A DNA stretch of 64,000 nt from a virus. The position numbers and the translations under genes were made by a program. Below the pieces are notes generated by a model. That model ran no database searches. It saw nothing but the letters and a program-made list of their open reading frames with translations, and was not told the origin of the DNA. The stretch covers positions 254,268 through 318,267 of the IMG/VR virus record IMGVR_UViG_3300022902_000004. One strand, given 5' to 3'. Each line of letters opens with the position of its first letter. Within the stretch, counting starts at the first letter, position 1. Shown piece by piece: positions 1 to 64,000 of the stretch.

Positions 1-85
1 GAAGAACAGATCATTCCGACATCTCCCACTGCGACCGACGGGTACAACATGTCCGTCTTGGTAATCTTGACTACATCGCCGATCT

Positions 86-310
86 TCATTCATCACCTAC
101 CAGTTCGAACTCGTTTTCATAAAGGATGATTTTCACGTTTCCAAAGATCCCGGTGTGACGCAGTGCACCTTTCTGGTATATTCCTCTTACGTTTTTGTAG
201 CACTGCGTGGGATTTCCCAGGAGACCAATGGAACCCTCGTGCACGACAGTATTATTACTTACTATTGTCCTGTTTATTCGAATCAAGGGTGATGGGTTTG
301 AATTACTCAT
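86..310 (-). CDS. small paralog family A protein (KGDLV / YENEFELV beta-barrel-like), start refined to MSNSNPS
   Basis: ORF 86..376 trimmed to the internal ATG at 310, which has an AAGGTGG RBS. C-terminal ILYENEFELV resembles 307..495 and 21161..21364. Confidence 0.55.
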   Translation of the reverse strand: MSNSNPSPLIRINRTIVSNNTVVHEGSIGLLGNPTQCYKNVRGIYQKGALRHTGIFGNVKIILYENEFELVGDE

Positions 311-495
311 GATGCTACCACCTTGAACTCGTCGTCGTAAAGCGTATGATACTCGGTGCCAAACAAAACAACCCACCTGGATAGGCTGGGATCTGATTTG
401 TGGCTAATGATGGTATAAAGCTGGCCAATGTCGCCCTTCAGTCCGCCGACGAACGGCGAATCAATCAGGATTTCTACCAGGTCACCCTTTTTCAT
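307..495 (-). CDS. small paralog family A protein (MKKGDLVEIL...)
   Basis: Internal start MKKGDLV. ATGA overlap with the downstream gene. Family motif GDLV ... Y.DEFKVV. Confidence 0.55.
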   Translation of the reverse strand: MKKGDLVEILIDSPFVGGLKGDIGQLYTIISHKSDPSLSRWVVLFGTEYHTLYDDEFKVVAS

Positions 496-707
496 TATTG
501 ACCTGCCGCGGCGTAACCGCACATAATAAACCCACCGATGCCGGCCGCTAGACCAACACACCAGGCGATAAGTGAAATCATTGTAGTTTTTAGCGGTTCA
601 TCATTGTTTACCGTAAACGACAATATCAAACTCACGAAGCCCGTGATGGTTGACACTGAAGTCAGCAAAAACCCAATGCACAAAAGAATGATTCCGGCGG
701 TTACCAT
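495..707 (-). CDS. small membrane protein (2 TM)
   Basis: 70 aa, hydrophobic segments; start/stop abut neighbours. Confidence 0.45.
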   Translation of the reverse strand: MVTAGIILLCIGFLLTSVSTITGFVSLILSFTVNNDEPLKTTMISLIAWCVGLAAGIGGFIMCGYAAAGQ

Positions 708-940
708 TAGTTGACCTTCCGCGTGATGAAAATCATGCCGGTGACATACTCATGGGAAACAGCTTTCCAATTGTCACCCACGGCGTTGATTTTGGCGATG
801 ACCTCGTTCGCAGCCTCTTTGGTATCAAACTGAACCAGCCAATCCTCAGAACCAAGCTCATCGCGACCATCGCTGGTTTCGATAATGTCCTGGACCTCGA
901 ACAAGCGCTGCAGGCTCCAATCGCTCCAACCGTTAACCAT
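707..940 (-). CDS. small paralog family B protein (EDWLVQFD motif)
   Basis: 77 aa; motif shared with 13515..13781, 31439..31672 and 20148..20351. Confidence 0.5.
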   Translation of the reverse strand: MVNGWSDWSLQRLFEVQDIIETSDGRDELGSEDWLVQFDTKEAANEVIAKINAVGDNWKAVSHEYVTGMIFITRKVN

Positions 941-967
941 GATAAGCTCCGTAGTTTCTGGTCCCCT

Positions 968-1014
968 TCCCCGGGGACATATATATTATACCACGTTTTT
1001 CACCGTCTTACACG
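968..1014 (-). promoter_or_regulatory. repeated early-promoter cassette (extended -10 TGGTATAAT plus upstream GTGTAAG element)
   Basis: Plus-strand ccccggggacatatatattataccacg...cttacacg. On the minus strand this is the TGnTATAAT consensus. Confidence 0.5.
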
Positions 1015-1358
1015 AGTTCGAACACATCCTTTTCATTATCATCAACCAAATATCGATTCCACTCTGGTGAATGAATGCGTCCATCCCGGAGGCGATCCCA
1101 TGGGCGTGCCCAGGAAACAGTTCCACCAGGAACCGGCAAAGAAACCCGCTTTGGGTTCTCTTCATCACGCATGTATAGCGCCCATGATTCATCAGGATCA
1201 GCTTTTCGAACATGCCGTCGGGCCAACTTCCAAGCCGTGGAAGGGTTATTGATCGATGTGCTGATTGCAATGACAAGATCCGGATCCCCCAGGGGTACTC
1301 CGGTTGAACGATGTTTGCATGGGTATGCGTCGAAAACGTAATCGATAAGCTCAGTCAT
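1008..1358 (-). CDS. hypothetical protein
   Basis: 116 aa ORF with GAAGGTG RBS; its stop lies in the upstream element of the promoter copy. Confidence 0.5.
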   Translation of the reverse strand: MTELIDYVFDAYPCKHRSTGVPLGDPDLVIAISTSINNPSTAWKLARRHVRKADPDESWALYMRDEENPKRVSLPVPGGTVSWARPWDRLRDGRIHSPEWNRYLVDDNEKDVFELV

Positions 1359-1584
1359 TTTGCACCTTCAAGGTATGGGTCCAGTAATCAACCTGCACCG
1401 CATAATGCACTGCGAAGAAAGCCAGAAGTCCTGTCGTAAGAAAACAGAAACTTGTTTCCATAAAACTTGATTCCGTGACTGGGATAAAGCAAGTTACAGT
1501 TACCATTGCCGAAAGTATAAACCCAACCATAAAATAATTGGAAATCCTATCGCACGTTTTCATTTCAGTTTGAAAATCTACCAT
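1351..1584 (-). CDS. small membrane protein
   Basis: ORF 1351..1602 trimmed to the internal ATG at 1584 after the stop of the 1578 gene. Hydrophobic. Confidence 0.45.
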   Translation of the reverse strand: MVDFQTEMKTCDRISNYFMVGFILSAMVTVTCFIPVTESSFMETSFCFLTTGLLAFFAVHYAVQVDYWTHTLKVQND

Positions 1585-1820
1585 TGGGACATGTCCTTGC
1601 ATTCGGCCTTACCGGCTCGACGGGCAGCCTTTTTGAGCACACGACGTTTGCGTGCCTTTTTAGCTGAGGATTTGTGAGAGGAGCGGATGTCACCACCCTT
1701 ACCTCGAAGATTGCCAGAGCTGGAGTTCCGCCCGTAGGCAAAGATATCGCCGCAATCAGGGTACTCGAGGATGGGCCACCTGATATTCGCAGGCAGAGTT
1801 TCGCTTCCGTAAATCTTCAT
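1578..1820 (-). CDS. small basic protein (Lys/Arg-rich C-terminus)
   Basis: ORF 1578..1859 trimmed to MKIYGSE with a GAGGAG RBS. The N-terminal MYILPGMP is read-through of the promoter cassette. Confidence 0.55.
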   Translation of the reverse strand: MKIYGSETLPANIRWPILEYPDCGDIFAYGRNSSSGNLRGKGGDIRSSHKSSAKKARKRRVLKKAARRAGKAECKDMSQW

Positions 1821-1840
1821 GGTCAGCTCCTCGACCGGCA

Positions 1841-1887
1841 TCCCCGGCAATATATACATTATACCACAAAGATAGGTATCTTACACG
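1841..1887 (-). promoter_or_regulatory. repeated early-promoter cassette
   Basis: tccccggcaatatatacattataccac ... cttacacg. Confidence 0.5.
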
Positions 1888-2246
1888 TCGTGATAAAGAT
1901 TTCGGTATGTCTTCGTTTTTTCGTCCCATTCCAAGAATAACCCACAGTCAACGTTTGTTTGTTTTCCGTGAATCCAATATTCGTCACCGTTACGGTGTCG
2001 TACAGCCGGGTTGGGCAAACCTCTGTGACATGACCATGGAACATCTTCATCAGGAAATTCTTGGTTTGGGTTTACAGAATACTCAAATCGGCCGTCTGCG
2101 GCAATCCAAACACGATTGATGCCGTTTGAAACTAGGACCGACACCCCATTAATTCCTGTATCGATGGTGCCATCTATGATCGTGATGTTCTCCGGGCCGA
2201 ACTCGATCATAAACTCAGTCACGATTTTTGCCTGAATTGGTGTCAT
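1881..2246 (-). CDS. MTPxQ-leader superfamily protein (TEFM variant, MORN-like C-terminal repeats)
   Basis: Internal start MTPIQAKIVTEFM. ATGA overlap with 2243..2776. C-terminal NG..E.W repeats. Confidence 0.55.
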   Translation of the reverse strand: MTPIQAKIVTEFMIEFGPENITIIDGTIDTGINGVSVLVSNGINRVWIAADGRFEYSVNPNQEFPDEDVPWSCHRGLPNPAVRHRNGDEYWIHGKQTNVDCGLFLEWDEKTKTYRNLYHDV

Positions 2247-2776
2247 TTCGTTTTCTCCCACTCTGCGATCGTGAACCGCTGGTATTCGCGAGAGAAATTG
2301 CCGCCCTGGCAAATGCCTGGCACATCATTTTCAATGATTTCTTGCCTGAAAGTTTCGAGCCACTCGCCGGCCATTACCGAGGTATCAGCGAAAAACGTTT
2401 CGCGCGCGACATGTTTCTGAAAGAGCAGGTATTCCCCGGCCCCGAAAAACAAGTAAATGACGATGTGCCCGTCAAACTCTATAATCCGTCCGGACCACTT
2501 GGTGCCTTCTTCAAACACAAGAAAACGGCCGCCAGGCTCAGACCTCGCCCAAAGCGATGGGAACTCGGCGACGACCTTCGAGTAAGAAGTACACCGGGCG
2601 ACAACACGGTCATCCTCGTGGACATCATTCCCATACATCGAATAAAACGAGACCTCATGGGTCAGGAGTTTATCCTTCCCGAACTTGATATTTTTTGTGC
2701 GAATCGTTGTGCCATGGTACGACTTCTTGTTGTTTTCATCGTACAGGACTTTTGAATCGTATTTGATTTTCGTCAT
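2243..2776 (-). CDS. hypothetical protein (177 aa)
   Basis: Long ORF; operon-like overlaps at both ends. Confidence 0.55.
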   Translation of the reverse strand: MTKIKYDSKVLYDENNKKSYHGTTIRTKNIKFGKDKLLTHEVSFYSMYGNDVHEDDRVVARCTSYSKVVAEFPSLWARSEPGGRFLVFEEGTKWSGRIIEFDGHIVIYLFFGAGEYLLFQKHVARETFFADTSVMAGEWLETFRQEIIENDVPGICQGGNFSREYQRFTIAEWEKTK

Positions 2777-3012
2777 TATGCGTACTCACCCTGGAACTCT
2801 TCGCGAGCCAGGATGGTCTCTTCGATGAAATCGCGCTCTTCCTTGTACCACCAATCGCGGTCAGTGTGCTCCGACCACTGGCAAACACACTCAGTCAGGG
2901 TGCTCAGCAGATCGGGAAGGAAGGACTTATCCTCAATCATGGCCCATTCGGTCATGACTGGGTCAACGACATCTTTGATTTCTTTCTTTTCTTTATCTGA
3001 AAGGCGAACCAT
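2776..3012 (-). CDS. hypothetical acidic protein
   Basis: ORF trimmed to MVRLSDKEKKEIKD with an AGGAGA RBS. The MDMLPGIP extension is a promoter artefact. Confidence 0.55.
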   Translation of the reverse strand: MVRLSDKEKKEIKDVVDPVMTEWAMIEDKSFLPDLLSTLTECVCQWSEHTDRDWWYKEERDFIEETILAREEFQGEYA

Positions 3013-3035
3013 GGTGTCTCCTGGGCATGCCGGTA

Positions 3036-3082
3036 TCCCCGGCAACATATCCATTATACCACGACTTACGGAGTTTTACACG
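3036..3082 (-). promoter_or_regulatory. repeated early-promoter cassette
   Basis: tccccggcaacatatccattataccacg ... ttttacacg. Confidence 0.5.
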
Positions 3083-3089
3083 TAGTCGG

Positions 3090-3476
3090 CTATTTAGAAA
3101 CGACCTCGACAAGTTCTCGCTTGAGGTAAACCTGCTCGCCGGTCTCCGTGTCAAGCACCTTGACCATCCCGCCAATCGGGTTGCCCCAACCAAGTCGAAC
3201 CTGGCAGCGAGCTCGGAGAACCATGTAGCACATGTCGCGACGGAGCTTCACCATCGTCGACTGGGGCGGGAGTTTGGTCTCGCCGGCATCGGTCATGCCA
3301 CGTGAAGCGGGCGAGTTCCGCCATTCATTCTGCTCTTTGGCAGTGGTAGGTCGCCGAGCGATGACCAAGCCGTTGTCATCATCATCCATGGTGCCCAAAG
3401 ACCAGGTTAACTCGCCTCCGTTCCGCTCTGAAAAGCACGTCGCGACGTTGAGTTGGACTAGATTTCCCTTTCGCAT
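3090..3476 (-). CDS. hypothetical protein
   Basis: 128 aa, AGGAG RBS. Confidence 0.55.
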   Translation of the reverse strand: MRKGNLVQLNVATCFSERNGGELTWSLGTMDDDDNGLVIARRPTTAKEQNEWRNSPASRGMTDAGETKLPPQSTMVKLRRDMCYMVLRARCQVRLGWGNPIGGMVKVLDTETGEQVYLKRELVEVVSK

Positions 3477-3502
3477 GGTAACTCCTGATTCGTAGGGCCG
3501 GT

Positions 3503-3550
3503 ATCCCCGGCAACATATACATTATACCACGAGATGAGACATCTTACACG
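3503..3550 (-). promoter_or_regulatory. repeated early-promoter cassette
   Basis: tccccggcaacatatacattataccacg ... cttacacg. Confidence 0.5.
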
Positions 3551-3743
3551 AATCGGGAAGCTTTTCTAGTTGGGCAGGTTTTGCCATCAGTTTCCGGCCT
3601 TCGACAAGTATGTCGAAATAAACAGATCCAGAAGGACCTTTGTAAGGGCCTTTCAGGATGAGCGCATAAAGTTCCGGCACAGATCTCCGCCTGACGACCT
3701 TGACGATGTCCCCTGTGAAGATTGGTGGCAGCTTTTCCATCAC
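3522..3743 (-). CDS. hypothetical protein (73 aa)
   Basis: ATGA overlap with 3740..4429. Stop lies inside the promoter upstream element. Confidence 0.5.
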   Translation of the reverse strand: MMEKLPPIFTGDIVKVVRRRSVPELYALILKGPYKGPSGSVYFDILVEGRKLMAKPAQLEKLPDSCKMSHLVV

Positions 3744-4429
3744 TCCTCGTCGACAGGGCGCAATGTCTTTTTCGAGACCACCTTCTTGGCACCCTCAATC
3801 ATGATTTCACACCTACGCTTTCCAGGCTGGCAGTCGATAATCATAACGACGTCGCCTTTCTTGGTCTTGGCGAGTCCCCCTGAGAACATCCAGGCGCCGA
3901 ACTCATCTTTTGGGACGATTCGTTCTTCTTTCGTCGCGATGAATTTTCGGGTTGCCTTGGGATCGACGTTCTGGGCGTTCCAAAGCGTGGACATGTCGGT
4001 GCCAAACTCTTTGTCGATTCGACGATTTGTTTGCAATAGCTTCACACGTTCTGCAGCACCATCAGTGATTCGACTAATCGTGTCATAATCGCAGAGCCAC
4101 TCAGTTCGTCGCTCAGCTTTTTTCCTGTTTCTTTTACGATTGCCGAGGTACCTCTTACGATGCTTCTTGTACGCCGCCTTGATTTTAGCGGGATCATGGG
4201 CTTCAGCAATCGCATGTGCAACAGCCTGGAGTTTGGCGACTTCACGACCAGCTTCAAGCCAGCCTGGATCGCTTTTATCCATATCCAGGAACACGGCGGC
4301 GGCCTCCTTGTAGTCCCTGTACGGCCCGGGGCCGGTCATGATCGCCTCGAACTTCTCTTGTCGACGCTGATACACAGCAGCAAGGACAGCACCTCGTTCC
4401 GATTTATTGATTGCAAGACTCATTCGCAT
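3740..4429 (-). CDS. hypothetical protein (229 aa, basic middle region)
   Basis: AGGAAACACC RBS. Confidence 0.6.
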   Translation of the reverse strand: MRMSLAINKSERGAVLAAVYQRRQEKFEAIMTGPGPYRDYKEAAAVFLDMDKSDPGWLEAGREVAKLQAVAHAIAEAHDPAKIKAAYKKHRKRYLGNRKRNRKKAERRTEWLCDYDTISRITDGAAERVKLLQTNRRIDKEFGTDMSTLWNAQNVDPKATRKFIATKEERIVPKDEFGAWMFSGGLAKTKKGDVVMIIDCQPGKRRCEIMIEGAKKVVSKKTLRPVDEE

Positions 4430-4437
4430 GGTGTTTC

Positions 4438-5184
4438 CTACTTGATGATGAAATGCTTTCGTTTTGTGCCGGCCACATCACAGCGAATGAAGCTTTTGTC
4501 ATTCGCGCAGAGCCACATAATGTCGCCATACACTTTCACATCGCCGTCGATTAGGCGCATGAGCTGTGTCGGTGTCTGTTGTACGAAACGAATGCCATCT
4601 CGCGTAAGCTTTTTGACAAGCTTGTTTTTGACCCGAGTTCGTCGAGCCATTGCCTTCGTGGCCTTCTTTTTGACGCCAACCCGCTTGACAACCTTTTTGG
4701 CAGTCTTCTTCTTGGCAGGTTTTTCTTTCTTCTTGTATGTTCCAACGACCCAGGCATTCACAATCCGTGAGCCCAGGGGAACACCCCACGTGTCGATGCA
4801 TTTTCCATCAATGACCGCGAACACATGGGCTCGCATCTGGCAGAAAAACGTGCCGGTTGGGTTCTCACGAAGAAACACACCAATCGTCTGTTTTTTGCTT
4901 GGATGAATGTGGGGAACCTTCGAGATTTTGACGCCCAGCAGGCGGCCGGTCATCATGCTCGAGTAGATTCGATGAGTTGGTGTCCCACGGCGAGGTCGGC
5001 GACCGAGTCGCTCAGCCCAAGCATGTGCCTCTTTGTACGTTTTTCCGGAGACCGTCATGGCCGCGCGAACTGCACAATCATTGCGCTCACCAGGAAACCG
5101 ACTCCCATTGTAAGTGGTTCGAGTCCAGGGCACAATCTTCCGGACGGGGCGGCGATACATGTAGTCAAACTGATTCGTTCGCAT
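4438..5184 (-). CDS. hypothetical protein with Lys-rich linker (248 aa)
   Basis: GGAGAAAAAC RBS; KKKEKPAKKKTAKK low-complexity linker. Confidence 0.6.
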   Translation of the reverse strand: MRTNQFDYMYRRPVRKIVPWTRTTYNGSRFPGERNDCAVRAAMTVSGKTYKEAHAWAERLGRRPRRGTPTHRIYSSMMTGRLLGVKISKVPHIHPSKKQTIGVFLRENPTGTFFCQMRAHVFAVIDGKCIDTWGVPLGSRIVNAWVVGTYKKKEKPAKKKTAKKVVKRVGVKKKATKAMARRTRVKNKLVKKLTRDGIRFVQQTPTQLMRLIDGDVKVYGDIMWLCANDKSFIRCDVAGTKRKHFIIK

Positions 5185-5206
5185 GTTTTTCTCCAGAGGG
5201 GAACCA

Positions 5207-5253
5207 TCCCCGGCAACATAGTAATTATACCACGTTGGGGGACGTTTTACACG
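5207..5253 (-). promoter_or_regulatory. repeated early-promoter cassette
   Basis: ccatccccggcaacatagtaattataccacg ... ttttacacg. Confidence 0.5.
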
Positions 5254-5265
5254 AAACTGAACGAG

Positions 5266-5694
5266 CTAGGCAATCAATTGCAGGCTTTTTTCCCGGGCGT
5301 CTGACTTGGTCTTGTCAGCCCAGAGAATCATGTAGCCACCGTATGTCATGTGGGAGAGTACCAACCCCTGCTTTCCGGCAAGGTGAACTGACCGCTTCGG
5401 CTGTTTAGCACGACCTTCGACCAGGGAGCCGACCTTGTATTTCGGAGGGGGAGGGCATATGTAGTTGAGGAGCTGGGTGATGTTATCCGGGTAGAAACCA
5501 GGAAAGTAGTCAGTCATCGAATCAGGCATATCAGCCGAACGACGAACGTGAAGGCTCATAGCCTCACCGTCCTGAACATACCAGGAGTATGTGTACTCTC
5601 CGTGAACACCCCAGGCTTTCCGACCTTCGCGGGACATCATGGGAGCCTTCCCCAGGCGTTTGGTGGCTTTCGTCATGGCTTTGGTGTGCAGCAT
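5266..5694 (-). CDS. hypothetical protein (142 aa)
   Basis: GGAG RBS. Confidence 0.55.
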   Translation of the reverse strand: MLHTKAMTKATKRLGKAPMMSREGRKAWGVHGEYTYSWYVQDGEAMSLHVRRSADMPDSMTDYFPGFYPDNITQLLNYICPPPPKYKVGSLVEGRAKQPKRSVHLAGKQGLVLSHMTYGGYMILWADKTKSDAREKSLQLIA

Positions 5695-5715
5695 TTAGGG
5701 CTCCGTAGTTTCAGG

Positions 5716-5768
5716 TCCCCTTCCCCGGGAACATATACATTATACCACGATTTGAGCCATCTTACACG
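5716..5768 (-). promoter_or_regulatory. repeated early-promoter cassette
   Basis: ccccttccccgggaacatatacattataccacg ... cttacacg. Confidence 0.5.
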
Positions 5769-5770
5769 TT

Positions 5771-6076
5771 TTAGAAATATATTTCTCCGCTGGCGACCCC
5801 ACGGACGAACATGTCATCTTCCCAGAACTCGACGTCTCCGTTTGGGTAAACCACGGCCGGTTTTCCAACACGATGATACTTCCCCTCGGCATTGATGTAA
5901 ATAAGTTTGCCGTCCGGTGAGATGATAACATCTTCACCACTCGAAAGTGAAACTGATATCGGACGATTTGCAGCCGGAACGAATACGATGAATTTTTTAT
6001 GCGCCTCCTGAAATTCGCAGGTATGACCTGAGGCGAGCAACTTCGTAACAGCCAACGCTTGTTTTGGCGTCATCAA
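5771..6076 (-). CDS. MTPxQ-leader superfamily protein with MORN-like C-terminus
   Basis: N-terminal MMTPKQALAVTKLL plus KPAVVYPNGDVEFWEDD. Confidence 0.55.
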   Translation of the reverse strand: MMTPKQALAVTKLLASGHTCEFQEAHKKFIVFVPAANRPISVSLSSGEDVIISPDGKLIYINAEGKYHRVGKPAVVYPNGDVEFWEDDMFVRGVASGEIYF

Positions 6077-6318
6077 TCAGGCTCCCCGTGAACCCACCAC
6101 TCTCCGCTCCCATCGGCATAAACTACAGCCGGCAAGTGATTATCCCGGTGGAGTTCTCGATCATGATCCATCCAGTATGTGGCGTAATCTTGGCCATCGA
6201 CATGAACGTGTCCTGCCGAGTGAAACAAAAGCACACAATCATCAAACCCGAACTCAATACTCGAAACAACGACATCATGCATGACATCGTTGATGAGCTT
6301 TAGCACTCTCGGGTCCAC
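6073..6318 (-). CDS. small protein (KLINDV N-terminus, LPAVVYADGSGEWW C-terminus), probable GTG start
   Basis: Frame opens at a GTG directly after the TAA of 6319..6750. Family motifs present. Confidence 0.45.
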   Translation of the reverse strand: MDPRVLKLINDVMHDVVVSSIEFGFDDCVLLFHSAGHVHVDGQDYATYWMDHDRELHRDNHLPAVVYADGSGEWWVHGEPD

Positions 6319-6750
6319 TTAGACCTTGGAGAGCATGTGTGGGGGAACGCGGTAATACGTCGAACCGTAGACGTAACCCTCAGGCTCAACCGAAACGGTT
6401 TTGCGATTCACACGTTTGACCCAACCGGTCACCCGCATTCCAGTCCGAGACGAGACGAAAGTGACCTTGTCACCTCGGTAGAAACTCTCAGGGAACACGA
6501 TTTTGTCACCAGCTCGACGTGGCTTCGGCGAGTCGACCGGAGATGGAGCAGGACCTTCATTGGTCACGCTTAGCAAGCTAGGAGGCACAGTCCAGATGGT
6601 GCCCACCGGGCGCCGCCCTTGGCGACGTGGCTCAAGCTGCTCGACTTTCACCTTCACGCGATTCACCTTGGTGACACGTGCACGAGTCTGCTCACCGCCT
6701 GGGCGGCCAAAGTAAACTTCCAGACCAACATAGCAATCAAACTTATTCAT
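6319..6750 (-). CDS. protein with two KOW/SH3-like beta-barrel repeats
   Basis: 143 aa, AAAGAGG RBS. Two GDKV...V repeats. Confidence 0.55.
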   Translation of the reverse strand: MNKFDCYVGLEVYFGRPGGEQTRARVTKVNRVKVKVEQLEPRRQGRRPVGTIWTVPPSLLSVTNEGPAPSPVDSPKPRRAGDKIVFPESFYRGDKVTFVSSRTGMRVTGWVKRVNRKTVSVEPEGYVYGSTYYRVPPHMLSKV

Positions 6751-6778
6751 GAGAACCTCTTTGTTATGGCGCCGGCCT

Positions 6779-6824
6779 CCCCGGCAACATATACATTATA
6801 CCACGAAATGACGACTCTTACACG
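6779..6824 (-). promoter_or_regulatory. repeated early-promoter cassette
   Basis: ctccccggcaacatatacattataccacg ... cttacacg. Confidence 0.5.
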
Positions 6825-6825
6825 T

Positions 6826-7026
6826 TTAGGTCCCTCTTTTTGGGTCTGCCCAAACGTAGAGATATGGTTCATCCGGATTGATTGGGCAACTAACTGCAAT
6901 CGTTCGATACTTCCCGACCAACGACATTATGTTTTCGAGAGACAACGGAATCAATGTCGGTTTTCCAACACCTTTCAGGTTGACGCTGATTTCGTTTACT
7001 TCGACTTGCTTTTGTTTCTTTTTCAT
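6826..7026 (-). CDS. small hypothetical protein
   Basis: ORF 6826..7119 trimmed to MKKKQKQVEV. ATGA overlap with 7023..7364. Confidence 0.45.
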   Translation of the reverse strand: MKKKQKQVEVNEISVNLKGVGKPTLIPLSLENIMSLVGKYRTIAVSCPINPDEPYLYVWADPKRGT

Positions 7027-7364
7027 AATGTCATTGTAACAAGTTTTTCTTCGATTTTCATTTCCAGCATGTTCATTTCGTGCCCAATATCCGACGGGTA
7101 CCCATGGATTCGCGCCCAATAGTTCACGCCGGAAAAGAGCACGCCATATGTGTCATCAACGTGCCCTTCCATAAAATATGGGACGACGTGGTCATCCGAA
7201 AGAGCAAGATACACGCTATATGTCCTGATTCCGAAATGAGTGATGTTCACGACATACGATTCGTCAGTGCTACCAGGCGAGCCCTGTACCGGAACGATCT
7301 TATCAATCGCAACGTCAGGGCACGCCATTAGCTTCGTGATCAGCTCTGTATATCGTAGGTGCAT
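7023..7364 (-). CDS. MTPxQ-leader superfamily protein (ELITKLMACPD)
   Basis: 113 aa, GAGAG RBS, family D N-terminal helix. Confidence 0.55.
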   Translation of the reverse strand: MHLRYTELITKLMACPDVAIDKIVPVQGSPGSTDESYVVNITHFGIRTYSVYLALSDDHVVPYFMEGHVDDTYGVLFSGVNYWARIHGYPSDIGHEMNMLEMKIEEKLVTMTL

Positions 7365-7371
7365 TATCTCT

Positions 7372-7626
7372 CTACCACGCCCGAGACTGGCGAGAGCTCA
7401 CCTGGCGCTGGAGCAGGTTGTCTTCAACCAGTCGCGTCATGAATGCCTCATGGACACCGTCAAAGTCGCAGCACTCACCTGTGAACAAGACCGGAACCCC
7501 GTCCAGCTCAGTCAGATAGCCACGCACTTTCGGTGCATCCCGGCTCCCACCGGAAAGGTGGTTGTTGCAGTGGTCACACGTGCTTTTGTAGTTGACAAAT
7601 CGTTTTTCTGCAGTACGTGCGTTCAT
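7372..7626 (-). CDS. Cys-rich small protein (zinc-binding-like)
   Basis: Trimmed to MNARTAEK with an AGGAG RBS. Motifs CDHCNNH ... GECCDFDG. Confidence 0.5.
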   Translation of the reverse strand: MNARTAEKRFVNYKSTCDHCNNHLSGGSRDAPKVRGYLTELDGVPVLFTGECCDFDGVHEAFMTRLVEDNLLQRQVSSRQSRAW

Positions 7627-7654
7627 GATGCGCTCCTGGCGTTCTGGGACCATC

Positions 7655-7702
7655 GGTCCGGATTACATAAATATTATACCACACTTTTCGCACTCTTACA
7701 CG
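7655..7702 (-). promoter_or_regulatory. repeated early-promoter cassette
   Basis: gattacataaatattataccaca ... cttacacg. Confidence 0.45.
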
Positions 7703-7980
7703 TATGTTATCCGATCACGCCGTTTAATTCCATATTCCCAGCGTTCAGTCTGGCCATTTGGATGGATAACTGCCGGCAGCGAATCAGACCTGTGCTTAAC
7801 CCAGCCTCGGTCGCGATCGAATATGTGGTATGTGATTCTTCCAGGTGCAGAAATCATGACTGAACACTTTCCCGTGATACACGCGTTTGCCGTTCCTGCA
7901 GGTGTAACATACAATTCGACGCACTCAGCACCGTGGCAGTTCATGAATTCAGTTATTATTTTCGTTTGGTATGGGTTCAT
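7696..7980 (-). CDS. MTPxQ-leader superfamily protein (TEFM / HGAE variant)
   Basis: MNPYQTKIITEFMNCHGAECV ... LPAVIHPNGQTERWEYG. Confidence 0.55.
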   Translation of the reverse strand: MNPYQTKIITEFMNCHGAECVELYVTPAGTANACITGKCSVMISAPGRITYHIFDRDRGWVKHRSDSLPAVIHPNGQTERWEYGIKRRDRITYV

Positions 7981-8352
7981 TTAGTCACACGAGGTGGCGC
8001 GGTATGCGGTCCAAACCTCACGACCGTCAGAAAGGGTTTCAACCTTCGTGGCCCGGGTGCCGTATCCGCAGGGGTGATAACCGGCGATGAGATTCTCAAT
8101 CCACTCTTTGCAAAGCTGGGGCTCACCGACGAGCTTGAAGTTGACGGAGTAGTTATCACTTTTCCGTTTCACGCTGAATTTGCGGGCCTGCTTTAGGGTC
8201 CACTCAGCGGCGACAAGCCAGCCACGATTCGAGGTGAACACACGGTCACCCTTGATTCGCTTATTCACAGCCTCAGGGGTATGACCGGTCAGCTCACAGA
8301 TTTCGTCGCGGAGCTTACGATACTCAGCACGCTGGTCTTCAATCTTCGACAT
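7981..8352 (-). CDS. hypothetical protein (123 aa)
   Basis: AGGAGAG RBS. TAAATG junction with the downstream gene. Confidence 0.55.
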   Translation of the reverse strand: MSKIEDQRAEYRKLRDEICELTGHTPEAVNKRIKGDRVFTSNRGWLVAAEWTLKQARKFSVKRKSDNYSVNFKLVGEPQLCKEWIENLIAGYHPCGYGTRATKVETLSDGREVWTAYRATSCD

Positions 8353-8373
8353 GGTCTCTCCTGGGTCAAGTCA

Positions 8374-8423
8374 CCATTCCCGGTGACATATCCATTATAC
8401 CATGAAACGACGACTCTTACACG
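8374..8423 (-). promoter_or_regulatory. repeated early-promoter cassette
   Basis: ccattcccggtgacatatccattataccatg ... cttacacg. Confidence 0.45.
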
Positions 8424-8429
8424 AAACTT

Positions 8430-8697
8430 TATTCCAATATCGTGGGCTGCCCGTTCTGGTAAAAAAAGCCAATGCCATTGCCGCATACGACAGCAGGTTT
8501 CAGCAGGTCGTCGCGGTGGAGTTGAGCACCTTTCCAGTGCTTCAGTTGGTACCGAGAATCTTCGTGGAGGAAAACACCCAACGTATACGGGTGCACAACA
8601 TATGTAACGATTCCGGGAGGCTATCGTCTACACGAACATTTTCAGCCCCATGCTTCGTCATGAACTCAGTTACCGCTGACAACTGTTGGCCTGTCAT
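8430..8697 (-). pseudogene. frameshifted member of the TEFM / MORN-like family
   Basis: Frame 0 gives MTGQQLSAVTEFMTKHGAENV, then a stop. A second frame downstream encodes ...YVVHPYTLGVF...LKPAVVCGNGIGFFYQNGQ, the family C-terminus. Confidence 0.4.
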
Positions 8698-8951
8698 GGT
8701 AATATTCTCCGCAGGGCTTCCAGGTCCCGGATTTGCCACCGATAACGCCAATCACTCTCGAACAATGTTCGCCTGACAATAACACCATCACAAATCTCAC
8801 GGGTTTGTGTGTCGCCAAACGGAGCCAAGCTGAGTTTGAGCAAAAGTGCAGTCATGATTCGTTCTTTGTCTGTGAACTTCGTGTACCTTCGAATCCGATT
8901 GGCAACGACAAAGGTACCGACGTCATAAAAACGCCAATCAGAATCTGTCAT
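8694..8951 (-). CDS. hypothetical protein
   Basis: Trimmed to MTDSDWRFYD; ATGA overlap. Confidence 0.45.
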   Translation of the reverse strand: MTDSDWRFYDVGTFVVANRIRRYTKFTDKERIMTALLLKLSLAPFGDTQTREICDGVIVRRTLFESDWRYRWQIRDLEALRRILP

Positions 8952-9196
8952 GAAATTGTGTCCGGCTGGCAAAGATCGAACAGCTCAAGGGCTTTCGACA
9001 CAACATGCGCAGGGACCACGGCTTCCTTACCATCATCGATCCAGACGATGTTCGAAATCTCCACCTGATCTGTTTCACCGGAAACCTCGAAACCAAATGT
9101 GTTATCACCGAATCCTCGTGTGACAAACACGACCGGCTCGGTCGGGCTGTATGGATATTTCACTTCGTAACGCCATGCGTCTTGTCTAATCTTCAT
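8948..9196 (-). CDS. hypothetical protein
   Basis: Trimmed to MKIRQDAW with a GAGGAGAAAG RBS. Confidence 0.45.
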   Translation of the reverse strand: MKIRQDAWRYEVKYPYSPTEPVVFVTRGFGDNTFGFEVSGETDQVEISNIVWIDDGKEAVVPAHVVSKALELFDLCQPDTIS

Positions 9197-9557
9197 TTGC
9201 TTTCTCCTCACTTCCAGAACAACCACCAGAACAGTCACCAGAGCACCCTGATTTTACCGATACCGGTTTATCCCCACAACATCCTCCGGACGTCTGGGTG
9301 GGCTCCTGGGGTTCACGAATGGGCCCTCTGTTGGTCTGTACCGTAACGATATCAACACCTTTGCCGGCTAAAGACAAAGCGTTCAAGGTGTTCCAGTACT
9401 TATTATAATCTGAGCCAACAGCCAAAGCAAAAGGTTTCTTTTCACCCTCGTCTTCAACGGTAACGTCGAACCCACCATGCTGGCATAGCATCTCACCGAG
9501 AAATGCAGCCATGGCGGATTTACCCTCGCCAGCCCCTGCCGAAATCGTAATCTTCAT
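9186..9557 (-). CDS. small P-loop-like protein with Cys/Gly-rich tail
   Basis: ITISAGAGEGKS resembles a nucleotide-binding loop. C-terminal CCGD ... CSGDCSGGCSGS. Confidence 0.5.
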   Translation of the reverse strand: MKITISAGAGEGKSAMAAFLGEMLCQHGGFDVTVEDEGEKKPFALAVGSDYNKYWNTLNALSLAGKGVDIVTVQTNRGPIREPQEPTQTSGGCCGDKPVSVKSGCSGDCSGGCSGSEEKANED

Positions 9558-10226
9558 TTAGTCATTCACCTTCGACATCATTTCGACGTCAGTGTAGAGA
9601 TTCCACACACACCAGTAGTTGTAAACGGCGTTGCCGCCGTCGGTGTATGTCAAGCCCATGCCATCGGCCTTCTTTTTCGCCTTTTCGGCAATATATTTTG
9701 AAAGCACTTTTGCCTTGTCAAGATCACTGACTTTTACATCTTCCAGGAGCGAAATCATTTCCTCAAGACTGCCTTTCAGTCCATGGAAGTGGTACGTCAT
9801 ATTTTTATAACTCGCGGCGTGCTTCTTGGCACGTTTCGCCAGCACTTCTGGTGCAAGGTCTTCGAACTCCCAATCACCTGGGATTCCGTAACAGAAACTC
9901 TCGGTATAATCGTTCCGGTTACCACGGCCGACGAAGAGTTGGGGATCCACCAGGCATGCCTCGTACTCTTTCTGACCGAGACCAATCACATGGCAAATCA
10001 AATCGCTCCAGGAATCATCACCGCACCCGATTTGGGTGTGATATTGCCACATCTTGTTATCGAGGTTGTTTCGCAGGAAATCGAAATGATTCTCGAAAGC
10101 CTGCGTGTACTGCGTTCCCTTCTGCATGAAGTAAATCTTGATAGCCTTGTAGTCGGTGGTTTTGGTGCCCCACCCGAACTCGTCGACCTGGTTCCAGAAC
10201 TCTTGACGTGTCATTACCATTTTCAT
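9558..10226 (-). CDS. hypothetical protein (222 aa)
   Basis: AGGAGAGG RBS. Confidence 0.6.
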   Translation of the reverse strand: MKMVMTRQEFWNQVDEFGWGTKTTDYKAIKIYFMQKGTQYTQAFENHFDFLRNNLDNKMWQYHTQIGCGDDSWSDLICHVIGLGQKEYEACLVDPQLFVGRGNRNDYTESFCYGIPGDWEFEDLAPEVLAKRAKKHAASYKNMTYHFHGLKGSLEEMISLLEDVKVSDLDKAKVLSKYIAEKAKKKADGMGLTYTDGGNAVYNYWCVWNLYTDVEMMSKVND

Positions 10227-10239
10227 GTCCTCTCCTGGT

Positions 10240-10287
10240 CATCCAGGGTACATAGATATTATACCACGATTTTCGTAGTTTTACACG
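10240..10287 (-). promoter_or_regulatory. repeated early-promoter cassette
   Basis: atccagggtacatagatattataccacg ... ttttacacg. Confidence 0.45.
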
Positions 10288-10492
10288 TTTTCAAACTGAG
10301 TGCCTCACTGAGATCGATATTCTCTTGCCGCAACCGGAAAATCTCAGCCATCAGCTCGTCCGGCGATGAACGCACCGTGAGCTCGTTTGGGCCTGATCCA
10401 GGTGTGGCGTTCTCAAGGAAACACTCGTAGCACCAGTGGACATCATCGTCTTCAAGAGTGCTTCCGCACAATCCGCAGGTTCGTACATTCAT
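10259..10492 (-). CDS. small zinc-ribbon protein (CGLCG ... CYEC)
   Basis: CxxC...CxxC motif; paralog of 10492..10770. Confidence 0.5.
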   Translation of the reverse strand: MNVRTCGLCGSTLEDDDVHWCYECFLENATPGSGPNELTVRSSPDELMAEIFRLRQENIDLSEALSLKTCKTTKIVV

Positions 10493-10770
10493 TATTTCGT
10501 CTCCACTCGTTCGACACCATTGTCATCCAAGAATTTCTGGCACCGCTTGGTCCAGTCATCCACATCGATAGTCTTACCCGGGTCAACATATGATCGAGAG
10601 ATCCATCCTGAGGCCCATGCCTTTTCGACAACACCGCGCAGACGAACAATTTCTGCTTCGGCCTTGTTGAATTCAGAGAGTCCAGAGGGCCATAGGCACT
10701 CGTCGCAAATGACGCCGGTAGCGCCATCCTCAAGTCGATTCTCGCATGATTTGCATTTGACTTTGAACAT
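10492..10770 (-). CDS. small zinc-ribbon protein (CKSC ... CDEC)
   Basis: CxxC...CxxC motif, tandem paralog. Confidence 0.5.
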   Translation of the reverse strand: MFKVKCKSCENRLEDGATGVICDECLWPSGLSEFNKAEAEIVRLRGVVEKAWASGWISRSYVDPGKTIDVDDWTKRCQKFLDDNGVERVETK

Positions 10771-11072
10771 TATTTCGGTCTCCGTGAAAGAAGCAACTCA
10801 ATGTTGTTTCTTGCTGCTTCCATTTTTTGGCGAGCTGAGATATTCGCCGTGTGAATCGTGATTTTGGGTGGGGTGTAGCCGCTCATGACAACCCCTTCTT
10901 CAATCCATAACAGGACGTCGTAGCCCGTGCCTCGCCGATCATCACCTAAATCGTGGTCCAACGAGACTTCCTCAACCTTTTGAGTCTTCAGAAAATGAAT
11001 CACCTCGTCGGGCCAGTAGCACCGGACCCACCCTGGCGGCTCTTTTCTGATATCATCAAGGTAAAGTTTCAT
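10770..11072 (-). CDS. hypothetical protein
   Basis: Trimmed to MKLYLDD with an AAGGAG RBS. ATGA overlap with the upstream gene. Confidence 0.5.
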   Translation of the reverse strand: MKLYLDDIRKEPPGWVRCYWPDEVIHFLKTQKVEEVSLDHDLGDDRRGTGYDVLLWIEEGVVMSGYTPPKITIHTANISARQKMEAARNNIELLLSRRPK

Positions 11073-11275
11073 GGGTGCTCCTTGACGAGGGTCATTTCCT
11101 TTTCCCAAACGTGAAAGGTATCGAGTCCTGATTTTACACGATGCAATTGCGAATCCAATTCGCTTCCGGCATCGATGATCAAACCGAGGGCGCCACGAGC
11201 CCAGAATATGCTTCCATCCTCTGACATGATCGTGGGAATATCATCGTTCGCCTGGACTAAGTCGCCGATTTTCAT
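11069..11275 (-). CDS. small paralog family A protein (MKIGDLV)
   Basis: Trimmed; ATGA overlaps on both sides. Confidence 0.5.
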   Translation of the reverse strand: MKIGDLVQANDDIPTIMSEDGSIFWARGALGLIIDAGSELDSQLHRVKSGLDTFHVWEKEMTLVKEHP

Positions 11276-11487
11276 GCTGACATTCCTGGGATACGTTCGA
11301 GTTCGTTTGGGTAAAGGAAACCATTCTTCAGGCCGCTTTGCACTTTGTAGGCGCTGCGAGGATCTGTTGGCTGTGTAAGCACAAGGCATACATCACCAGG
11401 CATCATTATACCGCCTTCGACGTGGACTTTGGAGTCATCTGCCACTACGACGAGGTCGCCGACTGAAAACTGAACATTATTGCTCAC
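11272..11487 (-). CDS. small paralog family A protein (GDLVVVADD), GTG start
   Basis: Family motif; GAGGT RBS upstream of GTG. Confidence 0.45.
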   Translation of the reverse strand: MSNNVQFSVGDLVVVADDSKVHVEGGIMMPGDVCLVLTQPTDPRSAYKVQSGLKNGFLYPNELERIPGMSA

Positions 11488-11666
11488 GATTTCGGGACCT
11501 CGACAGCGGCGAAGTGGCGATACGCACCAAATTTTGCGCTTTCAACGGCTTCATCGCGCAAGGCGAAGGGAAACCATACACGTGTGGAAAAATGTGGGGC
11601 ACGACCCTTAGGGCGCTCCTCAACACAAACCATCCAGCCGCAGCGACCAGCACCGATGATGACATA

Positions 11667-12119
11667 TCACCCATCAATCAAGATACAATGGGCAACCAGC
11701 GTCGCGTACTCTTTGGGCGCAAGACACCGGCTCGGGAGCGGTTGGGACGAGAATCGGTCCTTTGTCACCTTGTATCCCCTGTTGTCGGGGAAATCCCACA
11801 ACAAGTACACATCAGAATTCAGCATTGTATTATAATGCCGCGGCGAGTGATCACCTCGTTGATGAATGCCCAGCTTCACCGGCTGGTGCATCATAAAATG
11901 GCCCTCAATCTCACGAAGCAAGGCGGCAATGATATTGTCATCACGGGCTGCGATGTACTCTTGGCTATCGTGGTTCAACGCGTGCTCCTCACCTTCCATC
12001 TTTTTCTCTGCAAGATAAATGTCCATGGCGGCATGAACCTCTGTCGCTGTGTGCCCACCATATCGTGGTTGTGTTAGCTCTCGGCCTTTCTTGACCATGG
12101 CATCCCATAGCTTACCCAT
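11667..12119 (-). CDS. hypothetical protein (150 aa)
   Basis: Trimmed to MGKLWDAMVKK with a strong AAGGAGGA RBS. Confidence 0.55.
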   Translation of the reverse strand: MGKLWDAMVKKGRELTQPRYGGHTATEVHAAMDIYLAEKKMEGEEHALNHDSQEYIAARDDNIIAALLREIEGHFMMHQPVKLGIHQRGDHSPRHYNTMLNSDVYLLWDFPDNRGYKVTKDRFSSQPLPSRCLAPKEYATLVAHCILIDG

Positions 12120-12183
12120 CACATCCTCCTTGTTGAATGTGCACCGACCAGGCAACCCCAGCCGATGCACACCCTCTCAATTC

Positions 12184-13302
12184 TTAGCTCGCCACAGCGG
12201 CGGCCTTCGCGATGATTTCGATGACCTCATCACCGAGACCATGCGCGTGGAGCGGGCAAATGTTGACCATTCGCTTGCTGGACATCAACTCGTTCCACAT
12301 GTGAATGAGCTGCTCCTCGGGGCAAGCATGAATGAAGTTGACAATGTGAAGAATCTGGGTCTCGTTCCAGTCATTGTCGAGGTTGTGCTCAACCAGTCGT
12401 TCAATCACTACCATCGACTCGGAAGCCTTCATGGCCTCGACACGCTCCTTGTCAATTTCACCGTCGAGCACCATCTTTGCAGTGATGACCCGCTCATACT
12501 TGGTGATGAACTCGCAGAAGGAGATGGTAGCCTCGTTGCCGACGTAACCATCACACAAACCGAAGAAGAAATCCGGTCGAGCCAGACCAGCCAGCTTCGA
12601 CGGCTGCCAACCTTCGATGCCAGCCAGAGCACCATCCAACTTGTGCCATGAGGCAGGCGTCGGCAGAACCTTGTCCGGATCCTGGCCAGCCGGGTCAACC
12701 CGAAGGTGAATCGGGTTCTGGCGAATGAAGTCGATAAGCAGTGGGTCACACTTGCCTTTGGCCCAAGCGATCCAGTCCTCGGTAGTGCACTCGATGTCCT
12801 GAGTCCAGAAACGACGCAGCAGAGCCGGGTCAACCTGGGTCACGTCATACTCGGAACCGAAGTTACCGCAAGCCACAACCCGTGACTCAGGGTGAAGCGT
12901 CATCGGCATACCACCGGCATCATTACCGAGACTACGGTCCAAGACCACCTGGAAGAACGCCTGCATCACCTGAGGCATGGAGCGATTGATTTCATCCAGC
13001 AGGATGACACAAGGCTCCTTACATGCACGCACAAACCAACTCGGCAGCACGAAGGTCGCAACCCCATGCTCCTTGGAGGCGATGAAGTCCGGAATACCGG
13101 TTACCTTCGACTCATCCATGGTCGAACCACGAACATCAATCATGGGTAAACCCAGGACCTCAGCCAGGTCAGCCGCGAGGAAACTCTTACCAATGCCGGT
13201 CGGACCGCGCATCAAGATGGCATCCTTGGCAGGCAGTTTGGGGGCGAGAAACTTGAAGGTTGCGATATCCATTTGACAGACTCCATTCATGCAGCGGGTC
13301 AT
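12184..13302 (-). CDS. AAA+ ATPase, MoxR/CobS-like (AAA_5)
   Basis: Walker A GPTGIGKS and Walker B ILLDEINR. Alternative start MDIATFKF at 13272, which has a GGAG RBS. Confidence 0.8.
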   Translation of the reverse strand: MTRCMNGVCQMDIATFKFLAPKLPAKDAILMRGPTGIGKSFLAADLAEVLGLPMIDVRGSTMDESKVTGIPDFIASKEHGVATFVLPSWFVRACKEPCVILLDEINRSMPQVMQAFFQVVLDRSLGNDAGGMPMTLHPESRVVACGNFGSEYDVTQVDPALLRRFWTQDIECTTEDWIAWAKGKCDPLLIDFIRQNPIHLRVDPAGQDPDKVLPTPASWHKLDGALAGIEGWQPSKLAGLARPDFFFGLCDGYVGNEATISFCEFITKYERVITAKMVLDGEIDKERVEAMKASESMVVIERLVEHNLDNDWNETQILHIVNFIHACPEEQLIHMWNELMSSKRMVNICPLHAHGLGDEVIEIIAKAAAVAS

Positions 13303-13304
13303 CC

Positions 13305-13349
13305 CGCCTTACACTTCTATTATACCACGATTTTCTGACTCTTACACAA
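13305..13349 (-). promoter_or_regulatory. repeated early-promoter cassette (variant)
   Basis: ccttacacttctattataccacg ... cttacaca. Confidence 0.4.
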
Positions 13350-13518
13350 AACTCACGTGTTTTTGTCGTTTCTTTTTGTAACTTTTTCGACGTTCCCAAT
13401 CGGGGCGGTCGATAAGTTTCAGCATGCCAATGGCACCCTGTTCAATCCACAGGGCTGTAGTCCCACCGATGACAGGAACACATCGTGCCGTCAGGCGAAT
13501 CAGATCTCCGTTTTTCAT
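13342..13518 (-). CDS. small paralog family A protein (MKNGDLIRL)
   Basis: Trimmed; ATGA overlap with 13515..13781. Confidence 0.45.
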   Translation of the reverse strand: MKNGDLIRLTARCVPVIGGTTALWIEQGAIGMLKLIDRPDWERRKSYKKKRQKHVSFV

Positions 13519-13781
13519 AGTCCCACCATTTCTTCGATGCGAATCAGGTAATCGTAAAACTCGGAGAACACATGCTTCGCAGTAAAGTCTCCGCCCAGGT
13601 TTCCGATGTGATGGAGGGCTTCCTGCATGTCGATTTCGCAATCGAAGCTAACCAGCCACTCATCCTCATCAAGAAAGCCATCCCGCACCTGAATCCCATC
13701 GCATTCTTCGAGGATGTCTACAACATCTTTCTGTTTCAGGGCCACTGCGTCGAAGTCAATGTCATCGAATGGGTTTATCAT
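13515..13781 (-). CDS. small paralog family B protein (DEWLVSFD)
   Basis: AGGAGA RBS. Confidence 0.5.
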   Translation of the reverse strand: MINPFDDIDFDAVALKQKDVVDILEECDGIQVRDGFLDEDEWLVSFDCEIDMQEALHHIGNLGGDFTAKHVFSEFYDYLIRIEEMVGL

Positions 13782-13789
13782 GGGGTCTC

Positions 13790-13996
13790 CTAGTACTTAC
13801 GACCGATTGTCATATGAGGGGTGCCATTGATGAGTGAGAAGATTCCTTCCCATGTGGTGTGGGTTCGGTTGAACTCAACGATGTCCTGTCTGGCCTTCTT
13901 GGCCATCAATCGGACGTACTCATCATGATGCATGACACAGACGAAGTCATCAACGACCTCGGCACCGGGTTTGCACATGTGGCATATATGTTTCAT
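13790..13996 (-). CDS. small Cys/His-rich protein
   Basis: Trimmed to MKHICHMCKPG. The MFMLPGRF extension is a promoter artefact. Confidence 0.5.
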   Translation of the reverse strand: MKHICHMCKPGAEVVDDFVCVMHHDEYVRLMAKKARQDIVEFNRTHTTWEGIFSLINGTPHMTIGRKY

Positions 13997-14017
13997 GGGT
14001 CTCCATGGGTCCGGGAA

Positions 14018-14066
14018 CCTCCCCGGCAACATAAACATTATATCATGCCAGGAGACGTTTTACACG
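14018..14066 (-). promoter_or_regulatory. repeated early-promoter cassette
   Basis: ctccccggcaacataaacattatatcatg ... ttttacacg. Confidence 0.45.
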
Positions 14067-14078
14067 TTTATCACGAAT

Positions 14079-14357
14079 CTAGTCTCGAGCGTAATAGCCA
14101 TGAACAATGGCCTGAACTCGGTCGAAATTCATTAGCCCACCCCTTTTGACGGATTCCAAATCATCTTCAGCATCGAGGAATCTTGACCACGCCATTTGAT
14201 AACGACCTCCGCCAACGAGCCTCATTTTGTTTAGGTAGACTTGGGCATCATCGAACGCTTGTTGTGCAATCATAAGATCACGTTTGTTGTTCGCGGCACG
14301 TTCTTGACGTGTGGGAGCGGCCCCAGAGCCCCATTCTGGCCTGTCACTAAACTTCAT
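14079..14357 (-). CDS. hypothetical protein (92 aa)
   Basis: ORF in the gene chain. Confidence 0.45.
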   Translation of the reverse strand: MKFSDRPEWGSGAAPTRQERAANNKRDLMIAQQAFDDAQVYLNKMRLVGGGRYQMAWSRFLDAEDDLESVKRGGLMNFDRVQAIVHGYYARD

Positions 14358-14659
14358 GAGTTGCGGTAATATGCTTTGAGCATCTTGTTCAGTTCAGACT
14401 TGATTCGCTTTGCATCCGGACCCCGGAAGGATCGTGAGTTCGTCAAAAAGTACGTGACGATTGAACTGGCGCTGTCCATCCCATAACGATCATGAATTGA
14501 ATCCAGGGAGCGCATGGCATCCAGGTAAGGTCGGGCAGTATAGTGAACATTCGGCCAGGCACTTTCGATCTCATCAGCGATTTCGCGAATGGCCCGTGGA
14601 CCCTTGTTAGCAACAACCTGCTCGACGAGTTTCTGGAGATTCTTCTTTGTAATTTTCAT
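14354..14659 (-). CDS. hypothetical protein
   Basis: Trimmed to MKITKKNLQK with an AAAGGA RBS. Preceded by an atypical TATAAAT promoter-like element. Confidence 0.5.
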   Translation of the reverse strand: MKITKKNLQKLVEQVVANKGPRAIREIADEIESAWPNVHYTARPYLDAMRSLDSIHDRYGMDSASSIVTYFLTNSRSFRGPDAKRIKSELNKMLKAYYRNS

Positions 14660-14710
14660 AATGTGTCCTTTGTCATGCGCATAAATATTGTCATGCACAT
14701 GAAAATGTAT

Positions 14711-15049
14711 TTATACTCGCCCGGGTGAGCGCACAGGTTTTCCAAGATACAACGTTGTCTCGGGATCGAATTGGTTATTGTTCCACCAGTGCTCATTAGG
14801 GATTTCCATATCAGTCGGGTAAATCACGGCAGGCAGGAAATACCTTTCTCCGTTTTCACGGGTTTGATGATCCCGATGACGCATGTGGTTTTTCCAGTAA
14901 TTGATAATGCCGAAGGTATCGACGAGGATGTATTGAGATACGGCTTTCAAAATCAGGATTGCATCATCTGTTTGAGCGTCGTTTTTGATTTCAACGATGT
15001 CCTCGGTCCCGAGAAGTCGTGTAACTGATGTGAGTTGTTCGGCTGTCAT
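14711..15049 (-). CDS. MTPxQ-leader superfamily protein (MTAEQLTSVTRLLG)
   Basis: Family D N-terminal helix. Confidence 0.55.
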   Translation of the reverse strand: MTAEQLTSVTRLLGTEDIVEIKNDAQTDDAILILKAVSQYILVDTFGIINYWKNHMRHRDHQTRENGERYFLPAVIYPTDMEIPNEHWWNNNQFDPETTLYLGKPVRSPGRV

Positions 15050-15273
15050 TAGAGCTTTTTCCGGATGTCGCTATGCTTCCACATGGAGTCTGTAGGTGAC
15101 TGAGTTCCCAGACCATACCCTCGTTTGTGATCCCACCCACTTCGGTAGCCTTCTTCCCAGCCTGCCCTGACGAGGGCACGAAGGCGCTCGATTTCAAGAT
15201 CCCGGGCCGTAATGTGAGCTTCAGCCTCAATGAGGCGCGCCTGAAAGTGAACCGCAACGGTGTTATTGCTCAT
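15049..15273 (-). CDS. hypothetical coiled-coil protein
   Basis: Trimmed to MSNNTVAVHF with a GGAGAAAC RBS. Confidence 0.45.
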   Translation of the reverse strand: MSNNTVAVHFQARLIEAEAHITARDLEIERLRALVRAGWEEGYRSGWDHKRGYGLGTQSPTDSMWKHSDIRKKL

Positions 15274-15493
15274 CTGTTTCTCCTGTTTCCTTGGTGACCA
15301 CACTTTGAACTTCGTGGGTATCGATCCAGATATGGTCGTAACATGGGCCTTTCTCGCTCTCACACATACCGCTCCAGCCTCGAGGACTGAATTTGTCTTT
15401 GCGGATATCAGCGGCCTCGGGGTTGTCGTAAACAGCAACGATGTGGGAGCCTTCCCAGTCATTCCCGCCCATCACGATCCAAACGGTATTCAT
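15263..15493 (-). CDS. hypothetical protein
   Basis: Trimmed to MNTVWIVMGG with a GGAGGAA RBS. Confidence 0.5.
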   Translation of the reverse strand: MNTVWIVMGGNDWEGSHIVAVYDNPEAADIRKDKFSPRGWSGMCESEKGPCYDHIWIDTHEVQSVVTKETGETDEQ

Positions 15494-15720
15494 TCTGATT
15501 CCTCCACAACTTTCCATTCACAAACATTCTTCTTGGCAACACCGTCTTTGCAGGCACATGCCTCACGAGCAGCTTTCCACTCACCTTGATAAGGGGTGCA
15601 CACGATGTCACAGACTTGCTTATTGGAGTGAGCTTCGCCTGCTGTTAGCGCGGCACCTCCAACAAGAGGTGCGCAGCATACGACTAACAGGTAGAGAAAT
15701 AATTTGGCGTAGTCATTCAT
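15490..15720 (-). CDS. secreted Cys-rich small protein (signal peptide)
   Basis: N-terminal hydrophobic LFLYLLVVCCAPLVGGAA and 8 Cys. ATGA overlap. Confidence 0.5.
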   Translation of the reverse strand: MNDYAKLFLYLLVVCCAPLVGGAALTAGEAHSNKQVCDIVCTPYQGEWKAAREACACKDGVAKKNVCEWKVVEESE

Positions 15721-15742
15721 TTACATTCCTCCGGAAAAATTT

Positions 15743-16018
15743 CTAGGATTTCCCGAACTTGGCCAGGCGAGCCCGCCCAGTATCGGTGATGTAGACCCTT
15801 TCCTGCTTCTTGGTCCAGTAGCCATACTCAATTCCCTGCATCCTGCACCAGGGGTTGCCTCCACCATGGAAGTACCAGCCATAATGAAGCGACGCACCCT
15901 TGACGAGGGGTTTCCCGTTTCGAAACATCAGCAAACGCTGGACGTCGGCAGCTTTGATGCCAGGGGTGCCCTCGATGGTGGTCAGGATATATTTCAGGTT
16001 CTTATGATTCTTTGCCAT
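15743..16018 (-). CDS. hypothetical protein
   Basis: Trimmed to MAKNHKNLKY with a GGAGG RBS. Confidence 0.5.
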   Translation of the reverse strand: MAKNHKNLKYILTTIEGTPGIKAADVQRLLMFRNGKPLVKGASLHYGWYFHGGGNPWCRMQGIEYGYWTKKQERVYITDTGRARLAKFGKS

Positions 16019-16033
16019 GATGGCCTCCAACAT

Positions 16034-16342
16034 TCAAGCGCCCGGTTCATCCCGTTCGCATATACATTGTACCACACTTGGGTGCATTTTACACGTGCTG
16101 GGCCGCAAGGCTGCTTCAAAATCATATTCTGCGTCATCCATGGTTTCATAGGACACATTCAAAACCTTGATGCCTTTCTTGTCGTAGTGAGCCGCCGAGC
16201 CGAGCGGGTGAACTGCGACTCGACCATTGCAAAGTTCCAACCACCACACGGGTTCATAATCGATCTGCGGCCACTCATCCATGTGCGTAACATAACCGGT
16301 GCCGACCATTTTGGTGACGATGGTGAGTTGTTCAGGTGACAT
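16034..16342 (-). CDS. MTPxQ-leader superfamily protein (MSPEQLTIVTKMVG)
   Basis: Trimmed; family D. Confidence 0.5.
   Translation of the reverse strand: MSPEQLTIVTKMVGTGYVTHMDEWPQIDYEPVWWLELCNGRVAVHPLGSAAHYDKKGIKVLNVSYETMDDAEYDFEAALRPSTCKMHPSVVQCICERDEPGA
16048..16095 (-). promoter_or_regulatory. repeated early-promoter cassette (variant TGGTACAAT)
   Basis: catcccgttcgcatatacattgtaccaca ... ttttacacg. Confidence 0.4.
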
Positions 16343-16598
16343 AAGTGTCTTCCCAGGTACGACGCAAGGCAAGCTTAAAGTCATACCACTTATCGTTCAT
16401 CCGCCCATAAGCAATAATGCTAATCCGATCACCCTCGAAATCATAGTGTTCTGCAGACCCGTTTGGGTAAATGTCGACGTGGCCGTTTTCAAGACGAATC
16501 GTCATGACGGTACCAGTTGTATAATCGAAGGTTTCCATTTTAAGTACAAGTCCGGTGCCGACCATTTTCGTCACGATGGTGAGTTGCTCCGCGGTCAT
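16332..16598 (-). CDS. MTPxQ-leader superfamily protein (MTAEQLTIVTKMVG)
   Basis: Family D; tandem with neighbours. Confidence 0.55.
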   Translation of the reverse strand: MTAEQLTIVTKMVGTGLVLKMETFDYTTGTVMTIRLENGHVDIYPNGSAEHYDFEGDRISIIAYGRMNDKWYDFKLALRRTWEDTYVT

Positions 16599-16804
16599 TG
16601 ATCGTTCCCGACTTCAGAATAAACTTTGTGGCTGGCAACGAATTCGCCATCAGGACCCCAGTGCAACCAGTCGCCTCTGCGACTAACATCAATATGATCA
16701 CCGGCACATGAGATTACGGTGGTAAATTCATGTGCACTGTCGATGCTTTTCACATTGAATTTGCTCATGAGCTTTGTAACAGTGGCCAGTTCTTGCATGG
16801 TCAT
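16595..16804 (-). CDS. MTPxQ-leader superfamily protein (MTMQELATVTKLM)
   Basis: Family D; ATGA overlaps. Confidence 0.5.
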   Translation of the reverse strand: MTMQELATVTKLMSKFNVKSIDSAHEFTTVISCAGDHIDVSRRGDWLHWGPDGEFVASHKVYSEVGNDQ

Positions 16805-17022
16805 TTGGTTTCCTGCATTGCCCAGGCGGTATATTCAATTAGGGTGCTCCCAGGTTTCGGCATGCCTTCGGCATCCTTCGGTCGAACACCGAGTCGAAGC
16901 TCGATAACATCCATGGCCCTGGCGGTATTGTCACCGGTGGCCAATGAAGGTGTTTGCAACACTTGAAAGGCAGACAGCAATTGAAGCAATTCCATGATGC
17001 CTTTAGGAGGAACGGTTTTCAT
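16801..17022 (-). CDS. hypothetical protein (73 aa)
   Basis: ATGA overlap. Confidence 0.4.
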   Translation of the reverse strand: MKTVPPKGIMELLQLLSAFQVLQTPSLATGDNTARAMDVIELRLGVRPKDAEGMPKPGSTLIEYTAWAMQETK

Positions 17023-17031
17023 AACAAAGCC

Positions 17032-17304
17032 TCAGGAAATTTCTGGAAGAACTGTGGCACGAAAGGCGACCCAGCCCGGAATCTCCTGGTAGCAGTCCTT
17101 ACGCGGGTTGCGCAGCTCGATCTTGAAGCCGACCTTGTAATCAAGCTTGGTCCCCATGACAGCATAGGCTTTGTCTCGAGCCTTGCGCGGCGTGGGCGGC
17201 GGGCCATCGACGGTGATGAGATACTCAAGGACGTACTTGCCCTTGTCGCTGTCATCTCGGCGGGTGTGAACGTCATACACATATTTGATTAGTTTAGCTG
17301 TCAT
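17032..17304 (-). CDS. hypothetical protein
   Basis: Trimmed to MTAKLIKYVYD with a GAGGAAATCACA RBS. Confidence 0.45.
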   Translation of the reverse strand: MTAKLIKYVYDVHTRRDDSDKGKYVLEYLITVDGPPPTPRKARDKAYAVMGTKLDYKVGFKIELRNPRKDCYQEIPGWVAFRATVLPEIS

Positions 17305-17554
17305 TGTGATTTCCTCGTTGTACGTAGAGCTTGACAATTGTTTCGCTGGCCGGCTCATCGCCATTCCAAACAATAAATCCTGGGCGGACCTCAACATGCG
17401 GGTAGCCTTCACCCTCATACAAAGTTCGCTGAGAATAGATGGTCTGGCCAGCCCACCTGCGGTGGCTGCCTTGATAGTGGCGCCATTTTTCCCGGATGTG
17501 TTTGTAGAATTCGCGAGTGCTGCCGCAATCTTTTTTGTATTGACGGTTTTTCAT
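17294..17554 (-). CDS. hypothetical protein (86 aa)
   Basis: AGGAGAAAACC RBS. Confidence 0.5.
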   Translation of the reverse strand: MKNRQYKKDCGSTREFYKHIREKWRHYQGSHRRWAGQTIYSQRTLYEGEGYPHVEVRPGFIVWNGDEPASETIVKLYVQRGNHNDS

Positions 17555-17564
17555 GGGTTTTCTC

Positions 17565-17786
17565 CTAGAAAGGTGCCGGGGCTGTATGGGTGATTACATG
17601 GACATTACCGTTACCCCGGGGTTCGAAATATTGGGCACGACCGTCTTCAAAGACATTGGCAAACCCACCGCGAGTAAAGTGAACCTCAACCCGGGTACCC
17701 ATGTCTGGTGGATGAACCATTTTCGAGATTTTATACAGGCCTATCATCTTTGTGATTGTGACCAGTTGTCTCGGTGTCATGGGCAT
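17565..17786 (-). CDS. MTPxQ-leader superfamily protein (MTPRQLVTITKMIG)
   Basis: Family D. Confidence 0.5.
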   Translation of the reverse strand: MPMTPRQLVTITKMIGLYKISKMVHPPDMGTRVEVHFTRGGFANVFEDGRAQYFEPRGNGNVHVITHTAPAPF

Positions 17787-17800
17787 GGTTTACACGTTTC

Positions 17801-18055
17801 CTAAGAGGCGAGGAAGTCGTCCAGGCTGATTTGGCTGGTGATGGTCAGGCGTTCCAGCAGCTGGCGTGGCGCATGATGATGGCGGCCGTTGTAGGTTTCG
17901 AAGTGCTCAGCGCGGCCGTCAGGATGAACATTGACATGGCCGGCCTCAAACATCATTGATATGAACCCGCCCACACTCGGGTGGGCTGTGAACATCTCGG
18001 TGACATCACCTGTGAAGAGCAACTTTGTTGTGATTGAGAGCTGGGCGGCGGTCAT
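17801..18055 (-). CDS. MTPxQ-leader superfamily protein (MTAAQLSITTKLL)
   Basis: Family D. Confidence 0.5.
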   Translation of the reverse strand: MTAAQLSITTKLLFTGDVTEMFTAHPSVGGFISMMFEAGHVNVHPDGRAEHFETYNGRHHHAPRQLLERLTITSQISLDDFLAS

Positions 18056-18088
18056 TGCGATTTTTCTCCCGAGAATTTTTTGCGAGCC

Positions 18089-18463
18089 TTAGCCTTTTAC
18101 AGCACGAAGGGCAGCACCATTTCCGTTGTCGCGGTCGTACCAGCGTGGATCGAAGTCTGAAGAATCTCCGGTGAACCTGACCTTCATAATCTTTCCGTGG
18201 AGATAGTCGAAGTATACCTCGTCGACGCCCTCCTCATAGAAACCCTCGTCAGTCCAGTGGACCTTGCGGGTGTGGCACTCAATTTCTGTTGCCGCCTCTG
18301 CCTCGGTCATGACACCTGCCTTGGCCTGCAGGAAGCCCATTCCCTGGACCTTGGAGGCGTTGTAGAGCCGGGCGACAGTCTCGGCGATCGTCAAGCCCGT
18401 GTCGGTGATCATGTGTGCGTGCTCTTCTTTGGTGATATTTGACATAGTGTTCTCTTGGTTCAT
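18089..18463 (-). CDS. hypothetical protein
   Basis: ORF 18089..18622 trimmed to MNQENTMSNITKEE. The N-terminal Gly/Pro-rich part is translation of a GC-rich hairpin region. Confidence 0.5.
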   Translation of the reverse strand: MNQENTMSNITKEEHAHMITDTGLTIAETVARLYNASKVQGMGFLQAKAGVMTEAEAATEIECHTRKVHWTDEGFYEEGVDEVYFDYLHGKIMKVRFTGDSSDFDPRWYDRDNGNGAALRAVKG

Positions 18464-18479
18464 AGTGGTACTGTTGCGA

Positions 18480-18625
18480 ATATTTCTCAAAAAATTTTTG
18501 TTCGACTTGGGGCCAGGCCCACGAGCCCCCAGAAGTACACTGAGTAGGGGGCCTTTTTTGGGGGCCTTTTTGGGCCCCATTTGAGGGGCCCTTATGCACC
18601 CCCCTTGCAGGTGAACCTGCACCCC
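18480..18625. repeat. GC-rich hairpin / G5C2-T5 tandem repeat cluster (candidate terminator for plus-strand transcripts)
   Basis: gggggccttttttgggggcctttttgggccccatttgaggggccc plus tgcaggttcacctgca palindrome. Unique composition in the window; no promoter cassette here. Confidence 0.45.
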
Positions 18626-18626
18626 C

Positions 18627-18872
18627 TTAGTGATACCCGACGACCACTTTCATGGTACCGTCGGGCTGGACGGGCAGGTCTTCATTGATGTACCTTCCTT
18701 TGCCCTGGTACTCGGTTTCACAGTGTGTAGCCCAACCGCGGGTAACCACGTAGGACTCAGCTACTCGAGCACCGGCATTATCGCTAACAACCGTGTGCAC
18801 GTAGATAGGAGTGGCACCGATATCATTCCACTCAGCATCCGTAGGCGTAACCTTATATATATGAACTCGCAT
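18627..18872 (-). CDS. hypothetical protein
   Basis: Trimmed to MRVHIYKVTP with a GGAGAATAAC RBS. Confidence 0.5.
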   Translation of the reverse strand: MRVHIYKVTPTDAEWNDIGATPIYVHTVVSDNAGARVAESYVVTRGWATHCETEYQGKGRYINEDLPVQPDGTMKVVVGYH

Positions 18873-18910
18873 GTTATTCTCCAACCGTGTGCACTTCAGC
18901 GCTGACCAGC

Positions 18911-19144
18911 TCAATCAATGTAAGGACCATCATCCTCGTAACAGGGCAGGTCGGCGTTCCTCAAGGTATACCCGAAGATGTTGGCCGGCCTGTTACTGTT
19001 CTTGGCAACCCATTTCTTCACCAGTTCCAGGGCAGCACTTTGATCGTTAGGTGGAGCCTCGACCGTGACAGTGTAGGCTCGAGGCATCTGCCAAAAAACA
19101 GGAGCGATGGCATCGTAGGTGTATTCGATGTGTCCAGCAGTCAT
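18911..19144 (-). CDS. hypothetical protein (77 aa)
   Basis: ORF in chain. Confidence 0.45.
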   Translation of the reverse strand: MTAGHIEYTYDAIAPVFWQMPRAYTVTVEAPPNDQSAALELVKKWVAKNSNRPANIFGYTLRNADLPCYEDDGPYID

Positions 19145-19217
19145 GGCGTCTCCAGCGTTTCCCGTCGACCAACCCGGCCAACATATCTATTGTATCACGT
19201 TTTGATGGCTCTTACAT

Positions 19218-19391
19218 GCAGGTTTTTTCAATTGACCGAGCCTGTAACACGTAGTTGACAATCCTAACAACGTCGTCGGCGCTGCAACCGAGCGCCAGCA
19301 GCTCACCGCAAACAGCAGGTGTCACAGCCTCCAGGTCATCGCCGAGCTTATCACACATCTCGTTAATCAAATCAAGCATCACTTCACCCAC
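19218..19391 (-). CDS. small paralog family B protein (MLDLINEM), 57 aa, below the ORF-track threshold
   Basis: Manual translation MLDLINEMCDKLGDDLEAVTPAVCGELLALGCSADDVVRIVNYVLQARSIEKTCM; flanked by two promoter cassettes. Confidence 0.45.
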
Positions 19392-19481
19392 CGTTTCCCG
19401 TCGACCAACCCGGCCAACATATCTATTGTATCACACGTGAACGTGCTTTACACGTGAACGCATACCACAAAAAACGCAACC

Positions 19482-19676
19482 TTACACGAACCACAAGGCT
19501 TGCTCGAGGTAATTATGAACGCTCAGGCGCTTATGGGCATCCGGCTCGTTCTTGGCCAGCCACTCCAACACCTTGACTGTCTCAAAATGTGTACGATCTC
19601 CACCTGCATCGCCGGTTGCCTCGATAGCATAGGCCAGGGCATCGATATCTTCTGTAGTAACGCGAAAGGCTTTCAT
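19482..19676 (-). CDS. hypothetical protein
   Basis: Trimmed to MKAFRVTTED with an AAGGAG RBS. Confidence 0.5.
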   Translation of the reverse strand: MKAFRVTTEDIDALAYAIEATGDAGGDRTHFETVKVLEWLAKNEPDAHKRLSVHNYLEQALWFV

Positions 19677-19677
19677 G

Positions 19678-19878
19678 TTATCGCTCCTTGATTTCATTGC
19701 AGAACACGATGACACGACGGCCATCAATCTCTGCAGCATACCGAGGGTAGCCAGTGTGCATGGGCAGCAGGTTCTCCGTGATGGTACCAACCGTACCAGG
19801 TTTGAAGATGACACCCACGCGCCAGATTTCCTTAGTGGTTTCGAATTTAGTGCCAACAGACAGTTTCAATGTGTTCAT
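19678..19878 (-). CDS. small beta-barrel-like protein (family A-like)
   Basis: 66 aa. Confidence 0.45.
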   Translation of the reverse strand: MNTLKLSVGTKFETTKEIWRVGVIFKPGTVGTITENLLPMHTGYPRYAAEIDGRRVIVFCNEIKER

Positions 19879-19924
19879 GATGAACCTCGTAGTTTCGTGC
19901 TGACCAACCCGGCCAACATATATA

Positions 19925-20146
19925 TTATACCACGCTTTTGGCCTGTTTTACACGTGCTGCATAAATTAAATGCCTGGCCCATTCGATACCTTCTGCCTTG
20001 GCAACTAGTTTGGCTGCCTTAGCATCAAGCAAAGGTGAATCACCACAGCTCCGACGTGATCTATAGATAAGCTGCTGGGCTTCATGCGATAGGCGGCGTG
20101 CCTCTGCAAACATGGCGTTGTCAATGGCGTCGATTTCAATCTTCAT
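19925..20146 (-). CDS. hypothetical helical protein
   Basis: 73 aa; stop in the promoter cassette. Confidence 0.45.
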   Translation of the reverse strand: MKIEIDAIDNAMFAEARRLSHEAQQLIYRSRRSCGDSPLLDAKAAKLVAKAEGIEWARHLIYAARVKQAKSVV

Positions 20147-20147
20147 G

Positions 20148-20351
20148 TTATTTACTCGCGTGGATGACGATCAAACCGCCAATGGCACAGTGTCGATGGG
20201 AATACCAGTTGTCCCGGGCCGCCAGGCTGTTGATAAACTCAACAACGTCGTCGGCATACATTTGGCTGGGGAACTGGACCATCCAGACTTCACTGTCGTC
20301 TGAGGTCACCCCGCCGTACTCTTTACAGATATCGTTGATGAGCTTAAACAT
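20148..20351 (-). CDS. small paralog family B protein (MFKLINDICKEYGG)
   Basis: Family motif. Confidence 0.5.
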   Translation of the reverse strand: MFKLINDICKEYGGVTSDDSEVWMVQFPSQMYADDVVEFINSLAARDNWYSHRHCAIGGLIVIHASK

Positions 20352-20356
20352 ATATG

Positions 20357-20557
20357 TTACACCTCAAACTTGATGACAATCAAATAGTCGAAGAAGCAGT
20401 GTCGTTCTGCATGGTATGGACTGACAACACCATTGACAAACTCGATGATGTCGTCGGCATCTTCCTGACTGGCAAACTCCACAGTCCAGGTGTGACTCGT
20501 CACTTGCTCAATGGCACCACCGAATTCTAGAATCATCTCGTTAATCAATTCAAACAT
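20357..20557 (-). CDS. small paralog family B protein (MFELINEMILEFGG)
   Basis: Trimmed; ATGA overlap with 20550. Confidence 0.5.
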   Translation of the reverse strand: MFELINEMILEFGGAIEQVTSHTWTVEFASQEDADDIIEFVNGVVSPYHAERHCFFDYLIVIKFEV

Positions 20558-20756
20558 TGATTGACTCCAGGGCACGCTTGTTTGCCAGGTATGAACCGAG
20601 GAGCACGTTGTCTTCGGCATCGTCGACCTTATGCAGGAGTTGGACCGCCTGACTTCGAGTGCCATCGCGATGTGACTCCACCGACTGGCAGTATTTGATG
20701 AGCGCCTTCTGAAGGATTGCCAACTCGTCAAGCGAAAGTTCAAGCGTGGTTTTCAT
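20550..20756 (-). CDS. hypothetical protein
   Basis: Trimmed to MKTTLELSLDEL with a GGAGTGACC RBS. Confidence 0.5.
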   Translation of the reverse strand: MKTTLELSLDELAILQKALIKYCQSVESHRDGTRSQAVQLLHKVDDAEDNVLLGSYLANKRALESINV

Positions 20757-20820
20757 GGTCACTCCAGTTTCTGGTCCCCTTCCCCGGGGACATGTCCATT
20801 GTATCACACGTGAACGTGTT

Positions 20821-21057
20821 TTACACGTTGCCGATGACCTTCTCCCGGATTGATTCCAGGCTGCGCATCTTGGCTTTCAAAGTGTCGACGATGTCCTGTG
20901 CTTCGACTGCGCAGCCGATACCATCACCGGCTTGTCGACGACTTGCTATGTCGTTGCGGTCGACGGCAGCCTGGTGTTGAAGGAACACTGTACTGTCGGC
21001 TTCATCAAGCATCCAGAGTAGGTGTGTCTGCTCGTCGGCTGTGAACTTGCTGGTCAT
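20821..21057 (-). CDS. small paralog family E protein (MTSKFTADEQTHLL)
   Basis: Trimmed; paralog of 21876..22094. Confidence 0.5.
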   Translation of the reverse strand: MTSKFTADEQTHLLWMLDEADSTVFLQHQAAVDRNDIASRRQAGDGIGCAVEAQDIVDTLKAKMRSLESIREKVIGNV

Positions 21058-21160
21058 GGCGGCTCCGTTTGGTGGGCCGGTTATCATCCCCGGCAACATA
21101 TACATTGTATCACACGTGAACGTGTTTTACACGTGAACGCATACCATGTTTGAGGCCGTT

Positions 21161-21364
21161 TTACACGCGGGTGACCAGTTTCATCTCATCTTCATAAATA
21201 ATAATGCCTGAACGACCATTGATTAGCACGTGATATCGTGACACTCCGCCCGCACGTCTGAGTCCTAGCAGAGCCGTGATAATTCCAATATCGCCGCGAC
21301 CTATAGGCCCTATTCCAACCCGACGGAAATCACGAGTGGTTTCAACCAAGTCACCTTTTTTCAT
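21161..21364 (-). CDS. small paralog family A protein (MKKGDLVETT)
   Basis: Family motif. Confidence 0.5.
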   Translation of the reverse strand: MKKGDLVETTRDFRRVGIGPIGRGDIGIITALLGLRRAGGVSRYHVLINGRSGIIIYEDEMKLVTRV

Positions 21365-21596
21365 TTGTTACACCATGTGTGAGGGTATGACTTTATTACA
21401 CATTTCACAAACGTCCCGGCGGTACACGCGCTACCCTTACACTGCCGGAAACCCTTACACTACACCTGGTCTCCTGGGTCATAGAGGTACACGTAATTGT
21501 GGCATACCCGGGAACCCGTCACATTGTTCACTTCCGCGGCAACGAACAAGAATTGTGCACCGGAACGGTGTTATCCCACGCAACAGGATGATATAA

Positions 21597-21869
21597 TTAG
21601 GTTACTTTCCCCGGGGTGGGTTGCTCGATTTGTACACCATTTCTAAACCACCCATCATGTTCCGGTCCCCAGCCAAATACTGCCGGCCCATCATCCAGGT
21701 GCTTGTTACCATCCTTGTAATGAATTGTAGTCCCATCAAGCCATGCCCATAGTTCAAACCTGCCTGCTGCATATGAATCATGTCGCCCGCTTGAATAGGG
21801 TATAACGCGGTCTGCACCATGGGCATTCATGAATTTGATGATGGCAACTGTTTGTTCTGGTGTGTACAC
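21597..21869 (-). CDS. MTPxQ-leader superfamily protein (FMNAHGADRV variant)
   Basis: MYTPEQTVAIIKFMNAHGAD ... DGPAVFGWGPEHDGWF. Confidence 0.5.
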   Translation of the reverse strand: MYTPEQTVAIIKFMNAHGADRVIPYSSGRHDSYAAGRFELWAWLDGTTIHYKDGNKHLDDGPAVFGWGPEHDGWFRNGVQIEQPTPGKVT

Positions 21870-21875
21870 GTGAAC

Positions 21876-22094
21876 CTATTGCTGCTTGCCACAGTTATCG
21901 ATTACCTTTTGGCGTGCTGACTCTAGGACAACCAATTCGGCCTCCAGGCGTTCAACCTCACGTGCAGCACGCAATGACTGGGTCTGACTGCACACCACGG
22001 TGGCGATACGCAGGTGATCCTCGAGGTACTGTTTCGAAACTTCAAGTGCACCCAACAAAGTGTCTTCTTCATTAGGGGTGAAATAGCCAGTCAT
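21876..22094 (-). CDS. small paralog family E protein (MTGYFTPNEEDTLL)
   Basis: Trimmed; AGGAG RBS. Confidence 0.5.
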   Translation of the reverse strand: MTGYFTPNEEDTLLGALEVSKQYLEDHLRIATVVCSQTQSLRAAREVERLEAELVVLESARQKVIDNCGKQQ

Positions 22095-22271
22095 GATGAA
22101 CTCCTGTGCACCGGATGGTGTATCCTGCTCGATTCCCGAGCACATAATCATTATAACACGTGGGAACCCTTTTTACACTCGGTGGGCGCACCTTTTGTGC
22201 GAGCTACACAAGAATGCCGGCGGTTATTCACATATATTTCGGCCCAATGGGATCAATGGGTTAGGCGGTGG

Positions 22272-22352
22272 AACGTAAAGGACTGGGTGACGACGGCGGG
22301 CAACGTAAAGGACTGGGTGACGACGGCGGGCAACGTAAAGGACTGGGTGATG
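22272..22352. repeat. tandem direct repeat, 30-bp unit x ~2.7 (aacgtaaaggactgggtgacgacggcgggc)
   Basis: Seen directly in a non-coding stretch. Confidence 0.8.
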
Positions 22353-22491
22353 ATAGTCTAGGTGATGCTTTGGGGTGTAAGCTGTTGATATCGTGTATAA
22401 CAATTTATTTTCATTTATTTTGTTCAAAACAGTGTACACCTGCCCGCGAACGGGCCAAGTCTCCCCACCTCCTGGCTCTCAGTGATACAGC

Positions 22492-22568
22492 GGGCAGGAT
22501 GGGCTGACAGTTGCCTGGTTTGGGCAGGATGGGCTGACAGTTGCCTGGCTTGGGCAGGATGGGCAGGG
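22492..22568. repeat. tandem direct repeat, ~29-bp unit x ~2.6 (gggcaggatgggctgacagttgcctgg(t/c)tt)
   Basis: Seen directly; same non-coding block. Confidence 0.8.
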
Positions 22569-23063
22569 AAACGGTAGACAGAGTGAATCTGAATTGTGTG
22601 TGACCTCGGTGCGCTGACTTTATGAGTGCTGGTGGGCTGATGGGTGAAAGGTGTAGACTCTGTACGTGCACTCTATAGATTAGGAGCCTGAGGTGTGTGG
22701 GTGTGTGTCGTAGTCTGCGTCTATGCTTGCGTAGGTGTTTCTAACCTTTTGATACCTCTGTGGGCGTGCGTGATGGGTGCCGTAGGTTTCAGTATTCATC
22801 GGGTTTCTGTTATTAGTTGTGCCAATTGCACATCTCGGGGCAGAGCCAGGCTGTTCATGACCACAGAGAGCCGGGTTGTCCTGTGAACCAGGGGATTGAC
22901 CGGGTTGTCATGCCTTCAGCCACCATCATGACCCATCTTCTGTGGTCATCTTGTCATAGTCCTGCATACCCTTATAACCATTTGGCATGCTTCAAATCCA
23001 TCGTTCAGTGGACACAGGATGACCCGTGTACGTCCCTAATCATTTCAATGGAGGATACGGTGG

Positions 23064-23402
23064 CTAGAAGGGCAGAAGGTCATCCAAGGTCGGTGTGTAC
23101 CACTCAATCATCATGTCCTTTTCGCTACCATCATCTTCATTGCCCACTAGCGTCATGGTTGTGCGGAACCTGTCGGGCAGGACATCAATGTATTTTTGAA
23201 AATGCATGTTCAGGTTCGGGGCGCAAACCCAGCCACCGCTAGCATTGTGATTGATGTGTGCCCCGAATCCTAGGTCTGCTTCCTTCCAGTCAAACCAAAT
23301 GCCAGCCTCATGTGGTTCGTCACCACCGAGAAACTCCAATGTCGACAGGTCAGGGATGCAACCCATCAGCTTTGTGACGATGACTGTTTGTGCTGGTGCC
23401 AT
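23064..23402 (-). CDS. MTPxQ-leader superfamily protein (MAPAQTVIVTKLMGCIPDLSTL)
   Basis: Trimmed; GAGGAAACACC RBS. Confidence 0.55.
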   Translation of the reverse strand: MAPAQTVIVTKLMGCIPDLSTLEFLGGDEPHEAGIWFDWKEADLGFGAHINHNASGGWVCAPNLNMHFQKYIDVLPDRFRTTMTLVGNEDDGSEKDMMIEWYTPTLDDLLPF

Positions 23403-23716
23403 GGTGTTTCCTCGATTGTCCATACCATGGTTATGTCGCCATCAAGCAATGGCTCAGCATCCGGTCTTTTAAACTCAATCGATGGTGTAATAGACTGTAT
23501 GGCATTGCAATACTTCTCCAATACCGCCCTGCGTCCGGGGTTTGGTACGCTTATCCAGCCTGTCTTGGCTTTATCGCTAATCATCCCAAGCATATTCACC
23601 CCGTCATCCTTCCATATAAGCCATACGGCTTCGGTGTCGTTGGAAACGGTGAGCGTCGACAGGTCTGGGATACAGTTCATGATATGTGTTGCGATATGTG
23701 ATTGTGCCGGTGTCAT
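23366..23716 (-). CDS. MTPxQ-leader superfamily protein (MTPAQSHIATHIMNCIPDLSTL)
   Basis: Family D. Confidence 0.55.
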   Translation of the reverse strand: MTPAQSHIATHIMNCIPDLSTLTVSNDTEAVWLIWKDDGVNMLGMISDKAKTGWISVPNPGRRAVLEKYCNAIQSITPSIEFKRPDAEPLLDGDITMVWTIEETPWHQHKQSSSQS

Positions 23717-23730
23717 TCGATTATCCTTTC

Positions 23731-24117
23731 CTATGCTGCGGTGAAATCATACGGTTCGATGCTCCAGTTCATAACAGAAACCTGCTCCTCCGGATCGGCT
23801 CGTTGCCATACTGCCCCACCCATTTGATTATACCTTGGATGCTCTGGATCATTCTCTGTGCATGCGTCGACGCCACAATCAGCAACGTACGTCATACATT
23901 CATAGCACTTTGCTAATCCAGCCGGTATTCCATCATGTGATCCGTTTGCCGTCACCCAGCCATATGTTGCGTCTTGTTCGATTAACGCCTGCATGTGCAA
24001 GCCGGCATCCACCCATTCACACCACAACTCTCCCTGGCGGATTTCGATGTTTAGTGTCGACAGGTCTGGAATACAGTTCATCAGGCGTGTCAGGATATGT
24101 GATTGTGCTGGTGTCAT
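23731..24117 (-). CDS. MTPxQ-leader superfamily protein (MTPAQSHILTRLMNCIPDLSTL)
   Basis: Trimmed; ATGA overlap. Confidence 0.55.
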   Translation of the reverse strand: MTPAQSHILTRLMNCIPDLSTLNIEIRQGELWCEWVDAGLHMQALIEQDATYGWVTANGSHDGIPAGLAKCYECMTYVADCGVDACTENDPEHPRYNQMGGAVWQRADPEEQVSVMNWSIEPYDFTAA

Positions 24118-24380
24118 GATGTCGTCCCGATGGTACATGATTTAATGTATTTGCCGTGTTCATACCAGGAGCAGGCTCCACCTAAACCGACCACCGCAGG
24201 TCGACCTTTATCTCGATGCTTGTTTCCATGCATGTAATATATCACATGCTCGGCTTGACATTCAATATAGAACGGGCCGGAGTACCACATTGGAGTGCCT
24301 GAAGGAACGGCGACATGGACATTTTCGGCGCCATACTCGTTCATGAACTCGATGACAGCTTTGGTTTGGATGGCATTCAT
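24114..24380 (-). CDS. MTPxQ-leader superfamily protein (MNAIQTKAVIEFMNEYGAENV)
   Basis: Trimmed; ATGA overlaps. Confidence 0.55.
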   Translation of the reverse strand: MNAIQTKAVIEFMNEYGAENVHVAVPSGTPMWYSGPFYIECQAEHVIYYMHGNKHRDKGRPAVVGLGGACSWYEHGKYIKSCTIGTTS

Positions 24381-24745
24381 GATAGCGGATCCTTTGAGAA
24401 CGCGAAACCACAAATCAGCCTGGGTGCTGCCTTATAAACATCATCACCAGGCTGGATTGGGTTCGGTATCATTTTGACTGCGAAATCAGGAGGAAGCTTG
24501 AAATTCATAGAAAGTGTTTCCATGGCATATCTGCTCGTTGTCAGCACAGGCGTTTCTTTATTCTCTATATACCCGCCGCGGCCGCTCTCGTTAATACGAC
24601 CTCGAAGCTTGTTTCCATTGACGCTTTCATATGCAAAAGCGACGCCGGCCTCGGAGAAAAACGTGTTGTCAGTCCAGCGAAATGTCGTCAGGTCTGGCAC
24701 GTTGTCCATGATGCTGATTAGGAGACTCATCTGTTCAGGTTTCAT
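24377..24745 (-). CDS. MTPxQ-leader superfamily protein (MKPEQMSLLISIMDNVPDLTTF)
   Basis: Family D. Confidence 0.55.
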   Translation of the reverse strand: MKPEQMSLLISIMDNVPDLTTFRWTDNTFFSEAGVAFAYESVNGNKLRGRINESGRGGYIENKETPVLTTSRYAMETLSMNFKLPPDFAVKMIPNPIQPGDDVYKAAPRLICGFAFSKDPLS

Positions 24746-25113
24746 GGTGTGTACACCAACGTTGCGTTGGGCGTGTAAAACGTGAAGCCGGTGCCCATTT
24801 TGTTGTTGGCACAGGCGTAATCGTTATAAAGGTGTGTATGAAACGGTTCTGGCATCTTGACTAATTTGGCCAGATCTAAAGCTGTTCCCATTTCCATTAA
24901 CGGCACGTCCCACTCTTCATAGCGAAACTCTCCGCCTGTCGGCTCAATACCAAGTGAAACAAGCACGACCCTTCCTTTGTCATCTTTGAACTCGAACCCG
25001 AGGCGCTCGACTTTCTTGTTTGGCATTGGCATATGTCGCCACTTGAATGAGTCCAAGTAAGGCTCGATGCAGCCCATGATGATGGTTACTGTTTTGGCTT
25101 GTTGTGGTGTCAT
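24742..25113 (-). CDS. MTPxQ-leader superfamily protein (MTPQQAKTVTIIMGCIEPYLDSF)
   Basis: Family D. Confidence 0.55.
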   Translation of the reverse strand: MTPQQAKTVTIIMGCIEPYLDSFKWRHMPMPNKKVERLGFEFKDDKGRVVLVSLGIEPTGGEFRYEEWDVPLMEMGTALDLAKLVKMPEPFHTHLYNDYACANNKMGTGFTFYTPNATLVYTP

Positions 25114-25484
25114 AATGAGTTCCTGGCTCTGCTGCCCATTCGTTCCCCGACAGGTCGAACCGTCTCGAATGTGTCCTTTACTTCATCAATCCAAAATGAC
25201 ATCCAGTTGCCATGGCCACCTTCGGTCATATGGCATCCTGCTGGGCACTCGAGAATGCTCGCGAGTTTGGGGTGTTCATCACTCGGGACGATTGAATGTC
25301 CCTTAGCATATTGAAAGCGTCCGCCTTTCCCATTCGGTGTCACATAGCCCGTAATCAGCCCGTGGTTTAGTGATATGAACTCAAACCAAACGACGTCGCC
25401 ATTCCTACTATCGAACTTCAATGTCGATGCATTAGGAACTACTTCCATAACCCGGGTCATCATCAATGATTGTGCAGGTGTCAT
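25110..25484 (-). CDS. MTPxQ-leader superfamily protein (MTPAQSLMMTRVMEVVPNASTL)
   Basis: Trimmed; ATGA overlap. Confidence 0.55.
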   Translation of the reverse strand: MTPAQSLMMTRVMEVVPNASTLKFDSRNGDVVWFEFISLNHGLITGYVTPNGKGGRFQYAKGHSIVPSDEHPKLASILECPAGCHMTEGGHGNWMSFWIDEVKDTFETVRPVGERMGSRARNSL

Positions 25485-25960
25485 GCTAAATCCCTGTTCT
25501 TGATGACCCGCATGTACCTTTTTTGGAAAGGCGGCTCGATACCCGACGACGTAGCTTCGACCAGCGAGAGGCAAATGTCCGTCTTGCTGTTTGCTGCGAC
25601 AGATTTTGCCATGTCGGCAGCACTTATGAATTGATCCTTTTCATGAAATGAAAAGAATGCATTGCGGGGAACGACTCGAATCTCGCATCCTGATGGGCAA
25701 CCAATGACATCCGCTATCTTACCGACACGTGCGGTGTCTGAGTATCCTGGGCAGGTAAAGCAGCCGCGTGTTCCGCTTGCGTTAATCCGGCCGTCAATCC
25801 TGCCAAACCCGGCCAAATCAAACCTAAAATATATGCTATGATCAGGGACTCCACCGTACCAATCAGCTTCAGATGGGTTGCGGTCCCGCATCTCCAACGT
25901 CGATACGTCAGGAATAGCTTCCATAACCCGGGTCATCATGTGGGCTTGTTTAGGTGTCAT
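25481..25960 (-). CDS. MTPxQ-leader superfamily protein (MTPKQAHMMTRVMEAIPDVSTL)
   Basis: Family D. Confidence 0.55.
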   Translation of the reverse strand: MTPKQAHMMTRVMEAIPDVSTLEMRDRNPSEADWYGGVPDHSIYFRFDLAGFGRIDGRINASGTRGCFTCPGYSDTARVGKIADVIGCPSGCEIRVVPRNAFFSFHEKDQFISAADMAKSVAANSKTDICLSLVEATSSGIEPPFQKRYMRVIKNRDLA

Positions 25961-26297
25961 TGTTTACCAACTCTCTTGTGTGGCGTTGATTGAATAACAG
26001 GAGCTCATAATTGAAGCCCGACTTGAATGGCCAAGTACAAAGTACGCCTGCTGGGACCTCGACATACTGCGTAAACTCGTCCCAGTCGCACGTGTCGCCA
26101 CCAGCTTCATCAAACATGACATAGCCATAGCCTTCCGGTCGGATCCTGCCAACAATCTTTCGACCATCTGGAATCACAAACGAAAACCTGACAGCAACCT
26201 CGCCATTCGTGTCATTGGTTTCCCATGATTCAAATAAGGATATGTCGGGTGCCATTCCCATCGCAATCGTTAGAACCGCTGCCTGTCCTTCTGTCAT
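25950..26297 (-). CDS. MTPxQ-leader superfamily protein (MTEGQAAVLTIAMGMAPDISLF)
   Basis: Trimmed; AGGAGGGGAG RBS. Confidence 0.55.
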   Translation of the reverse strand: MTEGQAAVLTIAMGMAPDISLFESWETNDTNGEVAVRFSFVIPDGRKIVGRIRPEGYGYVMFDEAGGDTCDWDEFTQYVEVPAGVLCTWPFKSGFNYELLLFNQRHTRELVNNDT

Positions 26298-26332
26298 CTC
26301 CCCTCCTTTCACTTATATTATACCACACAGGC

Positions 26333-26650
26333 TCAACGTTTACACACCAGTTCCACTGTCTTTTCCTTCGTTCCGCAGTAGCGTGTATGTATTGTCCCAT
26401 CATGCAGCAATTTCAAGGCGACGTCTTGGTTGATTTTGCCGTGATGATACATTGTTTTGTCATACCGTACCTCGATGATAGTGAAGAGGTCGTCTTTTTT
26501 TGCAGGTTTTGCATCACATTCTTCCCATCGTGGCTGACTTCTTCGCAATGGGCAGGTTTCGCAATCTTCATGGTCAAAACAATGTCCGGAGTCGATGTCC
26601 AAGCTCTTCCGGAACCTCATGACATCACCTTTTTTGAAGCTGTCAATCAC
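26333..26650 (-). CDS. Cys/His-rich small protein (GTG start?)
   Basis: AAGGAAG RBS. CFDHEDCETC ... YCG motifs. Confidence 0.45.
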   Translation of the reverse strand: MIDSFKKGDVMRFRKSLDIDSGHCFDHEDCETCPLRRSQPRWEECDAKPAKKDDLFTIIEVRYDKTMYHHGKINQDVALKLLHDGTIHTRYCGTKEKTVELVCKR

Positions 26651-26981
26651 TGTATCTTCCTTTCAACCGCCCGAGAATTGTCCTGATCTTGCCATTGATC
26701 ATGACACTCACCATGACATGGGCGGGATCTCTTTTTTTCACGTCCAGCACATGCACCAGCGTATCAGTTTCGTATCGACAGCCAACAGGTTCACAGCCGA
26801 TGTGGAGATCCCAAATGTCACACGAACTGCAATGTTTCTGCTTAAAACAATTTTGATGATATAGCATCGAGCGGCCTAGCTCTGCGACATCATGGCCTGT
26901 TATAATGTCGCCTTTTTCCGGGGCTTCACCGCCATACCAGCCAGCACCGACATTGGGCCAACACCTCCTTGTGAATGTCAT
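26643..26981 (-). CDS. Cys-rich hypothetical protein
   Basis: 112 aa. Confidence 0.45.
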   Translation of the reverse strand: MTFTRRCWPNVGAGWYGGEAPEKGDIITGHDVAELGRSMLYHQNCFKQKHCSSCDIWDLHIGCEPVGCRYETDTLVHVLDVKKRDPAHVMVSVMINGKIRTILGRLKGRYSD

Positions 26982-27253
26982 TCGGTCCCACCTGCAAGTT
27001 CAAGGTCACCGCCGTATATCGATCTCAGTTCGCCGTTGCACAACACAAGAACCAGACCGGGATTGTGATTATGCGCCGGCGCTATCGTCTCTGTGACAAG
27101 CAATGTCTCTCCGGTATGGACGATCTTTGATGTACAGGAATCCCCGGCGGTGGTATGCGGGTATTCGTCGCATGCGGAGGGCACGAAGCATCCTGGAGGA
27201 TAAGCATGGAGCGTTTTGCCGGGCGAAACCCCGAATATGTTGCCGATCTTCAT
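26978..27253 (-). CDS. hypothetical protein
   Basis: Trimmed to MKIGNIFGV with a GGAGGA RBS. Confidence 0.5.
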   Translation of the reverse strand: MKIGNIFGVSPGKTLHAYPPGCFVPSACDEYPHTTAGDSCTSKIVHTGETLLVTETIAPAHNHNPGLVLVLCNGELRSIYGGDLELAGGTE

Positions 27254-27309
27254 AAATCCTCCGCTCACTTATATTATATCATGACCAGACGGGTTTTACA
27301 CGTGCGAGG

Positions 27310-27657
27310 CTACATTCGCCAGTCGGGATAGAAGTGATCCAAGGCGGTCCTGATGTGGAAGTCGAATCCGGTGATGACACCTTGGTCATGACCCACAATG
27401 GTACCAACAAATCGACCAGGCGTCGACTCGTGTGGCTCCTTGGTCACCTCGACCTTGACAACCGGCTCGTCATCTCCAAGTTGCCAGGCACCAGGCGCAA
27501 TGTCTTTGTATTTCAACGAGGCATATTTGCTATCTTTGCCTTGTGTGATGTCAAGCTTGGCGTCTTTGTGGTTCGCTGCGTGCTGAGGGAGAACCTCGTC
27601 AAGTTGTTTCTTAGTGATGTAGATGGGAAGGGTTAGTGTCGTCATGATGTGCTCCAT
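27310..27657 (-). CDS. hypothetical protein (115 aa)
   Basis: Downstream of a promoter cassette (27255-27300). Confidence 0.5.
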   Translation of the reverse strand: MEHIMTTLTLPIYITKKQLDEVLPQHAANHKDAKLDITQGKDSKYASLKYKDIAPGAWQLGDDEPVVKVEVTKEPHESTPGRFVGTIVGHDQGVITGFDFHIRTALDHFYPDWRM

Positions 27658-27672
27658 TGTATGTTATAAATA

Positions 27673-27921
27673 TCATGCCATCTTCCAGACACGCTTGGCT
27701 GCTGCAAAATCTCTGACTGATTGCCCATCATACATGGCCTTATTACCTGAAGCATGCAACACATAAATCAGCCACTGTTTGGCAATCCCGCCCTCTTTCA
27801 CATCTGTAATCAAGGCCGGCCCGTTCATGAAAAACCAAATTTCGCCTTTCGCAGGTATCGAGTAACTCACACGGTCAGGCGGACTACATTGTTGCGATGA
27901 TTTTGGGTCGAGCTTTTGCAT
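27673..27921 (-). CDS. hypothetical protein (82 aa)
   Basis: ORF in chain. Confidence 0.4.
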   Translation of the reverse strand: MQKLDPKSSQQCSPPDRVSYSIPAKGEIWFFMNGPALITDVKEGGIAKQWLIYVLHASGNKAMYDGQSVRDFAAAKRVWKMA

Positions 27922-28249
27922 CTGCCTTGGCCTTGGCTACCGCCAGGAGTTTGTTTAGCGCTCGCTTGGCATCACCCCAGGAACCATAAATGCCTCGAAT
28001 GATAAATTGCGATGGGTTATCACTGCATGGCATAAACTTCATGTGCACGTTGATTTCCTGGATGCCTGATGTCGAAGCTGTCTTGGCTTTTTTGTTGCCA
28101 ATCATTTCATATTCGTCGAACAGGACAAACGTCGCGAAGACCTCTTTTCCTAGTCCGAAACAAACAGGACAGTCAGCCTTTGGGTTCTTTCGTCGCTTGC
28201 ATGGCTTACAATCACTGCTCGTTCGTTCTGGTAGTATGCTGGTCTTCAT
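27884..28249 (-). CDS. hypothetical protein with N-terminal CxxC..CxxC zinc ribbon
   Basis: CKPCKRR ... CPVCFG. Confidence 0.45.
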   Translation of the reverse strand: MKTSILPERTSSDCKPCKRRKNPKADCPVCFGLGKEVFATFVLFDEYEMIGNKKAKTASTSGIQEINVHMKFMPCSDNPSQFIIRGIYGSWGDAKRALNKLLAVAKAKADAKARPKIIATM

Positions 28250-28318
28250 TGTGCTCCTGCCCTTTAGGGTTGCTGTGGAGCCATTGTATCAATGTCGTCC
28301 TGAATGTATTATTCTTTG

Positions 28319-28510
28319 TCAGAATCCCAAGGCTGCCCACCAAATTGAGACCTTTTCTCCAATAAGTGCAACGCCGGCCATGAACATGATGAAGCTCGCC
28401 AAGGAGACAAAAATGGCTGCACCTGCAAGCACAGAATAACACACAGTTTGAATCAGGTGCCAGATCACCAGGGCGATGAAGCTTGACAACTTTTTGATAC
28501 GATTCTTCAT
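28319..28510 (-). CDS. small membrane protein (2 TM)
   Basis: Trimmed to MKNRIKKLSSF. Begins 2 nt after the denV stop. Confidence 0.45.
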   Translation of the reverse strand: MKNRIKKLSSFIALVIWHLIQTVCYSVLAGAAIFVSLASFIMFMAGVALIGEKVSIWWAALGF

Positions 28511-28511
28511 G

Positions 28512-28889
28512 TTATTTGTCTTCTCTGGAGTGGATCGACAACCGCTCAGCAATTCGTGCCAACAAAAGCATTCTGTCATGTTGCGTTGGGGAGTAATCGC
28601 CCATTAGCTCTTCTGGGACACCAGCCCATGCACCGCCGTAATACGTTACGTTGTATCCACAATTGATACACTCTTCGTATACTGATTCATATCGCTTTTT
28701 GAGATACCCGAGCCGTGTATAGAAAAACTTGACATGTCCGGCGCCGAGCTTGAATTCTGCAGGCTGGCCTTTAAGGTTGAATTTTCCGCTCACGATGCAA
28801 TTGGGAATTCGCTTCATTTCTCGATGTTCAGCCAGCAAATGCTGCCGCGACAATTCATGGGGCGGAATGCCAACATTAATACGCGTCAT
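28512..28889 (-). CDS. denV: pyrimidine-dimer DNA glycosylase (T4 endonuclease V-like)
   Basis: MTRINVGIPPHELSRQHLLAEHREMKRIP ... GAGHVKFFY matches the T4 DenV N-terminus and core. AAGGAG RBS. Confidence 0.85.
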   Translation of the reverse strand: MTRINVGIPPHELSRQHLLAEHREMKRIPNCIVSGKFNLKGQPAEFKLGAGHVKFFYTRLGYLKKRYESVYEECINCGYNVTYYGGAWAGVPEELMGDYSPTQHDRMLLLARIAERLSIHSREDK

Positions 28890-28899
28890 GATTATCTCC

Positions 28900-29514
28900 T
28901 TATTCGAACTCGTTGTCCAACGTTCCGCAGTGGATTCGAGTGTGGCATGAACTGCACACTGTCACCAGGTTTTCTACCGTGTTGTTCTTCTTGTTCATGT
29001 CTATATGGTGTACGAACAAAAGGAACTTCGAGCCATCATGGGAACACTTCCTACATTTGTGCCCATCACGACGTTTCACCGTGGTCCTGAGCGTAGTCGT
29101 GAACTCGAAGTCATAATCGGCAGCCCCTTCCTTTTCCCACGACCTGCCGTCAATCCAATGGCTGTTCTTTGGGCCCGAGACTCCTCGACCGATGGCTGCC
29201 CGATGTTCTGCGGTTAGCGGTATTCCTTTTTTCGCTTTACTCAGTTTACGCCTGGTCTCTTCCGAAACAGTTTTACCTAGGTGTGCTGCTGCAATGGCTT
29301 TTGACGCGCATTCAGGCGTGCAGCATTTGTTTTGACGCAGTTTGTCAGAACGCCTAACTTCGAACCCCTCTTTGCACCACACGCATATTTTCGTTGAGAC
29401 CTTTCCTTTCTTGTCTTTTGCGCCCCATCTTTTCAGGTTTGCACAAGTTTTAGAACAAAACCGACGTCCTTTGTTTACCACCTCAATGTTGCATCCAATA
29501 AATTCGCACTTCAT
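28900..29514 (-). CDS. HNH homing endonuclease with NUMOD3-like repeats
   Basis: C-terminal HHIDMNKKNNTVENLVTVCSSCHTRIH. Repeats ETRRKLSKAKKG and EHRAAIGRG. GGAGGA RBS. Confidence 0.8.
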   Translation of the reverse strand: MKCEFIGCNIEVVNKGRRFCSKTCANLKRWGAKDKKGKVSTKICVWCKEGFEVRRSDKLRQNKCCTPECASKAIAAAHLGKTVSEETRRKLSKAKKGIPLTAEHRAAIGRGVSGPKNSHWIDGRSWEKEGAADYDFEFTTTLRTTVKRRDGHKCRKCSHDGSKFLLFVHHIDMNKKNNTVENLVTVCSSCHTRIHCGTLDNEFE

Positions 29515-29572
29515 AATAGTCCTCCGACATATAAGTATCGACGGCTATAGTTTAGTGACTAATTTATTTCGA

Positions 29573-30907
29573 CTAGGCAGCATTGACCTGCGTTTTAGGC
29601 CAGCGCATCTGCGCGATTGCATCCCGGCTGTCCTTTTCGAACATCAACTTACGGTCTGGAACAATCATCCAGAGTCGCTTCATAGGTGAAGAGGAAGGCT
29701 TACCAGCTTCTCCATCTGTGATCAAAATGCAGCCGTCAAACTTTGCCTTGTTCGCATTTGCATGTTTGGTAACACACTCGAAATCAGTGCCACCACAGCG
29801 GGTTCGCATAGCCGGGTGACTCTGACCACGCTTCCAAGTGAAGGAGTTCTCAGTATCGACGCTGGTGTCGAAGTGGTATACCGTGAACTCAGTACGACGA
29901 GCCAAACCTTGCAGTTCGCCGTAAATCAAGGACAATGCCCGCTCACAAACCGAACCACTTTGGTCGATGTAAATGGCAACCGAGCTGGTGTACCCACGCT
30001 TTGCACCAGTCGCCAACGGCCCGAAGTCCGGATGAATCATTGTGGTGTTCAAGTGGCTCCACGTCGTAGCGCGAGTGCCTCGACGTGAGAATCCACAGAA
30101 GTTCTTCATGACTCCTTTCCAGTCAACCAAGCGTGAGGTGAGTTCACGGATTCGATTCCGCATCTCAGAACTGACTGTTCCCCACTGGCCACGACGGTCA
30201 GAAGAAGCAGTCGCGTCAGCCACTGCCTTTTGAACCTTGCCTTTGATGAGTGCCTTATCCTCAGCACTCAAAGTGTCCCACAGATCATGAAAGTCCATAC
30301 CCTGAAACCCTAGGCCTTGAAGTCGGGCAGCATTGTTCTCCATAATTTTGACGAAGTACCACTCCGAAGACTTATGCTTCGGGAAGGTTCGAATCAGGGC
30401 GCCAAGCGGAGTCTTTGCGAACTCATCGCTACACGTGCCAGGAATCATGCCACCTTCAGGAAGCTCGATTTCAGGAATATCGGAGTTGATTGCCAAGTCC
30501 TGGGCGATGTTCGAAATCGCATGCGGGTCATGACGCCGAGAAGTACAATGATTGAAAGCCAAGTGGTAACACTCGTGCTTCAGAAGACCGCGAATCTGGG
30601 CATTGGTCAAGGCACTAACGAAGCCGGCATTGATGAGCATGTGAATGTCGCCATTCTTGACCATCACGCCAGCCGTCGGGACCAACTCACTAAACTCGAC
30701 GTTGACAATCCGCATGATACCTGCAAACCATGGCTCGTCGAAAAGCATTTGGGTCAGATAAGGACTCAAGTCCTTCATGTTTTTGATTCGAAGTTCGACA
30801 GCACCTTTCAGCTCTTCAGGCGTCGTAATCGAAATTGCGGAGTCTTTAGAGATTGAGATTGAAGAACCCTCAGGTCCCACCGTGTGTACTTTCGTCATGG
30901 TCATCAT
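29573..30907 (-). CDS. HExxH metallopeptidase-like plus VWA (MIDAS) domain protein; partner of the MoxR-like ATPase
   Basis: HECYHL motif; C-terminal IYIDQSGSV ... GGTDF ... ILITDGEAG. Confidence 0.75.
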   Translation of the reverse strand: MMTMTKVHTVGPEGSSISISKDSAISITTPEELKGAVELRIKNMKDLSPYLTQMLFDEPWFAGIMRIVNVEFSELVPTAGVMVKNGDIHMLINAGFVSALTNAQIRGLLKHECYHLAFNHCTSRRHDPHAISNIAQDLAINSDIPEIELPEGGMIPGTCSDEFAKTPLGALIRTFPKHKSSEWYFVKIMENNAARLQGLGFQGMDFHDLWDTLSAEDKALIKGKVQKAVADATASSDRRGQWGTVSSEMRNRIRELTSRLVDWKGVMKNFCGFSRRGTRATTWSHLNTTMIHPDFGPLATGAKRGYTSSVAIYIDQSGSVCERALSLIYGELQGLARRTEFTVYHFDTSVDTENSFTWKRGQSHPAMRTRCGGTDFECVTKHANANKAKFDGCILITDGEAGKPSSSPMKRLWMIVPDRKLMFEKDSRDAIAQMRWPKTQVNAA

Positions 30908-30965
30908 GTTCGTTTCCTCTTTCCCATCCCGGGAACATATACATTATACCACGAAATGATGACTC

Positions 30966-31424
30966 TTACACGTTACCGAACATTTCTTTGTTGATCAGGC
31001 GACGGGCGTAACTAAGGCCATCGATTTTAGCCGACACCATGGCTGCCCGTTGGAGTTCTGCGGCGGCAACCTCAAGGCTCACGCTTGGGTTCTGGCCGGC
31101 CGCAGCATGTTGTCCTTGTGTCTCAGACAATCGCATACCCTCAGCGAACAAGGCGTTGTCAACGAGGCCAAGATGGGCGTCAGCTTCCATACTCAGCCCA
31201 GCTTTGGTTCGCATGTAGTGTGGGTGGTCGGTAACCTTTTCGATGGTCTCAAGCCAAGCCTCCTTAGCATCAACGACCTTGCCGTGCGGTCCTAGGCTTC
31301 GCTGCCCGCCTGGACCATATTCGTTGGTATAGTGTTCCAATGCGAACTTCAGGTCATCGAGCATCTGGCCGGTAACCGTGATGGTGTATTCAGTATCAAG
31401 ATTCTGTGGTTTCTTGCAGGGCAT
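30966..31424 (-). CDS. hypothetical protein
   Basis: Trimmed to MPCKKPQNLD with an AAGGAG RBS. Confidence 0.55.
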   Translation of the reverse strand: MPCKKPQNLDTEYTITVTGQMLDDLKFALEHYTNEYGPGGQRSLGPHGKVVDAKEAWLETIEKVTDHPHYMRTKAGLSMEADAHLGLVDNALFAEGMRLSETQGQHAAAGQNPSVSLEVAAAELQRAAMVSAKIDGLSYARRLINKEMFGNV

Positions 31425-31438
31425 GATATTCTCCTTGA

Positions 31439-31672
31439 TTACGAACATTTACGAATGGCAACGATTCGGTTGACCACATATTCATGGGGTTTAGCAAACC
31501 AGCCGTCACCGACCAAGCCGATGTGGTGTGTTGCCATCTTGGCATCGAAGTCCGAGACGAACTGAAAGGTCCACTCTGAATCCGGCTCCTGGGGTGTCAC
31601 GTCGCGGCCGATGAAAGCCTCAACAATCTCCTCGATTTCGCCGATTTTCGTCATGTCCATCATGTAAGCCAT
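31439..31672 (-). CDS. small paralog family B protein (SEWTFQFVSDFDAK)
   Basis: Family motif. Confidence 0.5.
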   Translation of the reverse strand: MAYMMDMTKIGEIEEIVEAFIGRDVTPQEPDSEWTFQFVSDFDAKMATHHIGLVGDGWFAKPHEYVVNRIVAIRKCS

Positions 31673-31817
31673 CTTGAACTCCTGTCTCCGTCCCTGCTCG
31701 GGTCACCCCCGAGCACATAAATATTATACCACGTTTTGAGGCATCTTACACGAAACGTAAGTGAAAGTTTCAATTACAAATTAAAGTTTCACTTTCACTT
31801 ACCATAGCGCCTAGGTA

Positions 31818-32078
31818 TCAAAACGTGTTATCAGGTGTCCGCATACTCTTGAGTGCGCGAGCAAGGGACGATCGTTGAACTGCCCAGTATTTAGCATCAT
31901 CGCCATCTGAGTAAAAATTCACATGTCCATCCTTCCAAACGTCTATGGAATCAAAGGCATTGGCATAAACACCTTCCACATGTAACGTTGTGACCTGGTC
32001 GTCAAAGCCGTGTACCATACTGATGATAGTGCAATCATTCATCACCACATTAATCATTCTGAGTTGAATGCTGGTCAT
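31818..32078 (-). CDS. MTPxQ-leader superfamily protein (MTSIQLRMINVVMNDC)
   Basis: Family D variant with DVW.DG motif. Confidence 0.5.
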   Translation of the reverse strand: MTSIQLRMINVVMNDCTIISMVHGFDDQVTTLHVEGVYANAFDSIDVWKDGHVNFYSDGDDAKYWAVQRSSLARALKSMRTPDNTF

Positions 32079-32362
32079 TTCATGCTCTCCGCATCGTGGG
32101 GCTTGACGCGTTCCCAGTCATCATATATCAATTTTGCAATGAGGTTGTGGTTTTGTAACCCGTAAGCGCTAATTGACGAGGAATGATATGCCTCTTGCAG
32201 GCTTGGTTTTCCGTCAAACCAAACATCAATCGCCACAAAGTCTTTCGTCTCTTCAACATCACATTCCAGCGTGATGCAACTCCATCCGGTGTCAAAAACA
32301 ATGTCGAGCACATTGCAGTGCTTCATAATCATGGTTGTGGTTAGGAGCTGCATTTCGTTCAT
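32075..32362 (-). CDS. MTPxQ-leader superfamily protein (MNEMQLLTTTMIMKHC)
   Basis: ATGA overlap. Confidence 0.5.
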   Translation of the reverse strand: MNEMQLLTTTMIMKHCNVLDIVFDTGWSCITLECDVEETKDFVAIDVWFDGKPSLQEAYHSSSISAYGLQNHNLIAKLIYDDWERVKPHDAESMK

Positions 32363-32601
32363 CTGTCATTCCATTCTTGCCAAATCATGATGGGCAGCCC
32401 GGCCGGGACATCTTGCGATTTATTGCCCTTCCAAAATGTAGGTTCACCGTCGGTCCAAACATCGATGGCATCAAAGGAGTTACCAATTGGATCAATACAC
32501 CACAAAGTCACACAGTCACCGGCCTCTGGGTGATCATCGATTTGCGTGATGCTCACGTAACCCATAATGTCTGTCACGGTTGCCAGTTGGTCTCGTGTCA
32601 T
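32359..32601 (-). CDS. MTPxQ-leader superfamily protein (MTRDQLATVTDIMGYV)
   Basis: Trimmed; AAAGGGG RBS. Confidence 0.5.
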   Translation of the reverse strand: MTRDQLATVTDIMGYVSITQIDDHPEAGDCVTLWCIDPIGNSFDAIDVWTDGEPTFWKGNKSQDVPAGLPIMIWQEWNDR

Positions 32602-32683
32602 GAGAACCCCTTTGTTATGGTCACCGGCATACCCGGCAACATAAACATTATACCACGATTTTCTGACTCTTACACGAGTCGAA

Positions 32684-32938
32684 TCATTTCTTCTTTGGAG
32701 GCTCTTTCTCCCAGGACAACTCAGCCTGCGGACCGTCACCACGATCAGCCCAGCCCATGCATTTCTCAACCAGGTCGAAACCGTTCTTGTACTCAACAAT
32801 CACACGGTACGCCTTGGACCACTCCTCGGGATATTCCTCCGCATCACGAAGGGCATTAGCCTCTTTCTTACCACGAGCACGAATGTTGTAGAGCGCGTGG
32901 TCGACGAGGTTGTGACATACGAAATAGCTGAGTTTCAT
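32684..32938 (-). CDS. hypothetical protein (84 aa)
   Basis: Between two promoter cassettes. Confidence 0.5.
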   Translation of the reverse strand: MKLSYFVCHNLVDHALYNIRARGKKEANALRDAEEYPEEWSKAYRVIVEYKNGFDLVEKCMGWADRGDGPQAELSWEKEPPKKK

Positions 32939-33005
32939 GTTCAGTCCTGCAATTCATGGAAGGCAGCGTGCCTTACAAATATATTATACCATGTCTGGAG
33001 ACGTT

Positions 33006-33236
33006 TTACACGAGTTCTAAATCTACAACGATGAACCCTTGCTCTTTCCCGTTCGGCAACCTGCAAACCGCTGTCACAGGAAATTCAACCCCATTGTGTT
33101 CCCATGCAACTCGTTGAACAATCATGACTTTTCCAAGCACAGCTTTTGAATAATGCCGATGATCAAAGAATCCTTTCAATTTGACCTTATCACCTGCCTT
33201 GAACTTGTTTCGATTGTTGGGCTTTGGGCACATCAT
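33006..33236 (-). CDS. small beta-barrel-like protein (family A-like, KAGDKVKLKG)
   Basis: 76 aa. Confidence 0.45.
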   Translation of the reverse strand: MMCPKPNNRNKFKAGDKVKLKGFFDHRHYSKAVLGKVMIVQRVAWEHNGVEFPVTAVCRLPNGKEQGFIVVDLELV

Positions 33237-33427
33237 TTCACCTCACACGATTTTAGGATAGCACCTGCTTGAATACGACCAATCGGGCTGACCAAGTCAT
33301 CAGCCGGGTCTTCAACCCATCGAACAACAGACCATCCATCATCTGAGACCTTTATCACCTCCGCAATATCAGATTCATCCGAACCATCCGGCCATACCGG
33401 GTAAACTTGGTCACCTACGCTCCACAT
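33233..33427 (-). CDS. small beta-barrel-like protein (family A-like, VGDQVY)
   Basis: 64 aa; ATGA overlap. Confidence 0.45.
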   Translation of the reverse strand: MWSVGDQVYPVWPDGSDESDIAEVIKVSDDGWSVVRWVEDPADDLVSPIGRIQAGAILKSCEVK

Positions 33428-33446
33428 TGTATTGCCTGGGTTCGGG

Positions 33447-33857
33447 CTAAATTGTCATATCGATCTTGATGTAGTTGTTGGGAATGACGTGTTTGAGAAG
33501 CGTCCGGCAAGGCTCAGGGATCGCCCTGGCCACATGAGACGTTATCGGCAGTTCAAATTCCATTCCCGGGTACGGCTTGCATTTGTGTGTATCCAGTAGC
33601 TCACTGGCAATTGAACGTACCATACCATCCGGATCCGATTCGGCAATCGTTGTCATCATTGCTCTGATATCAATATCATTCATGAATTTTGCCATTCCAT
33701 ATAACGCCCCTTCTCGAACATATGATTTCTCATGGTGCAACGCTGGGCAACATATCTTCAACATGTATTCTTTACTTACCTTTGCCGATTCCTCTGCCTC
33801 AAATGATAGAGCGACCGGATTCGCGAAGATGGCTGTAAGATCCTTTGTTTCTTTCAT
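33447..33857 (-). CDS. hypothetical helical-repeat protein
   Basis: Trimmed to MKETKDLTAIF; ATGA overlap. Confidence 0.5.
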   Translation of the reverse strand: MKETKDLTAIFANPVALSFEAEESAKVSKEYMLKICCPALHHEKSYVREGALYGMAKFMNDIDIRAMMTTIAESDPDGMVRSIASELLDTHKCKPYPGMEFELPITSHVARAIPEPCRTLLKHVIPNNYIKIDMTI

Positions 33858-34600
33858 GGGTTCACCTCGATACAAAATCCTGGGTCATGTGCAGCAATCG
33901 CTAGGTCTTCATACCCGACGTATCCTCGAGGGTTCGAAACAATACGAGTCTCGCCAAGCATGTAATCGTTATGAGTATGCGTATGCCCATGAATCCATGC
34001 AGCAGGCGCTTTGTCCAAAATCAACCCAGACATGTCACAAACATAAAACATATTCTGCCACGACATTGGCCCGGACTTGTAGTCAGGATGGATGCTCAAA
34101 TCGCATGGAAGGTGATGTGTTACAACGACATCACCTTTCTTAACTTCATTCCTCAGGTACCCTCGAGTCGTGCTGTTTGCCTTGTAGATCCAATGGGATG
34201 CGCCTTTGATACGCTTAAAATCTGACCATGCTCTTTCGTACAATTGTGCCAAGCCGTCGCCCTTAAACCACATTGTGTTGCCAAGGAACCTAATGCCATC
34301 GATTTCGACGGCTGAATCAAGCAACCAATGAAAGTTTGAAAACTTTGCAGCCAGTTCTTCCATCGCAGCCTTGACAACATGGTACCCTTTTGCACCCCAG
34401 TATTCGTGGTTGCCTGTGACGTAGACGACGTGCGGAAACTTTTCACATGCAAATGCCAGGTTCTCGGTCAAGTAACCTGCTGTTCCCAGGTCACCGGCGA
34501 TGACGAGCACATCCCCATTCACTGGAATGTTTTTCCAGAATGCCTTGCCTCTGTCTGGGTGAAATTCAGTGTGCACGTCACTGATGATTTGAATCTTCAT
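33854..34600 (-). CDS. calcineurin-like metallophosphoesterase
   Basis: ISDVHTEF ... GDLG ... GNHE ... GHTH motifs. Trimmed to MKIQIISDVH. Confidence 0.75.
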   Translation of the reverse strand: MKIQIISDVHTEFHPDRGKAFWKNIPVNGDVLVIAGDLGTAGYLTENLAFACEKFPHVVYVTGNHEYWGAKGYHVVKAAMEELAAKFSNFHWLLDSAVEIDGIRFLGNTMWFKGDGLAQLYERAWSDFKRIKGASHWIYKANSTTRGYLRNEVKKGDVVVTHHLPCDLSIHPDYKSGPMSWQNMFYVCDMSGLILDKAPAAWIHGHTHTHNDYMLGETRIVSNPRGYVGYEDLAIAAHDPGFCIEVNP

Positions 34601-34660
34601 TTGTCTTCCTTCCATGGTCGTCCCGACCAATACGTTTATTATACCACAAATTCGTGTTTC

Positions 34661-35089
34661 TTACACGAGGGCAAAGTAAATCGAAGGAAGTAGGAACAAT
34701 ATGTGAATGAGCTGATCAATTGTAATGAAGAGAATTAGGTCCAACGGCCGACTAAATCCAGCCTTGAATGCCTTGATTCCATCCAAGCGCACCATTGGCA
34801 TCTTACGCACATATTTTGCCCAGAGATAGACAGGAATGTACGTGTCCTCAACAAAATGGGATGTGAATAGAATCAAAAAGCTGGCAACCAGCTCCGGAAC
34901 ACTCAACTCCATGAGCGCCAACAACGGCATGAAACCGGTGGCATAAATCAGGCAATGACGAGCCCGCCACTTCCAATCTGATGATTTCTTCATGGCTTCA
35001 TTGTGTGTCTGGAAAACCCAGTCTACAACGAAGTGATTGAATACGAGCAATGAAAACAGTGAGCCGGCAGCAATGAGTGTTTCAAGCAT
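34661..35089 (-). CDS. integral membrane protein (4 TM)
   Basis: Multiple hydrophobic helices. Confidence 0.55.
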   Translation of the reverse strand: MLETLIAAGSLFSLLVFNHFVVDWVFQTHNEAMKKSSDWKWRARHCLIYATGFMPLLALMELSVPELVASFLILFTSHFVEDTYIPVYLWAKYVRKMPMVRLDGIKAFKAGFSRPLDLILFITIDQLIHILFLLPSIYFALV

Positions 35090-35098
35090 TGTATGTCC

Positions 35099-35329
35099 TT
35101 ATGGTTTGCATTTGCAATTGTTACAATTTCCACATAAATCAGTATGATGGCGTTCCATATCGTGACAACGATGATTTGGGCCGTACGGCTCATATCGCGG
35201 AGGCTTATTCGGTTCAAGCACCGTCTTCACACCTGCCAAGACAACCAGCGCGGTGGCTACCACAGCAACCTGCACTTTCAATTGAATGTTCCGTATTAGT
35301 TTTCTCATTTGTTTCCTTATTACCATCAT
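35099..35329 (-). CDS. secreted/membrane-anchored Cys-rich small protein
   Basis: N-terminal TM/signal plus CGNCNNCKC. Confidence 0.45.
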   Translation of the reverse strand: MMVIRKQMRKLIRNIQLKVQVAVVATALVVLAGVKTVLEPNKPPRYEPYGPNHRCHDMERHHTDLCGNCNNCKCKP

Positions 35330-35357
35330 GACTGATTATAACACATTTCGTGCAGGA

Positions 35358-36095
35358 TTACACAGAGGAACCAAGAAACCTGAGCACACCCGATTTTATT
35401 GATGCAACGGATGAATCGAACGCCGCCTCAGACGCGTCGATGTAGAAAAAGTTCTCTTTGAACAGTTTTTCGTATGCCTCTCTGTTCCTTTCAACAGCTT
35501 TCCAAGACCGAATGACGTCCTCTTCATCCACACCTCGGCCACCTTGGGCAGCTCGGTTCACGTTCCTGGCCAACGACACTTCCAATGGAACATCGACATA
35601 AATCATGCCGACTTCATATCCAGCATTAGCAAACTCTTTGAACTGTTTTGAAATCTCTCTGTAGTTGCCACCGGTACCGTCAATCAAAACATTATCGCCG
35701 GTGCCCATGAGTGACTTTTTTAGGTGCTTGGCTGCATTGCGTGCCCGGGAGAACAGCGTCATATTCTGACTGAAGATGGCCCTGAGTCGACGGTATTCTG
35801 GCTCTGCATCGGACATTGCCTGTTCGTCACCAACTCCCTGGGCTTCCAAGAATGTTGCCTTGGCCAATTTGTATTCTTCAAGTAAGTCCTTTCTATCAAG
35901 CGGGATACCTGCCTTCTTGAGCGCCGCCTCATAATCGTCGTCCGGGTTGACTACAGTTAGCTGGCTTCCAATACCAAGTTTTCTAATTGCTGTTGATTTT
36001 CCAGATGCAGGTCCGCCGGCCATGAAAATAGCAGAAGGTTTGGCTTGGAGTGCCTCCCGGAGAACCCGTCGAATATATTGTCGTAGCATTTTCAT
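35358..36095 (-). CDS. P-loop nucleoside/polynucleotide kinase-like protein with CTS-like leader
   Basis: AIFMAGGPASGKSTAIRKLG Walker A; N-terminal MKMLRQYIRRVLRE. Confidence 0.65.
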   Translation of the reverse strand: MKMLRQYIRRVLREALQAKPSAIFMAGGPASGKSTAIRKLGIGSQLTVVNPDDDYEAALKKAGIPLDRKDLLEEYKLAKATFLEAQGVGDEQAMSDAEPEYRRLRAIFSQNMTLFSRARNAAKHLKKSLMGTGDNVLIDGTGGNYREISKQFKEFANAGYEVGMIYVDVPLEVSLARNVNRAAQGGRGVDEEDVIRSWKAVERNREAYEKLFKENFFYIDASEAAFDSSVASIKSGVLRFLGSSV

Positions 36096-36748
36096 AGGTC
36101 CACGTTTGCGTTTGTAATAAGCTTCCCAGCGACGCTCAGGGCACCAATCGTTGGGGTACCACTGGCATAGTATGCCTTGGACAATGAGCTGTTCAGGTAT
36201 TTCTGTTGCTCAGCTTTGCGCTTCTTTTCATCGTTGTGGAAAAGGCCCCACCAATTTGTTTGCATGTCGGCGTCGTCATCTGGTGTTTCTGTTTCGTGGT
36301 GGTCATAATCAGGCCGAAAGTCGAACTGTTTCTTTTCGATGTCATCACGGTTGTTCATGTAAAAGTTCCACACGTTGGTGGCATCCGGTGAGACAGAGGC
36401 TCTATCAGGTGTGAGCCCGAAGCCTTTCATACCAAGACGCTCCATGACAACATCATACAGCATCGGTCCCCAACTATGAGCTGCTTTGTGGCCAGTATTG
36501 ACCCGAGCAAGAATGACAGAATATGCTTTCATTTTCTTGGCGACTTCATCACCTGGTAGCAACTTTGCCGCCACAAACCCATTGATGTCGTCGCCTCGAT
36601 TGAATCGCTTGCCATCTTTGTCACAGTAAAATGCCCGGATGAAATCGCTGGCTTCAACAATCTTGACGTGCACTTCATCCGGCAGGTCATTCGGTCCTTT
36701 GGCAGATTCAGTCAGAACTTGCCTGACATAATTTTGTAATACGTTCAT
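36092..36748 (-). CDS. paralog family F protein (SWGPMLYDVVME motif) with CTS-like leader
   Basis: Trimmed to MNVLQNYVRQVLTE. Shares motif with 56845..57369 and 58853..59479. Confidence 0.55.
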   Translation of the reverse strand: MNVLQNYVRQVLTESAKGPNDLPDEVHVKIVEASDFIRAFYCDKDGKRFNRGDDINGFVAAKLLPGDEVAKKMKAYSVILARVNTGHKAAHSWGPMLYDVVMERLGMKGFGLTPDRASVSPDATNVWNFYMNNRDDIEKKQFDFRPDYDHHETETPDDDADMQTNWWGLFHNDEKKRKAEQQKYLNSSLSKAYYASGTPTIGALSVAGKLITNANVDL

Positions 36749-38499
36749 CACACATTTCCCATCATAATCTTCAGATGTTTCGCGCCTGACTTGCCAATTT
36801 TCCGGTAGTACCAACCATCTGAATCCGGCCCGAAGTTTCTGTTTGGGTGTGGTCCCAGCCATTCGATTGGTTTCTTGAGGATGGCACGAACCTTGGCTTC
36901 ATCTGTCACAGCGTTCACGCCTGCTTTGAATGCAAGCCATGCAGGTGCACCAGACGTCTCGACGAAGGTACCTTTCCTCTTCAGTAAGTCAAACATATGT
37001 TGAGATGTTGGGTTCTTGCCATCTGCACCATCATGCCCGCGACCACCGATCTTGAGGCGACCGTCTTTGTACTTGCCAAAAATGACACCGTCGGGTTGCG
37101 GATCTTCATCCACATCAACGGTATCGAAGAACTCGTAACCACCTGGTAAATCCTCAGGCTTTTTGATTTTGAGGTTGCCACCGATTGGGGCATATGCGGT
37201 TGAAATCAGGTCGAGAACCTCATCATCGATATCAACTTCTTTCCTGTGTACTGCGAGTTCTTCAGCAGGTACATCTTCCCATTTATTTTTAGGTACGCCC
37301 ATATCTGCGAACGTCTTTTCTAGCAGAATGTTCATACGAAGAAACGATTCAGTCAATGACTTGAACACGTCCACCTCAGCAGAGTGCATCGCCTGTCCAA
37401 TCTGGGGACCCTTCAATCCTTTTGCCATTAGTTCCTGTGGTCGGAGTGTTGGGGACCTCTGGACGAACTCCAGGAACCCTTGAACGAACTTCTCGGGCAT
37501 ACCGACTGCCAACGCAAACTCTTCCAGCTTTTCCGGAGGAACCCTAAGTCGCTTGAATTCTTTCTTCAATTTTGGTGAAGTGGACGCAACAATTCCAGGC
37601 AGATTCAATAGGAACTGAACCATCCCGGCCTCGTCGCTTGTGTACTTCATCTTCCGTAGGACCTTGGCAACTGCGCCCGGGTCGTTCCCCCAAAGAAGAA
37701 GGGCAACCTGAACATCGAAATGTTTCGAAGCAGGTGCTGCGTCGACTTCAAGTCCTGGGAAAATCTGTGGCCACAAACCTAGGTCACCAATGAGCCCCAG
37801 AAGGTGCTGCCCGTCGATTGCTGACTTGACTGCCTTAGCAAACTCGTCATGAATACGTTCTGGCGACACGCCTGATAGGTCGTTGTCTCGCTTGATTGCT
37901 GAGGCAGTTGTTTCATCCAAGTCGGAGCCTAGACGAGCAGCGAACCTGACAGCCCGCAGAATACGAAGCTTGTCCTCCCTAAATCGAAGGGCAGGATCAC
38001 CGACAGCGCGGATGACTCCATTCTTTACGTCCTCAATACCGCCAACGTAGTCGACCACCTCACCGGTTGTCAAGTCGTAGAAGAGAGCATTGATTGTAAG
38101 GTCACGACGGTTTACATCGTCCTCGATTGTAGTGAACTCAACAGAGTCAGGACGTCGGCCTTCACCAATGTCATTTCTGAACGTTGCAATTTCGTATTCC
38201 TCACCACCGACAGTTCGAACCCGAACAACGCCAAACGCCTTGCCAGTTAGATCGATGCGATGTGATGGGTCCTTTGAAACAATGTCGATGACACGTTGTG
38301 GTTCGGCACCTGTTGCAAGGTCGTAGTCCTTCGGGATTTTCCCGAGGAGTGTATCCCTGACGGCACCACCAACAACGTATAGCTCCTCACCAGCCTCCAT
38401 GAAGGCATCCAGGATCCCGCCCAAATCGGCAGGAGTCTGCAGGTGCATTTTCATTTTGATTGGGGCACGGTCCAGCATTTCAAGAATGTTTTGTTGCAT
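36748..38499 (-). CDS. cca: tRNA nucleotidyltransferase (CCA-adding enzyme / polyA polymerase family), 583 aa
   Basis: YVVGGAVRDTLLGKIPKDYDLAT head-domain signature. Long C-terminal extension. Confidence 0.8.
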   Translation of the reverse strand: MQQNILEMLDRAPIKMKMHLQTPADLGGILDAFMEAGEELYVVGGAVRDTLLGKIPKDYDLATGAEPQRVIDIVSKDPSHRIDLTGKAFGVVRVRTVGGEEYEIATFRNDIGEGRRPDSVEFTTIEDDVNRRDLTINALFYDLTTGEVVDYVGGIEDVKNGVIRAVGDPALRFREDKLRILRAVRFAARLGSDLDETTASAIKRDNDLSGVSPERIHDEFAKAVKSAIDGQHLLGLIGDLGLWPQIFPGLEVDAAPASKHFDVQVALLLWGNDPGAVAKVLRKMKYTSDEAGMVQFLLNLPGIVASTSPKLKKEFKRLRVPPEKLEEFALAVGMPEKFVQGFLEFVQRSPTLRPQELMAKGLKGPQIGQAMHSAEVDVFKSLTESFLRMNILLEKTFADMGVPKNKWEDVPAEELAVHRKEVDIDDEVLDLISTAYAPIGGNLKIKKPEDLPGGYEFFDTVDVDEDPQPDGVIFGKYKDGRLKIGGRGHDGADGKNPTSQHMFDLLKRKGTFVETSGAPAWLAFKAGVNAVTDEAKVRAILKKPIEWLGPHPNRNFGPDSDGWYYRKIGKSGAKHLKIMMGNV

Positions 38500-38556
38500 G
38501 TTCGTAAGCCTGTTCCTTGTCGCCTAACTAAATATCTGCAACCTGTATAAACCGTC

Positions 38557-38850
38557 TTACCCAGCATTCACCAGCACATATGATGATGTGTTGAAAAGCT
38601 GGGTTTCCCCGTGTATAAGGATTTTGTGATGCCATTGGCTTGGGTAATCACAATCGCATATTCTTACATGCTCATTTTGCAATCTATCGAGCTCTTCCCG
38701 ATCTGCATTAGAATAACATCGAGGAGCCGCACTAACTTGAAACGTTTTTATGAAAAGCCCAATGTCACCTTCGAAGTCCCAACCTATAACCCGAACCAAT
38801 GTGCCGGACGGTCTGTTAGGATCTTCATTGATGCTCTCGAATTTGCTCAC
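38557..38850 (-). CDS. hypothetical protein (97 aa)
   Basis: ORF in chain. Confidence 0.5.
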   Translation of the reverse strand: MSKFESINEDPNRPSGTLVRVIGWDFEGDIGLFIKTFQVSAAPRCYSNADREELDRLQNEHVRICDCDYPSQWHHKILIHGETQLFNTSSYVLVNAG

Positions 38851-39146
38851 TTCTTACCTTTCTTGAGCGCCTTCTTTGCCTTCTTGGATGCCTTGAGCAC
38901 AGCGGAATTGGAGTTTGTTGGCTCCTTCGTCTTCTCAGCTCCCGGGACCTGACTCAGGCGAATCTTCACTGAGAACTTATCGATTGCCCGCTTTACAACA
39001 CGGACCTCGACATTCGTGACATCAGACTTCTTCCACTCGTTGACAAGCGCCTTACGCTTCGAGTTGGCCTTCTTGAATGTGTTGACCGTGCACACGACCT
39101 TCCATGGTTTGACGGTATTTTTCACTGTACGGTTCTGCTCGTTCAT
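38847..39146 (-). CDS. small basic (Lys-rich) putative DNA/RNA-binding protein
   Basis: KKAKKALKKGKK tail; ATGA overlap. Confidence 0.5.
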   Translation of the reverse strand: MNEQNRTVKNTVKPWKVVCTVNTFKKANSKRKALVNEWKKSDVTNVEVRVVKRAIDKFSVKIRLSQVPGAEKTKEPTNSNSAVLKASKKAKKALKKGKK

Positions 39147-39568
39147 GCTTCATCCTTTTTTAGGCGCTCAAGCCATTTTTTATCACACGCATCACACCTA
39201 ATACTCATATAGTTGTGATTTCGCATTTTCCCTTTCTCACCACACTCTTCACAGATTCGATAACTGTGAACCTCGGCCGCGTCAATCACGCCTCGAATAT
39301 AGTTGTCGCCACCTTCGTAGTAAAAACGTAGGCCACCAAACTTCTCTTTGATTTGGACCGCAACAAGTTGCTTGGTCTTCCCGATAACCTCTTCCACATG
39401 CTTGTTTTTCGCCATGCGATGTTGGATTATCCGAAGCGTGTCATCAAGCAGATCAATCCAACCATCACCGACAGCAATTCCCCATAACATGGGTGAACCA
39501 GGCTTCTCACACCGGGATAGAATAACAGGATATTTTTTGCATAATTCATCTTGTTTCTCTTTGTTCAT
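39143..39568 (-). CDS. hypothetical protein with C-terminal zinc ribbon
   Basis: CEECGEKG ... CDACDKK. Confidence 0.55.
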   Translation of the reverse strand: MNKEKQDELCKKYPVILSRCEKPGSPMLWGIAVGDGWIDLLDDTLRIIQHRMAKNKHVEEVIGKTKQLVAVQIKEKFGGLRFYYEGGDNYIRGVIDAAEVHSYRICEECGEKGKMRNHNYMSIRCDACDKKWLERLKKDEA

Positions 39569-39601
39569 AGTAGATCCTATTCGATTTCAACCAGGTGTTC
39601 A

Positions 39602-40384
39602 CTACACCTTCTTCTTCTTTTTGAGGCGTGGTTTGACCAAGTGGTCAGGGTGCACCGGAAGAGGGGCAGCACCGCAAAGAATGTCGATGGCCAACTTACC
39701 GTTCTTGGCGACGTAGCAAGACTTGACGACCAAAGCCGGGATGTCTTTCTTCGTCATGACCAAGTCGCCGGCGGGCCAGCGCAAGCGAGCATCAGCAAGC
39801 TTGGCACGTTTGCCTTTGAACATGCCACCAACTTTCTCGGTTGCCCACTTGTTCCAAGGAGCAGTGCCTTCGATAGCCGCTGCGCATTTCTTGAGGGCTT
39901 TGTCGATTCCTTGGCAGGTGTAAAGGTAGTCAGGCGAGTAAGCCCGACCCATGACAACGCCAACCTCGACCAGCGCTTGCAGTTCATCATCCGGAACCCA
40001 TGCCCCGTTTTTCTTGACGCCCTCTGCATTCTCGAGCAGGCCATTCATCCACGAGGTTTGTTTCTCGCTAAGTGCCCAGCCTCGACCAAGCTTGTAAGCA
40101 AAGTCAAGCATGACATCGGCATGCTCCTTCTCGACACCCGGAGTTGCCGCCGCCTCTTTGAGTTTGGCGACCATCTCTTTGTTTTGTGGCTCCGGTGGGT
40201 TGGTAAGCACGACGGAGTCAAACCACTCACGCTGCTTCTTGGTCATGCCCTTGCCACGACCCATACGGAAAATCATATCGCTTACAAACCGGACGCTCCG
40301 GTCCTGTTTGTGGTTTTGCTCGGTCCAGCGGGCGACCATTGCATTGCCAAGTTCGATTCGTTTCACTGCAGACATTCGAGCCAT
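39602..40384 (-). CDS. hypothetical protein (260 aa)
   Basis: Long ORF, promoter cassette upstream at 40400-40450. Confidence 0.6.
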   Translation of the reverse strand: MARMSAVKRIELGNAMVARWTEQNHKQDRSVRFVSDMIFRMGRGKGMTKKQREWFDSVVLTNPPEPQNKEMVAKLKEAAATPGVEKEHADVMLDFAYKLGRGWALSEKQTSWMNGLLENAEGVKKNGAWVPDDELQALVEVGVVMGRAYSPDYLYTCQGIDKALKKCAAAIEGTAPWNKWATEKVGGMFKGKRAKLADARLRWPAGDLVMTKKDIPALVVKSCYVAKNGKLAIDILCGAAPLPVHPDHLVKPRLKKKKKV

Positions 40385-40442
40385 GGTAACCCCCTCCGGA
40401 ACACCCCGGGAACATATATATTATACCACGTTTTCCTTTGTC

Positions 40443-40643
40443 TTACACGAAATCTTCGAAAGATCGGGGAATACCCCGCTTGGACGTTTTCTTGATCATT
40501 GAAGGCCGGTCAGGCCGGGATCGACAATGAGGGCATTCCCCATCAGGGCGTTTCTTTTCTTTCCATTCGTCACATGGATCACAGTAATACGCATCGAATA
40601 TTTCATTCAAGTGAACCTGATTGTTGCAAACCTCACACCTCAC
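40443..40643 (-). CDS. small zinc-ribbon protein
   Basis: CEVCNN ... CDPCDEW ... CPHC. Confidence 0.5.
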   Translation of the reverse strand: MRCEVCNNQVHLNEIFDAYYCDPCDEWKEKKRPDGECPHCRSRPDRPSMIKKTSKRGIPRSFEDFV

Positions 40644-40876
40644 TTATCGAATCGCCTATCGACAACTCGAACTTCCATAGGCTTCTCAGCCCAGCCGGCG
40701 TTTGTGTATCGGTTTGACATCATGATGGTACGGTCATGCTTCCCTGGCACCATGGCGATGACTTCATCCTCCTTGAGGTTCCCGTTTTTCAATGCATCCC
40801 ACCAATCAGGTCCGGTGCACTCGGCGACCGCAACAAGGTTGACACCGTATGCTCGATAGAAAACAGTGTAGACCAT
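40640..40876 (-). CDS. hypothetical protein (78 aa)
   Basis: ATGA overlap. Confidence 0.45.
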   Translation of the reverse strand: MVYTVFYRAYGVNLVAVAECTGPDWWDALKNGNLKEDEVIAMVPGKHDRTIMMSNRYTNAGWAEKPMEVRVVDRRFDK

Positions 40877-41005
40877 TTCTATACTCCTGCGCAGAAGAAG
40901 CCTAGGCCAACCGCAATGGCAGTAAATCCTACCAATGCAGCGTAAAAGACACGGTCGTAAGTTCGACCCAATTTGCTTTGCTCGTGATTCATTTCATTCT
41001 CCCCT

Positions 41006-41506
41006 TTAGTCCCACCAACCGCGGGCTTGTTTTGTGAAATCGGCCCATGCCTTGTCCCACATTTCATTTTCAGTATCACTACATCTGGTGTAGTACTTCG
41101 CAGCCTCATCAGATTGCGGTGGCATTTCAACACAACTACGACCTTGGGCCTCAGCTTTCACCTGTGCAACCTGGACTTCCTCCCACCATACTTCACTGTT
41201 TGGTTTATATCCCATTTGCATTTCGACGTAATCGAATGGGTTCCTCTGCACTGCGAGCTTGAAACAGAAATCCCTAATCTCCATTGCACTCTCTTTCGAG
41301 CTCATGTGGCGATCATTTTTCTCAATCGTGTCAGCCAGCCGTTCCAGTGACTTGATAAAGAGATCCAGGCAATATGAGTAATCCCAGTGCCGATGGTTTT
41401 TCAACTGATCACGAAAGAACCATACGTTGCGGCAGAACCAAACAATGTTCCAAAACTGATCGGTTGCTTCCTCGATAAAGTCGAGAACCCGCCTATAAGC
41501 CTTCAT
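41006..41506 (-). CDS. hypothetical protein (Trp-rich)
   Basis: Trimmed to MKAYRRVLDF with a GGAGG RBS. Confidence 0.5.
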   Translation of the reverse strand: MKAYRRVLDFIEEATDQFWNIVWFCRNVWFFRDQLKNHRHWDYSYCLDLFIKSLERLADTIEKNDRHMSSKESAMEIRDFCFKLAVQRNPFDYVEMQMGYKPNSEVWWEEVQVAQVKAEAQGRSCVEMPPQSDEAAKYYTRCSDTENEMWDKAWADFTKQARGWWD

Positions 41507-42014
41507 CCTCATCCTCCCACACTTCGGCGTCGAAGCCGGCGTCGATAGCCATGTTGGCAATGAGCTTGACAGGATCCTCACCCTTTTCCAAGAACTTGGC
41601 GAGGTATGCCATGGCTCGCAGCCCATCACATTTCACGTGTTTGAACATGTTAACCTGGGAGCCTGCCATCATCCAGTTAATATGGCTTTGGACAGCTTCA
41701 GCATCTGGGCGTTTGGGCAACTCGAGCTTGGTAACCCACATACGCTTTTTTACGGCTTCAGCGTGCTTCTCACGGAGGTTAGCACAGTTCTTTTCCCATT
41801 GAGTAACAAGATCTTTTTCAACCTCGTCCTTATCATAGTATGTATGACCGTACGATGAATACAGACTCCGAATCTGGTCGTTGGTAAACGTCACGCCATC
41901 GTATGCCTGACCGCCTAGCAACTGAATCATTGTTTCATCAGTTGGGGTCGCGCAGCGAAAGCCGCTTTTGTGACCAGGTATTTTTCGTCGAGACTCAACC
42001 ATGGGAACCTCCAA
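41493..42014 (-). CDS. hypothetical protein (173 aa)
   Basis: GGAGG RBS. Confidence 0.55.
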   Translation of the reverse strand: MEVPMVESRRKIPGHKSGFRCATPTDETMIQLLGGQAYDGVTFTNDQIRSLYSSYGHTYYDKDEVEKDLVTQWEKNCANLREKHAEAVKKRMWVTKLELPKRPDAEAVQSHINWMMAGSQVNMFKHVKCDGLRAMAYLAKFLEKGEDPVKLIANMAIDAGFDAEVWEDEDEGL

Positions 42015-42323
42015 TTAGTCAGATACGGTTGCTTTGGCGCCGCTAGAGAATGCACCAAGCCCAAGCAAATAGCCAAGCCAGTACCATCCGCCATTATTGC
42101 ATGCATCATAGCATGACACGGAGTCGTCGAATAGCGAATAAAGGAAAGCAAGACCTGCAGTCATACCATTCCAAAGCCCAAACCAGAACCCACTCTCCTC
42201 ACTCGAGGTGCAGCCGATCGCCTTGTTCACAAGCTCCTGGTTAAACCCGTCAGCACACGCAGAAAAAAGCATGCATGCGAGGAGGAGGAGAAACAGGTTC
42301 TTGGTGTTCTTATTCAAATTCAT
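42015..42323 (-). CDS. putative lipoprotein / membrane protein (lipobox LFSAC)
   Basis: N-terminal LFLLLLACMLFSAC and Gly/Trp-rich hydrophobic C-terminal segments. Near the endolysin. Confidence 0.5.
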   Translation of the reverse strand: MNLNKNTKNLFLLLLACMLFSACADGFNQELVNKAIGCTSSEESGFWFGLWNGMTAGLAFLYSLFDDSVSCYDACNNGGWYWLGYLLGLGAFSSGAKATVSD

Positions 42324-42467
42324 TTGTGCCGTCCGTATTCTAAAAAAGTGCCAATCCCCAGAGAACCAACATCGTAACTATCCAAATAGTAAACATGTGC
42401 ATCCTCCAGTTCCTATAAACATTATACCACGATTTACGGCCGTTTACACAAAACTGATGTTATTTGA

Positions 42468-43148
42468 TTCGCAAAGATATTTATATGTATAAAGAGTTAT
42501 TACGTTTATCGTATTATTAACAAGCTGAATGGGCGATTTTATATCGGCGTTAGAACCTGCAAAGGAAATATTCATACAGATTCATACATGGGATCAGGTT
42601 CTGCGATTGGATTAGCTATCAAAAAATATGGAAAGGAAAACTTTGCTAAGGTTATAATGTCGCAACATGAAACCCGCAATGAAGCATTGCTTGCTGAGGC
42701 TTTGTATGTTCCGCAAGAGTTGGTCGACGATTCAATATGTTACAATCTTTGCCAAGGTGGTCTCGGCGGTGAAGGATATTCCCCTTCTGTTGAAACACGA
42801 AAGAAACTTAGCAACGCATTGAAAGGTCACCTTGTCTCTATTGAAACACGAAAGAAAATCGCCAAATCATTGACAGGTGGAACTAGATCACTTGAATCTC
42901 GACAAAAAATGCGCGAACGAGCCTTACAAAGAGAACCCATATCAGATGCTACTCGTCAAAAAATGAGTGCAGCAAAGAAAAAGCAAGCAAGAACGCCGGC
43001 TGCACGCAAAAGAGTAAGTTTGTCTACCATTGGAAGACTTTGGTGGAACAATGGCACCCAAAATAAGTTTTGTAAAGATTGCCCGGGTGATGAATATGTC
43101 CGCGGCCGAATCAAATGGGCCAAATCACTTGATAAGAAGCCTATCTAA
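42468..43148 (+). CDS. GIY-YIG homing endonuclease with NUMOD3 repeats; no canonical ATG at the expected start
   Basis: In-frame KSYYVYRIINKLNGRFYIGV (GIY-YIG) precedes the first ATG. Repeats ETRKKLSNALKG, ETRKKIAKSLTG, ESRQKMRERA. AT-rich island. Confidence 0.6.
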   Translation, partial: FAKIFICIKSYYVYRIINKLNGRFYIGVRTCKGNIHTDSYMGSGSAIGLAIKKYGKENFAKVIMSQHETRNEALLAEALYVPQELVDDSICYNLCQGGLGGEGYSPSVETRKKLSNALKGHLVSIETRKKIAKSLTGGTRSLESRQKMRERALQREPISDATRQKMSAAKKKQARTPAARKRVSLSTIGRLWWNNGTQNKFCKDCPGDEYVRGRIKWAKSLDKKPI

Positions 43149-43967
43149 ACCTGAACCGCACATCCAGTTTTTGTCGCATTTACCTTTGACGCCTGCTGTC
43201 GAGCCTGAGCCGGTCCACTGCCACACATCCCATTGGTTCCAGACACGAACGCCGCGTTTTGGTTCAATACCGGTGTTGTAGCTTGCCCACCAACATGGGT
43301 ATTTGCTAAGCCGCTTCAGCAAATCTTCATCGGCATGCTTGAGGTATAAATCTGATGCCCACTTCGCGCAGTAAATTCCTGGCTTACAACCGAGCTTAGC
43401 CTCGACATACTCCAACCAAGTCAACGCCCACTCAGCATTGTAACTGTCGTCGGACTTACTTCCAGCTTCCAAATCGAGCATGGGAATCAAGTCGCCACAA
43501 CGAACATGGCCTTTGATGGAAGCCAGGAAATTGTCTGCTTCCTGGATTGCATCGCGGAAATCTTGCTTTGGCCCGTTGTCAGGTCGACCGAAATGGTATC
43601 CACCAACAATCAATCCAGCATTTCGCACTGCGGTCATATTTCTCTTACGTGATTTGTCCTTGAATGTGGTACCTTCTGAGCACTTGATCCATGCGAAGCT
43701 GACGCCATCCTTTGCGACCTCCTTCCAGTTGACCTTGCCGTTGCCGTTGTAGATGTCGATGCCAGCCAAAACTGGAATGCCCAGGTGATCGAGGGTGACA
43801 GGTCCTGCGACGCCATCAGATGATAGGCCATGATCTTCTTGGTAGTCCTTCAAATCGCTTTCAGTTCCGGGACCGAAGTCTCCGTCGATGAACTTGCATT
43901 TCAGCGCCATCTGGAGACGCTTGACCTCTTGACCCTTATCACCCGCTCGCATTACAAATTGTTTCAT
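43125..43967 (-). CDS. endolysin: GH25 muramidase with N-terminal peptidoglycan-binding domain
   Basis: FGPGTESDLKDYQEDHGLSSDGVAGPVT (PG_binding_1-like) plus DIYNGNGKVNW ... FAWIKCSEGTTFKD. Trimmed to MKQFVMR with an AGGAGAG RBS. Confidence 0.8.
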   Translation of the reverse strand: MKQFVMRAGDKGQEVKRLQMALKCKFIDGDFGPGTESDLKDYQEDHGLSSDGVAGPVTLDHLGIPVLAGIDIYNGNGKVNWKEVAKDGVSFAWIKCSEGTTFKDKSRKRNMTAVRNAGLIVGGYHFGRPDNGPKQDFRDAIQEADNFLASIKGHVRCGDLIPMLDLEAGSKSDDSYNAEWALTWLEYVEAKLGCKPGIYCAKWASDLYLKHADEDLLKRLSKYPCWWASYNTGIEPKRGVRVWNQWDVWQWTGSGSTAGVKGKCDKNWMCGSGLDRLLIK

Positions 43968-43995
43968 TATGTTCTCTCCTGCACTTTGTGCACCT

Positions 43996-44856
43996 CTAAA
44001 TAGGCTCACGCTTAGCGCGCTTAGACCTATTTGGCATACTGTTTCTGCCCATAACCCATCCGACGCGAATGTTGCTTTCAACATCATCAATTGGAACCAA
44101 TTTATTGGCACCATCTTTTTTCATCCATTTTCTTGCTTTGGCAAATTGTGTTCGGCCCGGCTTCCAGCCTTTTTTCAAGTATTCATCAAACAACATGTTT
44201 TGTATTTGCTTGTTTACACCATTTTTACAAACCCATTTAAACGTTTTGCCAAAGTTAGGATTGTTTTCGCCAGTCATTAAATCAGATTGGCGTTGTTTTT
44301 GTTCGTTTGTTCTGGTCGTTCCAAACATCCCGTTCTTTTCGCCCATTAAAGATGCTGATCGTCTTGCAAGCATCACAATTTGTAATTCGTCTGCTTTTTC
44401 TTTGCCATATTTTTCAAGCCATACATCATAGCATCCGCGACCACGCATTCCATGGTTTTTTGATATTAATCGTTTCGTTTTTTCTGTGTGTTTTCTACCA
44501 TAAAAAGGGTTTCCTGTTCCACGAAATGAATCGGCAATTTCATTCAATGCAATATGCTTTTCATGATCAGATGCCAGATGTTGCACACCAAATCGCATTA
44601 ATGCAAAAACCATTTTTGATTTTTCAATGCCGACTAACATTTTTGTTAACAATCTATGAACTGCATAATGCTCAAGCACGGTTAACAAAACAAGATTTTC
44701 ACAGTCGTCGGTGCCACCTAATGATTTCGGTAAAATGTGATGATTATGATAATTGGCTACATCACTTCTTCGTCGACATGAGAGTTTTGCACTTTTAATT
44801 ATTTCATAATATTGGTGCGTTGAATCGTTATCAATAAACATTTTTGTTCGTCGCAT
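43996..44856 (-). CDS. HNH homing endonuclease with NUMOD-like repeats
   Basis: HHILPKSLGGTDDCENLVLLTVLEH; repeats NPFYGRKHTEKTKRLIS and NGMFGTTRTNEQKQRQS. Confidence 0.8.
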   Translation of the reverse strand: MRRTKMFIDNDSTHQYYEIIKSAKLSCRRRSDVANYHNHHILPKSLGGTDDCENLVLLTVLEHYAVHRLLTKMLVGIEKSKMVFALMRFGVQHLASDHEKHIALNEIADSFRGTGNPFYGRKHTEKTKRLISKNHGMRGRGCYDVWLEKYGKEKADELQIVMLARRSASLMGEKNGMFGTTRTNEQKQRQSDLMTGENNPNFGKTFKWVCKNGVNKQIQNMLFDEYLKKGWKPGRTQFAKARKWMKKDGANKLVPIDDVESNIRVGWVMGRNSMPNRSKRAKREPI

Positions 44857-44920
44857 AGTTTGCCCCTTTCATAGGATAAATATGCCCGTGAATCAGTTTT
44901 GTTTCAGTATTGATAAACTA

Positions 44921-45334
44921 TTAAATTGTCCCGTCACCATCGAAAAATGCCATGAGGCGTTTATTGTATGCACCGAATGGGCCGTTGTTAACCCAGGAAA
45001 CTGGAACCCAGGCAACCCAGCCTTCTTTCTTCAGGCGGATGCCTCGAAACTTGACAGGAACACGGCACTTATAGAAGTGCGACCTCTCGCGGTATGCTAC
45101 ATGACTGACGTACGGTTTTTGGAGTAAATCCAATGTGCTCAGCATGATTCCTGTTTCTTCGTACAGCTCTCTGACAGCGGCATAAATCGCATACTCACCG
45201 TCTTCGATCTTACCTCCTGGCAAGCCCCACTTGGTGCTGAAGATTCCCCGGGTTACTCCTAGAACGTAGTCTTCCTTTGTTGGATGGTAAATCAAGACAC
45301 CTGCGCTTTCCAGCGGTCGTCGTTTGTTTTTCAT
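44921..45334 (-). CDS. Nudix hydrolase
   Basis: Nudix box GLPGGKIEDGEYAIYAAVRELYEETG. Trimmed to MKNKRRP with a GAGAGGATGA RBS. Confidence 0.8.
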   Translation of the reverse strand: MKNKRRPLESAGVLIYHPTKEDYVLGVTRGIFSTKWGLPGGKIEDGEYAIYAAVRELYEETGIMLSTLDLLQKPYVSHVAYRERSHFYKCRVPVKFRGIRLKKEGWVAWVPVSWVNNGPFGAYNKRLMAFFDGDGTI

Positions 45335-45350
45335 ATCATCCTCTCTTCGT

Positions 45351-45440
45351 TGGTGTACCCGCCCGGAGTCGAACCGGGGTGTTGAACGCTTCAATTTCAT
45401 GTCATTCACAAGGTTATCCGGTTCTTCTCAACCGGCAAGT
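45351..45440 (-). tRNA. tRNA-like element (canonical T-arm and ACCA 3' end; 5' half not foldable by eye) - possibly degenerate
   Basis: Minus strand ...CCCGGTTCGACTCCGGGCGGGTACACCA-3'. No matching acceptor 5' strand found. Followed by ~350 nt without ORFs. Confidence 0.3.
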
Positions 45441-45787
45441 CTGCCTATAAAACACCCGTCCCGTTCTAGACACTGGGACCCACCTGGCGAGCCAGGGAAC
45501 CATTTAGCAACCATTTTTATCTCAATGCGGTAAAACATCCAGCCAATTTTGGGTATCAAGGTAGTTGGCCACCTCGCAATTATGCAGCTTGTGCGTAAGA
45601 GTACTCCGAGTTATCGTTAGCAATTATCATTTCAGCGTTTTTACGAAGCCGCGCTGCCCTTCGCCTTGCACATTCAATATTATTCGCCCAATCGAAACCA
45701 GTTCGGGCACATTGTTTGTCAAATTCTCCTATGTTCAGCGACGTTTCATCGCCCTCAATATAAGTATAATCATTTTGCGAAAGATGT

Positions 45788-46420
45788 TCACAGGCCTAGC
45801 TTCTTCAAGCGAGAGATTGTGTCCTTACTCTGTCCAGTTACATGCAGGATTGCGATTCCTCCTGCTTCCTGCCACTCCTTGATTGTTCGAGGTTTGTCGT
45901 CAATCAAAACATTCGGCACACCATCAGTTGTAGCGTAATTCTGCTTTGCAGCAGCCCTCGTGCAGATAACCTCCTTTGCTTCTGGGCTCAAATTCGAGCG
46001 GGCCCAGACGACCTTTCCAGATTCAGCAGAAGTGCCAGAGCGGTGAGAAATGCCAGCAGTAAGCAATCGAACAGTTCGGCCACGTGTGACCAGGAATGGC
46101 CAAAGCAACTCAACTCCGTCAGCCTGCTTTCCAAGTCCTGCGAACCATGCACCCGGGTCCCGGCCAATCAGGAAAAACATCAAATTACGAACCGACTTGT
46201 AATTCAAGTCATCCTCAGTCGATGTCCTGAAATCTGGACCCAGCTCCTTCAGCACCTTTCGGTATGCTCGTGCCTGCCCGACACTCAGGAACTCCTTCTC
46301 AACACTCGATGCGTTGTCCAAGAATTTATTCACATCGGCGATTGCAGTCGATACAAAATCAACGATCACTCCGTCCATGTCACAGTAAATATCAGACCTA
46401 GTATCCAGCTTCACACTCAT
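45788..46420 (-). CDS. HAD-superfamily 5'(3')-deoxyribonucleotidase-like protein
   Basis: CDMDGVIVDF motif I; ~210 aa. Confidence 0.65.
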   Translation of the reverse strand: MSVKLDTRSDIYCDMDGVIVDFVSTAIADVNKFLDNASSVEKEFLSVGQARAYRKVLKELGPDFRTSTEDDLNYKSVRNLMFFLIGRDPGAWFAGLGKQADGVELLWPFLVTRGRTVRLLTAGISHRSGTSAESGKVVWARSNLSPEAKEVICTRAAAKQNYATTDGVPNVLIDDKPRTIKEWQEAGGIAILHVTGQSKDTISRLKKLGL

Positions 46421-46468
46421 AAATTAACCTCTTATTGTATTATCATTGGCCACCATGGCCATTATTCT

Positions 46469-46957
46469 CTATCGTCGATGTGCTGCAAGTCGTTCAGAGA
46501 CAACCTTTGCACTCATTCCCTTTATCGGTCGTTCGCCGTACCCGGTGTGCCATTTGAAGTTTTTCGAAGGCTTTCCCCATCCCCGGGTGATGTCACCAAG
46601 CTGGGCAATCATGCCCCGGAGGTTCCTTGCTACAACTGTACCTTTGACACCTGGTTCTGACGTCCAAAGACCAGAAACCACCGGTGGGGTTGACCCACCC
46701 ATCCCATCGTAGCCACCTTGAGCACTTCGCTCAGTCAACTCGATTGTGACCGTGTCAGTCTGCGGATGATACCATACCTTGAAAAGTTCTGATGTACGTG
46801 AGTCTTGGCCAATGAACGAAACACACTCCCCGATCAATCGGTTGGTATCCCAATTCATCTTGATTGGCTCGATTCGGTTATATCGAACGTCATACGAATA
46901 CGACTCCGACAGCGCTCGCTTTACAACATTCCGCAATTTATTCTCAGTGATTTTCAT
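46469..46957 (-). CDS. hypothetical protein (162 aa)
   Basis: ORF between the nucleotidase and purA-like genes. Confidence 0.55.
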   Translation of the reverse strand: MKITENKLRNVVKRALSESYSYDVRYNRIEPIKMNWDTNRLIGECVSFIGQDSRTSELFKVWYHPQTDTVTIELTERSAQGGYDGMGGSTPPVVSGLWTSEPGVKGTVVARNLRGMIAQLGDITRGWGKPSKNFKWHTGYGERPIKGMSAKVVSERLAAHRR

Positions 46958-47030
46958 GTTTGTCCTACTGTTGCGTATAAATATTGAAGAGAAAGCTCTC
47001 CATTGTCGTTACATTAATATTATACCACGC

Positions 47031-47303
47031 TTAGAGACATCTTACACGATATAGGTTCTTAGCAAGCACTAATTTTAGGTTTCTTTCGTACTCAAACCGG
47101 CACCCGAGATTCCACGGGGTAAGATTGTACGATGTCCATTTCGGCCACTCAGATGACGAGCGTTTTTTCCCGGTCGACGTTGTACCGTTTGGTGCATTGA
47201 TCTTTGTAATCAATCGAGGAATAGCTCCACCTTCTTCTTCCGTCAGATAGGTGATAGAAACTAAGTCGCCCACCTCGAATTTTGAAATAGATGACTCGGC
47301 CAT
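47031..47303 (-). CDS. small beta-barrel-like protein (FEVGDLVSI, family A-like)
   Basis: Abuts the purA-like gene. Confidence 0.45.
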   Translation of the reverse strand: MAESSISKFEVGDLVSITYLTEEEGGAIPRLITKINAPNGTTSTGKKRSSSEWPKWTSYNLTPWNLGCRFEYERNLKLVLAKNLYRVRCL

Positions 47304-48320
47304 TTATATCTCCAAAGGTGATGCCGACCAAATGATCTCATTCAATGACTGACTGCATGATTGGCGCAAAAACTCCCCAACGATAAACTTGAAAGTGTGA
47401 AATTCCTTAATCACAGTAATGAGCTGCCCGTCCTTGTAAAGATTGAAGACACCGACCTCCTCGAAGACATCGCTTTTGTTCATTATCAACGTGTTGACAC
47501 CATTTACGTTTACTGCCTTGATAAGGTTGTCGACGTCCAGCCAATTTGTCTGTCGTGGACGTCCCGTAGTAGCTCCAAACTCGTTGCCAACCTTTTGCAG
47601 TTCATACAACGCAGGCTCTTTACCCTGAAACGCCTTGGCACCGACGTATGTTTCGTATGGCTTGGCCACACCGTACACCTTCTTGATTGCCTGCGGTGGG
47701 ATGCCCGCCATGACAGCTCCGGCGGTGGTGCAGGTTGCAGACGTGACGTATGGATAGTCTCCCCAGTCGACATCGAGATAGAAGCCTTGGGCTCCCTCCA
47801 TTAGGACATTGACATCGGCCTCATTTGTATGAAGTTCCTTGTATTCGTCAATCAAGTAAAGCCCGAGACGCCAGTCTTCCTCAGCACATGTGCCAACACG
47901 ACTGACCTTATCACGATACGCAGGACCATTCCCTGTCTTGGTCGTACCGATTCGGGATTCACCTGCTTCCTCTTCGACATGTTCGGGTGTCACCAAGTGT
48001 GCCTTTTCAGATACACGGAGAAGATCAACCATCTCAATTCCAGCAGCCGCAAGCTCAGATATTTCATTCATCAGCTTTTTGGTGTCGACAACACAGCCTC
48101 GACCAATAATCGATTTCAGCCCGCGGAACACACCGGCTGGCACCAGGTGGGTGACAAATTTCTTCCCTTCGTGGTAGATTGTGTGGCCTGCGTTGGAGCC
48201 TCCACTGAATCGCATGACATGGGTATAGTTTCCCTTCTTCGCCAGCGAATGAACAACCTTTCCTTTGCCGCAGTCGCCACTTTGGCAGTCTACAACAACA
48301 TCTGCTGATAGTTTACTCAT
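47304..48320 (-). CDS. purA: adenylosuccinate synthetase family protein, short archaeal-type (PurA or PurZ)
   Basis: QSGDCGKGKVV and GGSNAGHT P-loop signatures; TKTGNGPAY; YLDVDWGDYPYVTS; GTTGRPRQTNWLD. 338 aa. Confidence 0.85.
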   Translation of the reverse strand: MSKLSADVVVDCQSGDCGKGKVVHSLAKKGNYTHVMRFSGGSNAGHTIYHEGKKFVTHLVPAGVFRGLKSIIGRGCVVDTKKLMNEISELAAAGIEMVDLLRVSEKAHLVTPEHVEEEAGESRIGTTKTGNGPAYRDKVSRVGTCAEEDWRLGLYLIDEYKELHTNEADVNVLMEGAQGFYLDVDWGDYPYVTSATCTTAGAVMAGIPPQAIKKVYGVAKPYETYVGAKAFQGKEPALYELQKVGNEFGATTGRPRQTNWLDVDNLIKAVNVNGVNTLIMNKSDVFEEVGVFNLYKDGQLITVIKEFHTFKFIVGEFLRQSCSQSLNEIIWSASPLEI

Positions 48321-48328
48321 TTTTTCCT

Positions 48329-49213
48329 TTATAAGATTTGTTTGAAATCGTTTATGTCAATTTGTTTTTTCGCGTTTCGCTTGTTTATAATAAAACAAAA
48401 CGTTTTGTTGTTCAGTTTACAATAATCTGTTGCCGCGGCGTTCTTTGCCATGACTTTATCTTTTTGTTTGTCATACCAATATGTGCTTTTTATTTCGACA
48501 AGCTTATTTCCATTTGTTGTTTCAACTTCAAAATCTACAAAATAATGATGAATGGTACCATTATATGCGTATTTTATTGTCGGCCCATTATGGACACGAA
48601 TATTATTACTTTCACAAAATTGAACAAATTTTTGTTCATATGATCCTTGCACCGCAATCGTGTCATCAAATTTTGTAACATAGCGTTTTGACAATGCCCG
48701 GCCACCTCCATTGCATGCTGCCCGATTTGCTATTTCATTATCATGCATTACATTTTCAACGCCATATCGTTCCATAACGACCTTTTTTATTTTTTCTTTG
48801 ATTTCTTGAGACTGTCCGGGATATTCTACACCGTAATTTTTTAGCATTGTTTGCTTTTTCTTTTCTTTGACTTCTTGAGCCTGTGATGGGTTTTCAACAC
48901 CATACTTTTCTAAATTGCTAGCAATGATTCTTTTTTTGATTTGTTTTGCAGCAAAGACATTCTTAACGCCATATCGGTCTAAAGTCGTTTGCTTTCTTTT
49001 CTCGTTAGCTTGACTTGCTTTCGCCTTAATCGACTTTCCTGATCTTTGGCGGCGTCCTGGGTTTGCATCGCAGCACGCTCGCGAGCAAAAATGATAATTT
49101 GCGCTCATACAAGCTTTTCTATACATTCTTTTGAATTTTATGTTGCATGTTTCACATTGCAGTAGCAATGTACGTTTTGGTGGGGCAGTCTTGTGTAGTA
49201 TTTTTATGAACAT
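48329..49213 (-). CDS. homing-endonuclease-like protein: zinc ribbon, tandem YGVxNP repeats, PD-(D/E)xK-like C-terminus
   Basis: Repeats YGVKNVFAAK, YGVENPSQAQ, YGVEYPGQSQ, YGVENVMHD. HYFVDFEVETTNGNKLVEIKS. Strongly AT-rich island. Confidence 0.65.
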   Translation of the reverse strand: MFIKILHKTAPPKRTLLLQCETCNIKFKRMYRKACMSANYHFCSRACCDANPGRRQRSGKSIKAKASQANEKRKQTTLDRYGVKNVFAAKQIKKRIIASNLEKYGVENPSQAQEVKEKKKQTMLKNYGVEYPGQSQEIKEKIKKVVMERYGVENVMHDNEIANRAACNGGGRALSKRYVTKFDDTIAVQGSYEQKFVQFCESNNIRVHNGPTIKYAYNGTIHHYFVDFEVETTNGNKLVEIKSTYWYDKQKDKVMAKNAAATDYCKLNNKTFCFIINKRNAKKQIDINDFKQIL

Positions 49214-49299
49214 GATTATAAATATCTAGGTAAACAAAAAACCACAATCGCCGTATTGGCAATCTACAACAATATCAGCCGTCAACATTTATAGGGCTC

Positions 49300-49830
49300 C
49301 TAAGCTTTGTCGCGGGATCCGTACCGCATGAGAACATTGTACTCGTTTGTCTTTCCAATCCGTGAAAAAATGAGCGGGATATAAATCCAGATCTTCTTAT
49401 CCTTCCACTTTTCTTTGAGCTCTGGGATGATTGCGTCTTTCAATCGCTGGCCAAATTCAATGTCAGCCACCGGCTGACCGCTCGATAGTTGTTGTGCAAT
49501 GTCATCGTTTGTTGGTCCCTGGACTGTTGCGGTCAACGTGTGCGTTAATGCGACGACCGCGTCGCCATCATCAGGAAGTGCCGCCGGAAGCGTCATAATA
49601 TCCCAGTCAAGATCAAGGTCGCGGAAGACTCTTGTAATCGCTGGAAAGACGATGTCAACAGACTCAGGAGTCCACGTGCGGGGTTTCTCCTTTGGAGGGT
49701 GGCCTGTACTCATAAGCGCATACTTCGCCTGGTTTTCCAGGAGATTCGCTGTCAAATACGCTCGTTTCTCCTCCAATCCTTGAAGCAACCCTGTCTTACT
49801 CCATTTTTCCACAATTCCTTCACGCGTCAT
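49300..49830 (-). CDS. hypothetical protein (176 aa)
   Basis: ORF chain. Confidence 0.55.
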   Translation of the reverse strand: MTREGIVEKWSKTGLLQGLEEKRAYLTANLLENQAKYALMSTGHPPKEKPRTWTPESVDIVFPAITRVFRDLDLDWDIMTLPAALPDDGDAVVALTHTLTATVQGPTNDDIAQQLSSGQPVADIEFGQRLKDAIIPELKEKWKDKKIWIYIPLIFSRIGKTNEYNVLMRYGSRDKA

Positions 49831-50104
49831 TATGTTTTGCCTCTGTTGTAATCATTGCCAGAATAACTTTCGCGATCTCACCTGTCAGAATGTCTTCAGC
49901 TTTCTTGACACCTAAAATTGCTGAGTCATCCATCAGTTGCTCAGTGTCCCAATGGAAGTCCACTTTGCGCCCATCGAGGTACAGTTTCCTGTATCCCTTG
50001 AACGTGGCGGAATCAAACATAACCGGCGACAGGCGCAAACGTCCTCGATCGATCCCGGCGACGTATGCAATTGCCTGCATGGCATCTTCAAATTTCTCTT
50101 TCAT
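49820..50104 (-). CDS. hypothetical protein (94 aa)
   Basis: ORF chain. Confidence 0.5.
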   Translation of the reverse strand: MKEKFEDAMQAIAYVAGIDRGRLRLSPVMFDSATFKGYRKLYLDGRKVDFHWDTEQLMDDSAILGVKKAEDILTGEIAKVILAMITTEAKHNDA

Positions 50105-50580
50105 TACTTTACCCCTTTTGGTTTGCGCATTGGTGCGATTTTGATGTTGTTGAACTTGCAGAAGTAGAGAATGTGTTCGTACATTTCAGTGCTGCTATTC
50201 ACACCCCAATCGGTATTCTCATCAATGATATCCTTTTCATGCGGCGCGCCGTAAGTGAACACCGAATCATATGCCTTCAATGCAATATCGAGATAATAAT
50301 CGTAGTCATCCCATTCTTGTTCTGTGTCTTTGATCCATTGAATCTTTTCATCAAGAGCCTTTTTGTTGTTTTGAACGCTGTGAGACCATACCCACTTTTG
50401 TGGAGCATCCTGATAAAAACGATATACACCTAGAAGTGTGGGATGTTTCGGGTTTGGTCTGATGGAGAAAGCTTTCGTACTGAATAAAGCTGACTCATCT
50501 TGAATCACAACGATTCGCTTTTTGGCAGCCTCAATGAGCTCCTCGAGCTCCAACACACCCAGGTTTGAAATGTCAGTCAT
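50104..50580 (-). CDS. hypothetical protein (158 aa)
   Basis: ORF chain. Confidence 0.55.
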   Translation of the reverse strand: MTDISNLGVLELEELIEAAKKRIVVIQDESALFSTKAFSIRPNPKHPTLLGVYRFYQDAPQKWVWSHSVQNNKKALDEKIQWIKDTEQEWDDYDYYLDIALKAYDSVFTYGAPHEKDIIDENTDWGVNSSTEMYEHILYFCKFNNIKIAPMRKPKGVK

Positions 50581-50863
50581 TTTCTAGCATGTCCTTGAAG
50601 CCTTGAATGCTCCTTTTCAGCATTCCCTCGAGCTTCTCGTCAGTTGCAAACACCGGGTAAACACATTCAATTCGTGTCTCAGATTCAACTGGAATAATCA
50701 CCGTAATGATTTCACCACAATCAGGTCCGGTGGGTTCGGATGTTTGCCCGGTTTGTTCCTTAAAGTAGTTTTGGGCATTTTCAAGGTAATTATGACGATC
50801 ACCAAAGGCGACTTTGCGAGTGTCCAAGTAGATTGCCAAAATCAATAGCTTATTCATTTCCAT
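50573..50863 (-). CDS. hypothetical protein
   Basis: ORF chain. Confidence 0.5.
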   Translation of the reverse strand: MEMNKLLILAIYLDTRKVAFGDRHNYLENAQNYFKEQTGQTSEPTGPDCGEIITVIIPVESETRIECVYPVFATDEKLEGMLKRSIQGFKDMLEND

Positions 50864-51131
50864 TCCTCAATTTTTCGTAGTTTTTGATGCATGATGCCTC
50901 TGACAATTCATTTGGTAGCCATGCTTTATCGAAGTACCTGTCACGTTGGATACCGAGCTCATCAATGTAAACGTAGCCTAGGTTGTTAGGGTACAGGAAG
51001 TACACACCCGGAAGCAACCCCTTTGGAAGCTCGTCCTCATGAAATGATCCTTGGAACTTCACCGGCTGACCGTTGTACGTCTTTGGTGGCTGCCCAAAGA
51101 TTGACGCGATTTCTAGGTTCACATAGCTCAT
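50850..51131 (-). CDS. hypothetical protein (93 aa)
   Basis: ORF chain. Confidence 0.5.
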   Translation of the reverse strand: MSYVNLEIASIFGQPPKTYNGQPVKFQGSFHEDELPKGLLPGVYFLYPNNLGYVYIDELGIQRDRYFDKAWLPNELSEASCIKNYEKLRNGNE

Positions 51132-51162
51132 GTATTTATTCTATGAAAAAGGGTTGTGGTGT

Positions 51163-51381
51163 TCACTTATGACGATTGATAAGGGAGAGCTCGCAAGCCA
51201 TTCGGGTGGCATTGCAATCTGCAAACATAATGCAAACAACATCTTTATCATCACACACCCGTGTGACTATGCCGGGATGAAGGTCAGACTGTTCAAACTC
51301 TGTTTGCCAGCCATGCCGTGCTTCACGGGCGTTGATAAGATCCCCAACCTCAAAGATAAAATTCGGTGCTTCTGTTTTCAT
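51163..51381 (-). CDS. small beta-barrel-like protein (FIFEVGDLINA)
   Basis: Trimmed to MKTEAPNF with a GGAAAAGG RBS. Confidence 0.45.
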   Translation of the reverse strand: MKTEAPNFIFEVGDLINAREARHGWQTEFEQSDLHPGIVTRVCDDKDVVCIMFADCNATRMACELSLINRHK

Positions 51382-51556
51382 AAAACCTTTTCCATGCGCT
51401 TTCAAACAGGAAATGACAAGTGGCAAGGACGGCATGCAATGCCATTGTCATTCCTGTGCTTTCTTTGATGTTCCCAGTGACTAGGTAAATGACCAGCAAC
51501 GTAATGGAAACCGATATGCACCTCCACAGTATTACTTTGATCAATGTACCTTTCAT
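51350..51556 (-). CDS. small membrane protein
   Basis: 2 TM; directly downstream of nadV. Confidence 0.45.
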   Translation of the reverse strand: MKGTLIKVILWRCISVSITLLVIYLVTGNIKESTGMTMALHAVLATCHFLFESAWKRFYENRSTEFYL

Positions 51557-51557
51557 G

Positions 51558-52967
51558 TTAACCCCACGTGTTCTTGCGGACTTCGTCCAGCGTGTAATCC
51601 TGTGTCACCTCACCATCCTCAAACACCGTCTCGAGCAGGTCAGCATCTGATGCCGAAGACTCCGGAACGGTCATGATTTTATTTCCGTCTCTACCTGTCA
51701 TTGCAACCAAGGCATGTCGGCCCGGCTTCGAGCGCTTACCTGGAGCATCAATCGGATCCTTGAACACGTCTCGGCCTTCACCATTTACGCTAATCCAAGA
51801 ACACTTGAATGCAAACTTCTGGGTGTCACGGTTCATCTTCTGGAGCAAGGCTCCTCCTGACCCGAATGCGATATTATCGGCACTCCAACCAGCAGCCATG
51901 ATTGCATCAAGAATCTGGGAAATCACAAAGCGGTCAACTCCATCCCCTTGGATGATACGCACGTGAGGATCTAAGACCTTGTAACCTTTCTTGTTGGTGG
52001 TAAATCCAAAGGCCTCCCCAAGACGCTCCAGACACTCCAGGACAACACTCTGTGGGTCTCCTGAGTCCGGCCGTACGACCAGCGTTCCATCTCGAGCCAG
52101 GATTTCTGCTTTCAGTTCCTGACCCCACAATTCTGAGCACGCTTTGTAAATGTCGTAGCTATCTGAAACGCATGCAACCAGTCCGGTTGGGTATTGCTCC
52201 AGCATGTTTCGAAAGGCATTGACCTCGCCTTCCTTTCCCCACGATGTAATTGTCGAGTGCTCACTGGCTGGAATGCTGAATCCTGCCATTTGAGTGTTGT
52301 AGTGGTTCCTGGCCAATACCAAGGCTGCCACCGTATCTGTTCCCATGAAGTTGACAAGGTGACCGAAGCCACCGATGCCTGCAGTTTCAACAGACGACAC
52401 ACCACGGAAACCGAAGTCGTGCAGTTTGAAGTAGATGCCTGCTGGTGTTCCGGATTTCTCCAGTGCCGCAGCAATAATCAACCGGCTGGCCCGACTAATC
52501 GTTGCCACGGTGCACGGGTACCAAACCTGAACCAGCAAGGTCTCGAGGTAATTGGTCAACCACCAACACTTCGGGTCTGTATTCTCAATCGTCAACATCA
52601 CGTTGTGGGTCGGAACAACTGTTCCTTCCCTGACCGCTTTGATTCTGACGGGCAACCGCCCATCATGCTCATTGAGAATGTGCTCCCAGCCTTCTCGGTT
52701 GAAACACGTATCGTTGCCGAAATGCAGATGGAAGAATTCCTCTGCTTCGTCGATGCGTTCCTGTGTTACGACCTGTCCCTCGAGGTATTCCTGCAAGAAG
52801 TACTGCAGTCCCACGAAGACAACATCGTCGAATTCACCGCCGCGACTCTCAAAGTAGGAGTAAACGGTCTCAGTTCCCTCAGGATATTGCTTGGAATGTG
52901 ATACCTTGTATGAATCTGTCATCAAGATAATGTTTTTTGGATCGATGTTCTTGTTGTAGTAGCTCAT
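51558..52967 (-). CDS. nadV: nicotinamide phosphoribosyltransferase (NAMPT)
   Basis: 469 aa with NAPRTase-family motifs (GTDTVA..., FGFRGVSS). AAGAGGTGAAAGC RBS. Confidence 0.85.
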   Translation of the reverse strand: MSYYNKNIDPKNIILMTDSYKVSHSKQYPEGTETVYSYFESRGGEFDDVVFVGLQYFLQEYLEGQVVTQERIDEAEEFFHLHFGNDTCFNREGWEHILNEHDGRLPVRIKAVREGTVVPTHNVMLTIENTDPKCWWLTNYLETLLVQVWYPCTVATISRASRLIIAAALEKSGTPAGIYFKLHDFGFRGVSSVETAGIGGFGHLVNFMGTDTVAALVLARNHYNTQMAGFSIPASEHSTITSWGKEGEVNAFRNMLEQYPTGLVACVSDSYDIYKACSELWGQELKAEILARDGTLVVRPDSGDPQSVVLECLERLGEAFGFTTNKKGYKVLDPHVRIIQGDGVDRFVISQILDAIMAAGWSADNIAFGSGGALLQKMNRDTQKFAFKCSWISVNGEGRDVFKDPIDAPGKRSKPGRHALVAMTGRDGNKIMTVPESSASDADLLETVFEDGEVTQDYTLDEVRKNTWG

Positions 52968-53968
52968 GCTTTCACCTCTTTCTTCGATGTGATCTTCACT
53001 TTCTTCGGGGACAGTCTTGTACGTTCCTTTGGCATGTTTTTTTCAATGTGCTCCACTAGTGCATTGCAAAGCGGAACGTGCTCATCGCAAACGAAATTTG
53101 AAATCGTTGACGGCAAAACATCCAGTCCACACTTAAGCCTTTCGATTTTGACCCATTCGACTTCGTACAAATCATCTGTCGCCTCAATGGGTCCCCACAA
53201 GTACACACCGGTGAAAAACACAGTCGTGATTTTATCCTGACGTCTTCGATAGCGCCAGTCGTCGATAACGAAAGAGCCAATGTATTTGAGTGGCTTGCTC
53301 ACCTCAATGTTCCCACCGGTTTCCTCGTTGAATTCTCGGAGAGCTCCTTGCTCATGGGTTTCTCCGGGCTGCAAAAAGCCGCCAGGGAACCGTAGCTTGG
53401 CACCTTCATACTTACGACCCATCAAGACTTCATTCGTCTTGTAGTTGATGACAGCCATGTCGGTCGTGCCATACGCAGTCGGGTAACGATTGTATGAACC
53501 GTAAATGACACCGCGGCGGAAGTCGATTGAACCGTTGGCACGTAGTGCTGCTTCGGCTCGAACCTGTGTTCCGCTGATGTAAATCTTCTGCTCCAACTCA
53601 ACGGTTGGGAAGACACCATGGTATCGCAACATGAAGCTGTCTCGGCTACCGTAAAGGGTAACATCTCCAACAGGACACACTTCTCGAATCTTCTTGTCTA
53701 AGAGGGCAGACCAGGGCTTGTCGAATTCTTGGTCTGAAATTGGTAGAACAATAATCTCAGGGTACTTTTCCTGAATCATCTTTTTTCGTAGATCGTAATC
53801 CAGTGGATTCCTTTTGTCTCCCAAACCGGGACAAATCCCGAGGAACACGATCACTTTGTTGTGGGTCTCAGCCACTTCATCCAGAACACCAACGTGTCCT
53901 GCATGCAACTCCGGAATCTGAAATCTCCCGACCACGACTCCAATCTCACGCTTTTTATTATCACTCAT
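52964..53968 (-). CDS. natV: bifunctional NMN adenylyltransferase / Nudix ADP-ribose pyrophosphatase
   Basis: N-terminal GRFQIPELHAGH nucleotidyltransferase motif; C-terminal Nudix box GGFLQPGETHEQGALREFNEETG. ATGA overlap with nadV. Confidence 0.85.
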   Translation of the reverse strand: MSDNKKREIGVVVGRFQIPELHAGHVGVLDEVAETHNKVIVFLGICPGLGDKRNPLDYDLRKKMIQEKYPEIIVLPISDQEFDKPWSALLDKKIREVCPVGDVTLYGSRDSFMLRYHGVFPTVELEQKIYISGTQVRAEAALRANGSIDFRRGVIYGSYNRYPTAYGTTDMAVINYKTNEVLMGRKYEGAKLRFPGGFLQPGETHEQGALREFNEETGGNIEVSKPLKYIGSFVIDDWRYRRRQDKITTVFFTGVYLWGPIEATDDLYEVEWVKIERLKCGLDVLPSTISNFVCDEHVPLCNALVEHIEKNMPKERTRLSPKKVKITSKKEVKA

Positions 53969-54112
53969 TTATACACTCTTCCTTGCTAGGACCACAATCA
54001 ACCTAAGCCTCCCGGCTGTGATTATGATGTTTCGCTGTTTGCCTCCCGGCATTTACGAGAACCCCTTGTCCTCATGATCTAATTATACCCGCCACCATGG
54101 CGATGTACAAAA

Positions 54113-55147
54113 CTATGCTCCGTGCGGTTTATTCTCCTGCTGAGTTGCAGATGAAACCTTCACAAACTCGTGGCGTTCATACAACTCCGGTACTGTTCGT
54201 GCTCCTGAGTATGACAGGCCACTTCGAATCCGCGCCGCGAAGGGTTTCATTACACTAGCAACAGATCCCTTTGGATCAATCATCGCTGTGGTACCTTCAA
54301 TGTATTGTGGGTCCTTGTCACCAGGCTTCTTACGGCGATGCTGGGCAACATTAGATGCCATACCTTCATACGCGATCTTGCCATTCCATGTTCCACCGTT
54401 TGGGCACTCATTCGTTCCTGCGAGAACAGATCCAAGCATCACAAAGCTTGCACCGGCGGCGAGGGCCTTTACAGCGTCACCACTGTTTCGAATGCCACCG
54501 TCTGCAATAATGGGTGCCTCGCTGCGGGATATTTTGACACGACAAACAGACTCAAGCGTCGGCAACCCGTGACCGGTTACAACCCGAGTGGTGCAAACAC
54601 TTCCTCCACCGATGCCAACACGAACCATATCAGCACCTGCTTCATAAAGAAACTCAGCACCAGCTGCTGTGGCAACGTTGCCAGCAATGATCAGAATTTT
54701 ATCACCAAACTCATCCCGTAATCGGTGAATTGCGTCTTTAACATTCTTATGATGTCCATGGGCTACATCGATTAGGAAAATCTTTGTCCCACATAATTCG
54801 TATGCTGCTTTGGCACGTACAAAAAAGTCCCCTGTCGCGCCAATTGCAACTCCGTATAGCGGAGCAGTCACTTTGCGAATGATGTCTAGCTGTTCCTCAA
54901 CGGTATTGTAACGATGGATAATACCCATCCCACCGCAATCACCCAAGGCATTGCACATCTCGTCTTCACAAATCGTTGTCATCGGCGCCGCAATGACGGG
55001 AAGATACAAATAACCAAACCCTCGAGGCAGGCCAGCACCAATCACAATGTCATCCCTCGAGGGGATCGATGATTTGCGTGGTACCAGAAGTACATCATCA
55101 AAACAAATTGTGTCATACGCAAATGCGTTATGTGCATATCGTGTCAT
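54113..55147 (-). CDS. GMP reductase / IMP dehydrogenase family protein lacking CBS domains (GuaC-like)
   Basis: FDDVLLVP and GIGGGSVCTTR catalytic loop. ~344 aa, trimmed to MTRYAHNAF with a GGAG RBS. Confidence 0.75.
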   Translation of the reverse strand: MTRYAHNAFAYDTICFDDVLLVPRKSSIPSRDDIVIGAGLPRGFGYLYLPVIAAPMTTICEDEMCNALGDCGGMGIIHRYNTVEEQLDIIRKVTAPLYGVAIGATGDFFVRAKAAYELCGTKIFLIDVAHGHHKNVKDAIHRLRDEFGDKILIIAGNVATAAGAEFLYEAGADMVRVGIGGGSVCTTRVVTGHGLPTLESVCRVKISRSEAPIIADGGIRNSGDAVKALAAGASFVMLGSVLAGTNECPNGGTWNGKIAYEGMASNVAQHRRKKPGDKDPQYIEGTTAMIDPKGSVASVMKPFAARIRSGLSYSGARTVPELYERHEFVKVSSATQQENKPHGA

Positions 55148-55148
55148 A

Positions 55149-56054
55149 TTACTTATCTCCCCATGATTTTGTTCGCAAGTGAATCGAGAACAGCTTTGCA
55201 GCTCGAGCACCAATTGCTTTCCTTACCTCTCGGGTTGGCTCAAACTCGCCTTCACCTTCGATCATGACATCTTCGATCATTGCAGGAATGATTTTCTGCA
55301 TGTCAGCGTAACCCACATCTTGCGGGAACTTGTCAAGCACATGCTCCAGGCGCATATCGGTAACCCACTCTTCAGCAATTGCTTGGGCGCCATTCAGCTT
55401 CTTCCTTGCATCGGGATCCAAGATGGTGTCACCTTTCGATGCCCGCTCAGAAAACTCAGCAGTCTTGTGTTTTGCCATCAGTCGCTTACCGCTCGGCATT
55501 GCAACCTCTTCGATTGGCCGGAGCACGACACCTTCAGATACTTTATCCTCGATGATACCTCGGCGTTTGGCAACCCGAGACGGTTTATCTCGTTCAATCG
55601 TGACTGCCGCAAGGTTGGCTGGGATCCGTTCATATGGAACGAACTCAAGCCCAAACTTAAGGACAAACTCTTCAGCCCGAGGAACAGGCAACCATTCATT
55701 GCCGAGTTTGACTTCAAATGCGATGAAGAGTAGTTTTGGTCCATATGTGTGCGACATTTTCTGTTGAGCGCCGCCATATGCCTCACCGAAAATGGTTACA
55801 TCAGCATGCCCAAGCTCGTGAAAGATGTCAATGAGTCCTTGCTGATAAAACAAGTCGGTGAACTCTTGATGCTTCGACCCGCCAGAAAAGAATCGCAATA
55901 CGGCATTGTTCTTATTCTTCGGTGTCTTGTTGGTATAACGGATATGTGCCGATGTGCCATGAACTTTCTCCATGGCATAACACTCCTTGAAAAGCAGGAT
56001 GTTTTGGTCTTTGTATAGATTTGAGATCTTGGCGTATCCAATAATGTCCCCCAC
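55149..56054 (-). CDS. rnl2: RNA ligase, Rnl2 family (probable GTG start)
   Basis: Motif I EKVHGTS (T4 Rnl2 KIHGTN). ~300 aa. Confidence 0.75.
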   Translation of the reverse strand: MGDIIGYAKISNLYKDQNILLFKECYAMEKVHGTSAHIRYTNKTPKNKNNAVLRFFSGGSKHQEFTDLFYQQGLIDIFHELGHADVTIFGEAYGGAQQKMSHTYGPKLLFIAFEVKLGNEWLPVPRAEEFVLKFGLEFVPYERIPANLAAVTIERDKPSRVAKRRGIIEDKVSEGVVLRPIEEVAMPSGKRLMAKHKTAEFSERASKGDTILDPDARKKLNGAQAIAEEWVTDMRLEHVLDKFPQDVGYADMQKIIPAMIEDVMIEGEGEFEPTREVRKAIGARAAKLFSIHLRTKSWGDK

Positions 56055-56069
56055 GGGACCTGTGCCCCT

Positions 56070-56112
56070 TATTTATAACTCAATTATATCATAAAAATTG
56101 TCAGTTTACACG
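56070..56112 (-). promoter_or_regulatory. early-promoter cassette (TGATATAAT variant) driving rnl2-guaC-natV-nadV
   Basis: Minus strand GTGTAAAC ... TGATATAAT, ~25 nt upstream of the start. Confidence 0.45.
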
Positions 56113-56157
56113 AACAACTGGATATTTAGTAACGTATACATAACCCATGGAGAATAT

Positions 56158-56823
56158 ATGAAACGCCATTACATAATTTACACATACAAAGATCCTCGAA
56201 ACGACAACATATTCTATGTTGGCCAAAGTATCAACGGAATGAAAAGAGCCCAAGCCTTTAGCCAACACAACGTTTGGTGCAGGAGAGTTATTGCAAAAAT
56301 TGAAGCATCGGGAATGCATGTTGAAATAGAGATCACTGATGAACTTGAAAAGACACGCGACGTCCGAAATGAATTGAACGTCGCTGAAAAGGCTCGCTGT
56401 GCTGCTATTCAAAATGAAGGGCATCATCTAACAAACCTGCTTTTTGGTGAAAACATGAATAGACCGCATCTGTATGAGACAGAAAGAAAAGCTCATGGAA
56501 ACAAAGGAAAAGTTCGAACCGCCGAACATAGAAAGAACATGAGTAAGGCCCAAAAAGGACGTAAGCATTCACCAGAAACAAAAATGAAAACGTCTCAATC
56601 TCTCACAGGTAGAAAAAAGTCTGAGGCTCACAAAAAAGCAATGCGTGATAATTGGTATGAAAAGCGGGGCCCAGAAGTTTTCGAGAAGATTGCCGCATCA
56701 AAACGAGGTAAACCTAGAAGTGAAGAAACAAAGGCGAAAATTTCAGCATCTGGTAAACAAGGTGCACTGAAAGGATGGGAAACCCGAAGACGCAACGCTG
56801 AAGCTAAAACCATACCAGGATGA
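56158..56823 (+). CDS. GIY-YIG homing endonuclease (Seg-like) with NUMOD3 repeats
   Basis: MKRHYIIYTYKD ... FYVGQS. Repeats AEHRKNMSKAQKG, PETKMKTSQSLTG, EETKAKISASGKQ. GGAGAATAT RBS. Opposite strand to neighbours. Confidence 0.75.
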   Translation: MKRHYIIYTYKDPRNDNIFYVGQSINGMKRAQAFSQHNVWCRRVIAKIEASGMHVEIEITDELEKTRDVRNELNVAEKARCAAIQNEGHHLTNLLFGENMNRPHLYETERKAHGNKGKVRTAEHRKNMSKAQKGRKHSPETKMKTSQSLTGRKKSEAHKKAMRDNWYEKRGPEVFEKIAASKRGKPRSEETKAKISASGKQGALKGWETRRRNAEAKTIPG

Positions 56824-56844
56824 ATCTTACACGAAGTTCACACA

Positions 56845-57369
56845 TTACTTTTCTAATAGTTTCTTCATTGATTTGAGTTTTTTCAATGTTGTTGGAGGTT
56901 TTGTCCAGCACATGCCAAGAGCGGGAGTGTCTGAGAATTCGCCGACCTCATCAATATTCGTTCCAGTCACATCCGGGCGGTAATCACGGTAGTGGTTCCA
57001 TACATTTTGGGCTTCATCTGAAACTGGGTCGCGGTCGGCCATGAGCCCATCGCCTTCCTTTGTGGCATACTCCATGGCGACATCGTATAGTAACGGTCCC
57101 CATGATTTTGATGCCCTGACGAAGTTTATCATCCAGACGTTCCCGGCGATATCATGCATCGTTTCTACTGATGCCGGTGGGTCAATGTACATCTCGCCGA
57201 GGGGTGTTCCGCCATGATCGATGGGCTTCTTTGATTTGTCGCTGTAGTAAATGTGTACACCGTACTCATCCATTGCAGACGAGTCAATGGTGATATACAC
57301 ATCGTCTAGGTCATTGATACCGACGGCACGCTCGAGGAGTATTTCAATGTATTCACGGAGGAGCTTCAT
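56845..57369 (-). CDS. paralog family F protein (SWGPLLYDVAME) with CTS-like leader MKLLREYIEILLE
   Basis: Motif shared with 36092..36748 and 58853..59479. Confidence 0.55.
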   Translation of the reverse strand: MKLLREYIEILLERAVGINDLDDVYITIDSSAMDEYGVHIYYSDKSKKPIDHGGTPLGEMYIDPPASVETMHDIAGNVWMINFVRASKSWGPLLYDVAMEYATKEGDGLMADRDPVSDEAQNVWNHYRDYRPDVTGTNIDEVGEFSDTPALGMCWTKPPTTLKKLKSMKKLLEK

Positions 57370-58196
57370 ACCAATTGAGCCCTCAGTTTTGTCTTTGGGT
57401 ATTTGCCCGCCAGTGCGGCGACGGCTTTTATGTTCTTCGCTGAGTCATCTATAAAGTAAATGTCGTCATGGCCGTTGTTGATTTTTTCTTCAATCCAGTC
57501 TGCTTTGACTTGCGGGTCTGAATTGCCTAGCGTCACCAATTCGATGCTGCTTGTATCTATACCAATGTCTTCTAGGAAATCAAGTATTCCTATCCTTGCG
57601 GCATCACCTCGAGCAGTCAAAATCACCACATGCCTGCCTTGGCTTCCGGCTGCCAAAACCCTGCGAAGGATTTTCATGTGCCCCTTGATTGCCTGCGGGT
57701 TTTTGAGGGCACCACCAAATTGGCTATAGTCGAATTCGTCACCTTTGACAGGTTTATAGATCGACCACTCGGCTGGCGTCTGTTCTATCGTCTCACCGGA
57801 TGCCTTGTTCAAGATGATCATTGAATCGGTCATCGCCAGCGTATCATCAAAATCAAAAACCCTTAGCTTTCTTTCGGTAAGCATTTTTTGCTCTACTAGA
57901 TTGCCGAACCGAGAAATATCTTTCGCCGAAACCCAATAGTGTCGTTCGCCATCAGGAAATTCGTCGTCTAAGTTTGCATATTGCTCAGGTATTTCAATTG
58001 CCACAAGCTCATTTCCATAATCATTCGTTGCTTCGCCATTAGGACTTGTTGAAAAATAAACCTCTGTTCCAAAACCCGTTTTTATCTTCGAGGTAAAACC
58101 ATTTCGCTGTATCGCGGCGGCGTTGTTCGTTCGATGGTACAGCAATAGCGTTTTTTCTGCAAGTAGCATCCCAATATATTCGCGGAGGAGTTTCAT
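57366..58196 (-). CDS. two-domain protein: unknown N-terminal domain plus HAD-like phosphatase (DxDxT), CTS-like leader MKLLREYIGMLLAE
   Basis: VFDFDDTLAM motif I; ATGA overlap. Confidence 0.6.
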   Translation of the reverse strand: MKLLREYIGMLLAEKTLLLYHRTNNAAAIQRNGFTSKIKTGFGTEVYFSTSPNGEATNDYGNELVAIEIPEQYANLDDEFPDGERHYWVSAKDISRFGNLVEQKMLTERKLRVFDFDDTLAMTDSMIILNKASGETIEQTPAEWSIYKPVKGDEFDYSQFGGALKNPQAIKGHMKILRRVLAAGSQGRHVVILTARGDAARIGILDFLEDIGIDTSSIELVTLGNSDPQVKADWIEEKINNGHDDIYFIDDSAKNIKAVAALAGKYPKTKLRAQLV

Positions 58197-58197
58197 G

Positions 58198-58851
58198 TTA
58201 CTTTATCACGACGCCCAGGTCTTTCAGATCCTTGATTGCCCGCTGCATGTTCTTTGCATCGTTCATACCGAAGTCCATTAGCTCTTGGCCGATTTCCTTG
58301 CGGGTGATTTCGTCGTAGTCAGACAGGACATCAAGAATCTCTTCCCATGCCTCGTCCTTATCCTCAACCTCAATCTTGCCGGCCGCATGACGACCTGCCC
58401 TTGACAGCGCGTCATTGACATTCTTCTCAGCGAATGCTCTGGCGTCAACTTCATGTGGAGATGCTCGGTATCCATACGTGCTACCATTCCATCTCCATTG
58501 TGCTGTGATTGACCGGTACAGCGTCTGTCGATCTATATCACCGCCTTTCTCTTCACCATGCTTTACATGCTGGTTCCAATGCTGGATTTCGTGAAGTATT
58601 GTGTTCACCTGCTGTTTGAACATGTTCTTGGTCTTAGCTTTGTTGACGGTGAGTCGAGCGTAATGAGGGCTATATCGTCCCCATATACGACTAGGAAGGC
58701 TCCCGTATTGCCACTTCAATTTACCGAGGATTGAGCTCTCTTTTGCATACGTTGAAATAAGAAAGTTGACGACCTTTGGGGAGAGCCACTCTTCGCCAAA
58801 TGCTGCGTCCTCGGTCAGGATCCTTTTTATGAATGTGATTAGGCTGCTCAT
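58198..58851 (-). CDS. SprT-like / HExxH zinc metallopeptidase-like protein
   Basis: ILHEIQHWNQH motif. Confidence 0.5.
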   Translation of the reverse strand: MSSLITFIKRILTEDAAFGEEWLSPKVVNFLISTYAKESSILGKLKWQYGSLPSRIWGRYSPHYARLTVNKAKTKNMFKQQVNTILHEIQHWNQHVKHGEEKGGDIDRQTLYRSITAQWRWNGSTYGYRASPHEVDARAFAEKNVNDALSRAGRHAAGKIEVEDKDEAWEEILDVLSDYDEITRKEIGQELMDFGMNDAKNMQRAIKDLKDLGVVIK

Positions 58852-58852
58852 A

Positions 58853-59479
58853 TTATCTCCAATCGTCCAGCTTTCCTGCTTGACGAAGGAAATCTAATGT
58901 CGGTGTTGCCCCGAGTCTTGTTCTGTACATTTTGCTAAGTTCTGAGTCGACCCAGTCGCTACTGGCGCGGCGAGCTGAGTGTTGCAGTGCATTGTCATCA
59001 TCTTGTGGTGTTAGCTGGTTTTGCATATTGTCCAGTTGAACATGCTCTACATCATCACGCGATTCTAGGTAATATTCCCAAATTCCTTGGGCTGAATAGG
59101 ACACTGATTTGCGATCTGGCATGATGCCGGAACCGTTTTCAGCCGCGACCTCCATGGCGATGTCATATAGCAAAGGTCCCCAACCATCCGGAGCACCGGC
59201 GAATGTAACCTCATATGCATCAAGTGCTTTGCCATAATCTGATGGCATCGGGCGGGCAGCACTTACCTCACCAAGCGGCCCGTCTTTGATATCGGCATCT
59301 TCGCTGATAAGATAAACTCGGAAGCCTCCTAAACCAAAACGGGTCGGTTGAATCTGAATTGATAAATGTGCCGGTAGGTCTTGAGCGGTTTTCATGCCCT
59401 CAATTAGCAGTCTACGACCACCGGTTGATTGCTGGAAACATTCAACCAAGTATTTTGTGCCTTCATATGTACTTCTCAT
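58853..59479 (-). CDS. paralog family F protein (GWGPLLYDIAME)
   Basis: Shared ~60-aa core with the other family F members. Confidence 0.55.
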   Translation of the reverse strand: MRSTYEGTKYLVECFQQSTGGRRLLIEGMKTAQDLPAHLSIQIQPTRFGLGGFRVYLISEDADIKDGPLGEVSAARPMPSDYGKALDAYEVTFAGAPDGWGPLLYDIAMEVAAENGSGIMPDRKSVSYSAQGIWEYYLESRDDVEHVQLDNMQNQLTPQDDDNALQHSARRASSDWVDSELSKMYRTRLGATPTLDFLRQAGKLDDWR

Positions 59480-59509
59480 ATGTCTAAATATCTTCCAGCT
59501 CCGGTTTTC

Positions 59510-59902
59510 TCACCCACATCCTGCTTTTGTTGGGTATGTTATCCATGCAGCGTAATAGTGCCCGTCCTGCGTTGCAAACTCTTCCCAGCCGGAGGCTTCA
59601 TTTGAAATACCGTCGACTGAGTATGGGTGCCACAACCAATCTCTTCTGCACACTCTGCGCCCATCGAGCAACAATCTGTTCTGATCATCCCATGAAAGTC
59701 GATAGCGAGGCACCCCAGTTTTTTCAAGCACGATCCGTAGGACGATGTTGTTGTAATCCTGCGTCTCGGGATCAACGTCACCGTCAACGGTATAATGGTT
59801 GTCAAAACCGAAAAGCACATAAAGCCAATATGAAATGTATGTATTGTTATGAAGCTCACTCGCGAACCATCGCTCGGTGATGTTTCTAAGTCTTGACATC
59901 AT
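59510..59902 (-). CDS. hypothetical protein (Trp-rich)
   Basis: Trimmed to MMSRLRNITERWF with a GAGGGGAAAG RBS. Confidence 0.5.
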   Translation of the reverse strand: MMSRLRNITERWFASELHNNTYISYWLYVLFGFDNHYTVDGDVDPETQDYNNIVLRIVLEKTGVPRYRLSWDDQNRLLLDGRRVCRRDWLWHPYSVDGISNEASGWEEFATQDGHYYAAWITYPTKAGCG

Positions 59903-60320
59903 TACCCGCTTTCCCCTCGGCGTCGATTCGTTCAAACTCGGCAAGGAGTTCAGGACTGATGCCTTCTAGGAGTGGCGCCATAGGCTTCATTTTTCGCATA
60001 TATGACGCAAACAAAATCGTAATCATATATGCATCCAACGGTCTTAGGCCCGGCGTGTCATCCGGCACTGAAGCGATGAAGTCAACTGCTTTCTCTAAGA
60101 CATGAAAGTTTTCTGGCGTCAGCGCTTCACAATCAGCACATCCCCACACAAACGTGTCGGAGCAAAGGATCCAGAACGTAATCTCATCATCTTTGAATGA
60201 CCAGTGGAGAAGCTCTTGTTCATGCTCTGCCTCACCACCGCCTTCCTTTGTTTTGAAAAAGACGCCGTAATCAGCCGAAAACATCCGCAAAACCTTCTCA
60301 ACAAACTCCATATTTTTCAC
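59886..60320 (-). CDS. hypothetical protein (144 aa)
   Basis: ORF chain. Confidence 0.5.
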   Translation of the reverse strand: MKNMEFVEKVLRMFSADYGVFFKTKEGGGEAEHEQELLHWSFKDDEITFWILCSDTFVWGCADCEALTPENFHVLEKAVDFIASVPDDTPGLRPLDAYMITILFASYMRKMKPMAPLLEGISPELLAEFERIDAEGKAGNDVKT

Positions 60321-60511
60321 AGTTTACCTCCGCTTGTAACAATGATGAATAACGCAACGAGAATCCCGAGGAGGGCGCCTTCGGGCTTATCAGTCACTCC
60401 GGCACCGATTACAGCGCCCAAACAGAATAGCAATATCGGTGCTGTTTCCCTGAATAGTTTCATTTCGTCCTCATTCATAAAGATTATAAAACGTCTCGCC
60501 ATGTTGTTCAA
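60317..60511 (-). CDS. small membrane protein
   Basis: Two hydrophobic helices; ATGA overlap. Confidence 0.45.
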   Translation of the reverse strand: MNNMARRFIIFMNEDEMKLFRETAPILLFCLGAVIGAGVTDKPEGALLGILVALFIIVTSGGKL

Positions 60512-60944
60512 TGGCGTATTCCAAAATCGGTTTCATTTCCTTTTTATAAAGAACATCAATTTTCCTTTCCTGCGGGAATTGGGAGATTTTTGCCTCCCAT
60601 TGTTTCGATTTGTAGCCTTTGATTTCGATCAAATCACCATCGACAACGAAATCAGGCAGAAACTTTCGATCTTTACCATCGAAGTAATATGAAAACGTCT
60701 CTTTATTTCGAATAATTTCCTTCTTATTGTCTTTTGCCCAAATCACATATGCAAGTTCCCATGTACTATCGCAGTAAATCCCCTGATACCACCCCCCTTT
60801 GCCTCGCCCGGAACCCCTTCTGTATCCACCGGAGTTCCCGCCAGCCGGTTTTGAGAAATTATAATTTACATCTTTCCGCCGGCAAACAACAGAACAAAAT
60901 ATCTTGTTTTTATGCGTTTTACCACAAATCGGACATTTCACCAT
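60471..60944 (-). CDS. homing-endonuclease-like protein: zinc ribbon plus PD-(D/E)xK-like domain
   Basis: MVKCPICGK...FCSVVCRR and PDFVVDGDLIEIKGYKS, resembling the 48329..49213 C-terminus. AT-rich. Confidence 0.55.
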   Translation of the reverse strand: MVKCPICGKTHKNKIFCSVVCRRKDVNYNFSKPAGGNSGGYRRGSGRGKGGWYQGIYCDSTWELAYVIWAKDNKKEIIRNKETFSYYFDGKDRKFLPDFVVDGDLIEIKGYKSKQWEAKISQFPQERKIDVLYKKEMKPILEYAIEQHGETFYNLYE

Positions 60945-61144
60945 GGGTTTTTTGGGTTTTTATTATGTGGGCTTTTGTTGCCAAACCCACCAATATAGCC
61001 GTGCTCTTTGAAATATTTCTTTGCCGATTGAGACATTTTTCTTTTGACTTTGCTTGTTCGTGGACCTCGGCTATTCGCACAAGGGCGAGAACAAAATCGA
61101 CCATTTTTTTGATGGGCTGACCCACATTTAGGACATGTTTTCAT
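60938..61144 (-). CDS. small zinc-ribbon protein (CPKCG ... FCSRPC)
   Basis: Resembles the N-terminus of neighbouring HE-like proteins; TATAAT -10 element upstream. Confidence 0.45.
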   Translation of the reverse strand: MKTCPKCGSAHQKNGRFCSRPCANSRGPRTSKVKRKMSQSAKKYFKEHGYIGGFGNKSPHNKNPKNPW

Positions 61145-61405
61145 GTTTATAAATATCTGCCACGAATTGAACCCGTATCAGTTTGATTGATTATAAACCG
61201 GTTACTAGTGCGAATGCCACGCACGTTCACCTGGAAACCCTATTTAGTTGTCGGCTGGCATGCCCACCCGGTCTTTTACTTTAGACAGACCGAGAGTTGT
61301 GTGACGCTAAAGCGCCGGAACATCGTAACGTGAAGCAATGTACCGCGTTTATTCCCTGCCACGCACAGGATATATCTATTGTATATACACTTGGCGAGAT
61401 GTTCA

Positions 61406-62083
61406 TCAAAACCGTTCGAATTTTAGGCCGAGCCGTTCTGCCAGTTCCTGTTCGTCAGGATGCCCATAGTATGTGTCGACGATCCAGTGAGCAATGACTG
61501 TCTCTTCAGATTTCATGTGAAACCTAGGTTTTGCAATAAAATCTTCTTTGTTTAGTGGGATAAAATTCAACTTTTCTGGAGAAAATTGCGGCCGTTTTGG
61601 TAGGCCTGAACTTTTATAAAACTCCTTGTCTGAATTTCTTGCCTTAGAAAGCCATTCTGTTCCCGCATCAACAAATGACACGAATGTCACACGCTTTTGT
61701 TTAAACGTAAAGTGCCTAACATGGCTCCTTGTTTTGTGGGTATTACCAACATAAGCATAGCAGCTTAGTTCATTTCGAGCGGGTTTATCGATTCCAGGAT
61801 TATTTCCTATAGCTGCTATGTCGAAATAGTCATTTAGCCTGTCGCCGGTCGAGAATTTTCCCAATTCATGAACAACTGTAAATTGTTGCGGATTCTCAAA
61901 AAATGAATGATCAGCATGCAGGTTCCATAACTGCTTGATCTCTCGACGATAAGTCATTTCCGCTTTATTCAACGGTGAGTGTTCAAGTCCAGCTGAGAAG
62001 CTCCGGGTGCGATATTGGGATGTTAGTTCGTCACGAAAATCAGACAAAACCTCATTCACAAATTCGCGCAAATTATTATTCAT
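61406..62083 (-). CDS. hypothetical protein
   Basis: Trimmed to MNNNLREFVNEVL. Confidence 0.55.
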   Translation of the reverse strand: MNNNLREFVNEVLSDFRDELTSQYRTRSFSAGLEHSPLNKAEMTYRREIKQLWNLHADHSFFENPQQFTVVHELGKFSTGDRLNDYFDIAAIGNNPGIDKPARNELSCYAYVGNTHKTRSHVRHFTFKQKRVTFVSFVDAGTEWLSKARNSDKEFYKSSGLPKRPQFSPEKLNFIPLNKEDFIAKPRFHMKSEETVIAHWIVDTYYGHPDEQELAERLGLKFERF

Positions 62084-62102
62084 ATCAATAAATATCAGCC
62101 CC

Positions 62103-62142
62103 AAAGGCAAACGCCCGGCCAATCCTTTCGGACCAACCGGGC
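62103..62142 (-). terminator. rho-independent terminator after the large SPFH-like gene
   Basis: Minus strand CGCCCGGTTGGTCC-GAAA-GGATTGGCCGGGCG followed by TTTGCCTTTGG. Confidence 0.55.
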
Positions 62143-62171
62143 GAATGTCTGGTTACATATCCCTATGTTTA

Positions 62172-64000: not shown

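Follow-up and report, generated by a model that had tools for sequence, protein, structure and literature searches.

The window analysed here (the whole stretch of viral DNA, 64,000 nucleotides long) carries a gene for an adenylosuccinate synthetase of 338 amino acids that is very probably a shrunken and otherwise ordinary PurA, which takes the first step on the way from IMP to AMP, and not the PurZ enzyme of phages with Z (2-aminoadenine) genomes. The explanation that fits best also includes a proposed shunt from guanine to adenine nucleotides, linked to a GMP-reductase (GMPR)-like enzyme encoded nearby. A preliminary description made from the sequence had left the choice between PurA and PurZ open and had named the right test; with this test now run, the answer is a canonical PurA. 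The distinction is important, as it is easy to mistake a short phage PF00709 protein for PurZ, and '2-aminooxy adenylosuccinate synthetase' is the name given to the whole group in PHROG 1211 and in many GenBank records. The family to which the gene belongs can serve as a negative control when Z genomes are predicted: it is of PurZ size and PurA-type at every discriminating residue, and therefore length alone is never grounds for assuming a Z genome. The residue at position 13 (Asp or Ser), on the other hand, separates PurA from PurZ cleanly. As a minimal PurA that occurs in nature, the family also shows which parts the bacterial enzyme can do without, and its recurrent linkage to a GMPR-type gene points to a phage strategy of purine-pool rebalancing that can be tested.

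Table 1. Features of the window around purA, in order of position
Feature	Position	Strand	Remarks
Nudix hydrolase	44921..45409	-	weak MutT-like similarity; GTG-start ORF overlaps tmRNA
tmRNA gene	45351..45710		
HAD-type protein, DMDGV motif, 210 aa	45788..46420	-	phrog_2643 '5'-3' deoxyribonucleotidase', 6.6e-17
purA	47304..48320	-	intact ATG-to-stop ORF, 338 aa, reduced-size adenylosuccinate synthetase
AAGGA Shine-Dalgarno-like motif	48325..48329	-	read from sequence; upstream of the purA ATG, directly past the stop of the upstream gene
Homing-endonuclease-like gene	48329..49213	-	DUF7487 repeats and TnsA-like nuclease N-terminal domain; abuts purA upstream
Nicotinamide phosphoribosyltransferase (NAMPT)	51558..52967	-	
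NMN adenylyltransferase (NMNAT)-Nudix fusion	52964..53968	-	NAD salvage partner of NAMPT
IMPDH/GMP-reductase family (beta/alpha)8 enzyme	54113..55213	-	PF00478, 2e-84

A shortened PurA and its substrate-binding residues

The purA product matches the Pfam family PF00709 (Adenylsucc_synt) at 2.9e-78, with 263.9 bits against a gathering score of 27. Compared with E. coli PurA (432 aa as translated) it lacks about 94 amino acids, close to the difference of ~100 aa from bacterial PurA given in the preliminary description, and it falls into the same size class as PurZ (343-363 aa), a likeness also pointed out there. Where E. coli PurA has 71 residues (147-217), an internal deletion has left 27, and the C-terminal region (E. 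coli 340-431) has 48 residues in place of 92. The gene is under strong purifying selection, with a dN/dS of 0.082 when compared to an 85%-identical homolog (dS ~1.4).

The P-loop and IMP-site signatures that had been reported earlier are all there: the P-loop (QSGDCGKGK), N38/H41 (His motif NAGHT), IGTT..GPAY, EGAQG, GATTGRxR and NKxD. In the numbering of the phage protein, the important residues are D16 (E. coli D13), K19, N43, H46, T126-T127, R141 (E. coli R143), Q178, GATTGR254 (E. coli R303), R256 and N281-K282-S-D284; E. coli numbering is used for this protein from here on. The contacts with IMP and aspartate (T128/T129, R143 from the dimer partner, Q224, V273 and T300/T301/R303/R305) are conserved in the purA product and invariant or nearly so across its 121-member family, and D13, K16, N38 and H41 are invariant in all 121 close members. 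A serine near the C-terminus, Ser332 in the phage protein, is invariant too and may fill the role that Ser414 has at the guanine base in E. coli PurA.

Several published comparisons show where PurA and PurZ differ. Asp13 is found in 99% of PurA proteins, while Ser is found in 100% of 147 phage PurZ and PurZ0 proteins (PMC12884076). S23, T273 and Q308 are specific to PurZ, R303 of PurA contacts the O2' of IMP, and the TTVT(K/N) tip of the aspartate loop (S-2L T273-T276) together with a lost R303 equivalent marks PurZ (PMC8342488). In a recent preprint, the 2-amino group is accommodated by S14, F12 and T262 (10.1101/2025.10.22.683976). At the positions that separate the two enzymes the phage protein is PurA-type, with Asp13, T128, P135, the GATTGR303 loop and the guanine-specific NKxD; this is the alignment check that had been proposed, and all of the substrate-discriminating residues scored in it are those of PurA. 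D13, G298 (not Thr), R303 and K331/D333 are present in the purA product, in 121/121 family members and in 83/83 readable related loci. The guanine motif itself reads NKSD, its Lys and Asp being kept in 121/121 members and in 88 of 91 loci. Position 13 is Asp (in one case Glu) and never Ser in the 140 nearest representatives at 50% identity.

Sequence matches and phylogeny place the protein on the same side. It is not a textbook PurA, because it misses every curated PurA equivalog cut-off of NCBIfam (best is NF002223 with 267 against 402; the archaeal-type NF003295 gives 172 against 368). These low scores are due to the two deletions, as the matches come in the form of two high-scoring stretches. 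The NCBIfam model for PurZ, NF038379, gives 135 bits and stays far below its cut-off of 300. Among solved structures, bacterial PurA gives the best sequence match (187 bits), followed by Pyrococcus horikoshii PurA (125) and PurZ/PurZ0 (62-75). An AF2 model of the protein has a pLDDT of 90.6, and in a Foldseek search with this model the top matches are PurA structures (E 3.5e-27, TMq up to 0.85), with PurZ at the bottom of the homologs; fold comparison alone is non-discriminating here, as PurA, archaeal PurA and PurZ all have TM values of 0.73-0.85. A fold search in BFVD found no close viral counterpart, the best being a giant-virus PurA at 28% identity. In bootstrapped neighbour-joining trees, built from simple distances and with one partial archaeal sequence included, PurZ/PurZ0 are split from the rest, including the phage protein and E. 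coli PurA, with a support of 100/100, and of 98/100 once P. horikoshii PurA and the PurZ0 of phage Archimedes are added. Phylogenetic placement had also been suggested as a way to decide the question, and it puts the protein with PurA and away from PurZ/PurZ0.

Neighbouring genes and a possible purine shunt

The neighbours listed in the preliminary description, a Nudix, a HAD-like and an IMPDH/GMP-reductase family gene, are all present (Table 1). The real start of the Nudix gene is probably farther downstream than the GTG, because the reading frame from the GTG overlaps the tmRNA gene. The HAD-type protein has no match in Pfam or NCBIfam. Not included in that description were the tmRNA gene, the homing-endonuclease-like gene beside purA, which is missing at the matching position in a syntenic relative, and the NAMPT/NMNAT-Nudix pair, which sits between purA and the GMPR-like gene.

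The GMPR-like gene probably starts at an ATG at ~55147 (MTRY...), as it does in a relative. Its product is without the CBS subdomain and keeps the Cys-Thr (GSVCTT) and the Glu (LAGTNEC). With 24 residues, its flap is about as long as that of GuaC (23) and shorter than that of GuaB (30), and DRYF faces a gap in the alignment; the flap insertion that bears the Arg-Tyr pair is missing from the window protein as well as from all 18 purA-linked homologs. GMP reductases are defined by the missing Arg-Tyr dyad and a truncated flap, and loss of Arg418 lowers hydrolysis ~1000-fold (PMC2525682). Because the protein is without the water-activating dyad of IMP dehydrogenase, it is probably a GMP reductase that acts as a partner of PurA, an assignment for which the flap is the one argument. 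The alternative, in which PurA is canonical and the linked barrel is an IMP dehydrogenase, so that the phage boosts both branches from IMP (to AMP and to GMP), is unlikely. It draws on the database matches of the neighbour, which are best to IMPDH: in the PDB, IMPDH 5upy gives 222 bits, Trypanosoma 6lk4 200 bits and classical GMPR 134 bits, in NCBIfam the IMPDH model TIGR01302 gives 222.7 against 481.5 and the GMPR model NF003470 179 against 397 (both cut-offs are missed), and the label of PHROG 9582 is merely 'dehydrogenase'. Neither the NCBIfam nor the PDB ranking separates GuaC from GuaB for this protein, however, and there are GMP reductases that resemble IMPDH (Trypanosoma 6lk4, and the GuaB1-type of NCBIfam model NF052358), while the GuaC-length flap without the dyad in the window protein and in 18/18 purA-linked homologs is the very feature that characterises GMP reductase.

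A GMPR-like gene is found at most 10 kb from purA in 18 of 91 loci, in two different arrangements, and at least 12 of the 91 have a purA-dut-GMPRlike cassette. That purA travels with a dyad-less gene of the GMPR family suggests a shunt from GMP through IMP to adenylosuccinate. In such a shunt the GMPR-like enzyme would supply IMP, PurA would use IMP, aspartate and GTP to make adenylosuccinate, and PurB of the host would convert this to AMP, so that guanine nucleotides would be moved into the adenine pool during infection. In this phage the pair would work beside the NAD-salvage pair (NAMPT and NMNAT-Nudix), which is an ATP consumer. In this explanation purA is a miniaturised auxiliary metabolic gene of the phage, whose product has lost two peripheral regions (the equivalent of E. 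coli residues ~147-217 and part of 340-431) and has kept all known catalytic and ligand-contact residues. A more far-reaching proposal is tentative and falls a little short of an even chance: large uncultured aquatic phages may have an undescribed two-gene module for purine interconversion, made up of a convergently miniaturised PurA of bacterial lineage and a CBS-less, dyad-less enzyme of the GMP-reductase type, in the order purA-dut-GMPRlike in some of them, which would turn G into A nucleotides via host PurB and feed ATP, dATP and, in this case, NAD salvage, with the shrinkage to ~335 aa being independent of the archaeal/PurZ lineage.

Other substrates and the Z pathway

It is improbable that the product is an enzyme of the PurA fold whose specificity has shifted (for example to dIMP, another 6-oxopurine nucleotide or another NTP) and that it serves an unknown phage pathway. 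The scores below all curated PurA cut-offs, which could be taken as a sign of this, come from the two deletions. When compared to E. coli PurA, Glu14 is changed to Cys and Trp11 to Ser; in the close subfamily, Cys or Thr replaces Glu14 and Trp11 is never present, but positions 11 and 14 are variable even among full-length PurA representatives. This leaves three fixed differences between the subfamily and full-length PurA (G8D, G276K and G308N) and the fact that a HAD or dUTPase gene adjoins purA in some relatives, to be set against the known contact residues for IMP (R303 at the 2'-OH among them), aspartate, Mg and guanine, all of which are invariant. The changes at positions 11 and 14 of the P-loop, where PurZ deviates as well, were also considered as PurZ-like signatures, and were rejected as such for the same variability.

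The purA product also matches PHROG 1211, the group mentioned above, in which PurZ and PurZ0 are lumped in. DatZ, MazZ, DpoZ, DUF550, DUF5664, DutZ and DmtZ were searched for by six-frame phmmer and by Pfam on 50 proteins, and none was found in the 64-kb window, which is part of a probably much larger genome, so that distant genes are not excluded by this; for DatZ and MazZ, this agrees with the preliminary description. None of the same set was found in 1.4 Mb around 91 relatives. A Dut of any kind is also missing from the window. The Dut genes that adjoin purA in relatives were considered as possible DutZ-like genes and rejected, since they pass the canonical dUTPase cut-off, unlike the Dut-like gp55 of phage Ghobes. 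Given the PurA residues and placement, and the Z-cluster partners missing from the sequence searched, a Z pathway in which the Nudix, HAD and GMPR-like genes stand in for DatZ and MazZ is not supported, and ordinary management of purine and NAD pools is the better fit for these genes. A PurZ/PurZ0-type enzyme that makes N6-succino-2-amino-dAMP from dGMP for a Z genome, with these neighbours replacing DatZ/MazZ, is most improbable: the size class and deletions common to PurZ and the phage protein, the PHROG 1211 label, the Thr or Cys at position 14, the missing Trp11 and the Asp8 (as in some PurZ), and the nearby Nudix and deoxyribonucleotidase-like HAD genes are outweighed by the retained Asp13 (Ser in all known phage PurZ/PurZ0), by G298 and R303 (T and K/L in PurZ), by the low NF038379 score, by a PurZ/PurZ0 clade that excludes the protein at 98-100/100, by the lack of Z partners in the window and around the 91 relatives, and by the canonical Dut of the relatives. 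The Z-genome reading of the locus is rejected.

The phage family and its relation to known enzymes

The short phage PurA is a large family of big uncultured phages whose lineage is undescribed; it has members on at least 586 IMG/VR contigs and includes metagenomic proteins in their thousands. The family is absent from cultured phages, the best tblastn match being to a 735-kb uncultured megaphage at 40.5% identity, and a megablast search of the 9-kb purA neighbourhood against 50,697 phage records gave no match. As there is no cultured relative, there is no anchor for host or taxonomy. When cellular genomes were scanned, just four MAG contigs matched, at 51-54% identity (Pelagibacter TMED166, a Parcubacteria bin and two Gammaproteobacteria bins); these may be mis-binned viral contigs, and may say little on donor or host. 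A search of the literature on phage purA as an auxiliary metabolic gene and on the pairing of purA and guaC found nothing relevant beyond the PurZ papers. In the metaGPA preprint, the aquatic phage contigs that behave as unmodified dA DNA carried 17 PF00709 proteins, of which 14 fell into a cluster with E. coli PurA; the canonical DNA class was defined by restriction sensitivity, and the contigs served only as a negative class for finding PurZ residues (10.1101/2025.10.22.683976). Going by their description, these PurA-clade proteins are probably the same group or an overlapping one. No description of the short architecture or of the linkage with a GMPR-like gene was found in that preprint.

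The GMPR-like protein has in common with GuaC the (beta/alpha)8 barrel without CBS, the Cys-Thr and Glu residues and the truncated, dyad-less flap. It differs from classical GuaC in scoring higher to the catalytic domains of IMPDH, and in this phage it has an extra deletion ahead of the flap. The flap motif GMASxxAQ is shared with a CBS-less 'IMPDH' from Legionella (3r2g).

PurZ (PhiVC8 6fm1, S-2L 7odx) and PurZ0 (Gordonia phages Ghobes and Archimedes, 7vf6) have the superfamily, the fold, a similar size and the phage origin in common with the purA product. They are only 23-29% identical to it and form a separate clade, and PurZ has Ser13, TTVT(K/N) and N-F-x-(N/Q) where the phage protein has Asp13, GATTGR and N-K-x-D. 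The genes for PurZ are part of Z-clusters that also include DatZ/MazZ or DutZ/DmtZ, none of which was found near the phage gene or its relatives.

PurA of P. horikoshii (PH0438, 5k7x/2d7u) is of the same length class and can be aligned collinearly, with Asp13 in both proteins. The segment from the R143 equivalent to EGxQG has 35 residues, against 34 in the phage protein, the deletion being at the matching position, and structural coverage with the model is full both ways (TMq/TMt 0.81/0.81). Over the same alignment columns the phage protein is only 32.6% identical to P. horikoshii PurA, compared with 42% to that of E. coli, and the ATTGR of the phage corresponds to TVTGR in P. horikoshii. In the tree, P. 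horikoshii PurA groups with PurZ/PurZ0 (97/100, with one partial archaeal sequence), whereas the phage protein groups with bacterial-type PurA, and judged from these sequences the shortening looks convergent. Size and the place of the internal deletion thus justify the label 'archaeal-type' that the gene had been given, and lineage does not.

The closest known system is E. coli PurA (1ade/1cg0), which, like the enzymes from Yersinia (3hid), H. pylori (9f17) and B. anthracis (4m9d), has the same fold at TMq 0.79-0.85. It shares D13, K16, N38, H41, T128/T129, R143, Q224, V273, GATTGR303xR305 and K331/D333 with the phage protein, is 42% identical to it over the core and lies on the same side of the split between PurA and PurZ. 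What sets the two apart, besides residues 11 and 14, is size, with ~430 aa for the E. coli type and 338 aa here, and that the shorter enzyme is carried by a phage.

The purA gene and its surroundings

The ORF proposed in the preliminary description lies exactly where it was placed (see table), and an AAGGA ribosome-binding-like motif precedes it, right behind the upstream gene's stop codon. Against an 85%-identical homologue from another metagenome, dN/dS is 0.082 (dS ~1.4), which together with the intact ORF and the PF00709 match indicates that purA is a functional gene under selection. Transcription is from the minus strand across all 64 kb of the window, the GC skew is negative throughout, and minus-strand ORFs, many of them small and without family match, tile 87% of the sequence. 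The window belongs to the accessory part of a large phage genome.

Along the direction of transcription, the GMP-reductase (GMPR)-like gene is followed by NMNAT-Nudix, NAMPT, small ORFs, a homing endonuclease and purA, and then by two ORFans, a HAD deoxyribonucleotidase-like gene, a tmRNA, a Nudix gene, an HNH endonuclease and the lysin. A 53.6-kb contig whose PurA is 85% identical keeps this order, minus the two endonucleases and plus a TROVE/Ro60-like gene after purA. Because both are missing from the otherwise syntenic locus L004, these endonucleases look like recent insertions beside conserved genes. The tmRNA overlaps the GTG-start call of the Nudix ORF, and its tag is identical in the syntenic relative; of the 15 related loci scanned, 4 have tmRNAs, with differing tags, no more than 10 kb from purA. 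Together with the CCA/poly(A)-polymerase-like protein, the zeta-toxin kinase, the metallophosphoesterase and the PNK-like HAD, the tmRNA gives the region an RNA-repair or RNA-quality-control flavour, and L004 additionally holds an RNA ligase and the TROVE/Ro60-like protein. MoxR-type ATPases and VWA proteins usually work together in pairs, but those of the window are 16 kb apart. A Major Vault Protein-type protein is unusual in a phage, and the one found here has no PHROG match.

Features of the window and of related loci (L numbers denote related purA-bearing loci)
Feature	Coordinates	Strand	Remarks
MoxR-type AAA_5 ATPase	12184..13302	-	16 kb from the next
VWA-like/DUF2201 putative metallopeptidase	29573..30907	-
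HNH-NUMOD homing endonuclease-like	28900..29514	-
CCA-adding/poly(A)-polymerase-like (583 aa), zeta-toxin/AAA_33 kinase, metallophosphoesterase, PNK-like HAD (phrog_415)	33854..38499, 57366..58196	-
HNH-NUMOD3 homing endonuclease-like	43996..44856	-	overlaps lysin ORF start
tmRNA, full-length	45351..45710	-	between HAD and Nudix genes; Rfam RF00023, 92 bits vs gathering score 47; tag ANDNSEYSYAQAA
HAD deoxyribonucleotidase-like	45788..46420	-
purA	47304..48320	-	ATG start, 338 aa, PF00709 at 2.9e-78
Homing endonuclease-like, DUF7487/TnsA-like	48329..49213	-	8 bp upstream of purA
NAMPT	51558..52967	-
NMNAT-Nudix	52964..53968	-
GMPR-like	54113..55213	-
MVP-shoulder/Band-7 protein, 520 aa	62172..63734	-	Major Vault Protein shoulder 2.1e-21, Vault_3 repeat, SPFH/Band-7
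GH25 lysin with peptidoglycan-binding domain			in window
DenV			in window
RNA ligase and TROVE/Ro60-like (L004)	3005..3898 and 11406..12746
tmRNA in relatives	L004 14937..15296; L007 16837..17149; L027 20663..20968; L048 18721..19045
purA-dut-GMPR-like cassette	L031, L062, L067, L078, L079, L082, L086, L088, L092, L095, L097, L098		purA at about 10001 in some

PurA or PurZ

Several residues are known to separate the two enzymes. Asp13 (E. coli numbering) is present in 99% of PurA and is replaced by Ser in 100% of 147 phage PurZ/PurZ0 (PMC12884076). In S-2L PurZ, S23 (the Asp13 position), T273 and Q308 are PurZ-specific substrate contacts, and the equivalents of PurA R303, which touches the IMP 2'-oxygen and aspartate, are withdrawn (PMC8342488). 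In PhiVC8 PurZ the 2-amino group is accommodated by S14, F12 and T262, and F295/Y298 form the ATP pocket (metaGPA preprint 10.1101/2025.10.22.683976). We aligned the query with E. coli PurA, PhiVC8 PurZ, S-2L PurZ and Ghobes PurZ0, taking the sequences from annotated records, and found it PurA-type throughout at the discriminating residues. The P-loop reads QSGDCGKGK (E. coli QWGDEGKGK, PurZ Q[FY]GS..KG), a later loop GATTGRPRQ (E. coli GATTGRRRR, PurZ TTVT(K/N)), and a further motif NKSD (E. coli TKLD, PurZ NFCN or NFAQ); the query also carries PurA-like IGTTKTGNGPAYRDK, and GPAY is missing in PurZ. An alignment of 121 family members shows PurA-type residues, invariant or almost invariant, at D13, T128, P135, V238, G298, T300, G302, R303, K331 and D333, and the three PurZ/PurZ0 references deviate at every one of these positions. 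The P-loop Asp is found in all 83 related loci with a readable motif, and in a 50%-identity library the 140 closest representatives with 300 aa or more have Asp at position 13 in 139 cases, Glu in one and Ser in none. In the close subfamily Glu14 is replaced by Cys or Thr and Trp11 never occurs; PurZ deviates at these positions too. Since neither position is fixed in full-length PurA representatives (position 11 is W in 29 of 51, position 14 is E in 47 of 51) and E14 is kept in most short forms, we treat the changes as a subfamily quirk.

Trees were built by neighbour-joining from simple distances with 100 bootstraps. PhiVC8 PurZ, S-2L PurZ and Ghobes PurZ0 split from the rest, the query and E. 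coli PurA among them, in 100/100 replicates. When Archimedes PurZ0 and residues 6-281 of P. horikoshii PurA (a single partial archaeal sequence, recovered from a HMMER alignment) were added, the PurZ clade held at 98/100 and P. horikoshii PurA joined it at 97/100, which fits the archaeal origin published for PurZ. In both trees the query falls with PurA, a placement that the preliminary description had named, among other points, as speaking against a Z role. The best bacterial PurA in the PDB matches it at 187 bits, P. horikoshii PurA at 125 and PurZ/PurZ0 at 62-75. NCBIfam scores fall below each cut-off (PurZ 135/300, bacterial PurA 267/402, archaeal-type 172/368); the curated full-length PurA cut-offs are the only PurA criteria that the query fails, a shortfall that its two deletions explain. 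An AlphaFold model (pLDDT 90.6, pTM 0.91) retrieves PurA first in Foldseek (E 3.5e-27, TMq up to 0.85), then P. horikoshii PurA (0.81/0.81, full mutual coverage), with PurZ/PurZ0 in last place (E 1e-19 to 1e-15). The fold by itself cannot tell the enzymes apart, but the ranking agrees with the residues. On every residue-level and phylogenetic feature that can be read from sequence the query sides with PurA, and PurA is its predicted function. Four defining features of PurZ/PurZ0 were looked for and none was found, and membership in that group was rejected.

The preliminary description had seen no DatZ or MazZ in the window, and the searches bear this out. Six-frame phmmer with PhiVC8 DatZ and DpoZ, S-2L DatZ, MazZ and PrimPol, and Ghobes gp48-gp55 (including Dut-like and NDT-like genes) gave zero matches at E <= 1 in the window and nine related loci. 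HD/YfbR-like, MazG, DUF550, DUF5664, dUTPase and PolA domains were absent by Pfam from the 50 largest window proteins, although a very divergent small partner could escape such single-sequence and largest-protein searches. No DatZ, MazZ or DpoZ was found across 91 related loci (1.4 Mb). A dUTPase adjoins purA in some relatives and passes TIGR00576 (105.5 and 106 vs a cut-off of 102.55); Ghobes gp55 stays below it (89.7). The lack of partners in 64 kb out of a larger genome is no proof by itself, and it is because it joins the PurA-type residues that the Z-genome reading is dropped.

The IMPDH/GMP-reductase-family neighbour

Of the 91 loci, 18 have an IMPDH/GMPR-family gene no more than 10 kb from purA; in the lineage of this phage it is found 6 kb upstream. 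A more distant group of at least 12 loci, with PurA of only 51-58% identity to the query, has purA, dut (a canonical dUTPase) and a GMPR-like gene in a same-strand cassette of ~3-6 kb. The pairing of purA with the GMPR-like gene in two distinct arrangements speaks for a link in function. The preliminary description had also suggested pool-shaping roles for the Nudix and HAD neighbours; they may shape pools, and no specific tie to purA emerged, the 210-aa HAD-like protein having homologues in just 3 of the 91 loci.

In GMPR the Arg418-Tyr419 dyad is missing and the flap is truncated, since E-XMP* hydrolysis must be avoided, and Arg418 substitutions slow hydrolysis ~1000-fold (PMC2525682). The neighbour has no CBS subdomain, keeps the catalytic Cys-Thr (GSVCTT) and Glu, and has a flap of GuaC length; the IMPDH segment with the dyad aligns to a gap in it and in 18/18 linked homologues. 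By the criterion of PMC2525682 we lean, with some reserve, towards a GMP reductase. Its sequence scores favour IMPDH, so we retain the alternative that it is an IMPDH and that both IMP branches are boosted. The CBS-less PDB entry 3r2g (Legionella pneumophila, deposited as IMP dehydrogenase) aligns to the neighbour over its full length at 213 bits. The GMASxxAQ flap is common to both proteins and the dyad is absent from 3r2g too, so the deposited name of 3r2g may be wrong likewise. With a GMP reductase, the neighbour would convert GMP to IMP, the phage PurA would convert IMP to adenylosuccinate, and host PurB would finish the path to AMP, no PurB-sized lyase being found in the window. The NAMPT/NMNAT pair would spend ATP in making NAD, which would fit a local theme of adenine-nucleotide supply.

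Distribution and origin of the short form

The search of a large protein database returned 5,948 proteins at E <= 1e-20, and the best 120 of these are 326-356 aa long and 51-100% identical to the query. In IMG/VR a relative is present on at least 586 viral contigs, the longest of 261 kb, in phage-like contexts that differ between lineages. No relative above 40.5% identity was found among 50,697 GenBank phage records, and BFVD had no close counterpart. By these counts the short PurA family is abundant in large uncultured phages, most of them aquatic, and has no representative among isolates. Two very short records, OR849879.1 (Staphylococcus phage SA 1298 Kay, 7.5 kb) and OR847116.1 (Listeria phage LM 4-11-1, 5.5 kb), have a PurA ~36% identical to the query and may stem from fragments of host DNA, not from phages. 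The only 'cellular' carriers (51-54% identity) are four MAG contigs, assigned to Pelagibacter sp. TMED166 (L011, 116 kb), Parcubacteria (L012) and Gammaproteobacteria (L013 and L014), which may be prophages or phage contigs that were binned wrongly.

That phages can have a canonical PurA is no novelty, since aquatic phage contigs with unmodified DNA have been shown to carry PurA-clade proteins (metaGPA preprint 10.1101/2025.10.22.683976). What seems undescribed in the searchable literature is the size and coherence of the family, its apparently convergent reduction and the GMPR-type linkage. PHROG 1211, annotated '2-aminooxy adenylosuccinate synthetase', matches the query at 8.4e-69; this label covers proteins of the PurA type and the PurZ type alike, and false Z-genome calls could spread from it. 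The main use of our results is a warning that a Z-genome should not be called from short PF00709 matches or from this label in PHROG or GenBank.

Relative to E. coli PurA two regions are shrunken, residues 147-217 (71 to 27) and 340-431 (92 to 48). In the representative library both shrink stepwise, and the short forms grade through intermediates of 360-400 aa into full-length forms of ~400-440 aa, presumably bacterial-type PurA. Given the placement of the query in the neighbour-joining trees, with their one partial archaeal sequence, the most economical reading is that bacterial-type PurA was reduced independently in phages, convergently with the archaeal/PurZ lineage. The preliminary description was right about the size class, and its label 'archaeal-type' holds for architecture, the internal deletion matching that of P. 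horikoshii PurA in place and size (34 vs 35 residues). It does not hold for lineage: the query lies on the bacterial side, with 42.0% identity to E. coli and 32.6% to P. horikoshii PurA over the same columns, and P. horikoshii PurA itself groups with PurZ. The phage protein thus resembles the archaeal short PurA in architecture and differs from it in lineage.
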